Assembly: GCA_043228905.1 (NCBI GenBank)
Contig: JBHGNT010000013.1
Span: 9,672,001 to 9,736,000, forward strand
Length of the DNA stretch: 64,000 nt
Direction: 5' to 3'
DNA from: Azolla caroliniana
Lineage: Eukaryota; Plantae; Polypodiophyta
The translations under genes were made by a program, and so were the position numbers. Positions 1-64,000 of the stretch are shown here, piece by piece. Position 1 is the first letter of the stretch; every line of letters begins with the position of its first letter. Below the pieces are notes generated by a model. That model made no database searches and was not told where the DNA came from. It was given only the letters and a program-made list of their open reading frames with translations.

Positions 1-2
1 AA

Positions 3-2485
3 CTCACCCGATATTTCGGTGAGTACTCTGTTGCCGGCAAAGGCTATCGAACGCAGGGCGGCGAAGATCCGTTGTTCAGGGAGATAGCTCGAGTGCTCCA
101 TGAGTACGGCCACGTGTACCCCCGACCCCCTGTCATGCCAAAAAATCGGGCAGGGATGATCATAGCCACCTATGAAGGGACCAAGGTGGATTGGCCGGTG
201 TTGATTGCAGACGGTTTGTGCGTGGCAATCGACATGGTACGAGGAAAGGACGGCAAGGAGGGCCGGAAGCTGTGGCATGCCGTCGCTCAGTGGATAACAT
301 TGCTCGTGCCGCCGGTCGAGACCGTTCAGCCAAAGAAGCGGCCAAGAGTATCAGAAGGAAGCACCTCGAAGCCGGCGTCCAAACGACAGCAGCTGCTGGC
401 GTCGAAGGCGACGAAAGGGAAGAAACGGGTCCCAGAACCGGAGGAGGTGTCACCGGTCCGACCGTCAAGATAACCTTACGGAGACCGGGACAGAAGGAAC
501 CGGAACCCTTGACGGCACAGAAACATGCCGTGACACAGGAAGAGGAAACGGAGGAGCCAGAAGAGCACCTCCAACGACGGTCAAGAAGTAGGACCGCCGA
601 GACAGGAGGGGAGCGGTCGTACCCGCGAGAGGCAGAAACGCCCCCAACTCAACCTGAGCAAACCACAAGGGAAGAACCGGAACCGGTGCGTAGGGAACCG
701 GTCTTGTCGACTTCTATAGAAGAAGTCAGTCCAACGGCTCCGGAGACGGCGAGAACCGGAACTCAACAGCCGGCGAGCCCAGCCAGAGCACACGGCGGCC
801 AAGGAGTAGAACCAGAACGGCATATGCAGGCACTCAGGCCAGACAATTCCACAGTGAATGAGCCGACCCGACCAGTACAGCAACAAGGCACCAGTAGCAT
901 GTGGCTACGGTGGGTAGGCGAGCAAATCGCCGGAGTGGTCGAGTATATAGAGGCGGAAGAGAGAGCGCACCAGGAACGGTTGCTCGTCACAACCGTAGAT
1001 CTAGAGACGGCCCGGTCCAGAATCCGGAGCCTTGAACAAGACTTGGACAGGGTCACAAGGGAAATGGCTCAAGTGGCTGTGACAACACAAGTCCAAGCAC
1101 CGGTGACTCCGGGCAATGTACAGAATAAAGCGGCAGATCAACCTGTACATAGCAATCAGACCCCGGCAACGGAAACCGTTCCGGAGAGAAATGCGGCACA
1201 AGCCCAAGAGCTTGCGGATTTAAAGGATGAGCTTGCTGCCCAAGAAGCGCTGAGGAGCCGCGAAAGAGAATTGAAGACGGCAGCGGAGGTAGAACTCAAA
1301 AAGACTGCTGAGAATCTACGCCGGGCCGAGGAGAGCTTACGGAAAGGCCACCAAGCGTACGACCGGCTCAAGGAGGAGAAGGAGAAAATGCTGCAAGAGA
1401 AGGAGAGGCTCCGGAGGAACGCCGAAACAGAAGTAGAGCGCCTGAAAGAGGAACTCCGGCAGGTAAAGGACCGGGAGGACCGGAACCATCGCCAGATCAA
1501 CGGCAAGCTCAAACAAAAAACGGAGGAATTTGAGCAATTGCACCGGGAGTATAAACGGTTACAAACGGAGCACAAGGAACGGACGGATGAGCTCCGGCAA
1601 GCAGTTGATCGGACCGCAACCGCATTCGCCAAGGAACAAGCGGAAAACAGAAGACGGTTGGAAGAGGCGGAGAAGGTTCGGACAGAGCTCCTCAGGCAAC
1701 AGCAGGCGGAAAAAGAAAGAGCGGCGGAGGTACTGCAGAGGCTGCAAACGACATATCAAGGGCAGCTGACGCGCTACAGAGAGCAGGCGGAGGATACGGC
1801 AAATCTCATCAAGCAGTTGAAGGAGGAGCGACAAGTGGTGGAAAGCAGAGCACAAATGGGAGCAAGTCGCATCCAGGATATCATGTGGGCCTGGTTGAAC
1901 CAGACCAAGAGCTTGATTGACAACGGCTCCGTCAAATGGTGGACCCAGTGGGCCACGAACACGGCGGAACTCCAACTGCTCCGGGCCGACGTAGAGAACC
2001 GGCGGAAGGAGGGAGATGATTGCTATATGCTGAATTCTGAAGATTTCACCGGCATAAGAGATGAGCTGGCCGAAGACTTTCAAGCCTTGGCAGAGGACCA
2101 ACTAGAGCAAGTCCGGCAACTTGTAGCTCAGCTGGATGACGACAGGCTGGAGGCGCAGATCCAGTTTGAAAGCTACGAGAGGTCCCGGATCCGGGGAGAG
2201 AAAGAACGAGAACCAGTTACGGTCAACCTCAGTGATGAGGAACCGTTACTGGAAGGAGACCGGACCGGAAGCAGTCAAACGGAGATGCCGGAGCTAGAGA
2301 GACAAACGGAGCAGCCGGAGTCAGCGGAACAAACGGAGCAGCAGCAGCAAGCAGAGCAAGCGGAGCAGCCTCAGTCCCAACCGCAACCACAGCAGCAGCA
2401 GCAAGCACAGCCGCAGCAACCACAACCGGAAGAACAAGTGGAAATTCTTGAACAAAGTATTTTGGACAATTTGGGTGAACAATGA
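3..2485 (+). CDS. Retroelement extra ORF: globular N-terminal part (frame of 72..473, open from the window start) apparently frameshifted into a low-complexity linker, long coiled coil and Q/E/P-rich tail (191..2485)
   Basis: ORFs of 133 aa and 764 aa overlap. The E/K/R/Q-rich heptad-like region spans about aa 260-650. No gag/pol motifs. Confidence 0.6.
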
Positions 2486-2913
2486 AGGGGCCGAGAAGGG
2501 TTCGACGTACAAGGTACTGTCCCACGGGCGTGCTATGTGTTACCGGCCGGCAAGTGTCATGAACAGTACTGAGACAGAGAAGGAATTAGTACTAAACGAA
2601 GGATTAGTACTATGAGAGGTGTGGAACTTCTTCGAGAGAAGGAAGAAGTGAGCGAGACAGAGAGAAAGAGAGAGAGAGAGAGAGAGTGAGAGTGATGATA
2701 AGAAAGATATTTATTATATGAAGAGAATATACAACGGTGGCTAAAAGGCTTAAGACTGGCGTTGAACCAATTTGGTTCAACATAATGCCTAGTGCCCTCT
2801 TTTATAGTGTTTTCAGGAGTAATCCTGAAGCTTCTAGAATGTTCCAGAGAAATCTGGAATATACACTAATTTCCTATAATAAAATGTAAATGAAAATAAT
2901 ATCCTACGTATTA

Positions 2914-2986
2914 CAATAGATGGTCTAATGGTCAAGAGCTCGATCCATATAACCTAAGGTCATGGGTTCGAGTCTTGCCATATCAT
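2914..2986 (+). promoter_or_regulatory. tRNA-like Pol III type-2 promoter cassette in the 3' LTR
   Basis: A box TGGTCTAATGG at 2921, AGGTC at 2957-2961 and B box GGTTCGAGTC at 2965. T8 to T54 distance is 46 nt. Confidence 0.65.
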
Positions 2987-5900
2987 GACACTATCCCCCC
3001 TTTAAAACGACGAGTGTCACGAGTCGTCTTGGATTGAGGGCCCGGTTTGTGTGGATATTGACGATGGAAGTCTTCAAGAAGAGCACGAGCATTGGTTACA
3101 TTCTCGATCGGTTCCCAAGTACGTTCGTTGGGACTATACCCTAGCCAATCGACTAGATAGTAGAGCTTGTTGCGAACAATCTTGGAATCAAGAATGGCGG
3201 CAACCTCGTACTCCGGCCCATCTTCAAGCTCGATCGGGGGTGGAGGTTGGATAAGACGTTCTGGGATGGTGCTCTCGTGGTAGGGTTCGAAGAGAGAACT
3301 ATGAAACACCGGATGTATCCGAAGTTGAGGAGGTAGATCGAGACGAAAAGCAACATCATTAATCTTTCCAATAATACGGAAAGGACCTAATCGCCGATAA
3401 TCCAACTTCTCACATGGGCGAGTAGTCTTGATGTGTCGTCGTAGCAACCACACCCGATCTCCAATATTAAAACTAGATGGAAGTCGATGACGATCCGCGT
3501 AGACCTTGTGTGTTTGTTGAGCTTGCTGGAGATGAGTAGATAAATCCGCTTGTATCTTGCGTAACCGCTCCAAACGATCCTCCGCGCACGGATTTGTGGA
3601 CACCTCTGGGGTTTCAAGTACACTCCACCGGGGGTGACATCCCGTATAAGCATAAAATGGCGTAACTTTAGTGGATGCGTGGATAGAGTTGTTATAGGCA
3701 AATTCGGCGAAGTGGAGAATATCTGCCCAGTCATCCTGATGATAGCTGAGAAAGCACCGCAGATACTGCTCCAACGTTTGATTTGTTCATTCAGCTTGGC
3801 CGTCAGTTTGTGGGTGGTAGCTGGAAGAGAGGTTACAAGTGACCTTGAGCATGTTAAAAAGGTGCTTCCAGAATTTTGACACGAACTGGGGTCCACGGTC
3901 GCTGATGATACTATCGGGGAGTCCATGATGCCGACATACTTCACGCATGACAATTTCGGCAGTGTCTTCACTGGAGATCTCCTTAGTACATGGCAAGAAA
4001 TGAGCCATCTTCGTATATCGATCGACCACCGTTAGAATCGCATTGAACCCTTTAGAGACTGGAAGATCTGTGATGAAGTCTAGAGCAATGGATTGCCACG
4101 GCTTGCTTGGAATTGATAATGGTTCTAATAAACCATATGGATGATGCCTTGGCATTTTCGCTCTGCAACATGTATCACAAGTCCGAACAAAATCCTCGAC
4201 AAATTGTCGCATACAGGGCCACCAGAATGATCGTTGTACTAAATGTAATGTTTTAGTACTACCAAAATGCCCAGCTGTATATGTGTCATGACAGTTTTGT
4301 ACTACTCGAAGGCGGCAAGAACCATTAGGAACATACAAAAGTTCTTTAAAGAAGAGTAATCCATCATGGTATTTGAATTGCCGATAGTCCGTACCTGGTG
4401 GTTGCGACTGTGAACACGACGCTCGAGAGGGATCAATTTGTGCTAGTATAGCTTGGGCGAATGCATCTGTCTTCAAGTCTTCACGTATGGTATCGATAAC
4501 GCGGGAATCCATAGGCATGTCAAAGATTTGTGTTGCTTGTAATCGTGCCGGTCCCAAGATGACTTGTTTTTGGTTATCGAAAGCTGGCTCGCCGGGACGG
4601 GGTGCTAGATACGAACGCCGTGATAATGCATCTGCCTTCCCTTGGTGCCTCCCCGGACGATATGTAATTTTGAAGTCGAAACGCGTGAGGAAGTGGGCCC
4701 ACCGAGCTTGACGTCGATTCAACACACGAGCATCCTGAAAGTAGGCAAGATTCTTGTGGTCACTAAATACGGTGACTGGATGAGAGGATCCCTCCAGAAA
4801 ATGCCTCCATTGCATAAAAGAATCCACTATTGCCAATAGCTCCTTATCATGGATTTCGTAGTTGATTTCGGCGGCATCAAACTTGCGTGAGTGAAAAGCC
4901 ACAGGATGTAGCTTTTCATCATTCCCCTGTTGTGACAGAATGCTCCCCAATGCAAAATCCGATGCGTCAGCTTCGATAATGAATGGTTTCTCCGGATCGA
5001 CATGAGCTAGAATTGGAGCCGATGTAAATGCTTTTTTAAGACTCTCGAAAGCCATGTCCATTTCTTCAGACCAGGTGAACGGTTGTCCCTTCCTGGTAAG
5101 TTGTGTGAGAGGTAGAACGATCTTTGAGTAATCCTGTATGAACTTCCGGTAAAAATTGGCAAAGCCTAAGAAGCATTGCACATCCCGTACCGAACGCGGA
5201 GTCTGCCATTCTACCACCGTTCTGACCTTAGCTGGGTCCATGGAGATGCCTTCTGACGAAATGATGTAGCCGAGAAATTCCACTTGGTTGCACCCGAAAC
5301 TACATTTTTCTAGCTTTGCATACAGACCATGTTCTCGAAGTCGTTTTAGTACTAATAGTACATGAGAATCATGTTCTTCTTGGGTCTTTGAATAAACCAG
5401 TAGATCATCCAAATAGATGATCAAACAATCCTCCAATAGATCTCGGAATATATCATTAGCCATGTGCTGGAAGACTGCCGGCGCATTAGTGAGGCCGAAC
5501 GGCATGACAGTATACTCGAAGTGCCCATATCTGGTGCGAAATGCGGTCTTCCATTCGTCTCCTGGTCGGATCCGTACGAGGTTATATGCTCCCCGTAAGT
5601 CGATCTTCGTGAAGAACCTGGCACCATTGATCCGTTCTAAAAGACTTGAGATAAGGGGAAGAGCATATCTATTCCTGATTGTAACCTTATTCAAGCCACG
5701 GTAATCTACAACGAGACGAAGCGATCCATCTTTTTTCTTGACGAAGAAAATGGGCGCACCGGCTGGAGATTTCGAATGCCGAATGAAACCATTTTCCAAA
5801 TTCTCCTCTATATAGGCCCGAAGGACTTCCAGCTCGGTTGGTGACAAATTGTAGATCGGTCCCCATGGCGGCTCTTTTCCCGGTTGTAAATCGATGGGGC

Positions 5901-6579
5901 AATCGTACGGTCGATGATGAGGAAGTGTGTTGGCTTGTACTTTATCGAACACATCGGTGTAATGGCGATACTTCTCGGGAAGTTGAACGGTGGATTCTTC
6001 TTTAGTGGTGTTGGAGGGGTTTACTGATATTGCAAAGAGGAACATTTCCTCCTTGTGCCCTTCTTTACGCAACTGACGTAGCGAAATGGTTGCCATCTTC
6101 TGAGTTGACCCTTGGGTTTGTCGACACCGGATTTCTCTTGTTCTCCAATCTATGTCAGGGTTATGTAACTCGAACCACGGTAGTCCTAAAACTATAGGAT
6201 GTTCTGGGATACTAATAATATTAAATGATACTACACATACTAAGTTATCTAGAACAATATTAATGGGCTCTGACTCTTCTAGGATATTTCCGGAAGCAAT
6301 GGGACGTCCATCAATGACTACTACAGAGGCTGGACACTGGAGTTTTCTTAGGGATATCTTATGAGCTTGAGCAAATTTCTTATCCATAAAGCAAGAGTTA
6401 GCTCCGGAATCTAGGAGTGCTAGGACATGTACTGGAGGGGTACTTTTAGTACTAACTATTACTTGGGCTACGAACACATCACTAACTTGCTTAGAGGGAA
6501 TGGAACCACTAATGGGCTGCACAGATCTAGGGCTGTCCAACCAAACGGCTCCTATTTTGGCTGGACTTAGTCGTTTAAC
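2983..6579 (-). CDS. pol: Pol (PR LLDSGA, RT YLDD, RNase H, integrase, group I-like chromodomain EYEVAAILD...YLVDWLGY...TWEP) in the -1 frame to gag; one in-frame TGA at 3787-3789
   Basis: ORFs 3787..6540 and 2983..3774 are in the same frame, joined as GQAE*TNQTLEQYLR. Confidence 0.95.
6528..6579 (-). promoter_or_regulatory. -1 programmed ribosomal frameshift signal
   Basis: G_TTA_AAC (6579->6573), 6-nt spacer, then an 11-bp stem GTCCAGCCAAA/TTTGGTTGGAC with a possible loop-downstream pseudoknot. Confidence 0.8.
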
Positions 6580-7718
6580 TCTTCTTCTAACTGACTAAGG
6601 ACATCAAATTTGTTTGCTAGATCTGGGATATTAGTACTATTAGGACTATCAGATATCCCTACTGAAATAGGCTCGGATTTAGTACAATTAGAACTAGCGA
6701 CTATTTGGTTTACCTGTCTTCTTGGCCTATGGGGGCAATTTATTGCGATATGTCCTGGTCCACCGCAGTAAAGACATAGTCGATTTGTACGGCGTCGCTG
6801 CTTTTCTTCTTCGGATAATGGCCCTCGACGACGTGTAGTGTCAATCTCCATCGGAGTCGGAGTATTCGCTGGAGAAGCATTATATGACTCCCTCGGAAAA
6901 GGTCTTGCTACCACTGAGGCGTAGGTGGGCTCTGATCTTGCCCTCGGCATTTGTAGTTGTCGTTCCGAACGTCGCTCAAAGAGGCGGTTGTCACATCTCA
7001 CCGTGCGACTGATTGCTTCTGTTAAGGACTTTGGCTCTTCGGGGAAGGTCAAGAGTAAATCCTTGACGTCATTGCGTAAACCATAACGGAATTGCTCCAT
7101 CAACGCTTGATCATCCCAAGGGATATCAGCGGCGAGTAGGCGAAAATCTGCAGCGTATGCGGAGGCTGGACGGTCACCTTGGCGTAATCGCCGGATTTTG
7201 TTGATTGCGGTCCTGATGCTGTCAGTATCTCCGAAACATGCTTTAAACTCACCTAGAAACTCTTCAAAATTGTTGAGTAACGGAGATTCCTTTTCTAATA
7301 GTGGAGCGAACCATGACAAGGCTGAGCCACTTAACAAAGTGCCTACTAAACCCACTCGTGATGCATCGGTGGGATATCGGGAAGGATGCATTTGAATAAC
7401 TAATCGTACCTGGTTAAGGAACCCTCTAAACTGCGATCGCGTTCCATCGAACTTCGTGGGAAGGCCAATCTTAGGTTCTTTATGAATCCCTTGTGTTCCG
7501 GGCCCATGTTGTTGCATCGCTACGATGGTGGCTTCGAGTTGTTGCACGCGTAACGCAAGCTCCCCATGTTGTTGTTGCGTTTGCTGCTTTTCTAAGGAGA
7601 TTTGCTGAAGATCCCCCAGCAACCGTTGGTTTTCTTGTTCCAAAGCATGGAACTTCTCCTTCAAGCATTGGAATTCCGAGAAAACAGATTGATATTCTTC
7701 AGCGCTAACAGTGGCCAT
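6567..7718 (-). CDS. gag: Gag (retrotransposon capsid domain plus CCHC knuckle CLYCGGPGHIAINC), PEG10/sushi-like
   Basis: 383-aa ORF with EPKIGLPTKFDG, LRQG, PTPMEID and a zinc knuckle. Confidence 0.95.
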   Translation of the reverse strand: MATVSAEEYQSVFSEFQCLKEKFHALEQENQRLLGDLQQISLEKQQTQQQHGELALRVQQLEATIVAMQQHGPGTQGIHKEPKIGLPTKFDGTRSQFRGFLNQVRLVIQMHPSRYPTDASRVGLVGTLLSGSALSWFAPLLEKESPLLNNFEEFLGEFKACFGDTDSIRTAINKIRRLRQGDRPASAYAADFRLLAADIPWDDQALMEQFRYGLRNDVKDLLLTFPEEPKSLTEAISRTVRCDNRLFERRSERQLQMPRARSEPTYASVVARPFPRESYNASPANTPTPMEIDTTRRRGPLSEEEKQRRRTNRLCLYCGGPGHIAINCPHRPRRQVNQIVASSNCTKSEPISVGISDSPNSTNIPDLANKFDVLSQLEEELND

Positions 7719-7777
7719 GGGATGAAAGAAAAGAGGAATAAAAGATTAGTAGGAAATGAGAGAGACAGAAGGTAGGA

Positions 7778-7789
7778 AAATTGGTTCAA
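7778..7789 (-). promoter_or_regulatory. Self-priming PBS (TTGAACCAATTT)
   Basis: Lies 2 nt inside the 5' LTR boundary and is the exact complement of AAATTGGTTCAA (minus strand 8010->7999) in the LTR. Confidence 0.8.
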
Positions 7790-8150
7790 ACTGTCATGAA
7801 CAGTACTGAGACAGAGAAGGAATTAGTACTAAACGAAGGATTAGTACTATGAGAGGTGTGGAACTTCTTCGAGAGAAGGAAGAAGTGAGCGAGACAGAGA
7901 GAAAGAGAGAGAGAGAGAGTGAGTGAGAGTGATGATAAGAAAGATATTTATTATATGAAGAGAATATACAACGGTGGCTAAAAGGCTTAAGACTGGCGTT
8001 GAACCAATTTGGTTCAACATAATGCCTAGTGCCCTCTTTTATAGTGTTTTCAGGAGTAATCCTGAAGCTTCTAGAATGTTCCAGAGAAATCTGGAATATA
8101 CACTAATTTCCTATAATAAAATGTAAATGAAAATAATATCCTACGTATTA

Positions 8151-8223
8151 CAATAGATGGTCTAATGGTCAAGAGCTCGATCCATATAACCTAAGGTCAT
8201 GGGTTCGAGTCTTGCCATATCAT
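8151..8223 (+). promoter_or_regulatory. tRNA-like Pol III type-2 promoter cassette in the 5' LTR
   Basis: Identical copy: A box at 8158, B box at 8202. Confidence 0.65.
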
Positions 8224-9450
8224 GACAGCAAGGAGTCCAAAATACGGAGTGAAGGAATTAATTAGATATGGTTGTAAATGAGCATAGTGTGGACGGACGG
8301 ACTGGAAACGGTATGCCGTTCCAGATCCGGACGGATCCCGAATAGGTGCGAGAGGCACCGTTTTGTACTACGGGCCGGAAACCTATTTAAAGGCCCGGAC
8401 CCCATTGTAATGACAGCGGATAATTAATAAAGCTTATGATGTTTATACTTCTGTGTTGATTTCCGTTCTGTAATTACTGTTGTATCTTACGCGTGTAATT
8501 AACCGAAGCATTCTAATCGTGTAACCTATGTAAGTCGGTGTAATCATTGAATCTTAATCCTATGCCGTAATCACCCTTTGGTGAAGTGTCTCCGTGACAC
8601 CTTGTGTTAGGCCTTGTCCGGCTAGAGAATAACAGTTTGAGGAGAGATTCTATCTAAACCCTTACTCCTCGAACCTCTACCCACTTAACCCCTCCAAACC
8701 CCCCTCCTATGAATAAACCGTTCATGTCATTAGGTCAATACAATATCGTGGTCGACAATTTAAAAATAAATAATAATAATAAAAAATAAATAAATAAATA
8801 AATAACCCAAATTTAAAAAATAAAAAAAAAACAATAAAAAATAACTAAAAAATAAAAAATCATAATAATTCGAGGTAGACTAGGGTCAAGGCACGCAAGA
8901 ATCCGTACACTCCATTTAACTATACTAAGCCTTTTACCAACAGGTTGTCATCAATGGCGTCCACTCCATTAATCCAGCTCCTCCACGGCACTACCCCGAC
9001 GCCGGCTACGTTCGCACGCACGCCTTCGTGGATGTTACCCCTATCGAGTGCCAGTTAAAGGTCGCGGACGTTTGCACTACGCTACATTTGTCGGTGGATG
9101 GCATTCCCTTCCACACCAGGAACGCCCCTGACGTCGTCCCCAACATCATCCCCGCCGCCTACTCCTAGTATCTCGGATGCAAAAGTTGGCGTTTCACTGA
9201 AATTCCCCCTCACTTCCATGTTCTTTGTAGTGCCATTGCCCAGATCGGTGACACCGATGCCGTCAACCCTATCACTAATGAGTTCTTCAAGTGGGCACAC
9301 GATCCTCAACCGGTCCAGTGGGTCCACGAACTCGCCACCGACCACCCCTCCAGGCGAACCCCCCTCCCTCCTCTATCCTTCCCTCTCCCGACCCCCGAAG
9401 CTCCCCTCCCACAGTGCACCCGGGAGTGTGCACTCATTAGTTGGGGGGGA

Positions 9451-9799
9451 TGTTAAGCCCTTGGATAGCATCACGACCAGTCGTGAAGAAGAGTGCATCA
9501 ACAAGGACATAGTATGGCTAAAGGACCTACGAAGAGGGAATGACAAGAGGAAAGAGGGCTAAAGGACATCGAAGTGTGAAAGGTTCATACCCTAAATGTA
9601 AATGCTATATAAACCACATGATGGTGGCTTTGTAAGGGTTCTTCCATTTGTAAAGATCTTCCTATTTATTAAGAGCTAGAGCTTCCTCTCCTCTTTCTTG
9701 TAACCTTTAAGCTTAAGAGAGATTAGTGAAGTTTTTAGTTAGAGAACACTAATCTCTCTTCCTTGTTGGTGCTAGACCTCTTAGAAAAGAGGGTTAACA
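9451..9799 (+). repeat. 3' LTR of the host element
   Basis: TGTTAA...TTAACA terminal inverted repeat, preceded by a PPT, with internal TATATAAA at ~9606. Confidence 0.75.
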
Positions 9800-9899
9800 A
9801 ACATATGCATTACTCTTATTGTCTATATTCATTACCCTATTGTCTATGAGAACGAGCTTGAGAGAGTGAGAGAGATATCGTACTTAATCATCTATTAAA

Positions 9900-12800
9900 T
9901 GTTAAGTGAGTGTGAGGCTCGGAGGTGTCTGACAACTGTCTCCGCCCGATTCGCCATCAAAAGGGTATATGCCGGTTCGAACTCCGTAAATGACATCGAG
10001 GAGTTAACTCAGTCGATACATAGATCGTACACAAGTGCACTTTATATACAACCCCTTGAGGAGTGGGCTGACACAAGTACCATCAGTACTTGAATGCTCA
10101 TAAAAGAGCTTGACACTAATTCTGCCTACAATATTCCTATTTTCTATAAAGGAATATAGGCCCTCAACGACCGTTTCTGGATTTCATCCGACTCAGCACA
10201 CCCGAATCGAACTCTATTTGATTCGGCTCCTGACTCGGCACACCCGAATCGAACTCTATTTGATTCGGCTCCCGACTCTCAGCTCTCGGCTTCTTCAGCC
10301 GATTTGGCCCATGTTGAGCTTGTCTCTCGATACTCCCCCTCAAGTTAAACTTGAGGTCCCACCTGTGAAAGTGTTTTTAGAATTCAAGGTATTGAAGTCT
10401 ACAAGAATATAAGGTATGGTGCATTCACATCCAGAGGGCACGTTCACGAGCTAAGGTCTTAAGGATAAGTCAAACTAAAAGCAAGAAAGATGGAGAAAAG
10501 TAAAAGAAGAAAAAAGTGGGCACCAAAACGCAATCTGCAACAAACGCTCATAACTCATTCATTTGGAAGCCAAATATAATGTGCGAATATGGGTTAGAAA
10601 GCTTGTGAAGAGATCTATCCATAGCTTTTTAAATATCTAAATTTAGATCTTGGAAGAGGGAGATATGATGATTTAAAGATTGTTGTGGCATAGATAAGAA
10701 TAGGACTCGATGAAAACTCTAAAAAAAGCATAAAAAAGAAAGCAAGGGAAGCTTATCCAATGGAAGAGAACTTTATATAAAGGAAGAAGAGTAAGGTGGT
10801 GTGAGAGAGTCTCTTTCTTGTGATGTTTTCTTGCCTATTCACGTAGTGTTGGTTAAGTTGTTATCAATTTATCCTTGTAGACTTGGATTTATGTATCTTC
10901 TTTCTCTCTTCCTTCCATCATAATTATTCATTAGCAATAGTTCTTTGTGGTTTTGGGTCTGTTTATCTTCCTTATCTCTCCTTTCTATCATCTCTACCTC
11001 ATCACCACCGTGTTAGCTCTAGCTGGTTCATTATTCCCACCTCTCCTGGCATCCTGACGGCTCGCTCGCGCTCCTCGTCCAGTTCGGCCCTGCGTCCCAT
11101 GACCCCTTCGATCTGGTGCTCCTCGACTCATCTAGTTCTGCGCACCTCAACCCCTACAGTCAGCTTGTTTGCTGATTTGGCCCAAGTAAGCTTCGTCGTT
11201 GTCGCGGTGCTAGCACCCATCAACTCGTCGACTCTTCCGTGTCGGTGTCGGCTTTGACCGCCTCCTTGTGTGCTTTGTCAATCAATTCAGCTACTCCGAA
11301 TCAAACACTTTGATTAAATCACCTTCCGATTCACTTTGACTATTGACTGAATCGGTTGTCTCTGATTCTTCCTCTTTCCGGCCCTTGACCACATCTACCC
11401 ATGTCTTGGTCATGGCCTTCACTCAGTCGGCTCTGTCCTTTTTTACTCTTCCACCTTTCTTGCCCTTCTCGGCTTCACCTCCCCTTGGTTCGGTTGGCTC
11501 TTACTTCGGCTCTCTCGTTCGTCCGCTCCCCCTGCACCTAGCTTGGCATATCGAGGTGTTGTATGCCAAGCATGCGTGAGAGTTGTCACAACTTGTCTAC
11601 GCCAAGAGGTTTGGTGAAGTTATCGGCAACCTACCGATCGGTCGAAACATAAAGAAGTTTGACTTCACCAAAGAGGACTTGCGAATGAAAGAACTGATAG
11701 TGGACCTCAATGTGCTTTGTCCAAGCATGGAAGATGAGCTTCTTCGCTAAATGGATGTTTCTAACGTTGTCGGAGTATATGAGTATCGGCTCAGACACCT
11801 CTACATGTAGATCCTTTAATGGCCTTTTGAGCCAAATGGCTTGTAATTCTTGATACTCAACATTAGTGCTCGATAGTGCCACTGTCGGCTTCTTTTTACT
11901 GCTCCAGACGATCATGGAGCTTCCCAATGAAAAGCAAATCCAGATGTTGACCTGCGATCGCCAACATTTCCGCCCCAATCAACATCCGTGTAGCCGACTA
12001 ACTCAGCGGCTACTCCTACCCGATATAGCAACGCCCTATCCGTAGTGCCCTAACATACCTCAATATCTTTTGCACACACTGAAGGTGTTTGGCCTTTGGT
12101 CGCCACATGAATTGAATGATCAAGAAGACCGGGTAACTGAGATTTGGCCGAGTGATCGTCAAATAAATGAGGCTTCCGACAATTTGTCAGAACCGTGTTG
12201 GGTCGCACGCTGTTCCCGAATTTTGGCGAAGCTTTAGGTTTCTGTCCAAAGGGGTTGATATGGACTTACAATCCGTCATCTTGAACTTGAAGAGCATATT
12301 GAGCACATAATAGCGTTGGTTGATCAATATGCCTTCGGGGGTTTGGATCACTTCGATTCCAAGGAAGTAATGAAGGTTCCCCAGATCCTTCATTTCGAAT
12401 GATCCCTTTTTGAGCTGAGGTTGGCACCAGCGATGACTAAATCATCAACATATAGCAGAATGCTAATCAGTCCAGTCCGACTTGGCCGAATGAATAACGA
12501 AGGGTCTGATTTTGATGGAGCAAACCCCATCTTACACAGTCACTACGCACTCTGATACCATGCAAAAGAATACATGTGGAACCGTGTGTGATAGACACCG
12601 ACCGAGTACACAGTCAATTTCGGAAACTTGACAGTTAGGTAAACAGAGAGAATGGATACACAGTGAAAGAGAGAGCCTGAGCAGAGCAAAAAATAATATT
12701 TCAATTACAAAAAGACTCAGTACTTACAACAGTGCTTAGAGTGCACTTTATATATAGGCCCTTGACGAGTGGGCTAACACAAGTACCATCAGTACTTGAA

Positions 12801-12983
12801 TGCTCATAAATGAGCCTGACACTAATTCTGCCTACAATATTCCTATAGGCCCTCAACGGCCTTTTCGGATTTCATCCAACTGGGCACACCCGAATCGAAT
12901 CTCTATTCGATAGAGATTCAATTCGACTCTTGGCTCTCGGCTTCTTCAGCTGATTCGGCCCATGTTGAGCTTGTCTCTCAACA
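9900..12983 (-). mobile_element. Internally deleted, degenerate Ty1/Copia element (RT-RNase H remnant only)
   Basis: 5' LTR 12561-12983, PBS TGGTATCAGAG at 12550-12560, RT/RH fragments (MKDLGNLHYFLGIEV; WSSKKKPTVALSS; TKHIEVHY), PPT at ~10333-10345 and a partly matching 3' LTR ~10030-10332. Left boundary uncertain; no TSD found. Confidence 0.8.
10364..11004. mobile_element. Solo LTR nested in the Copia 3' UTR
   Basis: TGTGA...CATCA flanked by TSD CCACC (10359-10363 and 11005-11009). Confidence 0.75.
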
Positions 12984-14019
12984 AAGATGAAGAGAGACAT
13001 CAAGTGCAACATAAGGTAATAGGGAAGGGTGTTTACAGGCAAAAGGATACAAAAAGTTCTAATGGTAATGCATTATCAAAAGGTAACTTTAGAATGAAGG
13101 AGGTCTTTAAGAGAACATCATTGGGAAAAACAAGTGCTAAATCAAAGATGGTCTAACCTATTACAATTTGATTCGTCAGGAAGGGTAGTGCAACCATAAT
13201 TTAATCAAGGATTTCATACTTGTGGGGCTAGACAACAAACTTTTGTCAGTAGTGGAGGGGATGTAGTACGTACAAATCCTTATGTGGTTCTTGAGCAAGC
13301 AATTAGTACATTTATGCACATGTTGTCACGGATGTGGGGTGTGCATAGGAGGAATTTAGTTAAACAAGGATTATTAAAAAGGTCCAGTGGTAGATTGAAG
13401 ATGTGTGCTAAATTAAAAAAGGTTGATTGGTAGATTGAAGACATTTTGAGACTTTATTATTATTATTATTTAGGAAAGAAAAAGGATGGTGTGTGCTAAA
13501 ATAAAAAAGCGCATATTTTTTATTTGGGAAAATGGCTCCTTCATCCTATAAAAGGGTGTGCTAAACACAGAATTTGGAGGGGGGAGGAAAGAGAGAGACA
13601 TAGAAGCTCTACCAGATTGGGAAGCAAAGTAGCTAGGGTAATGAATCATGAGGGCATGTAAGACCAAGAGGCGACGTGACCGTTGATCGTTGGGAGATTA
13701 CACCAAAACTCAAGGATTTCCCCCTAAAGCTTCACTCTTATTCTTTTCTTCTTCGTTGTCTTCTTCTTCTCCACAACATATGTATTGTGTTAGAGCTCTT
13801 AGTTCATGTTTAATTTATGGAATTTACCATCGTTGTACTAAAAAACTCCATGAACTTGTAATCCCTGATTCATAAAGGGATTTTCTTTCTTAATCTGGTG
13901 AATGTAGACGTAATATTGTAAAATCCATTTATCATATCATGATCATTGGGTTAATTACGTAATTTTATACTAATCTTAATATGCATAATTCGTTGTCCAG
14001 GTCATCACTATCTTCAACA

Positions 14020-14235
14020 TTGAGGAGCCTTCGGCGCTAAAGAGTCTTCAACTCCAAAGAGCCTTTGACTTTGGATTACCTTTGACTTTGTAGAGGCTTC
14101 GAGTTTGATCTACCTTCGACTCTGACCAATATTCAACTCTGTAGAGCCTTCAATTTTGACGATCTTTCGACTCCGCAAAGCCTTTGAGTCTAACGATCTT
14201 TCAACTCTGATGATCATTCAATACTAACAAGCCTT
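14020..14235 (+). repeat. Degenerate short tandem repeat (CCTTCGACTCTG-like, ~16-17 bp period)
   Basis: Recurring ccttcgactc / tcttcaactc / cctttgactt motifs. Confidence 0.5.
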
Positions 14236-15170
14236 TGACATGCAAGGGTCAAACTCGGCCGACTTTTAGGTTCAAGCAAAGCAAGGACAGACAACCAAAC
14301 AACAAAATAGCACAGAGAACCGACACAGAGATTTTAACGTGGAAAACCCCTAAATGGGAAAAAATCACAGGATTCCACAAACTCCTAGAACAGAAACACT
14401 ATCTGAGAGTGAGTACAAGGACTCAAAGACACAACCTTGGTAAGAACTTTGTGACAGTAGACAGATATACATAGAGAACAAAGGTAAACAAAATAGAGAG
14501 AACGCCAACACCCCAATGCACTAAGGAGACAGATGGGACTAAGCAAGTTGAGGAGCACAAGGAAGCCGAATCGGAACAGAAGAGTAAAAAATCGGAAGGG
14601 CCAAAAGAACTTAAAAGGTCACTGAGTCCAAAAGAGTTGAAAGGCCTAAAGCCAATCGAAGGGAAGGAGCTGAAAACCGATCGCAGATCCGAAAAGAGGA
14701 AGGAGAACCAACCGACCAGAAGAGCCGAACGATGAAGGACTGAAGGTTGAAGGATCAAAGTGCTAACCCGAGCCGACTCTACTACTACCGATTTGAAAAT
14801 TAGCCGACCGGCTTGTATATTCTAATTGTAATTACAGGGGAGATAACCCCTAATTCTTTGTAAGAATTAGAGGGAGTTTGTTGGGCTAAAAGTCCCACTC
14901 TACCCATTGTACTCTCAATGTGAACAAATCTCTTGGTTGGGGCTTAGTTACACTAACTATGAACATGAAGAGATGTGTATTGTACAAGTGTTCGTTGGGA
15001 TTTGTAATGGTAATGTCTTCTTGAGCTCTAACTGTCTCAATGCAACTGTTCCTCACCTCTCTGTATCATCTTTGTGACTAAACAATGCATTATATCCTCC
15101 CTTCTTATTTGTTTGCTCATTCCATATACAACATTCTCATTGTAGTACTACACTAGTCTACACATCAACA
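14236..15170 (-). mobile_element. Probable Copia-type solo LTR
   Basis: TG...CAACA ends and a GATTTTAACGTGGAAAACCC...GGGAAAAAATCAC motif typical of plant Copia U5 (reverse strand). TSD not found. Confidence 0.45.
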
Positions 15171-15363
15171 CTTGATAGCCGACTAAGATACATAAAGTAC
15201 CCTACACCCTTGGACTAAGAAAGCATTACAAACATTGTTGCAACCGCTTTGGTTATGTTGTGGTGGAAGGAAAAAATATGGGAGTTACATTGATTTCATT
15301 GGATAATTTGGCTAGTTTTGAATGGTTAGGTGTTGTTGCAATATTGAATTTGGAAATACATTT

Positions 15364-15754
15364 TGTAAAGAATCGTGGTACAATTCTGTGCAGTGGAATA
15401 GGTTAGAGATGTGTGGTGTGTGTGTGTTTGAGAAGAGGAGAGGAGAGAGACACAAGATACATAGATATCTAGAAAATAGAATACTCAAGAATATGTATAT
15501 TACGAAGGAGATTAATCGACACATTACAAAGTAGGATGAGGGTGCTTTATATAGTCATCCTCTCTCTTCATTAACTACCGAAGCTCATCGGTCATGGGGA
15601 ATGTGGAAACCCATTAGTTATGTGTCATAGAATATGATTCTATGACACATAGTTAATGTGTAGAGAGTAATGGTGTGACTTTTGACCTTTGAGTGTTTAT
15701 ACACTCTCAAGGGTGTGCTCACACATTAGACTAGGTTGAGCTTGATTCTCAACA
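15364..15754 (-). mobile_element. Copia solo LTR (termini match the 43968-49627 family)
   Basis: TGTAAAGAATC...GAGCTTGATTCTCAACA with TSD CATTT on both sides. Confidence 0.88.
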
Positions 15755-16644
15755 CATTTGATGGCCCACAGATTTGCATTATGACAAGATATGTCTGAAA
15801 TGATCAACCGTAGATAAATCAATTAATTAATTGGAATAAACCAATTAGTTGTTGGGTGGCATCTAGCTCTTTTTTGCAATCCACATCCTAATTTCATAGG
15901 AACTCCTAATAGCACAACAATTATTGTTATGTACACATAATGTTGGTGAGGGTAGGTCACCAATATTTACATTAGTGAAGGGTATGTTCACTAATGTTAA
16001 AAAGGGGACTAATGATTGGATAGAAGGAATGATAAGTGCATGCACTATCATGATTTGGACAACCAATAAATGGAGAGCCTTTTAGAAAGGCACATCTATT
16101 CAAGGGGCCTAAGAAAAGGTATAAATATGAGGGTAGATGAGGCTTAGCTATCCTCATAATCACATTACGTCGGAAGGGTGTTGTCTTAGACACCGGTGGT
16201 GCGGGCTAGGCTTTCGTTTCGGCGATCGTGTTTATCTCTTCCAAGGTATTAATCATCCTAATATCCGGCGGTATGGGACGTCGGTGGTAGGTTCGCTATG
16301 TCTAGATCATAACTCGAGGGTGGTCGGGTGGAACGGGTTCTTCTATCCATTCTATTTTCCTTCTTTTACTTTAGTTTGGTCAATTGATTAGTAATAGACT
16401 CTTAACAGTGGTATTAGAGCATTTACTAACAATTTTTGTTGTTGTTTTGATGTTTTTTGCATGTGAGCGATGGAGATCTAACAAGGCTCGTCATGCTCTG
16501 CACAAGATCAAAACAACATTCTTAACTCGGTATTCTTCTTTCTCGATCTTTCTCTTCTTTCTATGACGCGTTCTTTATGATCGAATCAAATTTGTATTAC
16601 GTTTTCTTTTCTTTTCTTTCTTCTTTCTACCACAATATGATTTT

Positions 16645-17100
16645 AATTATTATTGTGCATCGGGCCAAGCGTGTTTGCACTAATCGCATACGCCCAACTC
16701 ATGGCCTTTTGCATATTGCGATGTGTCTCCCACTCTCCTGTCTCTTGAGCCTTCTCTTACGATATTAATTATTCTTGTGCATCGGGTCGAGCGTGTTTGC
16801 CCTAATCGCACACGCTCACCTCATGGCCCTTTTGCATATGATGTTCAATATGCCACTCTTCCCTCTATTGAGCCATCACTTGGTCGAGTCTATGGGATGT
16901 TGTGGCCATGACGAGGTGTATGTCGCCTACCTATGCCACTCTACTCTTAATTGAGCCATCACTTGGCCGATTCTATGGGATGTTGTGTCCTTAACAAGGT
17001 ATATGTCGCTTACCTATGCCACTTTACTCTTTATTGAGCCATCAATTGGTCGATTCTAGGGAGATGTGGTGGTCTCGAGGAGGTGCATGTTGACTACCTT
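16645..17100 (+). repeat. Tandem repeats in the element A leader (two ~120-bp units, then about three ~83-bp units)
   Basis: TTAATTATT..GTGCATCGGG..CTAATCGCA occurs twice. TATGCCACT..ATTGAGCCATCA..TGG occurs three times. Confidence 0.75.
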
Positions 17101-18093
17101 AGGGTTTCATACCTTAAGACATGCTTAATGATTCATACACCTAATTGATTATTATTCTAATTCATTTCGAATTACATAAATTTTTGTTTCACTTTTGTAT
17201 GATTTTCTAGTAATTGTCATTTACCCACCCACAATTAACTCTCTTTCTTGCCCTTATTTTAAGTTCATCTACACTATTTACGTACGTTTAATGGTGTATG
17301 ATTCATGTAGACTATTTTTTAATATTGAGTGGGCATCATGCCGTTTTTTGAACGATTTTTTCCAATGGCTCATCTAGGTTTCACTCATATTATCGAGCCT
17401 TAGAACTCGAGTAAAACCACATGAGTTCCCCTATTGATGTTTTACTCATAGATTTGAGTTCTACATCTTTGCGAACAACACCACCACCACGTGTATCAAT
17501 TTGTGGCTTATGTCACATTTGTGCAAATTACAACCACCATATTGGGATGTATATGTGCATACCTCGCACCATCCATTTATTTGTGACTTTTTTTTTTAGT
17601 AGGTAACACATGGGTTTTTTGACCCTTATTTTTGTCACTACTTGATTCTTATGGGTAGTGCCTTATTTTATCATTTTTGTCATAACATTTGCTTGTTACT
17701 CGCAAGACTAAAATATTACTTGTGAGTGCACTTGTTTTTTCACGTAATACACTTTCTCGACCATATCAATACATGTTGGGTTGACATTCTAATATAAGGC
17801 TAACTAGGAAACTACATTGATGTTAGAACCATGGTTGAGCCTCGGGGAGCCGCCATGATTATTCAAGATAGAGATCCGAGAAATACATCTTAGCTATGTT
17901 TTCCCCCATGGTTTTTAAAACACCATAGTGTTACCATAGTTCTCAGATCTCGAATCACATCTCATATGTCTAGAGGGGTAAAGACGTGAGATGCTTTCTT
18001 GGTAAAGTTCTTACAATCAAAATTTCAAGCATTCATTTTGCTTGTGTATTTTCTGAACCTCCTTATTTATATTTTATACCCACAGCTTGCATC

Positions 18094-18942
18094 ATGGAAC
18101 AAGTTTTGAACGTTGTTGGAGCAATCTCTCCGACCGAGACCTCTCAACTACAATCCGCATCTCGCACACAAGCTGAGATCACTATTGAGCAATTGCTCAC
18201 TACTACCTTGAATCAATTGGCCGAAATGAGGCAAGCCAATATGGCATTGGAAAAGAAATTCCAAGAATGGACTATTGAGTCCATGGAAAAAGGTGAGCCT
18301 TCTTTCATAGTAACGCCATTCAAGGGAGATAAGAAAGAAAGAACCAAGTAGGCCGTTAGCACTTGGCTTGGTCGTTGGGAGTCTAACTTTGAGCTCCACC
18401 CCAAGCCCAATGCTATAAAAATTGGTTACATCGGTCGTGAGTTAGGTGGCCGAGCTGCTGCTTGGTGGCGCGGCCTAAGGACTGCAAAGAACTTACCCAC
18501 AACTTGGGAAGGTTTCGTTGATGTTTTTAAGAAATAGTTTTTGCAACCACCTTCTCAAACTGAACAAGTGCAACACTTGCTCACATTGTCGAGTAAGCCA
18601 TTTATCTCTCTCGAGGATTATGTGCATCATGCTCGGACCCAAATCCAAAAATCGGGACTTACGGGTGAGAAATGGTTTGTTGCTTGCTTTTTGAATGGTA
18701 TTCCTAATGGGGATTACCATTGGATTGTCCATGACAAGGACCCCACAACTTTTGAGGAAGCCGTCAACATTGTACTTCGGTACCATAGGACTTCCAAGAA
18801 AAACCATAATAAACCTGAGTTCGCCAAAACTCCGAATGTCAAGTTCATTGGGAAACGTAAGCAATCCAATGACACTCTTGACCGCGACTCTAAGAAACCT
18901 AGCCTCTTCTATGCATATTGCAAGAAACGGGGCCACACAAAG
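18094..18942 (+). pseudogene. gag: Element A gag, 5' part (in-frame stops), cut within the zinc knuckle
   Basis: Similar to element B gag (GEPSFIVTPFKGDKKERT, LEDYVHHARTQIQKSGL). CAYCKKRGHTK continues as DTCRRL at 25902. Confidence 0.9.
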
Positions 18943-19650
18943 TGTTACGGGCATGACCATTTAATATCCCGTGGTGAGAATTTACCGTAGTATTTTATAC
19001 ACGTGGATAAGTGTGAGGGTTAAACGAGAGTGTAAAGAAGGGGAGGATTACTTTTAATCCTCGGGATTGAGACAACCCATTAGGTCAAGTGTGAACTTGC
19101 TTGGGGGCCTTGGGTATCGCTATAAATAAGAGGCCTAGCTACCCTCATTTGATCATCTTTTTTACTACATCGAGACTCTGCTCTTGTGGTGGGTCAACTC
19201 TTGTAGCGAGCGCGCCAGCACCAGGTACGACTCGACGCCACGGCGGTGGTATGGGACGCCGATCGAGGCTCGAGTCCGTCTCGATCCCTTCGCTCGGGGG
19301 TGGTCGGGTGGATCGACACCCTTCTTTCTCTTTCTCCTTTCTATCTATCATTTGTTTATCCTTATCTTAAGCTTACTTTAGTACTTAGATCTCTAATATT
19401 TGGTATCAGATTTATGTACTAATGTTTCTTTGTTTGTCTTTTGTCTTTTGATTGATGGTGATCGATTGATGTGCGGTCGGCCTTGATCCAGACAACGATC
19501 AACAAAGAACTTCAGTAACTCTTTCCATAATTTTTCTTTCTATTCTCTCTTCTCCCATCTAATCACGTGTTTAGTTTATATGTCATTTTTTTTCATTAAG
19601 TCAATGATGTTGTAGTGGCCTTTAATTGATTATCTAAAACATTTACATAT

Positions 19651-19910
19651 GTGCACGAGGTCAATACCTCGTTTGACATATTAATAATATGGGATGAGTG
19701 TCGTATGCATACGAGGTTAATACCTCAATTACGTATTACGTTCATGAACATATGTTACGTTTGCGTATGAGTTTAATACCTTGATTTGTTGTAAACGATA
19801 TGCGGTTGGTCTCGTATGCGTAAGAGGTCAATATCTCAATTGCGTATTACGATGATCTCTTATTTGTGGATGTTTCGTGTGCGTAGAGGTATATACCTCG
19901 ATTACGTATC
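19651..19910 (+). repeat. Five ~56-bp spaced hairpin repeats GAGGT-NAAT-ACCTC in the element B leader
   Basis: Cores at 19657, 19713, 19769, 19824 and 19886. Confidence 0.75.
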
Positions 19911-21080
19911 TCAATCACACCATTTGTGGCTATTTAATATAACGATATGTTAATATAGGCATATGTGGTCACGTATATACGTATTTGATCGTATATATGT
20001 GATAAGTAAACATATGTGTATATTCGTTATTACGTGATTATATCGAAAGTTGTCCTTGTCGAGAAAAGGATGTTGGTGGCCGTCCTCACATTTTTGTGAG
20101 AATGGCGTTGTCACCATCCCTTTTTCAACAATGTTTTATTGTTGACAACCCCGTTGATGACCTCGATTTCGTTACGTAAAGAAACGCCTATAGCCATAAC
20201 GATGTTGAGTACGTAGGGCTTGACCCATTTCAAGTGAGGTCGCTCCAATGACACACGTATCCAACATCCCTCCCTCGTTACATGGATACGATGCCACCAT
20301 GAGCTCGTTATTACGAAGGGCGTTCGTAATGACGTGACCATGTGATGGGCCACATGAGCCTACTACGAAACGAGGGCTCATTTGGCTTGACCATTAGGTT
20401 GCACTTTGGCGTATGCTATCGTAATTACGAGACTTGAGGTTAGGTAACGCACCAACATAGTTTTGGTAAATGAGGGAAAAATAAGGACCCTTGACATATA
20501 TGTTCTTTTAGAAAAAACATATATGATCTTGCATATCTCTTATACGCATCAAACATTAAGCATTCAAGAGGAGCAACTTACTTGGTTGGCTCAAGTGTTT
20601 AATGTACTTGTTCTCGAGGTCTCGAGTTCAAATATGACCAAGACCATACAACATCCTTGATACATATGACTATAACACATTTTTAGACTTAAGGTCTAAG
20701 TGCACCTCGGGGTCCTCGTAATAGGACTTAAAGAGCCGAAACCACATATGTGGGCACCGAAACATAGTTTATTGTTAACATTTTTTTCGTGTATAAACTA
20801 TTCATGACGCGAACATACATGGTTGAGCCTCGGGGAGCCACCATGAAAAAATCGATATAGAGATTAGGGAAAGACATTTATTTGTCACCCCCATGGTTTT
20901 TAAAACACCTTTGTGTTACCATAGTAACCTGATCTTGAACCTCATCTCATACGGCTAGAGGGGTATTGACATGAGATAATGATATCGATTAATGCTTGCC
21001 CATGATAGGTTTACATCATGACATGATGTTATGACTATCTCTCTGACCTTATCCTATTTCTTTTCCAGAAATAATCTTTA

Positions 21081-24000
21081 ATGGCTCAAATTAACGACCC
21101 GATGTCATCCGCTCAAGCAGAAGGAACTCAAGGGAATCCTCCTGGGCAAATGTCCACTGAGATGTATTTGGCACAAATAACCCAATACCTTAGTTTCACC
21201 GCTCAACAAATGACCGAACTTCGGCAATCTCAGAGTGCTCTTGAGGCACGTGTCATTAGTCTACAACATGAGACTAATAGACCTGATGAGCGACAAGGTG
21301 AACCATCATTTGTCGTTAAGCCATTTACGGGAGACAAAAAGGAAAGAACCGAAGAAGCAATCTGCACATGGCTAGGACGATGGGAGTCTCCTTTTGAGCT
21401 CTATCCCACGCGTGGGCTCCGTACTATGGGGAAATTGCCCGATACCTGGACAGATTTTGTCACGGTTTTTAAGGGCCAATTTCTGCAACCTCCCTCTCGA
21501 ACTGAGGCCGCACAAGCTTTAATGAACCTCTCTAGCAGGAAATTTTCCTCACTAGAAGACTATGTTCACCATGCTAGAACCCAAATCCAAAAATCGGGTC
21601 TAGAAGGGGACAATTGGTTGATAGCTTGTTTTGTCAATGGCATCCCCAATTCGGACTATCACTGGATAGTGCACGATAAGGATCCAAAATCCTTCGAAGA
21701 GGCCGTTGAAATAGTTCTTTGCTATCAACGCACTTTGAAGAAGGACCACAACAAACCCAACGAAGTGCTCGGGACTAAGCAGTCGCAATTCGTTGGGAAA
21801 CACAAGACACCCAATGAATTCATGGATCGCGATTGTAAGCGACAACATCCTTTTTGCGTATTCTGCAAAAAGAAGGGTCATACAAAAGATCAATGTCGAA
21901 AGCTCCAACGGAAAGAGCACGACAACAAAGCTAAAGTTGCAGACCATAAAGGTCAGATCCCTAATGTCCTTCAGGTCTATACACATCATTTAAGTAATTG
22001 TCAATGTTCTTTCCCTCATTATGTATTGGGTCCCAATGATTTACTACGTGCAAACGGGTATATCAATGGATCTCCCGTACAATTTTTATTTGATTCGGGA
22101 AGCTCACACAATTTTATGAATGATCGTTTGGTTCAGATATGGGGAATCCAACCCACCGTAAGTGATCACACCTACACGGTGCACTTGGTTGATGGAAGAG
22201 TACAATACATCAACGGGACGATTCATTCATTAGGAATTTCTATTGATACTTATATAGAAGAAGTAGACTTCCATGTAATGAATCTTTGTACCACCGATGT
22301 AATATTGGGTTATCCCTGGTTTTATAATAAAAACTCTTCTTTATTTATTGATTGGGTTCGCCATTCCATTTATTTTGTACTGAACGATTGTACGCATTTT
22401 ATTCAATATGTAAAAAAACAATCCCTCTCGATTGTTTCCTCGTGTCCATCAATATCCGAGTTGTCTTGTTCTACGTTATTTTATTGTGTACTTGATCCGG
22501 ACATTCACGTTTACAATATCGATAATGTCCCGGTTCAATTAACATATTTTGAACAACAACAACTTGATGAAATCTTAAATGATTTTCATGATGTTTTTCC
22601 AAGTGAACTACCTGATGGGTTACCTCCTAAACGTAATATAGACCATCGTATAGATATTGTACCTGGTGTTGCACCAATAAGTATACCTCCGTATCGCTTA
22701 AGTTGATCCGAAGAAGATGAGGTATCTAAGCAACTCAAGGACTTTTTACGAATGGGTTATATACGTTATAGTAAATCTCCATGGGGTGCACCAATTCTCT
22801 TGGTTAAAAAGAAAGAGGGCACATGGCGTATGTGTATTAATTACCGACGCTTGAATAAAGTGACGATCAAGAATTTGTACCCATTGCCCCGGGCTGACGA
22901 TCTAATTGACCGTCTCCAAGGAGCTTGGTATTTTACGAAACTTGATCTCCGTACTGGCTACCATCAAATACGAATAAGTGAGGACGATGTTCCTAAAACG
23001 GCATTTCGTACGCGCTATGGCCATTGCGAGTTTTTGGTTATGCCTCTTGGTTTGACCAATGCTCCGGCTACTTTTCAACAAGAAATGAATGACATTTTCC
23101 GTGAACAACTTGGAAAATTTGTCGTTATTTTCTTGGATGATATTTTAGTTTATAGTCGTACATTACAAGAACATGCTAGACATGTCCGCTTTGTTTTACA
23201 AACATTGCGTGACAAACAGTTTTATGCGAAGATCTCAAAATGTGAGTTCTTCAAGAAATCAATTACTTATCTTGGACATCTCATAACCGAACGAGGAGTT
23301 GAAATTGATCCTTCTCGCATTGAGAAAATCAAGCTTTGGCCCACTCTTCGGAATATTCGAGAAGTTCGATCATTCCTTGGTTTTGTCGGGTTTTTGCGAA
23401 AGTCTCTTCGTAATTACTCCCAATTGACGACGCCGTTTACTGATCTTTTAAAAGGTCAAATGCGTAAGTCTACAAAACCTATTGTGTCGAATGCTACACT
23501 AGACCTCGCCTTTAAGGAACTCAAGGACCTGGTTTGAAGGGCTCCTTCACTTCTTTTACCTGATCCTTTAAAACCTTTTGAGGTTGAAACCGATGCAAGC
23601 GATTATGGTATAGGTGTTGTCTTGTATCAAGATGGTAAACCAATAGCATTCGAGAGTAAGAAACTTGATTATGCTCAATGTCGGTATACCGTTCAAGAAA
23701 AGGAATTATTTGCAGTTATACATGCGCTCAAAACATGGCGCCATTATCTTTATGGAAATCGCTTTGTGGTAACTACAGACCACGAGTCCTTGAAATATTT
23801 TTGTGACCAACAAGACCTGAAAGGTCGTAAGGCACGATGGGCTGATCTCATCCAGGACTTTGATTTTTCCATACGATATCGTAAAGGTTCCATGAACACT
23901 GTCGCTGATGCACTAAGTCGCATCCATGAAGTTAACATGCTTAGCTTCACTGAAATAACATCATATCTTTATGATCACCTTCGAGGAAAGTATCCTAATG

Positions 24001-25487
24001 ACAGTTATTTTGCAAAATATTGGGCAAGAGTTGAGTCTGGAACAGACATCACCACATCCTCGAAGGAATACTTCCACATTGCTAACGGTTTGCTCTACCG
24101 TAATGGGAAGGTTTGTGTTCCAGATTTACCCGAGGTCAAAAAGAGGATTCTTTTTGAATGCCATGATGCACCCTCAGCAGGGCACCCTGGAATACATCGT
24201 ACACTCGTTCTCATCTCCACTCAATTTTATTGGCCTAAGATGCGTCGTGACATACATAGCTATGTGACTAAATGTCACCAGTGTCAAGTTAACAAAGCCG
24301 AGCGACTTAAAGCCGCAGGACTTTTACATCCCTTGGACATTCCCAATAATAAGTGGGAAAGTATATCCATGGATTTTATTGTTAGCCTTCCTCGCACCCA
24401 GAAATGTCATGATGCCATCTGGGTTGTCGTTGATCGACTAACTAAAATGGCCAGATTTATTGCTACTAAAACCACAATAACAGCTCCTGAATTGGCTTAC
24501 CAATTCATTGACGAATTGTTTCGTTTTTATGGGTTACCGATGGATATCGTGAGTGATCGAGATCCAAAGTTTACTAGTGACTTCTCGACGCAAGTCTTTA
24601 AGAAGTTAGAAACTACGTTGAGCATGAGCTCCACGGATCATCCTCAATCTGATGGACAGACAGAACGAGTAAATCAAATTATTGAGGACATGCTTCGAGC
24701 ATACGTTGGTGCAAAACCAACAAAATGGGAACGTTATCTCCCAATTTTGGAGTTTGCTTATAACAGCTCCAAGCATACGTCGACGGGATATAGTCCTTTT
24801 ATGTTGATGTATGGTTTTCAGCCATAAGCCCCAATTGATGTTAATATACATCATGATGAGTTGCGAAGTACGCAAAACTTTCATCGGGATATGCAAGATA
24901 TGTTGCATATTGCACGAGATAATATAAAAACAGCTCAAGATAGAGCGCGTTTTTATGCCGATCATCATAGGCAACCTCGTGTCTTCAACCCTGGACAGAA
25001 GGTATTTTTACGTGTACCTCACAATTCTAAGACATTGTCTACGGGTAAGTGCGCTAAGTTAGCCCCACGGTTTTGTGGACCTTTTACAGTCCTCAAACGC
25101 ATTGGGTCATCAGTCTATCGTCTTGCTCTTCCCGATGGTGTTGGAATTCATCCAGTCTTCCATGTGAGTCGTCTAAAAGAACTTCTAGGTTCTAGCGACA
25201 ATACAATTACAACTGAAACTCTGGTTACTTCTGAAGAATTATCTTCTAAACCACATGTACCAAAAAGAATTCTCGATGTTAAAACAAAAAAATTACGTAC
25301 TAAAGAAATCCGAGAATTTAAAATAAAATGGATGGATAAATCAATAAAAGATGCCACATGGGAACGCGAAAATACTCTTAGAACTAATTTCCCTAACTTT
25401 CCATTGCAAGAGTGCAATGTTTTAAAGAGGGGGGGAGTATGTTACGGGCATGACCATTTAATATCCCGTGGTGAGAATTTACTGTAG
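21081..25487 (+). pseudogene. Element B single-frame gag-pol (CCHC, PR FDSGS, RT FLDD, RH, INT, group II-like chromodomain) broken by three stop codons; ORF runs into the 3' LTR
   Basis: ORFs 21081, 22752, 23622 and 24861 are all in the same frame. Confidence 0.95.
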
Positions 25488-25901
25488 TATTCTATACACG
25501 TGGATAAGTGTGAGGGTTAAACGAGAGTGTAAAGAAGGGGAGGATTACTTTTAATCCTCGGGATTGAGACAACCCATTAGGTCAAGTGTGAACTTGCCTG
25601 GGGGGCCTTGGGTATCGCTATAAATAAGAGGCCTAGCTACCCTCATTTGATCATCTTTTTTACTACATCGAGACTCTGCTCTTGTGGTGGGTCAACTCTT
25701 GTAGCGAGCGCACCAACACCAGGTACGACTCGACGCCACGGCGGTGGTATGGGACGCCGATCGAGGCTCGAGTCCGTCTCGATCCCTTCGCTCGGGGGTG
25801 GTCGGGTGGATCGGCACCCTTCTTTCTCTTTCTCCTTTCTATCTATCATTTGTTTATCCTTATCTTAAGCTTACTTTAGTACTTAGATCTCTAATACAAA
25901 G

Positions 25902-28900
25902 GATACATGCCGTCGTCTTGAGAGGAAGTCAATAAACACCCCTCCTCAAGACAAATCTACAAGTCACACAGGTGAGTCTTTTGATGTTGTTGAAGTTCAT
26001 ACCAACCATTTAAGTTCATGTGAATGCACTTTTCCTTCACATTTACTTGGACCTAATGATTTACTCCGAGCAGTCGGGTATATCAATGGAACACAAGCAC
26101 ATTTCTTGTTTGATTCCAGTAGTTCTCACAATTTTCTTAATGATCACTTTGTGCAGCAAATGGAACTCCACATAAACGCAAGTGATCATATCTATCAAGT
26201 TCACATGGCAAATGGAAGTGTTCAATACATCAATGGCATTGTTTGTCAACTGCCAACTCAAATAGATACCTATTTGGAGAAGCTTGACTTTCATGTTATG
26301 AAACTAAAATCCGCAGATGTCATTTTAGGATACCCTTGGTTTTTTAATAAAAACCCTTCTTTGTCCATTGATTGGGTTAATCACTCAATCACATTTGAAC
26401 TTAATAATTGTAAACATTTTATTCAATGTTCCAAACTTCCTTCTCGTTCACTTGTGTCTTCTAAATCTTTAAGTGAGTATTCAAGTTCATTAATTTATTC
26501 GTGTGTTGTTGATCCTGTGCTTCAATTTTATTATTTTAATATTGACGCCACACAATTACCACATTATGAACAACGATTACTCCACTCTATTTTAGACGAT
26601 TTTCAAGACGTGTTTCCTAACAAATTGCCACTTACTTTACCACCAAAACGTAATGTGGACCATCAAATTGAACTCATTCCTGGTGTTGCTCATGTGAGCA
26701 TTCCATCTTACTAACTTAGTCTATTAGAAGAGGATGAGATCGCTAAACAACTTAAGGAATACTTGAGTATGGGCCACATTAGGTATAGTAAATCACCTTG
26801 GGGTGCGCCAGTTCTATCGGTTAAGAAGAAGGAAGTTTCATGGCGAATGTGTATCAATTATCGCCGTTTGCATAAAATGACAATTAAAAATGCATATCCG
26901 TTACCTCGTGCCAATGATTTGATTGATCGTTTGCATGGGGCCCGATATTTTACGAAAATTGACTTACGGAGAGGTTACCATCATATTAGCATTGCCGAGG
27001 ATGATATTCCTAAAACCGCTTTTCGTACGCGCTATGGCCACTATGAGTTTTTAGTCATGCCTTTCGGGTTGACTAATGCTCTAGCCACATTCCAACAAGC
27101 GATGAATGACGTTTTCCGAGATCAACTCGGTGATTTTGTTGTCATCTTCTTGGATGATATTTTGATATATAGTTGTACCTTGCAAGATCATGTTCAACAT
27201 GTTCAATTTGTTTTGCAAAAGTTGCGTGACAACTCTTTCTATGCAAAACATTCAAAATGTAATTTTTTCCAAAAGTCTAGTGTGTACCTAGGTCATTTAA
27301 TTACAGAAAATGGTGTTGAAATTGAACCTTCTCGTATTGAAAAGGTTAAACTTTGGCCCATTCCTCGTAATATTCGTGAATTGTGATCATTCTTAGGGTT
27401 TGTTGGATTTTTACGAAAATCAATTCGTAACTATTCCAAATGGACTACGCCATTAACTGACCTTTTAAAAGGTCATCCACGTAAGTCTGTCAAACCAATT
27501 GCATGGAATGAACAACTTGACAAATCATTTAAGACACTCAAAGAGCATGTGTGTCTGGCTCCCGCTCTTCTATTACTGGACCCTTCTAAGCCTTTCTCAA
27601 TTGAAACTGATGCCAGTGATTATGCTATTGGTGTCGTTCTTTATCAATGTGGTCACCCTATTGCTTTTGAAAGTAAGAAGCTTGATGCTACTCAATCTCG
27701 GTATTCAGTTCAAGAGAAAGAGTTGTTTGCGGTAACACATGCACTTAAAACATGGAGGCACTATCTCTATGGAAATAAATTTGTGGTTACAACAGACCAT
27801 CAATCATTGAAGTATTTTTGTGACCAGCCAGATCTTGTTGGTCATAAAGGCCGTTGCGTTGACCTTATGCAAGATTTTGATTTTTCCATACGGTATCGCA
27901 AGGGTTCTATGAACACTGTTGTGGATGCTCTTAGTCGCATTAACGAAGTTAACACGCTTAGCTTCATGGAAATAAAATCTAATCTGTTAGATCACCTTCG
28001 AGGGAAATACCTTGATGACAGTTATTTTTTGAAATACTGGACAAAAGCCGAATCTGGTTTAGATGCTGATACTAGCACCCTACCCTCGAAGGCGACCTTT
28101 CACATTAGAAATAGTTTGCTCTACCGTAGTGGAAAGGTTTGTGTTCCAGATTTACCAAACGTAAAACAGAAAATTCTTCATGAATGTCATGATGCACCAT
28201 CTGCTGGTCATCCTGGAATACAATGCACACTCGTTCTCATCTCGAGTACTTTTTTCTGGCCTAAGATGCACTCTAACATGCATAAATACGTAACTCAATT
28301 CTTACAATGTCAGATTAATAAGTCAGAACGACTTAAAGCTATGGGTCTTTTACATCCCTTAGATATGCCCAACAACAAATGGGAAAGTATCTCGATGGAT
28401 TTTATTGTTAGTTTACCTTGTACACAGAGGGGTCATGATGCCATCTAGGTTGTCATTTACAGACTAACAAAATTGGCTAGATTTATTCCTACCAAAACCA
28501 CGGTAACCGCTCAACAATTGGCTTATCAATTTGTTGATGAGTTATTTCGTTTTTATGGATTACCAATGGATATTGTTAGTGATCGATATTCCAAGTTTAC
28601 TAGTGACTTTTGGATTCAAGTCTTTAAGAAACTAGAAACTACGTTGAGCATGAGTTCTGCAAATCATCCTCAGTCTGATGGACAAACTGAATGAGTTAAT
28701 CAAATTATTCAGGACATTCTTCGAGCTTATGTAGCAAAAACCCCTTCTAAGTGGGAGCAATACCTTCCTATCTTAGAATTTGCCTATAATAGCTCTAAAC
28801 ATACATCCGCTGGATATAGTCCTTTTATGTTGATGTATGGTTTTCAGCCACGTGCCCCAGTTGATGTCACGATTCATCGTGATACATTAGACAGTACAAG

Positions 28901-29900
28901 CAATTTTTTGCAAGACATGAACCAAATGTTGCATATTGCCAAAGAGAATGTCAAGACAGCTCAAGATCATGCTCGATTTTATGTTGATCAGGATAGACGT
29001 CCTCGTGCATTTACTATTGGTCAAAAAGTTTTTTTGCATGTCCCTATTGACTCTACGTCATTGTCTACGGGAAAGTGCGCTAAGTTAGCCCCACGATATT
29101 GTGGCCCATTTGAAATCCTTAAGCGGATTGGGTCATCTGCTTATCACCTTGCCTTACCCCGTAACGTTGGTATTCATCCTATTTTTCACGTTAGTCTATT
29201 GTTAAGAATTAGGTAAGTAATTAAGGGTTAATTAGTACCTAATTATGTGATTAGTTGATAAGCAGAAGATTATGTGATATGTGTGTGTATGTGTGTGAGA
29301 GGAAGAGAGAGAGGAGAGATATGAACAACACAAGATGGGGGATGAGTAAACTAGAGTGTATATTATAAAACATCATCATCAAATACAAAACTACCATCAA
29401 TGAGGTATATATAGATCTCATGTGCAAGGGTGCACATGTGTGAGGAGAATATAGGTACAATCGTGTAAGTCCTATATTAAATGACCTTGGGAGTGGAGGA
29501 TCTAGAATATCCTACTTAAGTACAAGGTCCTATTTAAGTCGTTATAGTCAACACTTCTAACTAGATTCTATCTAGGTAACTACGAAGTTACATGGTTGAC
29601 TAACTAACTAAACTAAGTTGAGCTTGATCTCTCAACAGTTGTCTAAAACCATAGGCTCTGGTGATAACACCATCACAATCCAAGATCTTGTAACATTAGA
29701 GGATTTTTCTTACAAACCTCATGTTCCTGAACAAATTCTTGATTCTCATACTTAAACGTGTTCTAAAGAGATTCGGCTATTCAAGATCAAATGGATGGAT
29801 AAACCTATTGATGATGCCACATGGGAACACGAGCATACTCTTAGGGCACAATTTCCTCACTTTATATTGCAAGAGTGCAATCTTTTGAAGTAGGGGAGTA
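25902..29900 (+). pseudogene. pol: Element A gag end and pol (PR, RT FLDD, RH, INT, chromodomain-like) with several stops
   Basis: ORFs 26106, 26763, 27549, 28473 and 28827 are collinear with element B pol. Confidence 0.92.
29200..29637 (-). mobile_element. Copia-type solo LTR inserted in the element A integrase C-terminus
   Basis: TGTTAAGAAT...GAGCTTGATCTCTCAACA interrupts the HPIFHVS/LK motif. No clean TSD. Confidence 0.75.
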
Positions 29901-30699
29901 TGTTATGTACACATAACGTTGGTGAGGGTAGGTCACCAATATTTACATTAGTGAAGGGTATGGTCACTAATGTTAAAAAGGGGACTAATGATTGGATAGA
30001 AGGAATGATAAGTGCATGCACTATCATGATTTGGACAACCAATGAATGGAGAGCCTTTTAGAAAGGCACATCTATTCAAGGGGTCTAGGAAAAGGTATAA
30101 ATATGAGGCTTAGCTACCCTCATAATCACATTACGTCGGAAGGTTGTTGTCTTAAACACAGGTGGTACGGGCTAGGCTTTTGTCTCGACGATCATGTTTA
30201 TCTCTTCCAAGGTATTAGTCATCCTAATATCTGGCGGTATGGGACATCGGTGGTAGGTTGGTTATGTCTAGATCATAGCTCGGGGGTGGTCGGGTGGAAC
30301 GGGTTCTTCTATCCATTCTATTTTCCTTCTTTTACTTTAGTTTGGTCTATTGATTAGTAATAGACTCTTAACAATTATATATCTAGGATGTAGGTAGGAC
30401 TGAACATTTCTTCAATATTAGGTTTTTCCTTTTTTATTAACAATTAGGAAAATATTGTTATTTTGAAGTAAAACAAAGCTATCATTTATGGGTTAACCAA
30501 GATCTTCTTTTTTTTCCAAAAAAAAGATACTACACTAGTATTAGAAAATGCCATAAGGCTAAACATACAAGATATACCACTGATCCCCTATGTTTTTCTA
30601 AATTCTAACCATCGGCTTAAATAAACACTTTGGTGTTGAGTAGAACTACTCCACCTTATCAAAACGTCGTCTATAAAATATATCTATGTCCTAAATGGC

Positions 30700-31990
30700 A
30701 TGAAACTCCACAAGCCTAAGCTCCGCTTGATGCATATTACCTTTTATACTATCCAAAATCCCTCTAAGATGTTATAACGTGATGTTATAGTTTTTCTAGA
30801 TCATGTCAGGGACAATTACAACGATTGGCAGAAAATTATTTGTGGGCTAGCAATGAGGAAGACATGCAATGGCAAAGGTTTCTTGGTCCATTGCAACATT
30901 AGAGAGAATTACGGATTGTTGATCCATTGCAACAATCCAAAGAATGCTTGTAAACCGGTGATCAAGGAATTAATGCTAGGGCCAAAACCTTGGTAGTGAA
31001 TGTTAGTTTACAAATTGCAAAAATTATTTCCCGAAAATGGTGGAGATTGGAAACCAAGTATTTGATGGAGTTTTATGGAAGACAACCAAATTGCGATTTC
31101 TACCAAATGGAAAGATAGATTTGCTTGAGTTGTCATGACTTCATGGAAGGATGTCTCTTTGGATTGGTCAAGTCTTGATTTGGACAACATTTGATTTCGA
31201 AACTGATCTTCATTGACTATAGGGGACATATGCTTGGATGGCATACAAGGTGGGGATGGTACAATTGGGTTGGCGATTGACACAATCTGTATGTAGGTGA
31301 TTGGAGAAATGTTTTCTCATCATCGACATATCAAAGAACCGTAGTGCTTACTAAGACGATGGGAGGAATGAGAATGTTTTCTGTGATACAAAACAACTTT
31401 TATAATGCATATAGGCACTTTGGAACTTCTACAAATAAGTAGATAGGTTTCTTTACTCTATTGGATGTTGTGATTGGAGTATGGGCATATATTAGAGAAT
31501 AAGGTTTTATGATTTTTTATGCAAATGATGATGATGGTCAATTATCGTACAAACACACACGCACAAATGGGTTGTATTTTTGTTGTTTACAAAAAGAGAG
31601 GAGGATGGTTATAAATGATGGATTGAATTGGTTCTTAGATCCAAATCCACAAACGGTGAATCTTTTATGGACGTTTTGGATTATAAAGGAATCTAGACGA
31701 TGTCTTGGTTAACATGGGATCCTAGAGAACTTTATTGGAAAGTGCCAGTTCAAGATCAAAGAACACAGGTGCACTTTTTCAATATTTCTCGAAGATTGGA
31801 AGGGAAATATATGTGATAGGTTGAGGAAGAAACCAAATGTGAATTTTTTTGGAGAATCGGATGTATTCCCCCAAATTATGGATTTATTTGGAAGAAATTA
31901 CAAGATATACCATTGTTGAATGGATCTTTGCCAATGAAAGTAAATGATGCTCCTTGGGGTAGATTAAAGGATGGTACATGCTTGTTACAA
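30700..31990 (+). mobile_element. Probable highly decayed L1-type LINE 3' remnant
   Basis: Fragment reading LQRLAENYLWASNEE..AKVSWS resembles the post-RT region of plant L1 ORF2. Boundaries approximate. Confidence 0.35.
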
Positions 31991-33437
31991 GTCACCACAA
32001 ATATAGTCTATCATCATGCAATGGCCTCATTGTCTTGGTTATCTATCACCTATAGCAAAAAATGTGAGACATGTATGTAAGTCAAATGCAAGGTGGTGAC
32101 AAATATTGCAACATGGTTGGTTTTAGAGACTAACCATAATAAATCAAATAAAGGAAAGAGGGGTGATAGACCACTTGACTAGCCCCTAGTGACGACATGC
32201 GAAGGACCTAAATCTCTTCAATGTTTCAATGTCCCGTACCTTGGGATTTTTAAGAATCAAGTTCAGCTAACAAGAGCTATTGCCACACTAACATGTCACA
32301 TAGTCACAACATGGATCAAGCTTCCTTAATAAGAAGGTAGCTAGCCTTCTTATATAGGTTGAAACCCTAGGCTTTGGTGTATTCGCACACTTGACTATTT
32401 CATGTGAAGTGATGAGACACTTAGTAGTTGACCTCATACTGTAGAATTGTAACTCAATTGATCAACCCTCATTTCTTTTAGAATTAACCCACATATACTC
32501 ATAATAAGATTAGGATAAACTACATAAAAACCTATGTCATGATCATTTATGGGTAGGCGCGTATGACTTGGTATTCCCACTTGCCATTTCATGTAAAGGT
32601 ATTCATATAGAGAGTCATGATTGATGGGCTCCCATTAGGTTTAATGATAAGGAGACGAGAACTCAAATATGGTGCATGCTTCTTTTGCCCTATTCCATTG
32701 GAAGACATCACACATAGGTTCATTAAATTCCCTAAAGCTAATATCATTAATTTGGAAGTATTTTGTCAAAGATTTGGCAAGTGTTATCTTGTTGTTATTT
32801 AAAATGGTCCAAATGATGAGCCAAAGATATTGTTCCAAATGGTATGATATTAGGGGTTGCAACATGTTTGGAATATGCGTACTTCTTTCATGTTTGATGG
32901 TAGGCATGGGGGTGAAAACCTATGTTAAGAAGTTGAAAGGCATTCTCATGTGGATTTTTTGGATGTTGGAGCATGTTGGAGGGGATCATTTCTTCAAATG
33001 CATATTTAGGTTTTTGAATGGCTTTATAGGATGTCCATCTACCTAAATATTCAAGTAGAGAAGGCTAACAAGATGTAGCAAGGGGTTGCAATGATATTAA
33101 CATATGTAGTTGTGTGCTTTTACAAAAACAAATATGAGAGAGAGAGTAGGGCTAGAATCCAAGTGTGGTTGGTGTTGATTGCACGATAAATGAAAATGAG
33201 GTGTAGGATATTGCAATGTGAGTAAGAGTGTAGTTGCATGCTTGGGACACCTAAGGATGAAAGCACCTCACGAGATGGCGATTGATGTTGGGAAGACATG
33301 GAGGAAAGTGAATGACAAAGGTGTGTGTAGGAGGGGAGAGATGGAAGGCTGTGCGAAAAAGGGGGATCTATACAGAGAGGTAAAAGGAGAAGAAGAAAGT
33401 AGATGGCTAAGTGATTGGCCACGTTATAGTTAGTGTC

Positions 33438-33440
<3 letters not shown>

Positions 33441-33495
<55 letters not shown>
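33441..33495 (+). repeat. (GA)n microsatellite between two copies of a ~73-bp promoter segment
   Basis: Direct reading. Confidence 0.95.
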
Positions 33496-33499
<4 letters not shown>

Positions 33500-33925
33500 G
33501 GATGGTATGGAGCTATACAGAGAGGTAAAAAGAGAAGAAGAAAGTAGATGGCTAAGTGATTGGCCACGTTATAGTTAGTGTCCACACATAGAGAGAGATG
33601 ATGGATGGTATGGTATGGTATGGTAATGCATAAAGGTGTAGTAGGCCCCATCATTGACTCCACATCCCCAAAGAAATACATACATACATGTATGTACTCA
33701 CTCTGTACATACATGATTATGTATCCACACACACACACACACACACCCCACCAACAAATCGCCCACCAACATAAATTTGAATGTAAATACATACAACTGA
33801 ACAAACCATATACATACATACATACTTTACAAATTACAACCACAAGAGCGAGTTGAACTTGAGAGTGTAAGTAAAATATGTTATGTTATGTTAATGTAAT
33901 GAATGGTATGTATAATAAAAATACC

Positions 33926-36900
33926 ATGCCTCTCCTGCAGCCTTCCAACTCCTTCTTCTTCTCCTCCTCCATCCGCCAATTCGCACTCCGCCCCAGCCCT
34001 CCACGTAAATTAACAAAGCCTTCTCTCTTTCTTCTTCTTCCCTTCCTCTCCTTCTTTGATTTCCTACTTACCTCATCTCTCTGTCTCTTTTGCAGGTCGA
34101 TTCAGTCTCGTGCAGTGCCACTTAATGAGTTCCTCCTCCTCCTCCTCCTCCTCCTCCTCCGTGGAAGAGAGATACTCCACAAACAGGGTTATTAGGCGAG
34201 GAAAAGGCGTGGCCATTGCTTGGTTTAGAAATGATCTCCGCCTTGTCGATAATGAATCTCTATACCGAGCTTGGTCTTCCTCAGAAACGCTTCTTCCTGT
34301 TTACTGCCTCGACCCTAGACTCTTTGAAACAACTACCCACCACTTTGGTTTCCCTAAAACAGGGGGTACGTTAATTCCTCTTCTTTCAATGATGGCATTC
34401 TATTACAACTTTGTTTCTAATTATCATTTTGTTTGAATTTACTCATATATATATATATATATATATATCTCAAAATTCGAAGCTAGTTTTCCAATTTCAA
34501 ATTTTTCAATCGTGTTTTTCCTGGTCTCTAGGATGTTTGTTGTATTCATGTTGAATTCAGCCTGGAATTTAATGGCAATTATTCTCTTTTATTCCCTTCA
34601 AGTTTTAAGGGTTCTGACACCTTTGCCTATTCTTGATCTATATTTAAAGCTGATCTACGAACATAATTGATCAATTACTATCATCATTGACCACTGATCT
34701 TGATCTAAAAATTCTAATCATTGTTTCGCGATTTTTTTTATCCATCTTATTACTTGGATAGTATGATTACATTCTTGATTATCGTTTGGTTTCAACAGAC
34801 TCTACACCATTTTCCTGTTACTGTCATTTTTCGTAATATATTCTGTGTTCTTCAATTGAAAAAGACTAAAGAGGTTAAAAATCACCAAAGGATTACATTG
34901 ATATTCAGAGAGGAGATAAAACCCACAAAAAAACTCCTGTAAATAGAATTTGGCGGTTTGGTTTTTCACCATCTATGTTTGAAAAGATGCGTGAGATTTG
35001 ATGCATGTGTGCTGCCAAACTATGGGTAAATTTCTAAGAAATCATCTCTTCATTGGATTCTTGCATTCTTAATCTATTGTAGAACCCTTCTTAACAATAC
35101 TTGAAGATACATTACCCATGAATATTGTGAGGATGCAAATATGGCAAGATAGTCAGTGCATCGATTTCAGAACCAAACCACCCAATATCAAATAATTAGA
35201 AGCTTAAATAATGTTCATCAACAAGACTTATTACAAGTGACATGTCTTAGAACCTTGAGCCAGAGATCTTAGGTTCGATTCTTCACCATACCTTCAAGAA
35301 AAGCTATGAAAACAAGATGAAAAGATAGAATACAATGAGACAAACAACTTCCAATTTGGGCTCTCTGAGCCTCAAATGGGAAGTAAGCAGGAATAATCTG
35401 TCCCAAAAATGAAGTCCATTGATGAATATGCAGCCATCTTCCTCCACAATCTGTTTGTCTATGCCTCCCTAGACAGACCAATAATCGCCACTGAATCAGC
35501 TTCACAAGGTCGCTCTGACATGGATAAGGTGGTCAATGCATGAATGCCTCCACTCTGAGCTGCAAATAGGAAAGAATGACGTTTAACCCAGAACTTTGTT
35601 GACTCAACAAAGCGTGTTTTTGCATGAGCAAATATTTGTTGGAATTGTCCAAAACATGTAGAGCATGTTGCTGATAACTATCGTTTCAAACACTCACTGC
35701 TTTGTGTCATACGATTCATGCAACAAAATCCAGCTCCTCTACTTTGTCCCACATCGCAGCCTTGTCTGGCCTTCAAAAAGGCGTGTGATAGCTCGTTTGC
35801 TTCTTCCCATTCTAGAGAATGCAGCTCCACCCTTCTTAGGCGTGTTTACCCTTTAGAAATACTGCAGCAAGAGTCAAGAAAAACGCCCTCCATTCTTGTT
35901 TTGGCTTTTTCTTTATGGTTATCTCAAATCCTCTTTAGGATATGCAGTATCTTCTCATTAAAGATTTATCACCAAATTATATATTTGGCCTTTACCAGAA
36001 CATTTTATGTCGTAAGCCATAATCCAGGCATAATTTTCCTCGAATTTTCTTCCTAAATCGCTTTACCTCCATATTCCAAATTCTATGTCGTCTGTGGCAT
36101 TCACTTTGTCATTTAGATGTCTGCCACTTTAGATCCAAAATCAGTAACAAAAATAGTATATTGATGTGTAACCATAATCCAAGCTTTTGTGTAAACATTA
36201 GTTTTATATATGTTTTTTATACTTTTGAGGATTTGAAAATTGATGCAACATGTATGAAACTAGATGATACAACCTAGTCTAAAATTGATTAGTTTCTGTT
36301 TATAAATGAGTGTTCATTGGTTTACTATCAAACTCTCAACTATTAACACTCTCATTCTAATATTAATCAATATTGTCTTTTCTACAAATTACTCGTAACA
36401 TGTTCCCTTTTCTAGTTTTCACTGGAACAAATCTTTGCTTATTCCGGGGGAAAGCTGCAAGTTTACATGAATGAATAACCTTCCGTGGAAGTATTCTACT
36501 AGTTAAGTGCTAACTTTCATAAGTAAGAAAAGATGTAACGTATTCATCTTCGGATTCAATTCTTATTATAAAGGAAAAATCTATGATTATGTGTAATCAA
36601 TGTACAGACTATAATGACAACTTCCTATCAAACAATGTTAGGACTCCAACTTGAGAATTCAGTACTACGATAACTTTATAGAGAGGGTCAGATGCAAAAT
36701 GTCAACTGTGTTAAGTGTTCCTCCAGGTTTTATGATACTTCTAATTTCAGTAGTTTGCCATACTTGTTGAAATTCATGTAATGATATACATACATTTCCA
36801 CCTCATAGGCATTCAGCACTTACTTTAAATGCCATTCCTGGTAATTTAAAATATGTTTTCGTCCATTGCGATGCCCAAAACTTGAGTGTATGTTACATTC

Positions 36901-39900
36901 TTCAGAGCACGTCAGGCTACAATATTCTCAAGATCGTCCTTGTATTACCCTCATGTGCACTATATTTATTCCATAGAGTATCAAGAGTCCAGACAGTGTT
37001 TTGCCTTTGTTCTTTTGTGTGTACACATTTCCTTTCTTGGTTAATCAAAGAAACTAGTCCTTGGAAAATAAAGTCTTTCTTGAGACTGCTAAAATCTGAG
37101 ACTTCTGTGAAGATATCAGAGTTTTTAGAGATTCTTATAAATGTAATTCTTCCCAGTGGCCTAGTAAATACTTAGAAAATGATGACGATGATTTTTACGT
37201 ATTTGCACTCATTTTGACCACCCATAATAAGCTGAAGACATAAAAGAGTTGTTTATAGATTATAGATTATGTGTAAAAGAGTTGTTTTGATTTGGAGACC
37301 ATAAATTGAGCAGGTTTTCCGGAGGTCACAAATTATGATAATAAAATTACGCGAACCAAACTTGTTGATTCCTGATTGTTCTAGAGGATTGATATATTTT
37401 TGAGAGATTTATTGATCATTTGATGATACAACTTTTATGTAGAGTACGGGAATTTGAGAATCAGCCAATTATTTTTCCCATTATGAAAGTTTATTAACTG
37501 GCATATTTGTTGATGCTGTTCCGTTATTTCATTAGTTCATGCTATTGACATCTTAGGCTAAATGCTCATTTTCTGTTCCGTAGAGCTTCGGGCTAAGTTC
37601 ATCCTTGAGGGACTAGCTGATTTACGGAAAAATTTGAAGAAAAGGGGTCTGGACTTATATGTAGAATATGGAAAGCCAGAAAATATCCTACCAAGGCTGG
37701 CTGGATTGACCTCTGCACACACTGTAATGCCTCTCTTCCCTCACCTTTTTTATTCCTAAATATTGATGTAAATGAGTAACCTACCACAACAGGTTGTGTC
37801 CAATGAGAAGTAAAATTTCGTGTCAGTATATTCATCATAGAATAAGATGTTAGCCAAAGATTGTGAACTTTATAGGGTTAGAGTCTAATTTTCTTTTGAA
37901 AGAATTATAAGACTTAACAACTTAGAATATTCAAATATGGTGACTATATATTTATAATACAGCATGTGATGCAAGATTTTGATGATGGAACCAAGGTTGT
38001 TTACTTTAATTGCAAATGGAAAGTGGTATGAAGAGGAGATAGCATTTGCATTTTCCTTTATGATTCTTCCCTGATCTAGATTATTAAGTGAATATTAAGG
38101 CTTCACCATACGAATTTCAAGCTGATTTTTATTGAGTAGGAAGCCAATGTTTTGTAGTATCTCTAGTGCCTTTTCTTTTAGGTCCAATCTCACCAAACAC
38201 ATTCGATAAATGGATTTATACATTTATATGATGAAGTCATAAGAAGGAACCTGCCTTAGCTTGTGCATCTTTATCTTTCTGTGTCATTGTTTGATTTCTC
38301 CATCTGCTTATAGTTTCTAGTTTAAGATTTACTTTTTTATTTCAGGCAACCTCAATTAGATAATGTTATTGGCTACAAATTAACATTTAACTCATAGATC
38401 TGACATGTGGTTTTTAAACTCAATATGTACCAGTGGTTCTAGGGATATGTATGGAGCTCGCCTTATTCAAAAATTTCAAATTTCATCGTCCTTGAATGAA
38501 TATTTCCATTCTTGAAAGAATAAGAGGATATTGATACGATAGTAGATATCCAAGGCTTGATGATATTTAATTGGATGAAAAGTCCAAATCTGAACTTCTG
38601 GACCATCTTTGTAGGTTGTCGATCAATAAATAACATGGTGTAGGTGATTGGGGTTCCTCAAGATTATGTGAACCCCTTCCTCTTCTCCATGCCTCTTGGA
38701 TGAGAGAATGCAGCCTTTATTATGCTAAAAGGAGTTGTGATTCCTACTACTCAAACAGAACATGCATTTAGCCAGGGTTGTCAATGTATTAGGATAAGCC
38801 TTATCTGTTCCTCTTATTCTACACATGGCTGATTGCCTTTTTTTGCTCATGTCTGTGCTGTAGTTAATTGGCACCCAAATTGACTATATCCTCACATTTT
38901 AAGGATTTAAATTCAAGTCTTCCTATGAAGACATTGCAACTGCTTACTAAGTTTCCAGAGCTCTACAACAGTCATAATGATAAACTACCACTATTAGATT
39001 CTGTTGATAAAAAGGAAAAGGATAATGTTGACAAAGTTTACACATGATCCATTTTCTTGAGAGACGTCGCACAAATTATAGCATATCATCAGAATCTCTA
39101 ATCAATAACTATCTTCCTAGTCTGCAAAATAGTTATATAAGAGACCCCAGGTGTTATCCTCGTCCAACATTTCTATTAAAGTGTCCAAATACCAATATAT
39201 CATGTAGTAAAGCAATATTATGATAATTTGTGATACATCCTTCTCTAGATTCATATCATATCCAGCGGAATTCTTACGAACCTAACTCCCAAAGGAACTC
39301 TGGCGGTTTGTGACAGTTGACCATCATATAATTGTTATGATAAGCAGAAGGGTGACCACCTTTTGTAGGCTCCCAGCCATTCTGCACATTATGATCCCCA
39401 TCTCTCCAAAAGTAAGTGCTAACTAAGCTGGAAATGGTGGATAGTGACTCTTTATATTGTTTATTATCATGCAATGTGACTTGATCATAAATGTTAGTAA
39501 CTTATTTATCTAAATCCTTTTGTAACTCTAGGATGTCTTGAATTCCTCAGTAGGAAATGTATTTGTTTTCTGTTTTGTTTAGTAGGTTTCTTTGCACTAA
39601 TTGAATCTCAGGGTAGATATTCTGATAATGATCACACTGTTAGATATTATGCAATTTATAATATATTCTCCGTACAAATTCAGTGGCAATTTTTTTTTAA
39701 CAAATCATAATTTCTAAAACAAGGATATTTGTTTAATTTAACGTAGCAGTTACTTTTGCAAATGCAATTACTGTACCAAAGATTTTTATTTGCAGATTTT
39801 TGCCCAGAAGGAAACCTGTAGTGAAGAGTTAATAGTTGAGAAACTTGTAAAGAAAAGTCTTCAGAAAGTTAAGCTGAATGGAAGGCAGGCTACAATGGGT

Positions 39901-42900
39901 GTGTATGAAAGCCTGAATTCGCAGTTCCCACAATTGGAGCTTGTTTGGGGCAGCACAATGTATCACCTTGATGATTTGCCCTTTTCTGCTGCTCAGCTCC
40001 CAGATGTTTACACACAGTTCCGAAAGGTCAATAGAGGTTAAAATAATATGTGAGAAATATAATTATGTTTTTATTTACTTATCAACTTATAATCTTCCTG
40101 TAGGCTGTTGAGGCTCGGTCGACAGTACGGCCATGCTTCAAGGTACCGGTTTCACTAGCACCTCCCCCAAAGAGTTTCATCGGCAGTGATATAGAATGGG
40201 GAAACATCCCGACACTAGAACAGTTAGGGTTACAACCACGAGATAAGGTTTTCTTGTTGATTTTATATCTGACATAAGAAATTTAGTTTTTCACAGTTTT
40301 TTGGAAAATACCTGTAATTCTCATTTGAAAGAATATGTTTTCTATCTACTAGACCTCTCTTGGCGTGATGGAATTTAATGGAGGGGAGACTGCAGTTTTC
40401 CATCGTCTTCATGACTACTTTTGGGAAAAGGTTAGTGACAAAATCCCAAGTTACTCTCTTTTTTTATTCAAATATTTGGATACTTTGTAAAGATGAAAAT
40501 GTAAATGAATGTAATCTGGTTCTAACTCGCTAAGATATTATTATAAGAACGTTGATAAGTTAAATTGTATTGTGAATAGTAATTGTATCTAGTTCTAACT
40601 ATAGCTGAAAAAGGAGAAATATCTTGTCAATGAAACTTTTAATGAAGCTTTGGTTTTAGTTATGCATGATTTTTTTACTCTCAATCAATAAAGTATTTTG
40701 CAGTGTCTTTGAAAATTAAATGTTTTTGACAGTCATTTGGTTTGCATATAATAAATATCTATGGATAGGTATTTTTCTTATAAAATTGCAGCTTCTTCAC
40801 TACAGGACCGATTACGTGTTTACAAGGAGACTAGAAATGGGATGTTAGGTGCAGACTATTCAAGCAAATTTTCACCTTGGCTTGCAGCTGGGTTCATTTC
40901 TCCTCGGCTTATTTATGAGGAAGTATGTTCTTCTATATCAGCATTTGTTCTATACATGAATTGAACAGGATGTATGGTAGAGGTACTTTCAAAATAATGA
41001 GCTAAAGAGTACCATGTGAATTAATAGGTGAAGCGATATGAGAAGGAAAGGATATCCAATGATTCTACATATTGGTAATTTTCAATGTGATTTTATAACT
41101 ATCGGAATATTTGAATCTAACCATTGCAGCTTTCCTTTCTAGGCTGCTTTTTGAGCTTCTCTGGAGGGACTATTTTCGCTTTCTGTCGATTAAGTATGGA
41201 GATGCAATTTTTCATTTGGGTTAGTAACTGTACATGTATATGAATCACTTTTCAGTATATCTATTCTAAGGTTGGCTGCATTCCATTTAGAGGGCCCGAG
41301 GAAGGTGAAAGGAATAAACTGGAGCCAGAATAAAGAGCTTTTTGAGTTCTGGCGAACAGGATCTACAGGGTAAACCTCAAGTAAAGAAGATTATTTTGTT
41401 CGTTAAACTTGCATTCAAAGTCGAAGATGATGAATATATTTGCAACAGCTATCCTCTCATTGATGCAAACATGAAGGAGCTCATATCAACCGGATTCATG
41501 TCAAATCGTGGACGGCAGGTAGACTGCTCAACACTGTAGAGTTTGATTGCTAAACTTGTTTGCCATTTCTCGATATATGCTTAAATGGCTTCCAATGTGG
41601 CCATTGCAGCAAGCCGGATTTTGTTTTTCAATGCATTAACGGCAAATAACCATGTATTGTAAATAACATGTGCAAATATTGACTCCTTTGATGTAGAAGA
41701 AATAGTTGTTTCAGCTTTCAGTTTGCTTCTTCCTTTACTAAGTTTTCGTCTCTAGCGAAGTCCATGCCGCCTGCATAAAACTCACAAGCCAATGCTAAAA
41801 ACGATGATGCGGCAAAGATTCCCTAGAAAGTTCTCAATAGAGGTCCAATCTGGATGTCATCGTGGGGAAAGATAATATGAAACCAGTCAGTTATATTCAT
41901 ATTCATAATCATTCTCAAAGTCTAACTATTGCAATCCTAAAGTTTCTTTTAACGAATAGACAACATTTCATGTCTCACAAAGTGATGCAATCCCAATGTT
42001 TCCAGACGACCAATATAATGTAGATGAAGTCAAATGGGCTCACATGCATATTCTACTCATCAAAACATTTTCATAATCTAATCTTATGAATTCTCCCACC
42101 TGTAATTTAAGATTTAAATGTGTTGCAAAAACATATTATCATAGTGTAATCTGATGAAATCTATTGACAAATAGCTTTAATGTAGGATACATTTGCCTCA
42201 TGTAAGATTCCTGCTAGTAATAAAGTTATTGCAACTGTAAATGGTTCCTGCATATTAAACGTAATGAAGTTCGTTTTCCTGCAGATTGTTTGTTCATTTC
42301 TTGTTAGAGATATGGGAATCGACTGGCGTATGGGAGCAGAGTGGTTTGAAAGCTGCCTTCTGGATTATGATCCATGCTCCAATTATGGCAATTGGACTTA
42401 TGGTGCAGGTAAGTTACAGACACATGCATACATACATAGATAGATACACACACACACACACACACACGTGGATTCTGAATGGAAGGTCTGAACACATTTC
42501 AAGTATTGTTTGATTAAAGGTGTTGCAAATGTGAACTATATGATATACAGGGGTTGGGAATGATCCAAGGGAGGACCGCTATTTCAGTATTCCAAAGCAG
42601 GTGGTAGCTTTGTGTCCGTGTTTGAAGTAAGATATATGCTGTTTTCTATTTCTATGTTAAAATTTCCGATTAATACTTATTTTTCATGCATAGCCCAGGC
42701 TCAAAATTATGATCCAGATGGTGAGTATGTTGCACACTGGATACCAGAGATAGCAAGACTGCCCAAATTCCAGAGGCATTCTCCAGGACGTGCCTACTTA
42801 AAGCCAGTTGTCCCGTTAAAGTTCAGTGCCCCAAGGCAGTCACAGAATCCTAGGGCAGGCAGTAACATGTTTTTCAAGAACAGTGACAATAGGAGTGGTG

Positions 42901-42929
42901 GAGGCAGACGTGATGGTGGTTATCGTTGA
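33926..42929 (+). CDS. CRYD: Cryptochrome DASH (CRY3) with an N-terminal organellar transit peptide. Exons: 33926-34004, 34096-34365, 37584-37723, 39796-40026, 40104-40247, 40353-40430, 40806-40922, 41028-41074, 41143-41219, 41291-41369, 41449-41518, 42285-42408, 42551-42600, 42699-42929
   Basis: Motifs [94 protein letters not shown]. All introns are GT-AG with consistent phases. Confidence 0.96.
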
Positions 42930-42998
42930 TTGGCTTATGCAGTGTAACTGGTTAGCTCTATTCTGCCTTTATTTGTGATCAGTTCATCTCTCGCACCC

Positions 42999-43001
42999 TA
43001 T

Positions 43002-43048
<47 letters not shown>

Positions 43049-43049
43049 T
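42999..43049 (+). repeat. (TATT)n microsatellite in the CRY-DASH 3' UTR
   Basis: Direct reading, about 12 units. Confidence 0.9.
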
Positions 43050-43272
43050 TGGACATCCCTGAAGTTGTGGTTTCCCTCTATGGGTCTCTTGACATTTTTA
43101 TTGCCTTGCCATTCATGTATGTATTCATCATTTTTTCCTCACTGGATACTTGTCATAAACAAAGTTTATGTTTGATATGGGAAACTAATAAAAGATAGGA
43201 GATTTCCTTCGCCAAAAATCATTCTAAATATGAGACAAATAAATAGTAATAGGAATATTTGTGAAAGTTAGT

Positions 43273-43520
43273 GTTAGATGCTCAATTATGAGCATTCAAG
43301 TACTTGTCAGTACTTGAGTCAGCCTATGTCAGAGGCTTGTAAATAAACTGCTCCCCGAGCACAGTTGTCTGTACAGAGTTATGTTTTAGTAATAGAGATT
43401 ATTGTCTGCTCACTCTGTCTCTCCCACTCTAGCTCTGTGTTTACCTAACTGTTTGTTTTTGGACAACCGACTGTGTACTCTATGTTTCGCATAATGCTTC
43501 CCACATATCTCTTTTCGCAG
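43273..43520 (+). mobile_element. Diverged LTR fragment related to the Copia LTR at 12561-12983 (opposite orientation)
   Basis: TATGAGCATTCAAGTACT, TGTTTACCTAACTGT and GACTGTGTACTC match the reverse complement of 12561-12815. Confidence 0.65.
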
Positions 43521-43967
43521 TTACATGTAAATTTAGTTTGATCAGACGCATTTGTAAATCTAGTTTGATAAAGGGCTTTTCTAGGTTGTCATTGGCTAGA
43601 ATAGGATCAGAAGTAAACGCTTGCTTTAGTTCATCAAAAGCTCTAGCTGCACTAGGATTCAAGGTGAACGACTTGATCTTTTATATAAGCTTTATGAGAG
43701 GCATCACAATATTCAAATAATTCTTAATAAATTTGCAGTAAAAATTTGCAAATTCCAAGAAACATTAAACGTTTGTTTGTCAATATAGAATTTGTGGAAT
43801 CTTTGATGGATCCATAGATATACCAATTGTTGTGAAACCAGTTATCCCAAAAATTCTATGTGGTTACGATCAAAGCTACATTTCTTGAGTTTTTGATAGA
43901 GCCCATAATCCCTTCAACGCATGCTCATGTCATCCTCCTCTTGGGGCTTGGAGTAGATCAAGATATC

Positions 43968-46900
43968 TGTAAAGAATCTAAGTCTAGTAGAGTTTGGTAT
44001 TCAGAAGCGTAGTGTGTGTGTGTGAGAGAGAGAGAGAGTGAGTGAATGTATAAGCAAGAGAAGGAATTACAGAGAATAACCAAAAAAATAAGAAAACACA
44101 CAGTAGGGGGATGACAACTTATGCACTTAAGAGAGCTATATTAATTATCTAAAGATCAACTAAATTGAATGGCCAGAGGGGGTTTTATATACAAGTTCTC
44201 AAGGGATTGCCCTATTAAATTTGTTGGTGGAATCTAACCAAGATATCCACTTGAGAACAATTTTGTCATAAGAATATCTAATATTGTTTGACCACACTAA
44301 CACTCGACAACTACACGGATTACAATAAAGTGTGCTCTCACACACTCGACAACTACACGGATTATAATAAAGTGTGCTCACACACTTTTTCATACATCGT
44401 CCTTTTCTTTATAAGCACATGTTCACACAAGTTGAGCTTGATTCTCAACACGCCCCCTCAAGGTCGATTATGTGTCCTCTTAAGCTTGGTTGTCTTAGTG
44501 TAGTTGAAGACCTAACTGTAGTTGGTCGGACTACTAGACCGTGGTTTTCCCATTGTTCCTATGCACTCGATCTTGAGCTAGCAATATCGATCTTGCCAAT
44601 CCAAAATTTCGAGCTTCAAAAATTCTGTGCTTTGGAAAGTCTTCCTCTAACTTTCCGGGTCAAGTCGGATTAGATGTGCTAGCCTTACTTTGCCCATGCC
44701 GGTCTCACTCTTCCTCTTGTATGGTGTTGATTCTCCATGTTTTCCTTCGTCTTTGTACTTTTACTCTCCCCCAAGCTCAGCATATTGAGTGGTCTAAGGC
44801 CTAGATCCACTGAGGATTGGCGTAGCTTGTCGAGACCTAGCGCCTTAGTGAAAATATCAGCCACTTGCATGTTGGTGCCAACGTATTGGAGGTCAATGTC
44901 ACTGGCCAATATGCGCTCACGGATGTAATGATAGTGCACCTCGATGTGCTTAGTCCGGGCGTGAAACACCGGATTCTTTGCAAGCTGGATGTTGCTGAGA
45001 TTATCGTAGTGGATCAGTATTGGCCTGTTCACCAATTCATTGAAGTCTTTCAATAGTCTTTTAAGCCATACAGCTTCGCAAGTAGTTACAGTTGCATCCC
45101 TATACTCCGCCTCAGTGCTCGATAGAGCGACTGTTGGTTGTTTATTGCTGCTCCAAGAGATTGCTCCACTACCGAGTGAAAACATAAATCCCAAAGTGGA
45201 TCGCCTATCATATGCATTTGCGGCCCAATCAACATCCGTGAAGCCTTCGAGTCGAAGTGGTGCTCCATGTTTATAGAAGATACCATAATCAAGTGTTCCA
45301 CTAATATAATGTAACACTCGCTTAGCACAATCCATGTGAGTGTCGCGGGGGGTTTCCATGAACTGGCTAAGAACCCCGACCGGATAGCTGAGGTCTAGTC
45401 GGGTGATAGTTAAGTAGATAAGACTCCCAATTATTTGGCGATACTGTGTCGGCTCACAGAATTTTCCAGAATCTGTTGTTAGCTTCATATTTCGATCAAG
45501 GGGTGTTGAGATGAACTTACACTCGGTCATTCCGAACTTGTAGAGCAAGTTCAACACATAGTGTCATTGTGAGAGTAGGAACCCTTCTGGAATTTAAATG
45601 ACCTCGATGCCGAGAAAATAATGTAAGTCATTCAGATCCTTCATCTCGAACTTCTGCAAAAGCAGCTTTTTAATCTTTTGTGTCTCGGTGAGGCTTTCTC
45701 CACCAATGACAAGGTCATCTACATATAAGATTAAGAAGATGGGGCTTTTGGGATTGTTCTGAACATACAACGAGTTATCAAATTTTGACATCTGGAAGCC
45801 AATGTCGTGAAGCTATGATGTGATCTTTGAATGCCATGCCCTTGGGGCTTGCTTCAGTCCATAGACGGCTTCTTCAATCGGCAAACCACATGTGGATGTT
45901 TGTTTGATTCGAAGCCATGTGGTTGCATCATGTAAACTTCCTCCTCGAGCTCACCTTGGAGGAATGCGTTCTTCACATCCATTTGATGCAAGTGCCATCC
46001 TTTCGTTGCTGCAAGAGCAATTACTGTCCTCATAGTGGTCATTTTTGCCACCGGGGCAAATGTCTCCTCATAGTCTATGCCATGGGTTTGAGCATACCCT
46101 TTGGCGACTAGCCGAACCTTGAACCGATTGACCGTGCCATCTGTATTATGCTTTATCTTGAACCAATTGGCTTTTTCTTGATTTCAGAGGATGGGACTAA
46201 ATCCCAAGTATCATTGTCAAACAGCACATGCATCTCCTCCCTCATTGCCTCGATCCACCGGGGATCTTGGGCAACTTCTTTATAAGTCTCAGGTTCTTGG
46301 TTAGCTGCGACCTTCATTATGAATGCATAGTGGTGGGCCATGTATTCATTGTACCTTAACTTAACTATCGGGCTCTTTTGTTGGTTTGATTGGCGGAGTT
46401 TTCCTTTGGTCATTTCCGGGGCCTTCTTCATTTCATACTTGTTGTGGACTAATCGAGGTGAATGATCTGAGTCTTCATTGGATGCCATGTCCTTGGCCTC
46501 TTGATCAGGCATCTTGCCCTTTTCTTTCTTTCTACGGGTGTAGCACAAAGGTGACAGCACATCAGAGGTTTCTTCATGTTGTGCAAGACTCTAATTGCTG
46601 GATGACACCTCAAGTCCAGTCAGCTGGAGTGTGGGCAGACTCTCTTTTGGTTCTCCACCCATAATGGTCGTTAGCATCTCTTCTTCTTCACTCTAAGAAT
46701 CTGCTCCAGATCTACTTGTTTCGAGCACGGTGGGGGTCACTGATGTTGGGCCATACCATGATGTCACCTCATCAAATACCACATCTTGGCTTACTCGTGA
46801 CTGTCGAGTGATGGGGTTAAAACACTTGTAACCCTTTTGCTCAAGTGAGTAACCAACGAGGATCATCTTCTCTGATTTTGGGTCAAGCTTTCTCCGCTTC

Positions 46901-49627
46901 TCATCGGGGACATGCACAAATGCAATGCTGCCAAAAACCTTCAAGTGCAAAAGGTCTAGCTTTGTCCCAAAATACTTCTCGTGAGGGGTGATGTCATGGA
47001 CACCCTCGGTTGTGCACCTATTGATGAGATACACAGTCGTAATTGCTGCCTCTGCCCAATAGATCTTGGGCATGTTCTTCTCATGCAGCATGGCGCGGGC
47101 CATCACAAGAATTGTTCGATTCTTCTGCTCAGCAACACCATTTTGCTGTGGTGTGTATGGGCAAGAGAATTCTCGACGAATCCCCTTCTCTTCCAGAAAG
47201 GTCTTGAACTCAATTGAGAAGTATTCTTGGCCACCATCAAACCGTAAGCATCGAATCTTGCGATTTGTCTCATTTTCCACGCAATTCTTTAACTTGAGAA
47301 AGTGGGAGAAGACCTCACTTTTCGACTTCATCGGGCATATCCAGGTATGCCGCGAATAGTCGTCAATGAAGGTAACGAAGTACCTACACCCACCAATTTT
47401 CGTTTTTTGAGCTGGGCCCCATACATCTGAGTGGATGACGTCCAACAAGCCTTTACTCACATTTCTTTCGCTTAGGAATGGATGCCTATGTTGCTTGCCT
47501 AGTTGGCACGCCTCACATACATTATCAGGATGTTTCGAAGTAAATTGTGGCAATCCGTGCGCAACCCCTTTTGTTTGCATTGATCGGAGTTTACCGAGGT
47601 TTACATGCCCAACCCTTTTGTGCCACAACTCAATATCAGACTTTGCCTTGAGTCCCTTTGCATACATTGTTGTGTTCACCTCCGTCGCATCAAGAATAAA
47701 CATGCGACCTTCTCTTCTTGCATGAGCGATAAGTTGGCCTTTATCCTCGATGAAGCAACCTTCCTGGTTGAATCGCATTTGCATTCCTTGTTCGACAATT
47801 TGGCCAACCGAGACCAAATTCTTTGTGATTGTCGGTACATGCAATACATCCTTCATGTAGCCCTTGTTGTCATGATTGTTAAGGGCCACATCTCCAATGT
47901 GCTCAATCATGTGTGTGGAGTCATCACCAGTCTCCACCACACCGGGTTTCTCGGGTTCCCTCAAATTCATGAATCATTCTTGATGACTTGTCATGTGATT
48001 TGAGGCACCTGAGTCCACGAACCATACATCATCAGGTTGGGAAACACTTGTTATCATGTTATTCGCCCGGTGTCGCATAACAAACATCGGCGCTTTGTTT
48101 TCTAGGTCAACGATCACAACATAGATTGTTTGCTACCGGGGTGAGGCAGCTGAGTCATTCTTCTTTTTCCGACACTCAGCTTCAAAGTGGCCAGGCTTTC
48201 CACAATACCAACACTCGGTTTGCTGGTTCTGCCTGGTTGATGCAGGCTGGTGGAAGCTCCCCTTTCTATCGGAATTCCCTTGGTTGTTTCGACCTTCTTG
48301 CTACCTGGAATTAAACTGTTGTGGACCTCGTCCACCTCTTCCTCGGCCATTCCTCCCCTGATTTCCATGACCACGATCGTGACCTCGACTGAGATCATCA
48401 TGTGTATATAGCATCTGCCCATCAGATACTGTGCTTTTCGATCGTGTATGGTTCTCCTCAACCATTAGCATGGATTGCAAGTCGAAAAAGCTTGGGGGGT
48501 TCTCCCTTATTGTTATGGCAGTTTGAAATGAGCCATATTTTTGTGCAAGGCCGCCAAGACAGATATGCACCATCTCGTCATCATCAACTACGACATTGAT
48601 GGAGCCAAGCGAATCGCATAAGTCTTTGATCCGGAGGTTATAGTCCGTCACGGACATATCCCCCTGCCGAATATTGTTCAACTCCTGCTGGAGTTGAAGT
48701 TTTCTCGCTGTGGTTGAAGCCACGAAAATCTTCTTCAAGTTTTTCCACGCTTCTGTTGGGGCTTTCGCATCTCGAATATAGCTTAACATGTGATCTTCCA
48801 CACATGTTGCCAAATAATACATTACCCTACTGGCGCCTTGTTGCCATGTGGGGTAGTTGGGACTTGTAATATCGAGGGTTGTTTCCTGAGCTCCTTCGAT
48901 ATAACTCTAATACCCTTGCCCAACTAAGTACTGTTGCATCTTATATTCCCAAGATGCGTAGTTATGCTTGTCCAACTTCTCTGTTGGAAGTGCGCTACCC
49001 ATTTGTGCATTCATTTTTTTATTTAGCTTGACTCATATGATCCTGTTAAAGTGAGCCTCTTGTTGTGCAAAACTGCAGCGACAATAGCAGGTTTTAAAAC
49101 AACATCTCTAGCTACTCACACAGTTTCAATGGTAGAGCTCAGTGAAGGATCTCTAACCCTCACGCGTTGATACCATGTAAAGAATCTAAGTCTAGTAGAG
49201 TTTGGTATTCAGAAGCGTAGTGTGTGTGTGTGTGTGTGTGTGTGAAAGAGAGAGAGAGTGAATGTATAAGCAAGAGAAGGAATTACAGAGAATAACCAGA
49301 AAAATAAGAAAACACACAGTATGGGGATGACAACTTATGCACTTAAGAGAGCTATATTAATTATCTAAAGATCATCAACTAAACTGAATGGCCAAAGGGG
49401 GTTTTATATACAAGTCCTCAAGGGACTGCCCTATTAAATGTGTTGGTGGAATCTAACCAAGATATCCACTTGAGGACAATTTTGTCATAAGAATGTCTAA
49501 TATTGTTTGACCACACTAACACTCAACAACTACACGGATTACAATAAAGTGTGCTCACACACTTTTTCATACATCGTCCTTTTCTTTACAAGCACATGTT
49601 CACACAAGTTGAGCTTGATTCTCAACA
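43968..49627 (-). mobile_element. Full-length Ty1/Copia element with a disrupted ORF
   Basis: LTRs 43968-44450 and 49176-49627. TSD ATATC. PBS TGGTATCA at 49168-49175. PPT TGAGGGGGCG. Order is gag, PR, INT, RT, RH. Confidence 0.96.
44685..49014 (-). pseudogene. Copia gag-pol (UBN2-type gag, [34 protein letters not shown], RNase H) with stops and frameshifts
   Basis: ORFs 48301, 46693, 46153, 45854, 45594 and 44685. Confidence 0.95.
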
Positions 49628-50779
49628 ATATCATTCAAAGATACTATGGTGAATATAATCAAGAAGTTGTGGAAAATATTATTTGCCACATGCTGAAAAA
49701 TTGTTGGTGCATTTGTGACACCGACAAGCATAACCGTGTACATACTCAAAGTATGCATATTGAAGCTCCCCATGCAAATAGTGGCTTCAGAGATAGATAT
49801 ATAATGTAGATAAAGATATAATATTTGTGGGTAGAGCTTCAAAGGAATATACATACTCAAATTTCGGTTTAAAGGACCAACAAGACAGTTCCATTGCTTT
49901 TTGTCTTCGGTGATCTTGAACACTCTTGATTCGTTACCTTGAGCCCATTCAAGATGTTGGATTTTTGTTATTTATTCTCAAACTCTTGACCTTTCATTCA
50001 TAGTGTAAGCTCTTGACGCTTGAGCTAAGGGTTTTTTTTTATTTTTTCTCTCTACATCCCCTATTATTGTTACGATATTGTTTGGGTTGTAGCCAATTTG
50101 TCAATAGAAATAAATCATTTTTTTCCAAATTGCTTAGTTTTTTCCTTTCTGTGATCCATTAGGTAGTAGGAACAATCAGAAAGGAAATTTTTGATCTTTC
50201 ATACTGCGAGAGTCATTGGTTGGAATCCAATAGTAGGTAAAACCTATTAGATATCATGATTATTAGACTAATATTGAATAAGTTCTACAAATATGTGAGA
50301 TATAGATGTACGATAATTTTGGGGTAATGTCTCAATACTATAAACTTCATCTTATTTCATGACCTTGCAATACCTTTGCCTTATCCTTCCATCGTTAGTC
50401 TAACTCGTTTTCGTATGTGCACTCTCCACATCACAATAGTGATCTTCAAGAGCGTTATAAATTGGAACCTTCTTCTTAGATGCATGATTTGGATGATGAA
50501 ATAATGATTGAGGGAAAAGAGATTGGGAAATTGAATATGAGGGCATTGAGTCGACAATAAGAAAACAAACATATGGAGGACAAGTCAGATGCCATCAATT
50601 CGGCAATCAACAAGGATTAACATGTGACGATGTTGTGATGTGTCGTGCTCAGAGGTGGGAAAAAGAAAAAAAAGGGGGCTACAGATTGTGAATATGCATT
50701 TATGAAAATAAGAATATAATAACTAAAGGTGAATGGTCATGTGGTTAGAGCCATTGACTAAGTATTATAGGTGGAGACA

Positions 50780-51323
50780 TTGAATCTTTGCCAACCACAT
50801 AAATTAAGGAGTATTTATTCCTTTTTTTAGAAAAAATAGGAATATTCGCATTTAATGCAAATGAGGTGTCTCTCTGCCTATAAATGGAATAGACTAGATT
50901 GTCGGCTTCTAGGTGGGACAGTCGAGTCGACCAATCGACCGAATAACTGCAATTATTATGATTATCTAATAACACTAACCTATTCACATGTATAAATATG
51001 TAGAGCTAGGGCAAACTTTATTGTAAGAGCATAAATGATGTAGTAGAACTATGCAGAGTGTGTATTGTAGAGCTAAAGAGAGAAGGTAGGAGACATGAGT
51101 GAAAGTGAGTTAGAGATGGCAAAGTTTAGTGGAACTTGCCAAAACCCTAAAGGGGGTGTATTCTCTATTTTCAGAGATTTGTAACCTTTCTCTTGTACTT
51201 CCCTCTCTTCATAGTGAAAGTCTGTTGGTCCGTGGTTTTCCCCTATTATAGGGTTTCCATGTAAATCTTGAGTACTGTGTATTTTGCGGTTTTTCAATCT
51301 TTTCTTTGTTCTGTGTATCAACA
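50780..51323 (+). mobile_element. Probable Copia LTR remnant
   Basis: GTGGTTTTCCCC...GGGTTTCCATGTAAATCTTG...TCAACA motif and an upstream AGGTGGAGA PPT-like tract. No TSD. Confidence 0.45.
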
Positions 51324-51369
51324 GAGTCTATTTGCTTGTTGATTTATACGGTCCACAACCTATCAAATT

Positions 51370-51700
51370 ACACACGCTCACACTACAAGCATATAGATTA
51401 AAGAAGGAGAATGTGCACTGATACACCCATTCATATACATGGTCTCACGAGTGCAATTCTAAGTGCGGCCATACTACTAACCAACATGTGAAAAACAAGA
51501 GATCTCAGTTGTGCATTCATACATTAATATATAAACGTTGCTATCTTTCCTAAACAAACAATGCCACAACTTATTTTCACACTCTCACACTACAAGCATC
51601 GATTAAAGAGGGAGAATTTCGCATGCATGCACCCATTCGCATACATGGTCTCACAACTACAATTCTAAGTGCAACCATACTACCAACCACATACGAAATA
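51370..51700 (+). repeat. Diverged direct duplication (~210-bp period)
   Basis: CTCACACTACAAGCAT..GATTAAAGA..CACCCATTC..ATACATGGTCTCAC..CAATTCTAAGTGC occurs twice. Confidence 0.7.
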
Positions 51701-54644
51701 ATTGGGTATGGACCTCCAACCACCTCAAACCACATGTTGCATCTAACTACAAAACATATTCTTCATCAAATGTAGAAGCCACACATCAATAGATTTTAGA
51801 GCCCATCCCATTTGTCAACGCCATCAGAACCATTACTTCCATGGGGGCACTTAGTTCACACTCACTTAGATGCGAGATAGGATGTTGGGGGCACATATAC
51901 ACATACAATATATATCTGTGTGTCATAATATAAGCCTAGTAAATACAAATATACACACATCCATATGATATATACATACATGCATATATATAATTTTATA
52001 AACATACATGAACAAGTAGCATCCTATATTTTCAAGTTTTAAATTTTATTTATATGACAAGGGACATTCCAAATTCGTGTTTCTTTATTATCATTCTCAA
52101 ATCTAGCACAATCTAGCCATCGATCTTGTGATACCAAGTAATTTTTTGTTTTTTGCCTCTCATGTAAATTATATACACATACATACATACATACATACAT
52201 GTTGCGCTTTTTCCAAATTTTAAAAACAATTGACTAAAGAGGGAGATTCAAAATGTCTACTTTCTTATGCGTAATCTAAGACTTCCTCTTCGTCTTCTCT
52301 ACAGATGACCGTAGCTCAAGTATGATCCCACCCTCAATTCCCTACCATCACTTAGTTCTCTATCTCATGCTCTCATAAATACATACATGTAGCATGTGTT
52401 TATACATACATGCATACATATAATATTGTTTGTTTTTCTCTCTTTCTTTAAATTTCGTAAATGCCACGTTAACATTGTGTTTTTTTACTCTAAACATCAC
52501 ATAATTTACGAGGCTAAATGTGACTCTAAACTACAACTACAACTCAACATTGGGTTAGTGTGGGCTACATGGTGTTGTGATACAATGTCTTTCGAAGGGA
52601 GAAACACACAAAAAGGGCAAGTTGTACATTAACCCAAGAATATGGTCGAAGTGGTCACCAAAAGGAATAGGGAAATGACCAAATTGAAAATCACACAATT
52701 ATAGCTCAAATTGCCATAGCTATTCGCTACCAAGGTTCAATACCTATTCGCAAGCTTTGGTGATAAAAAGAAAGATGATGACGTTGTGGATCATGAGGGC
52801 ATTTGAAAGTCCTAGGACACATAGGCAATGTTGTTATTGATCGTATACTCACCATTCTGCAACAAGACCACACGGAACGCCTCAACAACCAAGGAGACAA
52901 AATCATATATTGTAAACTAGTCACTTCAAATCAAGGTCTCTAGTTTTGGAATTTGAATGCTCATGCCTCGACAACAAACCAAATCATGAAGGCACATGGA
53001 AGGCCTACCACAACCAAGGCAACATTGTCTGCATTGGTCATAGACTCGCAATGCCAAATCAAAGAAATTCCATGAATTTTTACCTATCTAGATTTGTGTG
53101 AACTACGCATGAGGAAAGATATATCAAATGGGAGACAATGGAATCCCTTGTGAAGGCATTGTAAGTTGATCATGTAAGCTTGACATGGAAGAAGTTTGTT
53201 GCAAGACTCTCATTAGTAAGTTTTTCTTTCTTATGGAACTTTTGAAGACATTCTTTCCATAGGCCATGAGAGCCATTCATCCATAATGCCTCAACACAAA
53301 AGAAGTGAGAAGTTGAGAACACATTCACATGTACTCGTGGAATCTACAAATATGCTCTTTCATGTGGGCCTGAGTAGACTACCCGTCTCCTACTACTTCG
53401 TTTTATGCTTATTAAAAGGGAACATTACGGGATTTATGTTTTTATGTTACCCTAATCTTAAATATAGGAAAAGTGGGTTCAACTTTGGATCAAGATGAAA
53501 AGATTCTATGTTATGTGTAAGTAGAGGTATTCTAACCTGTTGTTTTGAATCTTGTGATCTTCTCTTGGGAAACACTCATGTGTCAAACTGCTGAGTTCAA
53601 CCTTCTGTCAAGATCGACACAATTGTGATGAACAATGCTCAAGATTGAGCATTGCTACACTGGAGTAGCATCATTCGCTATTACAAAAGACTGCAATACC
53701 ATCCCTTGAAGATGAGGAGACCTTTGTCGAATCTCCTCTTCTTGTAACCTACCTTCTCAAACTTCTACTCAACCTGAAGCTTGACATAGAGCCTAGGGTT
53801 CATGTTGGCTACCCCTCTTCTTCAAATTTCTTAGTATGTGTCCCCTAAACACTAAACCCTAAAGCCCCTCATTTCTAACAATAATAAAACTCACATACAT
53901 CAATACAAGCAAAAATCCTTACATGTACAAAAACACAAATCCACATAAGTACCCAAAGAAAAATACCCACACATACATTCCATATTTATTTACGTTCACA
54001 CACACATATACCAATGCACATTATGCAAATCCATCTAATTACATAAGAATTAGAGGTCAATCCAAGTTAAGTCACATGCACAAATATTTAATGCCTAAAC
54101 TAACACACATACTCATAGATTTGACATTAAATGCACATATATACTCACATAAAACACAAATGTGGCTATCATTCACCAACAAACAATTCCCTATCTTCTT
54201 GGCCATACACAATCTTACATGCAAATCTGCCATGCAAGCGAATATAAAGTGGGAGAATTCACAATCATGCACCATCCACACACATGGTCTTATTCGCACA
54301 ATTTTAAATGATCTCGCATATTCTAAAATTCATGCACCATCCACACACGTTGTCTTATTTGATCGTCGGCTTCCATACCACCCTTGAATGTTCAAATTCA
54401 ACAAATCCTAATGCTAGAATCTTTAGATTCATCTTCCCTAGTTTGGAACCAGAACGATATTGATCATTTTCGCATGCATGCATGAAATTTTCGCAACAAG
54501 TGAACAAATGAATTCAATGGGTATTGGATGTTGAAGTGCATATACAACTTGACAAACCTTTAGAGCTTTCAATCACTTCGCGCTAACAATGGATCTTTGC
54601 TTCAATGTAGAGTTGCAAGCAAACATTGTTTGTGAGTTGCGGTT

Positions 54645-55042
54645 TGTTGAGCGAGCAAGCCCAAGCGGATCCGGATCAGATGAAGAAGCCTGAGCCGGAT
54701 CGGAAAGCCGGATTCGAGCGGGAACCGGAAGCCTAGTAGTAGCCTAGACTACTAGGTAATCATTGTCTCGTAGTTAGTGTCAGTCGCACGTAGGAATATT
54801 GAAGTACCTGTCACTACTTCTGTCAGTCCTTTATGGACTTGTATAAATAGTGTTGTTTAGCACGTTGTATGTACAAAGCTTGAGAGTTTTTCTTTTTTTG
54901 AATCTACGATTATGTTCTGCTCTCTTTGTCTCTCCCACGTATACTCTATGTACTAAGCTTCTCCATTAAACCTTCATCTTATTCTCTGTTGCTATCCAGC
55001 TGAGCCGGTTCTGTCTAACACTTCCGCACGTTTACATTCACA
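54645..55042 (+). mobile_element. Solo LTR
   Basis: TGTTGA...TTCACA with TSD CGGTT, internal TATAAATA, and CTTCCGC near the 3' end. Confidence 0.8.
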
Positions 55043-55137
55043 CGGTTTACCATATATTTCTCATTTCTTCATTTTGATGTCCTGCTGACATGTTGGGTGT
55101 TATAGCGGTTATTGATTCTAACATTTGCAAAAAAAAT

Positions 55138-56832
55138 CTCGCCTGATTATATACCATGGTGTGCAAAACTATGCAACGAAGTCTAGAATGCCATGTGGTT
55201 AAGGCAGAGTGTCTTAAGTCGATTGTTTACATCCATTGAGTATTCATGATAATAAAGGTCAAAAGTATATCTATTGATTTTATTCTTGGACTACCTCAAA
55301 TACAAAGCACATGAGGTTAGATGTTTTTTGTTGATTGAACTAAATGGGTTATCGCCTGATTATATACCGTGGTGTGCAAAATTATGCAACGAAGTCTAGA
55401 ATGCCATGTGGTTAAGGCAGAGTGTCTTAAAGTTGGTTGTGTACATCCATTGAGTACTCATGATAATAAAGGTCAAAAGTATATCTATTGATTTTATTCT
55501 TGGACTACCTCAAATACAAAGCACATGAGGTTAGATGTTTTTTGTTGATTGAACTAAATGGGTTGTCACCTGATTATATACCGTGGTGTGCAAAATTATG
55601 CAACGAAGTCTAGAATGCCATGTGGTTAAGGCAGAGTGTCTTAAGTCGATTGTTTACATCCATTGAGTATTCATGATAATAAAGGTCAAAAGTATATCTA
55701 TTGATTTTATTCTTGGACTACCTCAAATACAAAGCACATGAGGTTAGATGTTTTTTGTTGATTGAACTAAATGGGTTATCGCCTGATTATATACCGTGGT
55801 GTGCAAAATTATGCAACGAAGTCTAGAATGCCATGTGGTTAAGGCAGAGTGTCTTAAAGTTGGTTGTGTACATCCATTGAGTACTCATGATAATAAAGGT
55901 CAAAAGTATATCTATTGATTTTATTCTTGGACTACCTCAAATACAAAGCACATGAGGTTAGATGTTTTTTGTTGATTGAACTAAATGGCTTGTCACCTGA
56001 TTATATACCGTGGTGTGCAAAATTATGCAACGAAGTCTAGAATGCCATGTGGTTAAGGCAGAGTGTCTTAAAGTTGGTTGTTTACATCCATTGAGTACTC
56101 ATGATAATAATGGTCAAAAGTATATCTATTGATTTTATTCTTGGACTACCTCAAGTACAAAGCACATGAGTTTAGATGTTTTTTGTTGATTGAACTAAAT
56201 GGGTTGTCGCCTGATTATATACCGTGGTGTGCAAAATTATGCAACGAAGTTTGGAATGCCATCTGTTTAAGGCAGAGTGTCTTAAAGTTGGTTGTTAAAC
56301 AACCATTGAGTACTCCTGATATAATCAAGGTCAAAAGTATATCTATTGATTTTATTCTTGGACTACCTCAAATACAAAGCACATGAGTTTAGATTTTTTT
56401 TGTCGATTGAACTAAATGGGTTGTCGCCTGATTATATATCATGGTGTGCAAAATTATGCAACGGAGTTTGGAATGCCATGTAGTTAAGGCATCATGTCGT
56501 AAAGTTGGTTGTTTACATCCATTGAGTACTCTTGCTAATAAAAGGTCAAAAGTATATCTATTGATTTTATTCTTGGACTACCTCAAATACAAAGCACATG
56601 AATTTAGATGTTTTTTGTTGATTGAACTAAATGGGTTGTCGCCTAATTATCCAACTAAAAGTTTGCAATGCCATGTTGTCAAGGCAAAGTCGCTTAAAGT
56701 TGGTCTTTACATCCACCGAATATTCTCAATAATAAAGATTAAAAGTACGTCTATTGATTTTATTCTTAGACTACCTCAAATTGAGAGTGTAGGACCCTAG
56801 ATGGTTTTTGTTGACGGAACTAAATGGGTTGT
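55138..56832 (+). repeat. Tandem array of about 8 units of 213-217 bp derived from a Gypsy integrase sequence
   Basis: CCTGATT/CCTAATT anchors at 55142, 55355, 55569, 55782, 55996, 56210, 56427 and 56642. Confidence 0.95.
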
Positions 56833-57737
56833 CTAGATTTATTTCAACTAAATCCTTAGTAACAAATCATGATCTAGCTTACCAATTCATTGAATATTCA
56901 TGTCTCTACAAGTTACTAAGGAATATAATAAGCGGTAAAAGATCCTAAAGTCTTTTCTAATGATTTTCAGATTCTTAAGTCTATGAAGAGCTACAATCAC
57001 TATCAATAAGATCAGAATGAATTAAAAAAATTATGTTCATGAGTTTGGGGGTCTTTTGATCTAGCGCCTTGGTTAAAACAACTTTTTTTTTTCAAGTATG
57101 ATTGACACATTCAGATTCCTATTATGGTATGTGTCCATGTTCCCACCAAGCAACTATAGCATTGGCACAATAGAAAACATGAATTTTATTTGAATACTAA
57201 TGATGACATCAAAATATAATAATACAAATGAACGTACCAGAAACATAGACATGCTTTGAAACTAAGATCCACAGGTTAGAATGAGTCATACTCATAAGTC
57301 AATTGTTAAAGAGAAACATCTTCAATACAGCATGCTTTATTTTCTAGTATCTAGTGTCATACTGTATATTTGAGGTAGTTTCTCATTAAATAGTTTATTT
57401 CTCATTATTCATTAAACTCTTAACAGTTATGATTCTTATGAACATCAATGTTAAGAAACTGTAGCAGCAGTATAGACTTGAATTCAGAATGTTTGTGATA
57501 CAAGGAAATAAATATAAGCATCAAAGTGAACAAGAGTAACCTTCAAAATATTGATCCCTCTACCGAGACAATATCCTTCCTTGCAATCGTGATTTTGAAG
57601 ACAGAATTACTTCAGATGATATCCAACTATATTTAGCTGCTATCGAAAACTAATTGGTCATGTAAACAAATGTAAGTTGGTCATCTCATGAAAAGCTCAT
57701 TCCATCATGAAAAAGAAAAAGAAAAGGATAGTTCTCT

Positions 57738-58913
57738 CTAAGTCTTTTGGATAATGACTGCATTGGCAAGACCTGCTGCTTCTATGGTGAGTGCTGCATC
57801 ATTCAATATTTTTGGAGGAAAGTCCATAGTCTGCAGTTGATATATCCTTGTACTGCCAGGCCGTGCTGCATCAATAAAACGTCGAATATCGGAAATAGTC
57901 TGATTATGATTGAATCGGGCAACCATTCGAGTACCATCAGAAAGCCTGAGCTGAATAGATGTCACTGGCAACGATTCATCTACAATAAGACCTTGTGAGG
58001 AGCCTATGTTTGGATTATGGACCAACATTGGTTCGCTGTCATTAGTTGCTGAGGAGCTCCCTAATGTTCTCCCAACCCCTTGGAAAGCTGCTTGTTTAGT
58101 TTCCAACGGTGGCTACCATTCAAAATGAATAAACAAAAAAAAGTGGAGTCCTCAGATTAAAATTTTAAAGAAGTGAATTAATTCGCATCTCAAACATTTA
58201 AGCTATAGAAAAAACACCAAAACACTCATTACTTGTTGGGTATTTACCAGGCAAGTTACGGATACTTACTACAATACCAACAAGTTTATTAGTTACCATA
58301 ATATGCCTCTATAGTGGTAAATTCTGCAGCATTGAAAAATGTTCTCCTAGCTTTTTAAAACTCAGGAGCATTTTGATCAATACAGAGCAAGTTAAAAGTA
58401 TTTTAGCATTTTTCTCATAAATATACCTGCCAATCCGATTCCCTTCGCACAAGGTTTACATGTACAGGAGTACCACGCTCTGCTGGTTCCAGCTCCTTAG
58501 GGCACTCAGATTTGCCAATGCTCTAATAAAATGAAAATAATATAATTTAGTATTCCCAGATAATTACTGATCAAATTTGACGAAAATAGAGCATGATTAC
58601 CGTCAAGAATTGGGCATTAGCAGGATCATCAATCCTCCTCAATGGTCCATCATCTACCGTAAAACCATTTCTATAAAAGATTATATTGCGGATTATAGGA
58701 TCTGGTTGTTGTGATGGTTGTCTCTGAGTGGTTCCCGGAAGTACTGGAGGTGTTGGTTCTCCGGTGAGAGTTCTTCCTACCCCTGTAAATGTGCTCCTAC
58801 CAGAACGAGTTTGAGGAGGCTCAGAAGGCCCTTCTTGAGCACCCATTCTTCTGGCCTGCTCAAAAATAGCATCAACACGGTTTCCTTTCTGTGGATCCTG
58901 TACCATCATGCCA
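57738..58913 (-). CDS. Plant UBX domain-containing protein (p47/NSFL1C, PUX3/4/5-like): last three exons 58913-58601, 58522-58427, 58112-57738; 5' exons not found and probably beyond the window
   Basis: SEP domain ([14 protein letters not shown]...[11 protein letters not shown]), SHP boxes ([17 protein letters not shown]) and UBX domain ([12 protein letters not shown]...FPPK). GT-AG junctions are in phase. Confidence 0.93.
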
Positions 58914-60229
58914 CTGGAGCAAACCAAGCCAACACATTTATATTAGAATACAATCTATGGCTAACACATGAATATCCCAACTTTTCATGGTAACAATGAA
59001 ATCTATCAACAAACATTACTGCTATGGAGGCAGGATATGAAGACATGCATAGTTCGCTTCAACAATTAACAAGATTTATCGTAACTTTTACTGTTCTAAA
59101 TGTTTAGAGATATATTTTAGTACAAAACTTTATTCATAGTGTTCTAAACTTTACATTAATTGTATCATGTGTGCAGAGAACCCCACAATTTTGACGGGTT
59201 CCGTGACCAAAGACCTTTATGCGTGTGAATGAGCATGTGTTCATTCCTGGACATATGCACAAAGATACACATAGGACCACTTTTTCCATATATCTAAGAA
59301 ACTTGCAACACATTGTTATGCTGTTCTGATAACATCTTTACTTGTGCATATGTAAGGAGGCAAAGAAATAAAATGGGCATGTAATTTCCATTAAATAAAG
59401 CTCTATAAACATATTAAAAGAAACAAGCAAAACTATTAATGGTATGACATGATCTAAAATTAATAGCATGAATCAAATGGTATTGATAGAGTTAAATAAA
59501 AAAATTTAATCTTTGCACTGTTTTCCTTTTCAACATAATGTCAAAAAACAAGAGTGCAAGGTTTGGGGTCAATCAGGAGGGTTTCCACATATTCAGCTGA
59601 AGATAAGAGAGTAGAAAGAATGGCAGCTCGTGGAGGAAATAGATGGCATCAGGTCTGCAAGACCTGCAGAAGTGTGATCAAATGCACATACATCAGGAGA
59701 CAATTGGCTCCTGAATAGTGCCACAAGATGGATTATAATGAATTCCTGAACAACATCAAAGATGTGGTTGCCACAGTATGGAACAACTGAGATGTCCAGC
59801 TGATGAAGTGAATCAATATATGTGAGGATTCATGGTGGTGGAACAACGTGCTTGATAAATGTATTTTCTTTCACAAATCCGTTGGAATCTATTGTAGGAA
59901 TTGAAGTTAGCAGATGCCAGTTTAGAGGTAACCTTCTGCAAGTCAAGTGCATAAATCATAACATGGCCAGACAACTAGTTGAATCTGTTGATCACTTTAA
60001 GTCATGGACAAGTGCACGAGCGCTGTGGGTGGATGTATGGAATCTACACCTTGGGCACCTGAGTTTCCAAATCTAGCAAAACACAGAAGCAGACCAAACC
60101 AATAATCTTCTTGGACTAGTTGAAGTGCCAGGTAAGTGTGAGGTTTGCATGCCGGGCAAGAAACACCAAAAGTCTTTTTCACAGGAGACTAAGTGAAATG
60201 TCTACCCTAGAGTTGGTCCATGCCAACAC

Positions 60230-63200
60230 GCACTATGCTTCCGCACACCCCGACTCTACTAGAGTTAGCATTCTTTACATGGTATCAGAGTGTGTGGGTG
60301 TGTGGCTTGGAGATCCTTCATTGACCTCTACCATTGAAACAATGTAAACAGTTAGAGACACCATTCCAAACCGGCTATTGTCATTGTAGTGTTGTTGCAC
60401 GGCAAGAGGTGTATGTCAAGAGCATATGAATCCAGCTAAATCAGCAAGATGTATGCACAGATGGGTGGTGCATTCTTTGTTGGAGGGTGGCAGCTCCAGA
60501 CCTGCACTCTCTTTCATATTTATTATCTCTGTACTACATTCTCTCTTTTCTCAGATTCTTCTCTCTCTAGAATCTGCAACTCTTTAAATGCCTTTTCTCT
60601 CTCTAGAATCTGCAATGCTTTAAATGCCTTTTCTCTCTTCTACCTTTTCCAAGATATTCCTAGTTTTTTGTACCTGTTTGGTAGTACAAGAGTCACTTAA
60701 CTACCAAACAGCCATTTCACCCACATTCCCCAATTTTGTATAAATAGGCTATACCAGCCTCTTTTGTAGAAGTTTTCATTTTCTTTTTTGCTACTTAAAA
60801 CAAGCTCTATTCCTTGGCTGTGTCTCTACTCTTTGCAACCATTTTTTCTACTGCTGTCTAACAGCCTTCTCACAGCTTGGCTGTGCCTATTTTGTTTTAA
60901 GTCTTCCGCTGCTGCTATTAGCAACTTTTCTCACATTCTTTACATGGTATCAGAGTGTGAGGTTTTGCGATCCTTCACTGAGCTCTACCATTGAAACAAT
61001 GTCAACAATTAGAGACACCATTCCAAACCAGCTATTGTTGTTGTAGTGTTATTGCACGGCAAGAGGTGTAGTCGAAAGCATATGAATCAAGCTAAATCAG
61101 CAAGATGAATGCACAGATGGGTAGTGCACTTCCAACAAAAAAGTTGGACAGGCACAACTATGCATCTTGGGAGTATAAGATGCACCCTTACCTAGTCAGC
61201 CAAGGTTACTGGAGTTATATCAAGGGAGCTCAAGAAATAGCCCCCGATCTTATAAACCCCAATTACCCCATGTGGCAACAGGGCGCCAGCTGGGTAACGT
61301 ACTCCTTGGCAACATGTGTGCAAGATCACATGTTAAGCTATATTTGAGACGCGGGAAGCATGGGAAAACATAAAAAGATTTTTGCAGGTTCAAACACAGC
61401 CCGAAAACTTCAACTCAAGCAGGAGTTGAACAAATATTTGGCAGAGGGATATGTCTATGAACATACCCTCAAGATCAAAGACGTGCACAATGCACTCAGT
61501 TCCATCAACGTCATATTCGACAAAGACGAGATGGTGCATATCTGCCTTGGTGGCCTCGCACATAAGTATGGCACATTTTGGACCGCCATAACAAGGGAAA
61601 ACACCCCCACGCTTTTCGACTTGCAATTCATGTTGATGGTTGAGGAGAACCATGTGGCATCTAATGGACAGATGCTATATACACAGGAAGATCTGGTCAA
61701 GGTCAAGGTCACGGTCGTAGAAATCTGGGGAGGAATGGCCGAGGAAGACGTGGACAAGGTCCACAACAGTTTAATTCCAGGCAGCAAGAAGGTTGAAGCA
61801 GCCGAGGGAATTCCAGCAGAAGGGAGAGCTTCCAGAAGGGAGAGCTTCCACCAGCCTGCATCAACCTGGAAAAACCAACAAACCGAGTGCTGGTATTGTG
61901 GAAATCCTGGCTACTTTGAAGCAAAGTGCCAGAAGAAGAAGAATGACCCGGCAGCAAACAAAAAATGTTGCGATGGCTGGCATAGATAACAAAGTGCCAA
62001 TGTTTATTATGCAACACCAGGTGAATACCATGACAACACGCACTTACCAACCTGATGATGACTGGTTCGTGGACTCAAGAGCCTCAAATCACATCAGAAG
62101 CCATCAAGAATGGTTCATGAATTTGAGGGAACATGAGAGACCCAGCATGGTGGAGACTGGTGATGACTCCACACACGATTGAGCACATTGGAGATGTGGC
62201 CTTTAGCAATCAAGAAAACAAGGGCTACAGCAAGGACATACTACATGTCCAAATGATCACAAAGAATCTGGTCTCAATTGGCCAAATTGTCGGGCAAGGA
62301 ATGCAAGTACGATTCAAGTAGGAAGGTTGCGTCATCAAGGATAAGAGCCAGCTTATCGCTCATGCAAGAATAGAAGGTCACATATTTACCCTTGATGCGA
62401 CCAAGGTGAACTCATGGATGTATGCAAAGGAACTCAAGGCTCAGTCTCGAGTTGTGGCACAAAAGGGTTGGCCATGTGAACCTTGGTAAACTCCGATAGA
62501 TGTAAAACAAAAGGAGTTGTGCAGGGATTGCCATGATTTACTTTGAAAAAACTTGATAATGTATTTGAGACAGAGGTGTGCCAGCAAGGCAAACAAAATA
62601 GGCATCCATTTCCCGAGCGAAAGGAATGTGAGTAAAGGCCTGATGGACATCATCCACTCGAACGTATGGAGCCAGGCTCTAAACGAGACAATCGGTGGGT
62701 GTAGATACTTCGTTACCTTCATTGATGATTATTTGTGGCATACCAAGATATGCCCGATGAAGTCAAAATTGAGGACTTTCTCAAGTTAAAGAATCGCATG
62801 GAAAATGAGATAAATCGCAAGATTCAATGCTTACGGTCCGATGGTGGCCAAAAATACTTCTTAACCGAGTTCACAGCCTTTCTGGAAGAGAAGGGGATTC
62901 GTCGGGAGTTCTCTTGCCGATACCACAAAAAAACGGCATTGTTGAGTAGAAGAATCACACAATTCTTGAGATGGCCTGTTCCATATTGTAGGAGAAGAAC
63001 ATGGCAAAGATCTATTGGGAAAGGCATCGACAAAGTAAGGCCGGCATCAAATCCAACTTGACCTAGCAAGTTTGAGGAAGATTTTTCAAAGGCCCGGAAT
63101 TTTGATGTTAGACATAAGCCCAGTCGTGAATCGGTACCCTTAACAAGATAAAAGGACATGAGAGATGGGGTAAGACCAACACAAACTTGACACCTCTGCA

Positions 63201-63785
63201 TTTTTGTCAACATTTTTTGGATTGGCAAGACCAACCTTGCCTAATCGAGATCAAGTACATAGGAGCAATGTGAAAACCACAATCCAGTAATTCGAACAAC
63301 TTCGACCAAGTCTTCATCTACACCAAGACAAACAAGCTTAAGAGGACACAATTGACCTTGAGGGAGCATGTTGAGGATCAAACTCAACTCATGTGAACAT
63401 GTGCTTATGGAGAAAAGCACAATGTGTGCAAAAGTGTGTGAGCACACTTTATTGTAATCTATGTGAACTATCTAGTTTCTCAAAGAACTAGATTGTGATA
63501 TTTAGCTAGTTGTTGAGTGTAATATGGTCAAAGGATATTAGATATTCTTATGACAGAATCGTACTCGAGTGGATGTCTATGAATAGACTCCAACAACTAC
63601 ACTTAATGTGGTAGTCCCTTGAGGACTTGTATATAAAAGAATTATTTAGTTACTCAAAGAACTAGATTGTGATATTTAGCTAGTTGTTAAGTGTAATGTG
63701 GTCAAAGAATATTAGATATTCTTATGACAGAATCGTACTCGAGTGGATGTCTATGAGTAGACTCCACCAATTGCACTTAATGTCA
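60230..63785 (+). mobile_element. Decayed Copia related to 43968-49627: truncated 5' LTR, duplicated PBS/leader, gag-PR-INT remnants (61105-63020), RT/RH deleted, 3' LTR from 63369
   Basis: MNAQMGSALPTKKLDRHNYASW gag start. PBS TGGTATCAGAG at 60280 and 60945. PPT TGAGGGAGCA then TGTTGAG at 63369. Confidence 0.88.
60478..60935 (+). mobile_element. Solo LTR
   Basis: TGTTGG...CTCACA with TSD TTCTT, TATAAATA at ~60739, CTTCCGC near the end and an internal ~35-bp duplication. Confidence 0.85.
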
Positions 63786-64000
63786 ACTAACTTGTCAACT
63801 AACTTGTCATTTAATAATACCAACTACCTAGGTACAGGCTAGTGCTAGATAGTACTTATCTTGAAGTCAATGACGCGTACTTCAAGACTAAGTACATCGT
63901 AACTTGCCCACAAAATATTCTAGTTGACTTGATTAGCCAATCCTATTACCTATTTCTCTCTTTCCTAAATAAATTGTGTCCTACGCATCTACAGTTTCCT

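Follow-up and report, generated by a model that had tools for sequence, protein, structure and literature searches.

A putative tRNA-derived Pol III promoter, antisense at the LTR tips of a coding-complete chromovirus lineage

The known LTRs derived from small-RNA genes, namely those of Helenus, Ajax and Cassandra, all belong to non-autonomous elements in the account of PMC10886601. The closest described system is that of the Helenus TRIMs (TRIMp3; Kojima 2024, PMC10886601), which share with the element analysed here the presence of tRNA-derived sequence in both LTRs, with the regions of the A and B boxes conserved and mostly no functional tRNA; a promoter role is presented there as a proposal only. 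The Helenus elements are, however, short (311-1263 bp), non-coding, non-autonomous and tRNA-primed (PMC10886601), whereas the element in our window (by which we mean the whole 64-kb stretch of DNA that was analysed) has a 5.7-kb gag-pol organization, is predicted to prime itself and has its own TATA box. In the Helenus consensus sequences inspected, including Helenus-1_SMo, the tRNA part is in sense orientation and has been proposed to transcribe the element (PMC10886601), whereas here it is antisense, and the promoter is not oriented to transcribe the element. According to the same paper, resemblance to part of a tRNA is found in "not a few LTRs" of Repbase, and only the short TRIMs were followed there (Kojima 2024, PMC10886601); therefore, undescribed cases like this chromovirus may sit in Repbase. 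Cassandra and Ajax also captured an internal Pol III promoter in their LTRs, where it is kept by selection, but this promoter is of type 1 (5S), the elements are non-autonomous and the promoter drives their own RNA, which is described as shown for Cassandra (PMC10886601).

With regard to its coding part, the element resembles the Tcn1 chromoviruses, e.g., SM-Tcn1 of Selaginella (PMC2864245, PMC6317226), with which it shares LTRs of ~440 bp, overlapping gag and pol frames, an aromatic-cage chromodomain, the lack of a tRNA primer site and predicted self-priming. The difference is that the LTR of SM-Tcn1 has no tRNA-like boxes, as judged by eye, and the Tcn1 descriptions consulted mention none (PMC2864245, PMC6317226). 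Self-priming was predicted for Tcn1 (PMC6317226), and the description of SM-Tcn1 reports no evidence of it (PMC2864245). By eye, the SM-Tcn1 sequence shows the same self-primer and primer-binding site (PBS) layout as the window element.

Two further systems are relevant for comparison. In the bipartite PBS of Ty3 (PMC5371799), the U3 RNA is likewise complementary to the T and D arms of a tRNA in the same orientation; Ty3, however, pairs with one primer tRNA and has a 5' site for that tRNA (PMC5371799), whereas the window element is apparently self-primed and has retained boxes that follow a degenerate consensus, spaced as in a complete tRNA. Insulators borne by mobile elements, such as the Idefix LTR insulator (PMC1885662) and the B2 SINE boundaries (PMC8136502), share the combination of a mobile element with a boundary-type site, and barriers that depend on TFIIIC are reportedly known in yeast from the work of Simms in 2008. 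These cases rely on other proteins (CTCF for B2, PMC8136502) or are non-mobile sites, and none is a tRNA-type promoter in the LTR of a plant chromovirus. In a literature search that covered few subscription papers, we found no description of tRNA-type boxes in autonomous chromovirus LTRs.

Structure of the element and of its cassette

The Ty3/gypsy element of 5.7 kb spans 2555-8227 on the minus strand, and at the U3 tip both of its LTRs have the same tRNA-like cassette in antisense orientation, consisting of A box, AGGTC and B box. The features are as follows.

2555..2990, minus strand: 3' LTR of the putative Tcn1-type chromovirus, 436 bp, TGTCATGA...TCATGACA
7792..8227, minus strand: 5' LTR, 436 bp, 1 difference from the 3' LTR
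2550..2554 and 8228-8232: target-site duplication GCAAG, 5 bp
6567..7745, minus strand: gag ORF with Retrotrans_gag domain and zinc knuckle
3787..6594, minus strand: pol part 1, with protease, RT, RNase H and the start of integrase, ending at the in-frame TGA 3787-3789
2983..3786, minus strand: pol part 2, in the same frame as part 1, with the integrase end, SH3 and chromodomain
2991..3006, minus strand: polypurine tract (PPT), preceding the 3' LTR
2799..2807, minus strand: putative TATA box of the LTR Pol II promoter, 114 nt from T8 and divergent from the cassette
2762..2773, minus strand (copy at 7999-8010 in the 5' LTR): predicted self-primer, R start
7778..7789, minus strand: primer-binding site, complementary to the R start over 12 nt and separated from the 5' LTR by 2 nt
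2921..2931, plus strand: A box (tRNA 8-19), 3' LTR
2957..2961, plus strand: AGGTC, tRNA variable-loop positions 44-48, conserved as strongly as the boxes
2965..2974, plus strand: B box GGTTCGAGTC (tRNA 52-61), 16 nt from the LTR end
8151..8227, plus strand: second cassette, 5' LTR, identical to 2914-2990, facing outward into host DNA

Since the LTRs differ at a single base and are flanked by a 5-bp target-site duplication, the insertion is recent. The domain order (gag, then PR-RT-RH-IN with a C-terminal chromodomain) is that of Tcn1. The chromodomain reads Y-EV...VDW.GY, which we take to include the aromatic-cage positions. In place of a tRNA PBS there is a self-primer complement of 12 nt, compared to the 10 nt regarded as the minimum, and its partner, the R start, lies ~30 nt below the TATA box. 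Tcn1 elements are reported from non-seed plants. We provisionally assign the element as Tcn1-type, with the likeness to SM-Tcn1 judged by eye and a tree free of named Tcn1 references; an aromatic cage in the chromodomain is typical of Tcn1 (PMC6317226).

A preliminary description of the window had called the element coding-complete. This is incorrect for the window copy, in which pol is split by the in-frame TGA in the integrase, but it applies to the lineage: among the 15 cassette-bearing relatives long enough to judge (collapsed repeat contigs), 13 have pol open over 1183-1281 codons, indicating that the lineage is autonomous. The element is nested in the apparent LTR of another retroelement (window 176-2485 and 8228-8750), which has a coiled-coil-like ORF of 769 codons without a Pfam match.

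The tRNA numbering of the cassette proposed in that description is confirmed: T2921 corresponds to position 8, A2927 to 14, followed by GG at 2930-2931, with AGGTC (2957-2961) at 44-48 and T2967 at 54; likewise, the divergent TATA box reported ~110 bp away was found at 114 nt from T8. The identity of the two copies also holds, but the second one extends to 8227, and not to 8223 as first given. A combined A-box/B-box pattern occurs in only 2 places in the 64 kb, on both strands, and these are the two cassettes. In 100 block shuffles of the window, the same pattern was found 0.13 times on average, with a maximum of 1; thus, a single match alone is only modestly above chance, and the relatives are decisive. 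A profile of real tRNAs ranks the two cassette copies top in the window (15.5 bits) and has no match in its seven other LTR stretches.

The cassette lacks the attributes of a tRNA gene, that is, a cloverleaf with paired stems and a covariance-model match. The covariance-model similarity raised in the preliminary description as a check was not found, with no RF00005 match in the window at E<=10, and Rfam scans revealed no tRNA in the window, in L069 (a distant relative) or in 20 further loci. ARAGORN at default settings called no tRNA gene in the 64-kb window, and relaxed thresholds yielded scattered noise only. The cassette does contain the A and B boxes at tRNA spacing that characterize a type 2 Pol III promoter, with G10 poorly kept. 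Between the cassette and the TATA box, there are TTCTAGAA-type repeats (window 2820-2860 and many related LTRs), which we take to resemble heat-shock elements; in the group of L015, L019, L023 and L026, GC-richer CATGC repeats replace them.

Occurrence and conservation among relatives

Relatives were gathered with an alignment of the SH3-chromodomain region, from which we used the best 77 of at least 594 confirmed stretches. Together with the window this yielded 78 loci; 11 were dropped because they had no LTR start or <80 nt of LTR, and the remaining 67 usable elements form 32 families at 80% protein identity, among the best 77 only. Within the first 220 nt of the LTR, 20 of the 67 elements (9 of the 32 families) have a perfect antisense pair of A and B boxes, 32-37 nt apart; when one A-box mismatch was allowed, the numbers were 30 of 67 and 14 of 32. 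The corresponding controls (perfect; one A-box mismatch) gave 0 and 0 of 67 on the sense strand and 2 and 15 of 1714 internal windows, and the following 220 nt of LTR gave 0 of 98. One mismatch per box is an unspecific setting, with 256 of 1714 internal windows matching.

An independent profile was built from 131 phage-borne tRNAs that are unrelated to the elements, a bacterial-type and pattern-selected set. With this profile, 37 of 67 elements had an antisense U3 score that exceeded those of at least 99 of 100 dinucleotide shuffles, one of them (L059, 3.3 bits) probably by chance, whereas the sense strand never scored. In the reverse test, the cassette profile matched 84 of the 131 real tRNAs at 8 bits or more, compared to 0 of 2620 shuffles and 0 of 131 reverse complements. 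The same profile matches 40 3' LTRs, partly by construction. Of these, 32 belong to the window's clade (33 loci) and 7 to a second one (11 loci), and the last is the distant L069. There is no cassette in the clades of L049 (10 loci) and L061 (5 loci) or in L034, L059, L074 and L077, and L045 and L071 have a B-like word only. Since the L049 and L061 clades, and SM-Tcn1 as judged by eye, lack the cassette, Tcn1 elements can do without it; on our tree, which is the result of a quick search, the distribution of the cassette requires several gains or losses. The positive loci come mostly from one series of assemblies, and close copies are present in runs of at least five coded organisms. No relatives were found in viral contigs. 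Two RNA runs yielded 0 (X20) and 2 (X22) contigs, which as assembled contigs give neither strand nor start.

Conservation was analysed in 22 representatives, <80% alike over the cassette, from the 38 selected; since a match to the boxes was part of the choice, box conservation is overestimated, and the representatives are related to one another, such that shuffle counts are not probabilities. The A-box region is represented by T8 (18/21), R9 (19/21), A14 (21 of 22), T16 (22), G18 (20) and G19 (21), with the textbook G10 kept in 6 of 22 only; the variable loop by A44 (21), G45 (20), G46 (20) and T47 (22); and the B-box region by G53 (22), T54 (21), T55 (21), C56 (20), R57 (22), A58 (22) and C61 (18). 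Position 59 varies freely and position 57 is either G or A, which, together with A58 in all 22 and C61 in 18, is the pattern of a protein-read B box. Remnants of the anticodon loop were observed as well (a pyrimidine at 33 in 22/22 and T35 in at least 19/22, despite the lost anticodon stem), and the promoter boxes do not account for them. The conservation of Y33, T35 and 44-48 exceeds the need of textbook boxes.

In 158 pairs with <65% protein identity, the fraction of identical positions was 0.77 for the box core and 0.78 for positions 44-48, but 0.35 for the rest of the cassette and 0.36 for the flank. The positions that were mostly unused in selection (8, 9, 16, 20, 21, 52 and 60) showed 0.75 identity in pairs below the same threshold. 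In the 38 selected LTRs, G19 and G53 are 34 or 35 nt apart, although a spacing was required by the selection, with 32-37 allowed in the search. The distance from the B box to the LTR end ranges from 16 to 65 nt (163 nt in L069), so that the B box is not the integrase end site. The 50 nt before T8 are 73-84% AT, and the Pol II TATA box is 114-212 nt away in 20 loci; AT-rich upstream DNA is a feature of plant tRNA genes (PMC13578239). Within the window's family, the last 28 bp of the LTR are nearly variant-free, and the family data alone therefore cannot tell the B box from an end site. Common family variants are located at tRNA positions 5, 6, 9 (G to A), 10, 12, 31, 36 and 41; rarer ones are found at position 14 and in the B-box CpG, where C2969T reaches ~9% of depth in run X5. 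Mutation of this CpG in some copies would follow if methylation affects many copies, which are perhaps inert.

The boxes are thus neither absent nor randomly mutated overall in sister families, but are conserved across divergent ones. The reading put forward for the window, that is, a tRNA origin with selective retention of the promoter boxes, is supported beyond the window by the relatives and the profile of real tRNA sequences. The preliminary description had also considered the acceptor and anticodon stems to be decayed; they are indeed unsupported, but across relatives this is true of all four cloverleaf stems. Conserved cloverleaf pairing was rejected (49.7% paired compared to 48.8% in shuffles, 146 of 500 as high). 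One pair of the D stem, 11-24, holds in 19/22 with 6 double changes. The long hairpin into which the window cassette (2920-2986) folds has a z of -3.6 to -4.6 and would be stabilized further by the variants 2944 and 2949, which are common in the family; a clade-wide hairpin was rejected, since only 2 of 22 representatives reach z<=-2 and there is no consensus fold.

A further claim concerned an antisense transcript of ~960 nt. The first TTTT on the plus strand is indeed at 3874 (and at 8361 downstream of the 5'-LTR copy), but an RNA of this length is not a feature of the clade: TTTT occurs within 64 nt after C61 in 14 of 22 representatives, compared to 8.7 in shuffles (20 of 2000 shuffles as high). 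This fits a short Pol III RNA in most families. The window's family differs, with 899 nt free of TTTT after the B box, and in L006 and L011 the TTTT-free stretch is about 900-1030 nt. Inside the cassette, TTTT is found in 1 of 22 representatives versus 6.3 expected; however, AAAA is also rare (1 versus 4.2), and so there is no case for avoidance of TTTT.

Candidate function and competing readings

As far as comparison of sequences can establish it, the cassette is real, selected and clade-wide. Retention of both boxes at tRNA spacing with loss of the fold is as predicted for a DNA site of TFIIIC, which reads boxes A and B and loads TFIIIB upstream (PMC5911963, PMC13578239). Being antisense, the promoter cannot make genomic RNA. 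We consider it somewhat probable that the cassette serves as a promoter for TFIIIC and Pol III that is under selection and likely forms a boundary of open chromatin next to the Pol II promoter. An ancestral LTR would have captured a tRNA or the head of a tRNA-SINE, which would then have been copied into both LTRs with every replication. The resulting DNA site may be bound by TFIIIC and probably also by TFIIIB/Pol III, with TFIIIB loading on the AT-rich DNA at the TATA side of the cassette. The bound factors could keep open, boundary-like chromatin between the flanking DNA and the element's Pol II promoter, and the cassette of the 5' LTR, which separates host DNA from this promoter and faces away from it, would have the geometry of a barrier. 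In most families, the promoter would also give, as a by-product, a short Pol III RNA that terminates close to the LTR edge. Families that keep both boxes likely recruit the host tRNA-gene machinery and possibly shield their own promoter from silencing. The weakest step is the benefit itself: barrier or open-chromatin activity is plausible here but somewhat doubtful. More tentative still is the full picture, in which an old autonomous, self-priming chromovirus branch might carry a mobile TFIIIC barrier, that is, a captured tRNA promoter facing outward at the LTR tip, which would keep the Pol II promoter open in heterochromatin and seed thousands of Pol III-factor boundary sites genome-wide.

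Several other readings were weighed against this one. The cassette could be a productive Pol III gene, with selection acting on its antisense RNA, which would adjust copy number or serve as a source of small RNAs across the PPT, the chromodomain and the integrase end. This possibility agrees with the complete A box, the constant spacing and the AT-richness of the DNA upstream, as well as with the long TTTT-free stretches in the window's family, L006 and L011 and the hairpin of the window cassette (z -3.6); yet most families have a TTTT within 64 nt, the hairpin is specific to the family, and RNA antisense to coding sequence should, we reason, harm the element. We therefore regard a selected antisense RNA as unlikely. 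Selection might instead act on the genomic RNA, in which U3, being complementary to the D, variable and T loops of a tRNA, would recruit a host tRNA for packaging or strand transfer in the manner of the 3' half of the Ty3 bipartite site. The place and orientation are those of Ty3, in which the primer tRNA pairs through its T and D arms with U3 (PMC5371799), and the conserved positions are those of tRNA loops, including 44-48, Y33 and T35. Conversely, in the window, L015, L046, L053, L054 and L062, the PBS is complementary over 11-12 nt to the R start of the element itself, so that a tRNA primer is apparently unneeded; a self-primer and PBS with matching changes on both sides were found in 6 of the 22 loci long enough to search, with two palindromic matches set aside, and a 5' PBS complementary to a tRNA 3' end, as in Ty3, is lacking. 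Moreover, position 59 and all stem positions drift, unlike what is expected of pairing with one tRNA, and the D, variable and T loops of tRNA are modified and buried. Recruitment of a tRNA by the genomic RNA is accordingly rather improbable.

TFIIIC binding might also be put to use in integration, through tethering of the cDNA end to Pol III loci or through LTRs serving as landing pads. The box is near the cDNA end, and Ty1, Ty3 and TRE5 are described as targeting TFIIIB/TFIIIC sites (PMC5911963). However, an early break against relatives was seen in only 2 of 38 cassette LTRs (25 and 92 nt upstream of T8), where 6 had no relative to compare and collapsed contigs hide rare insertions, and the window copy is inserted into another retroelement, while the 64 kb contain no called tRNA gene. 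A role in integration thus appears quite improbable. Finally, the cassette could be neutral, a SINE relic or chance look-alike kept by recent common ancestry or by the adjoining conserved LTR end. This would agree with the nearly variant-free last 28 bp within the family, the negative Rfam result and two decayed tRNA-like heads elsewhere in the window. The boxes, however, hold 0.77 identity where spacer and flank drop to 0.35, the box-to-end distance varies, and the cassette is shared by two deep subclades and L069; the neutral explanation is very improbable and has been largely refuted.

If the cassette indeed is a TFIIIC/Pol III promoter, LTR promoters derived from small RNAs would no longer be confined to non-autonomous TRIMs but would also be found in autonomous elements, and their accepted use would be ruled out here by the orientation. 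A built-in TFIIIC site would be a concrete, mutable candidate for how chromoviruses, which are drawn to silent chromatin, still get transcribed. High-copy LTRs with A and B boxes could also reshape the genome-wide binding of Pol III factors, and in some non-seed plants the number of tRNA genes counted might be raised by them. Excess tRNA calls in ferns are said to have been noted in an earlier account. A review gives >7500 tRNA genes for Azolla filiculoides (PMC13578239).

Other repeats in the window

Decayed tRNA-like heads were also observed outside LTRs, in the window at 49978-50027 (minus strand) and 35244-35286 (plus strand), in L007 at 1004-1050 (minus strand) and in L018 at 292-318 (plus strand). 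They score 11-15 bits with the cassette profile and possibly represent SINEs of the host, from a family akin to the captured head. A second nest of retroelements is located at 15925-30373, where an element with 457-bp LTRs (18943-19398 and 25440-25896) lies inside a related gypsy element (LTRs 15925-16407 and 29901-30373); neither of the two carries the cassette. A tandem array of ~8 copies of a 214-bp unit, with alternating subtypes, occupies 55139-56833.

What the first reader, a model, noticed from the sequence alone, without database searches (positions are those of the whole stretch)
7778..8043. tRNA-independent self-priming with a U3/R palindrome that could mask the 3' copy of the primer
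Seen: there is no TGG-type PBS. After the 5' LTR and a 2-nt spacer comes TTGAACCAATTT (7789->7778), the exact complement of AAATTGGTTCAA (8010->7999). That LTR motif starts 33 nt downstream of the first T of TATAAAA (8043->8037), a plausible transcription start. It is the downstream half of a perfect 21-nt palindrome GTTGAACCAA-A-TTGGTTCAAC (7998-8018; also 2761-2781). Established: Tf1/sushi-type elements prime from the first ~11 nt of their own mRNA. Inference: a transcript starting mid-palindrome has a free 5' primer, while the 3' LTR copy (U3+R) folds into a 10-bp hairpin that cannot compete for the PBS. This would be a built-in switch distinguishing the 5' and 3' copies.
Basis: partly seen in the sequence, partly recalled or inferred. 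Interest (0 to 1): 0.75.

Follow-up and report, generated by a model that had tools for sequence, protein, structure and literature searches.

The report
Hairpin hiding a retrotransposon's self-primer
A plant jumping gene that likely starts copying itself with the first 12 bases of its own RNA (already predicted for its group) carries, just before its likely start site, a short mirror copy of that primer which many related families keep by matching changes and which is predicted to hide the primer's second copy, though several successful relatives do without it.

Summary
The element (minus strand, 8227-2555) is a young Tcn1-type chromovirus. Its PBS has no TGG and is the exact 12-nt complement of an LTR motif 33 nt after the TATA box. 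In this genome seven different primer/PBS pairs stay complementary, so Tf1-type self-priming is very likely, but it was already predicted for 83% of plant Tcn1 elements (PMC6317226). The palindrome would fold as 9 bp with a 3-nt loop, not 10 bp. The perfect form belongs to one LTR lineage (1,291 sites). A U3/R hairpin over the primer is significant in 9 of 22 plant-like contexts, which form two lineages with unrelated sequences. In the second lineage the U3 arm, primer and PBS change together at two positions, and the arm is conserved where flank and loop are not. It is weak or absent in young families (G1, G2, I, C) and in 7 of 8 fungal-like relatives, so it is an optional refinement, not a required switch. 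The start site could not be mapped. Eight paper searches showed no description of the hairpin; this scan noted similar hairpins in four other genomes.

The parts
7792..8227 (-). 5' LTR, 436 bp, TGTCATGA...TCATGACA
8037..8043 (-). TATA box (TATAAAA)
   Evidence: same spacing to the primer (31-36 nt) in related families
8011..8018 (-). U3 arm (GTTGAACC), a partial copy of the PBS sequence just upstream of the inferred start
7999..8010 (-). Predicted self-primer, +1..+12; inferred start at 8010 (C|A step), not mapped
   Evidence: covariation with PBS
7998..8018 (.). 21-nt palindrome, 5' LTR copy
   Evidence: 1,291 exact sites in the genome
7790..7791 (-). 2-nt spacer between LTR end and PBS
   Evidence: 2 nt in every junction scored
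7778..7789 (-). PBS, complementary to +1..+12, no TGG
6567..7718 (-). gag (Retrotrans_gag, Ty3_capsid; weak zinc knuckle hit)
3787..6594 (-). pol: protease, RT, RNase H, integrase; overlaps the gag end in another frame; this copy has an in-frame stop at 3789-3787 inside integrase
2983..3786 (-). Remainder of the pol frame after the stop: SH3-like domain and chromodomain
2991..3003 (-). Polypurine tract before the 3' LTR
2555..2990 (-). 3' LTR
2761..2781 (.). 21-nt palindrome, 3' LTR copy: predicted 9-bp hairpin inside a longer imperfect stem reaching back to the TATA region
8228..8232 (-). Target-site duplication CTTGC (other copy 2554-2550)

Best explanation
This is a young Tcn1-type LTR retrotransposon that likely primes reverse transcription with the first 12 bases of its own RNA, and the palindrome likely acts as an optional mask that folds over any copy of that primer still attached to U3 sequence. 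Shown: the PBS/primer complement, its covariation across families, the hairpin-forming arm and its conservation. Inferred from Tf1: transcription starts at 8010, +1..+12 pairs with the PBS, and RNase H cuts near +12/+13 to free the primer. Inferred here: only RNA starting at +1 lacks the U3 arm; the 3' end of the genomic RNA, upstream-started or read-through RNA, and a displaced plus-strand strong-stop DNA all carry it and would bury primer bases +6..+12, so they would not pair with the PBS, be cut there or fold back on it. It improves fidelity rather than being essential.
For: Seven primer/PBS sequence pairs in this genome stay complementary, always CA + 2 nt + PBS with the primer starting on A 31-36 nt after TATA. 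None of 92 tRNA gene sequences matches a PBS at its 3' end (best 7 of 12). Masking energy beats shuffled U3 at p<=0.05 in 9 of 22 plant-like against 1 of 8 fungal-like contexts. In the D/E lineage (8 rows) 90.5% of cells pair, 3 of 12 pairs change on both sides, 0 of 500 shuffles reach the covariation score and slid registers give 26-48%; two of these pairs are primer bases whose PBS partners also change. The arm is conserved while its neighbours are not: 0.93 against 0.44 flank and 0.25 loop (E, L055, K); 0.92 against 0.33 (A, F, J). With 30 nt of U3 attached, predicted primer:PBS pairing drops to <=0.07 in 5 of 7 hairpin families, against 0.77-0.99 with U3 shuffled. In Ty3 the plus-strand strong-stop DNA is displaced (PMC5371799); about half of Tf1 cDNAs keep a single-stranded PBS tail (PMC11042837).
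Against: Young families with near-identical LTRs have no significant mask: G1 (same primer as the window, p 0.11), G2 (p 0.77, 184 exact LTR sites), I (p 0.38), C (p 0.43). Weaker B/C variants (1,406 sites) are as common as the perfect palindrome (1,291). The 9 significant contexts are only two lineages. I2 keeps the GAACC arm although its primer changed. H1 and E still pair primer with PBS at equilibrium (0.91, 0.94), and for the window element the DNA fold-back is predicted at 0.00 with or without the arm. Shuffle controls ignore relatedness and the structure was drawn from one of the rows. The published SM-Tcn1 has the primer geometry but, by eye, no arm. By inference the 5' primer lies about 220 nt from the PBS and pairs first, so a mask at the 3' end may be little needed. 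The start site is not mapped.
Confidence: 0.5

Rival explanations
1. Self-priming holds, and the hairpin is selected, but for another job: a 3'-LTR-only signal for transcript end formation, a landmark for minus-strand transfer, or a core-promoter feature.
For: Any U3/R stem forms only in the 3' copy of the RNA, whatever its use. A pair lying wholly in U3 also changes on both sides (columns 25/30). G1, L058 and two tRNA-primed LTRs of this window have hairpins between TATA and start that lie inside U3 and mask little or nothing.
Against: The arm follows the primer sequence in two unrelated lineages, which a fixed protein-binding site would not do. The tRNA-primed LTRs show no pairing across the inferred start (p 0.81-0.99).
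Confidence: 0.27
2. Self-priming holds, and the inverted repeat is a neutral by-product: reverse transcriptase folding back at the template's 5' end copies the primer into U3, and later template switches re-perfect it.
For: Patchy presence, different registers in different lineages, and loss without visible cost. The A/B differences at -6 and +5 are C/T changes at CpG sites (my reading). The mutational route is recalled knowledge, not tested.
Against: Bulged and mismatched stems persist over many copies (D, K, B), a G-U pair is kept, and the arm stays 0.92-0.93 identical between families whose surrounding U3 no longer aligns.
Confidence: 0.2
3. A host tRNA or tRNA fragment primes at this PBS and the LTR complement is incidental.
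For: GGTTCAA occurs in tRNA T-loops: up to 9 nt (window PBS with spacer) or 10-11 nt (family B) of internal match. The tRNA set covered only 15 anticodon types.
Against: Those matches end at about tRNA position 61-63, not at the 3' end or the anticodon. The PBS begins TTG, not TGG. Each family's PBS follows its own LTR.
Confidence: 0.03

Closest known systems
Plant Tcn1 chromoviruses (Neumann 2019, PMC6317226; Novikova 2010, PMC2864245; SM-Tcn1, PpatensLTR)
   Same: Chromodomain integrase, 5-bp duplication, overlapping gag/pol, 5,673 bp, no tRNA-type PBS; self-priming predicted for 83% of 1,500 elements by the same criterion (at least 10 nt complement, 0-5 nt after the LTR).
   Different: The passages read describe no U3 arm or U3/R hairpin. 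Novikova reported no self-priming evidence for SM-Tcn1, yet its supplementary sequence shows the same geometry by eye.
Tf1/Tf2/Tj1/Tosmo self-priming 'pretzel' (PMC7175516, PMC4600332, bioRxiv 10.1101/2022.12.06.519325)
   Same: The RNA 5' end is complementary to a PBS just after the LTR's CA; a second duplex between sequence after the primer and the U5 end is predicted in most families here.
   Different: Primer 11-12 nt against 11; the third duplex was not seen; the pretzel uses only LTR sequence downstream of the primer, whereas this arm lies upstream of the start.
Alternative start-site control of Tf2 (PMC5341516)
   Same: Whether an RNA can be reverse transcribed depends on where it starts relative to the self-primer.
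   Different: There a nucleosome moves the start downstream of the primer; here an RNA fold would disable RNAs that carry upstream sequence.
Conserved hairpin site of fungal GalEa Copia elements (PMC5445492)
   Same: Palindrome plus hairpin in an element with no tRNA PBS.
   Different: It lies at the PBS position downstream of the LTR, with no complement in the LTR.

Membership tests
Ty3/gypsy chromovirus | gag, then PR-RT-RH-INT order with C-terminal chromodomain | tested here: met
   Pfam, (Chromo E 1.4e-14, downstream of an in-frame stop in this copy)
Plant Tcn1 clade | RT groups with named Tcn1 references | tested here: inconclusive
   The tree has no named Tcn1 row; it separates the element from Tanacetum, Closterium, frog/fish and the window's tRNA-primed elements. 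RT, gag and LTR motifs resemble SM-Tcn1 by eye, not computed.
Plant Tcn1 clade | 5-bp duplication, size 5466-9444 bp, overlapping gag/pol | tested here: met
   CTTGC, 5,673 bp, pol frame overlapping the gag end
Plant Tcn1 clade | Host is a moss or lycophyte | not tested
Tf1/sushi self-priming | PBS complementary to an LTR motif instead of a tRNA end | tested here: met
   (partial tRNA set)
Tf1/sushi self-priming | Primer is the RNA's 5' end | tested here: inconclusive
   8-18 reads per run, no pile-up of ends; TATA spacing and C|A step are consistent
Tf1/sushi self-priming | Three-duplex pretzel | tested here: inconclusive
   central duplex in 9 of 9 folds shown; an R:U5-end duplex in 7 of 9 (B, H1, G2, I, E, D, F), a local U5 stem instead in the window element and G1; no third duplex; pseudoknots are not modelled
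Tf1/sushi self-priming | RNase H cleavage releases the primer | not testable with these tools
   needs biochemistry
RLG1 of Physcomitrium patens | Sequence identity to RLG1 | not tested
   No RLG1 sequence was available; PMC7466625 passages only

The most novel reading that the evidence does not exclude
Self-priming retroelements have repeatedly evolved an 'anti-primer' arm at the end of U3, an undescribed cis-acting element that co-evolves with primer and PBS and solves a problem peculiar to self-priming: every U3-R junction, in RNA and in strong-stop DNA, carries a second primer able to hijack the PBS.
Probability: 0.38. Interest if true: 0.65.

Novelty: new variant of a known kind. Interest (0 to 1): 0.5.

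Why it matters
Self-primed reverse transcription has been dissected only in fission-yeast Tf1, and the published model covers the 5' leader alone. How the second copy of the primer is kept from the PBS has, in the papers I could read, no stated answer. This genome offers a natural experiment: families with the same primer with and without the arm (A against G1), and a lineage where arm, primer and PBS change together. That makes the question testable with short RNAs. It also corrects the older statement that SM-Tcn1 shows no self-priming signal.

Tried and rejected
Start-site mapping: no RNA holder was listed; raw poly(A) reads gave 17 and 15 reads on the window stretch and 15, 18 and 8 on family B, mostly under 95% alike, with no pile-up of ends; no conclusion. 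Viral contigs gave 3 loci, none with a scored primer. Of 79 metagenome loci I accepted a CA + 2 nt + PBS junction with a TATA-spaced primer in 18; the rest lacked the LTR or had junctions I could not resolve, and several A/T-rich chance hits were dropped by eye. Own-genome searches with L061, L064 and L058 found no close relatives of those families. The first measure, number of masked bases, separated real from shuffled U3 only for D and E types, so I replaced it by a masking energy; both are reported. The maximum-likelihood tree timed out; FastTree was used. Rejected: a 10-bp hairpin; that the perfect palindrome is clade-wide; that A and H1 are independent (they share U3 despite different pol, i.e. 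recombination); the 166 count as a count of subfamily A alone (it includes recombinants such as L186). The eight notes concern a different feature. Levin 1995, Levin 1996 and Lin & Levin 1998 were not held.

Full report
Observation. All coordinates check. The element lies on the minus strand from 8227 to 2555, with 436-bp LTRs differing at one base, a 5-bp duplication, a polypurine tract, gag, and pol with a chromodomain. This copy has an in-frame stop at 3789-3787 in integrase. After the LTR's CA and a 2-nt spacer comes a 12-nt PBS that is the exact complement of 8010-7999, which begins at a C|A step 33 nt after the TATA box. The palindrome is predicted to fold as 9 bp with a 3-nt loop (-10.2 kcal/mol, against -12.7 for the primer:PBS duplex), inside a longer imperfect stem (-24.0 over 76 nt). 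The window is G000:C13:9672001-9736000.

Self-priming. I fetched copies of the family and of relatives in the same genome and 79 metagenome loci. Family letters are my own labels. Seven primer/PBS pairs occur in this genome, each complementary within its family: A/H/G1, B/C, F/J, G2, I, D and E/K. The nearest sisters B and C differ from the window at primer +5 and at the matching PBS base (676 exact junctions). Geometry is constant: CA, 2 nt, a 10-12-nt PBS, and a primer starting on A 31-36 nt after TATA. From +1, predicted primer:PBS pairing is 0.98-1.00 in all 16 plant-like rows and 0.42-0.99 in 6 fungal-like rows. None of 92 distinct tRNA gene sequences (15 anticodon types, a partial set and other loci) matches at its 3' end; the longest matches are internal, in the T-loop. 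Primer-to-PBS coupling is expected if the primer re-templates the PBS each cycle (inference). RNA reads were too few to map the start.

The hairpin. One search scored 30 contexts for the energy gained by pairing primer bases with the 26 nt upstream, against 300 dinucleotide shuffles each. Nine of 22 plant-like contexts reach p<=0.05 (A, B, H1, F, D, E, L057, L055, K); four more are at 0.05-0.08 (J, L058, S1, L061); C, H2, I, I2, I3, G1, G2, M and S2 are not significant; 1 of 8 fungal-like contexts is. 'Plant-like' and 'fungal-like' are my labels from RT identity and the tree, not from host records. Left out before the count: L086 (RT identical to L085), L121, L124, L129 (primer as L088), L060, L063, L064 (same clade as S1, S2) and duplicate copies. 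For M, I3, L055, L058, S1 and S2 the primer was placed by the conserved motif behind it, without a PBS checked in the same locus. The nine hits are two lineages. In the first (A, H, F, J, B) the arm GAACC pairs with +6..+13; identity among A, F and J is 0.92 in the arm and 0.33 just upstream. In the second (D, E, K, L055, L057) an unrelated arm lies further upstream and pairs with +1..+9 or more. There D and E differ at primer +5 and +8, and both PBS and arm change to match; a pair wholly in U3 takes three different Watson-Crick forms; the arm is 0.93 identical among E, L055 and K, against 0.44 in the flank and 0.25 in the loop.

Against a required switch. Genome-wide there are 1,291 exact perfect palindromes, 1,406 of the weaker B/C forms and 184 of the arm-less G2 form. 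G1, G2 and I have LTR pairs 99-100% identical, so they moved recently without a mask; G1 has the window's primer. I2 keeps the arm sequence after its primer changed. With U3 attached, primer:PBS pairing is predicted to be lost in A, B, F, D and L057 but not in H1 or E; fold-back of single-stranded strong-stop DNA is 0.00 in 6 of 7 hairpin families against 0.34-1.00 with shuffled U3 in the six other than A, while for A it is 0.00 either way, and D stays at 0.79 (12 shuffles each). Equilibrium folds understate a local hairpin that forms first during transcription (inference). As a control, two tRNA-primed LTRs of this window show hairpins inside U3 but none across the inferred start.

Mechanism. 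Most likely the RNA starts at 8010, pairs +1..+12 with the PBS and is cut by RNase H, as shown for Tf1 (PMC7175516). The arm would then bury the primer copy wherever U3 precedes R: at the RNA's 3' end, in upstream-started or read-through RNA, and in displaced plus-strand strong-stop DNA, whose 3' PBS tail is complementary to its own R (displacement shown for Ty3; PBS tail for Tf1; both transferred here by inference). I put self-priming at about 0.93 and masking as the arm's selected role at about 0.5; the rivals are another 3'-LTR-specific function (0.27), a neutral template-switch product (0.2) and tRNA priming (0.03).

What is known. PMC6317226 (passages; supplementary table row; its per-element file was not among the 5 files held and may bear on this family) predicts self-priming for 83% of 1,500 plant Tcn1 elements. 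PMC2864245 (passages; supplement S3 whole; five .doc supplements unreadable) found no priming signal in SM-Tcn1, but its sequence shows LTR 395-406 complementary to the PBS after a 2-nt spacer, 33 nt after TATA, with no arm (read by eye). Passages only: PMC4600332, PMC5445492, PMC5341516, bioRxiv 10.1101/2022.12.06.519325 (40), PMC3601003, PMC11899658, PMC11042837, PMC7175516, PMC7466625, PMC5371799. Eight searches (listings and abstract starts) showed no description of a U3 arm masking a self-primer, but the primary Tf1 papers were not held and Butler 2001 and Goodwin & Poulter 2001 were not seen, so absence from print is not established. Unchecked notes of this scan report similar hairpins in four other genomes, two described as fungal and one as a diatom; I read them after my own analysis and they are not evidence.

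Verdict. A real feature. The priming mode is known for the clade; the U3/R anti-primer hairpin is a recurrent, partly covarying, dispensable variant whose role is untested. Novelty: new variant of a known kind. Interest 0.5.

Noticed in passing
PMC2864245 supplement S3, SM-Tcn1 395-406 and 499-510: The published Selaginella element said to lack priming signals has the same self-primer geometry, by eye.
   Followed up: partly
window 7991-7998 and 7790-7796; all plant-like families: A motif right after the primer (C-R-C-C-A-G-T) is nearly invariant across families and is predicted to pair with the LTR end and spacer in 7 of 9 folds shown; a candidate cleavage-site structure.
   Followed up: partly
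L186, L047, L190; families A and H: LTR parts and pol do not share one history: L186 has an A-type LTR end with an H-type RT and U3, pointing to recombination between families.
   Followed up: partly
window 2533-2554 and 8228-~8600: The element seems to sit about 17 bp inside another LTR-like repeat that begins TGTTAC, just after a 769-aa coiled-coil-like frame (176-2485, +) with no Pfam hit.
   Followed up: no
window 15925-30380 and 18943-25896: Two nested Ty3-type elements with a TGG-type PBS; their LTRs carry a hairpin inside U3 between TATA and the likely start.
   Followed up: partly
window 15619-15651: A perfect inverted repeat with 15-bp arms and a 3-nt loop.
   Followed up: no
L095, L101, L105, L108, L119, L120: A clade of metagenome elements with a conserved junction after the LTR that is neither TGG-type nor matched to a self-primer by my scans.
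   Followed up: no
G000:C53:1448 and 6741; G000:C12:18915990-18926072: RT hits about 5 kb apart suggest tandem arrays of E and B elements, where read-through RNA would meet an internal primer and PBS.
   Followed up: no
window 55139-56833: A tandem repeat of about 214-nt units, 8 copies.
   Followed up: no
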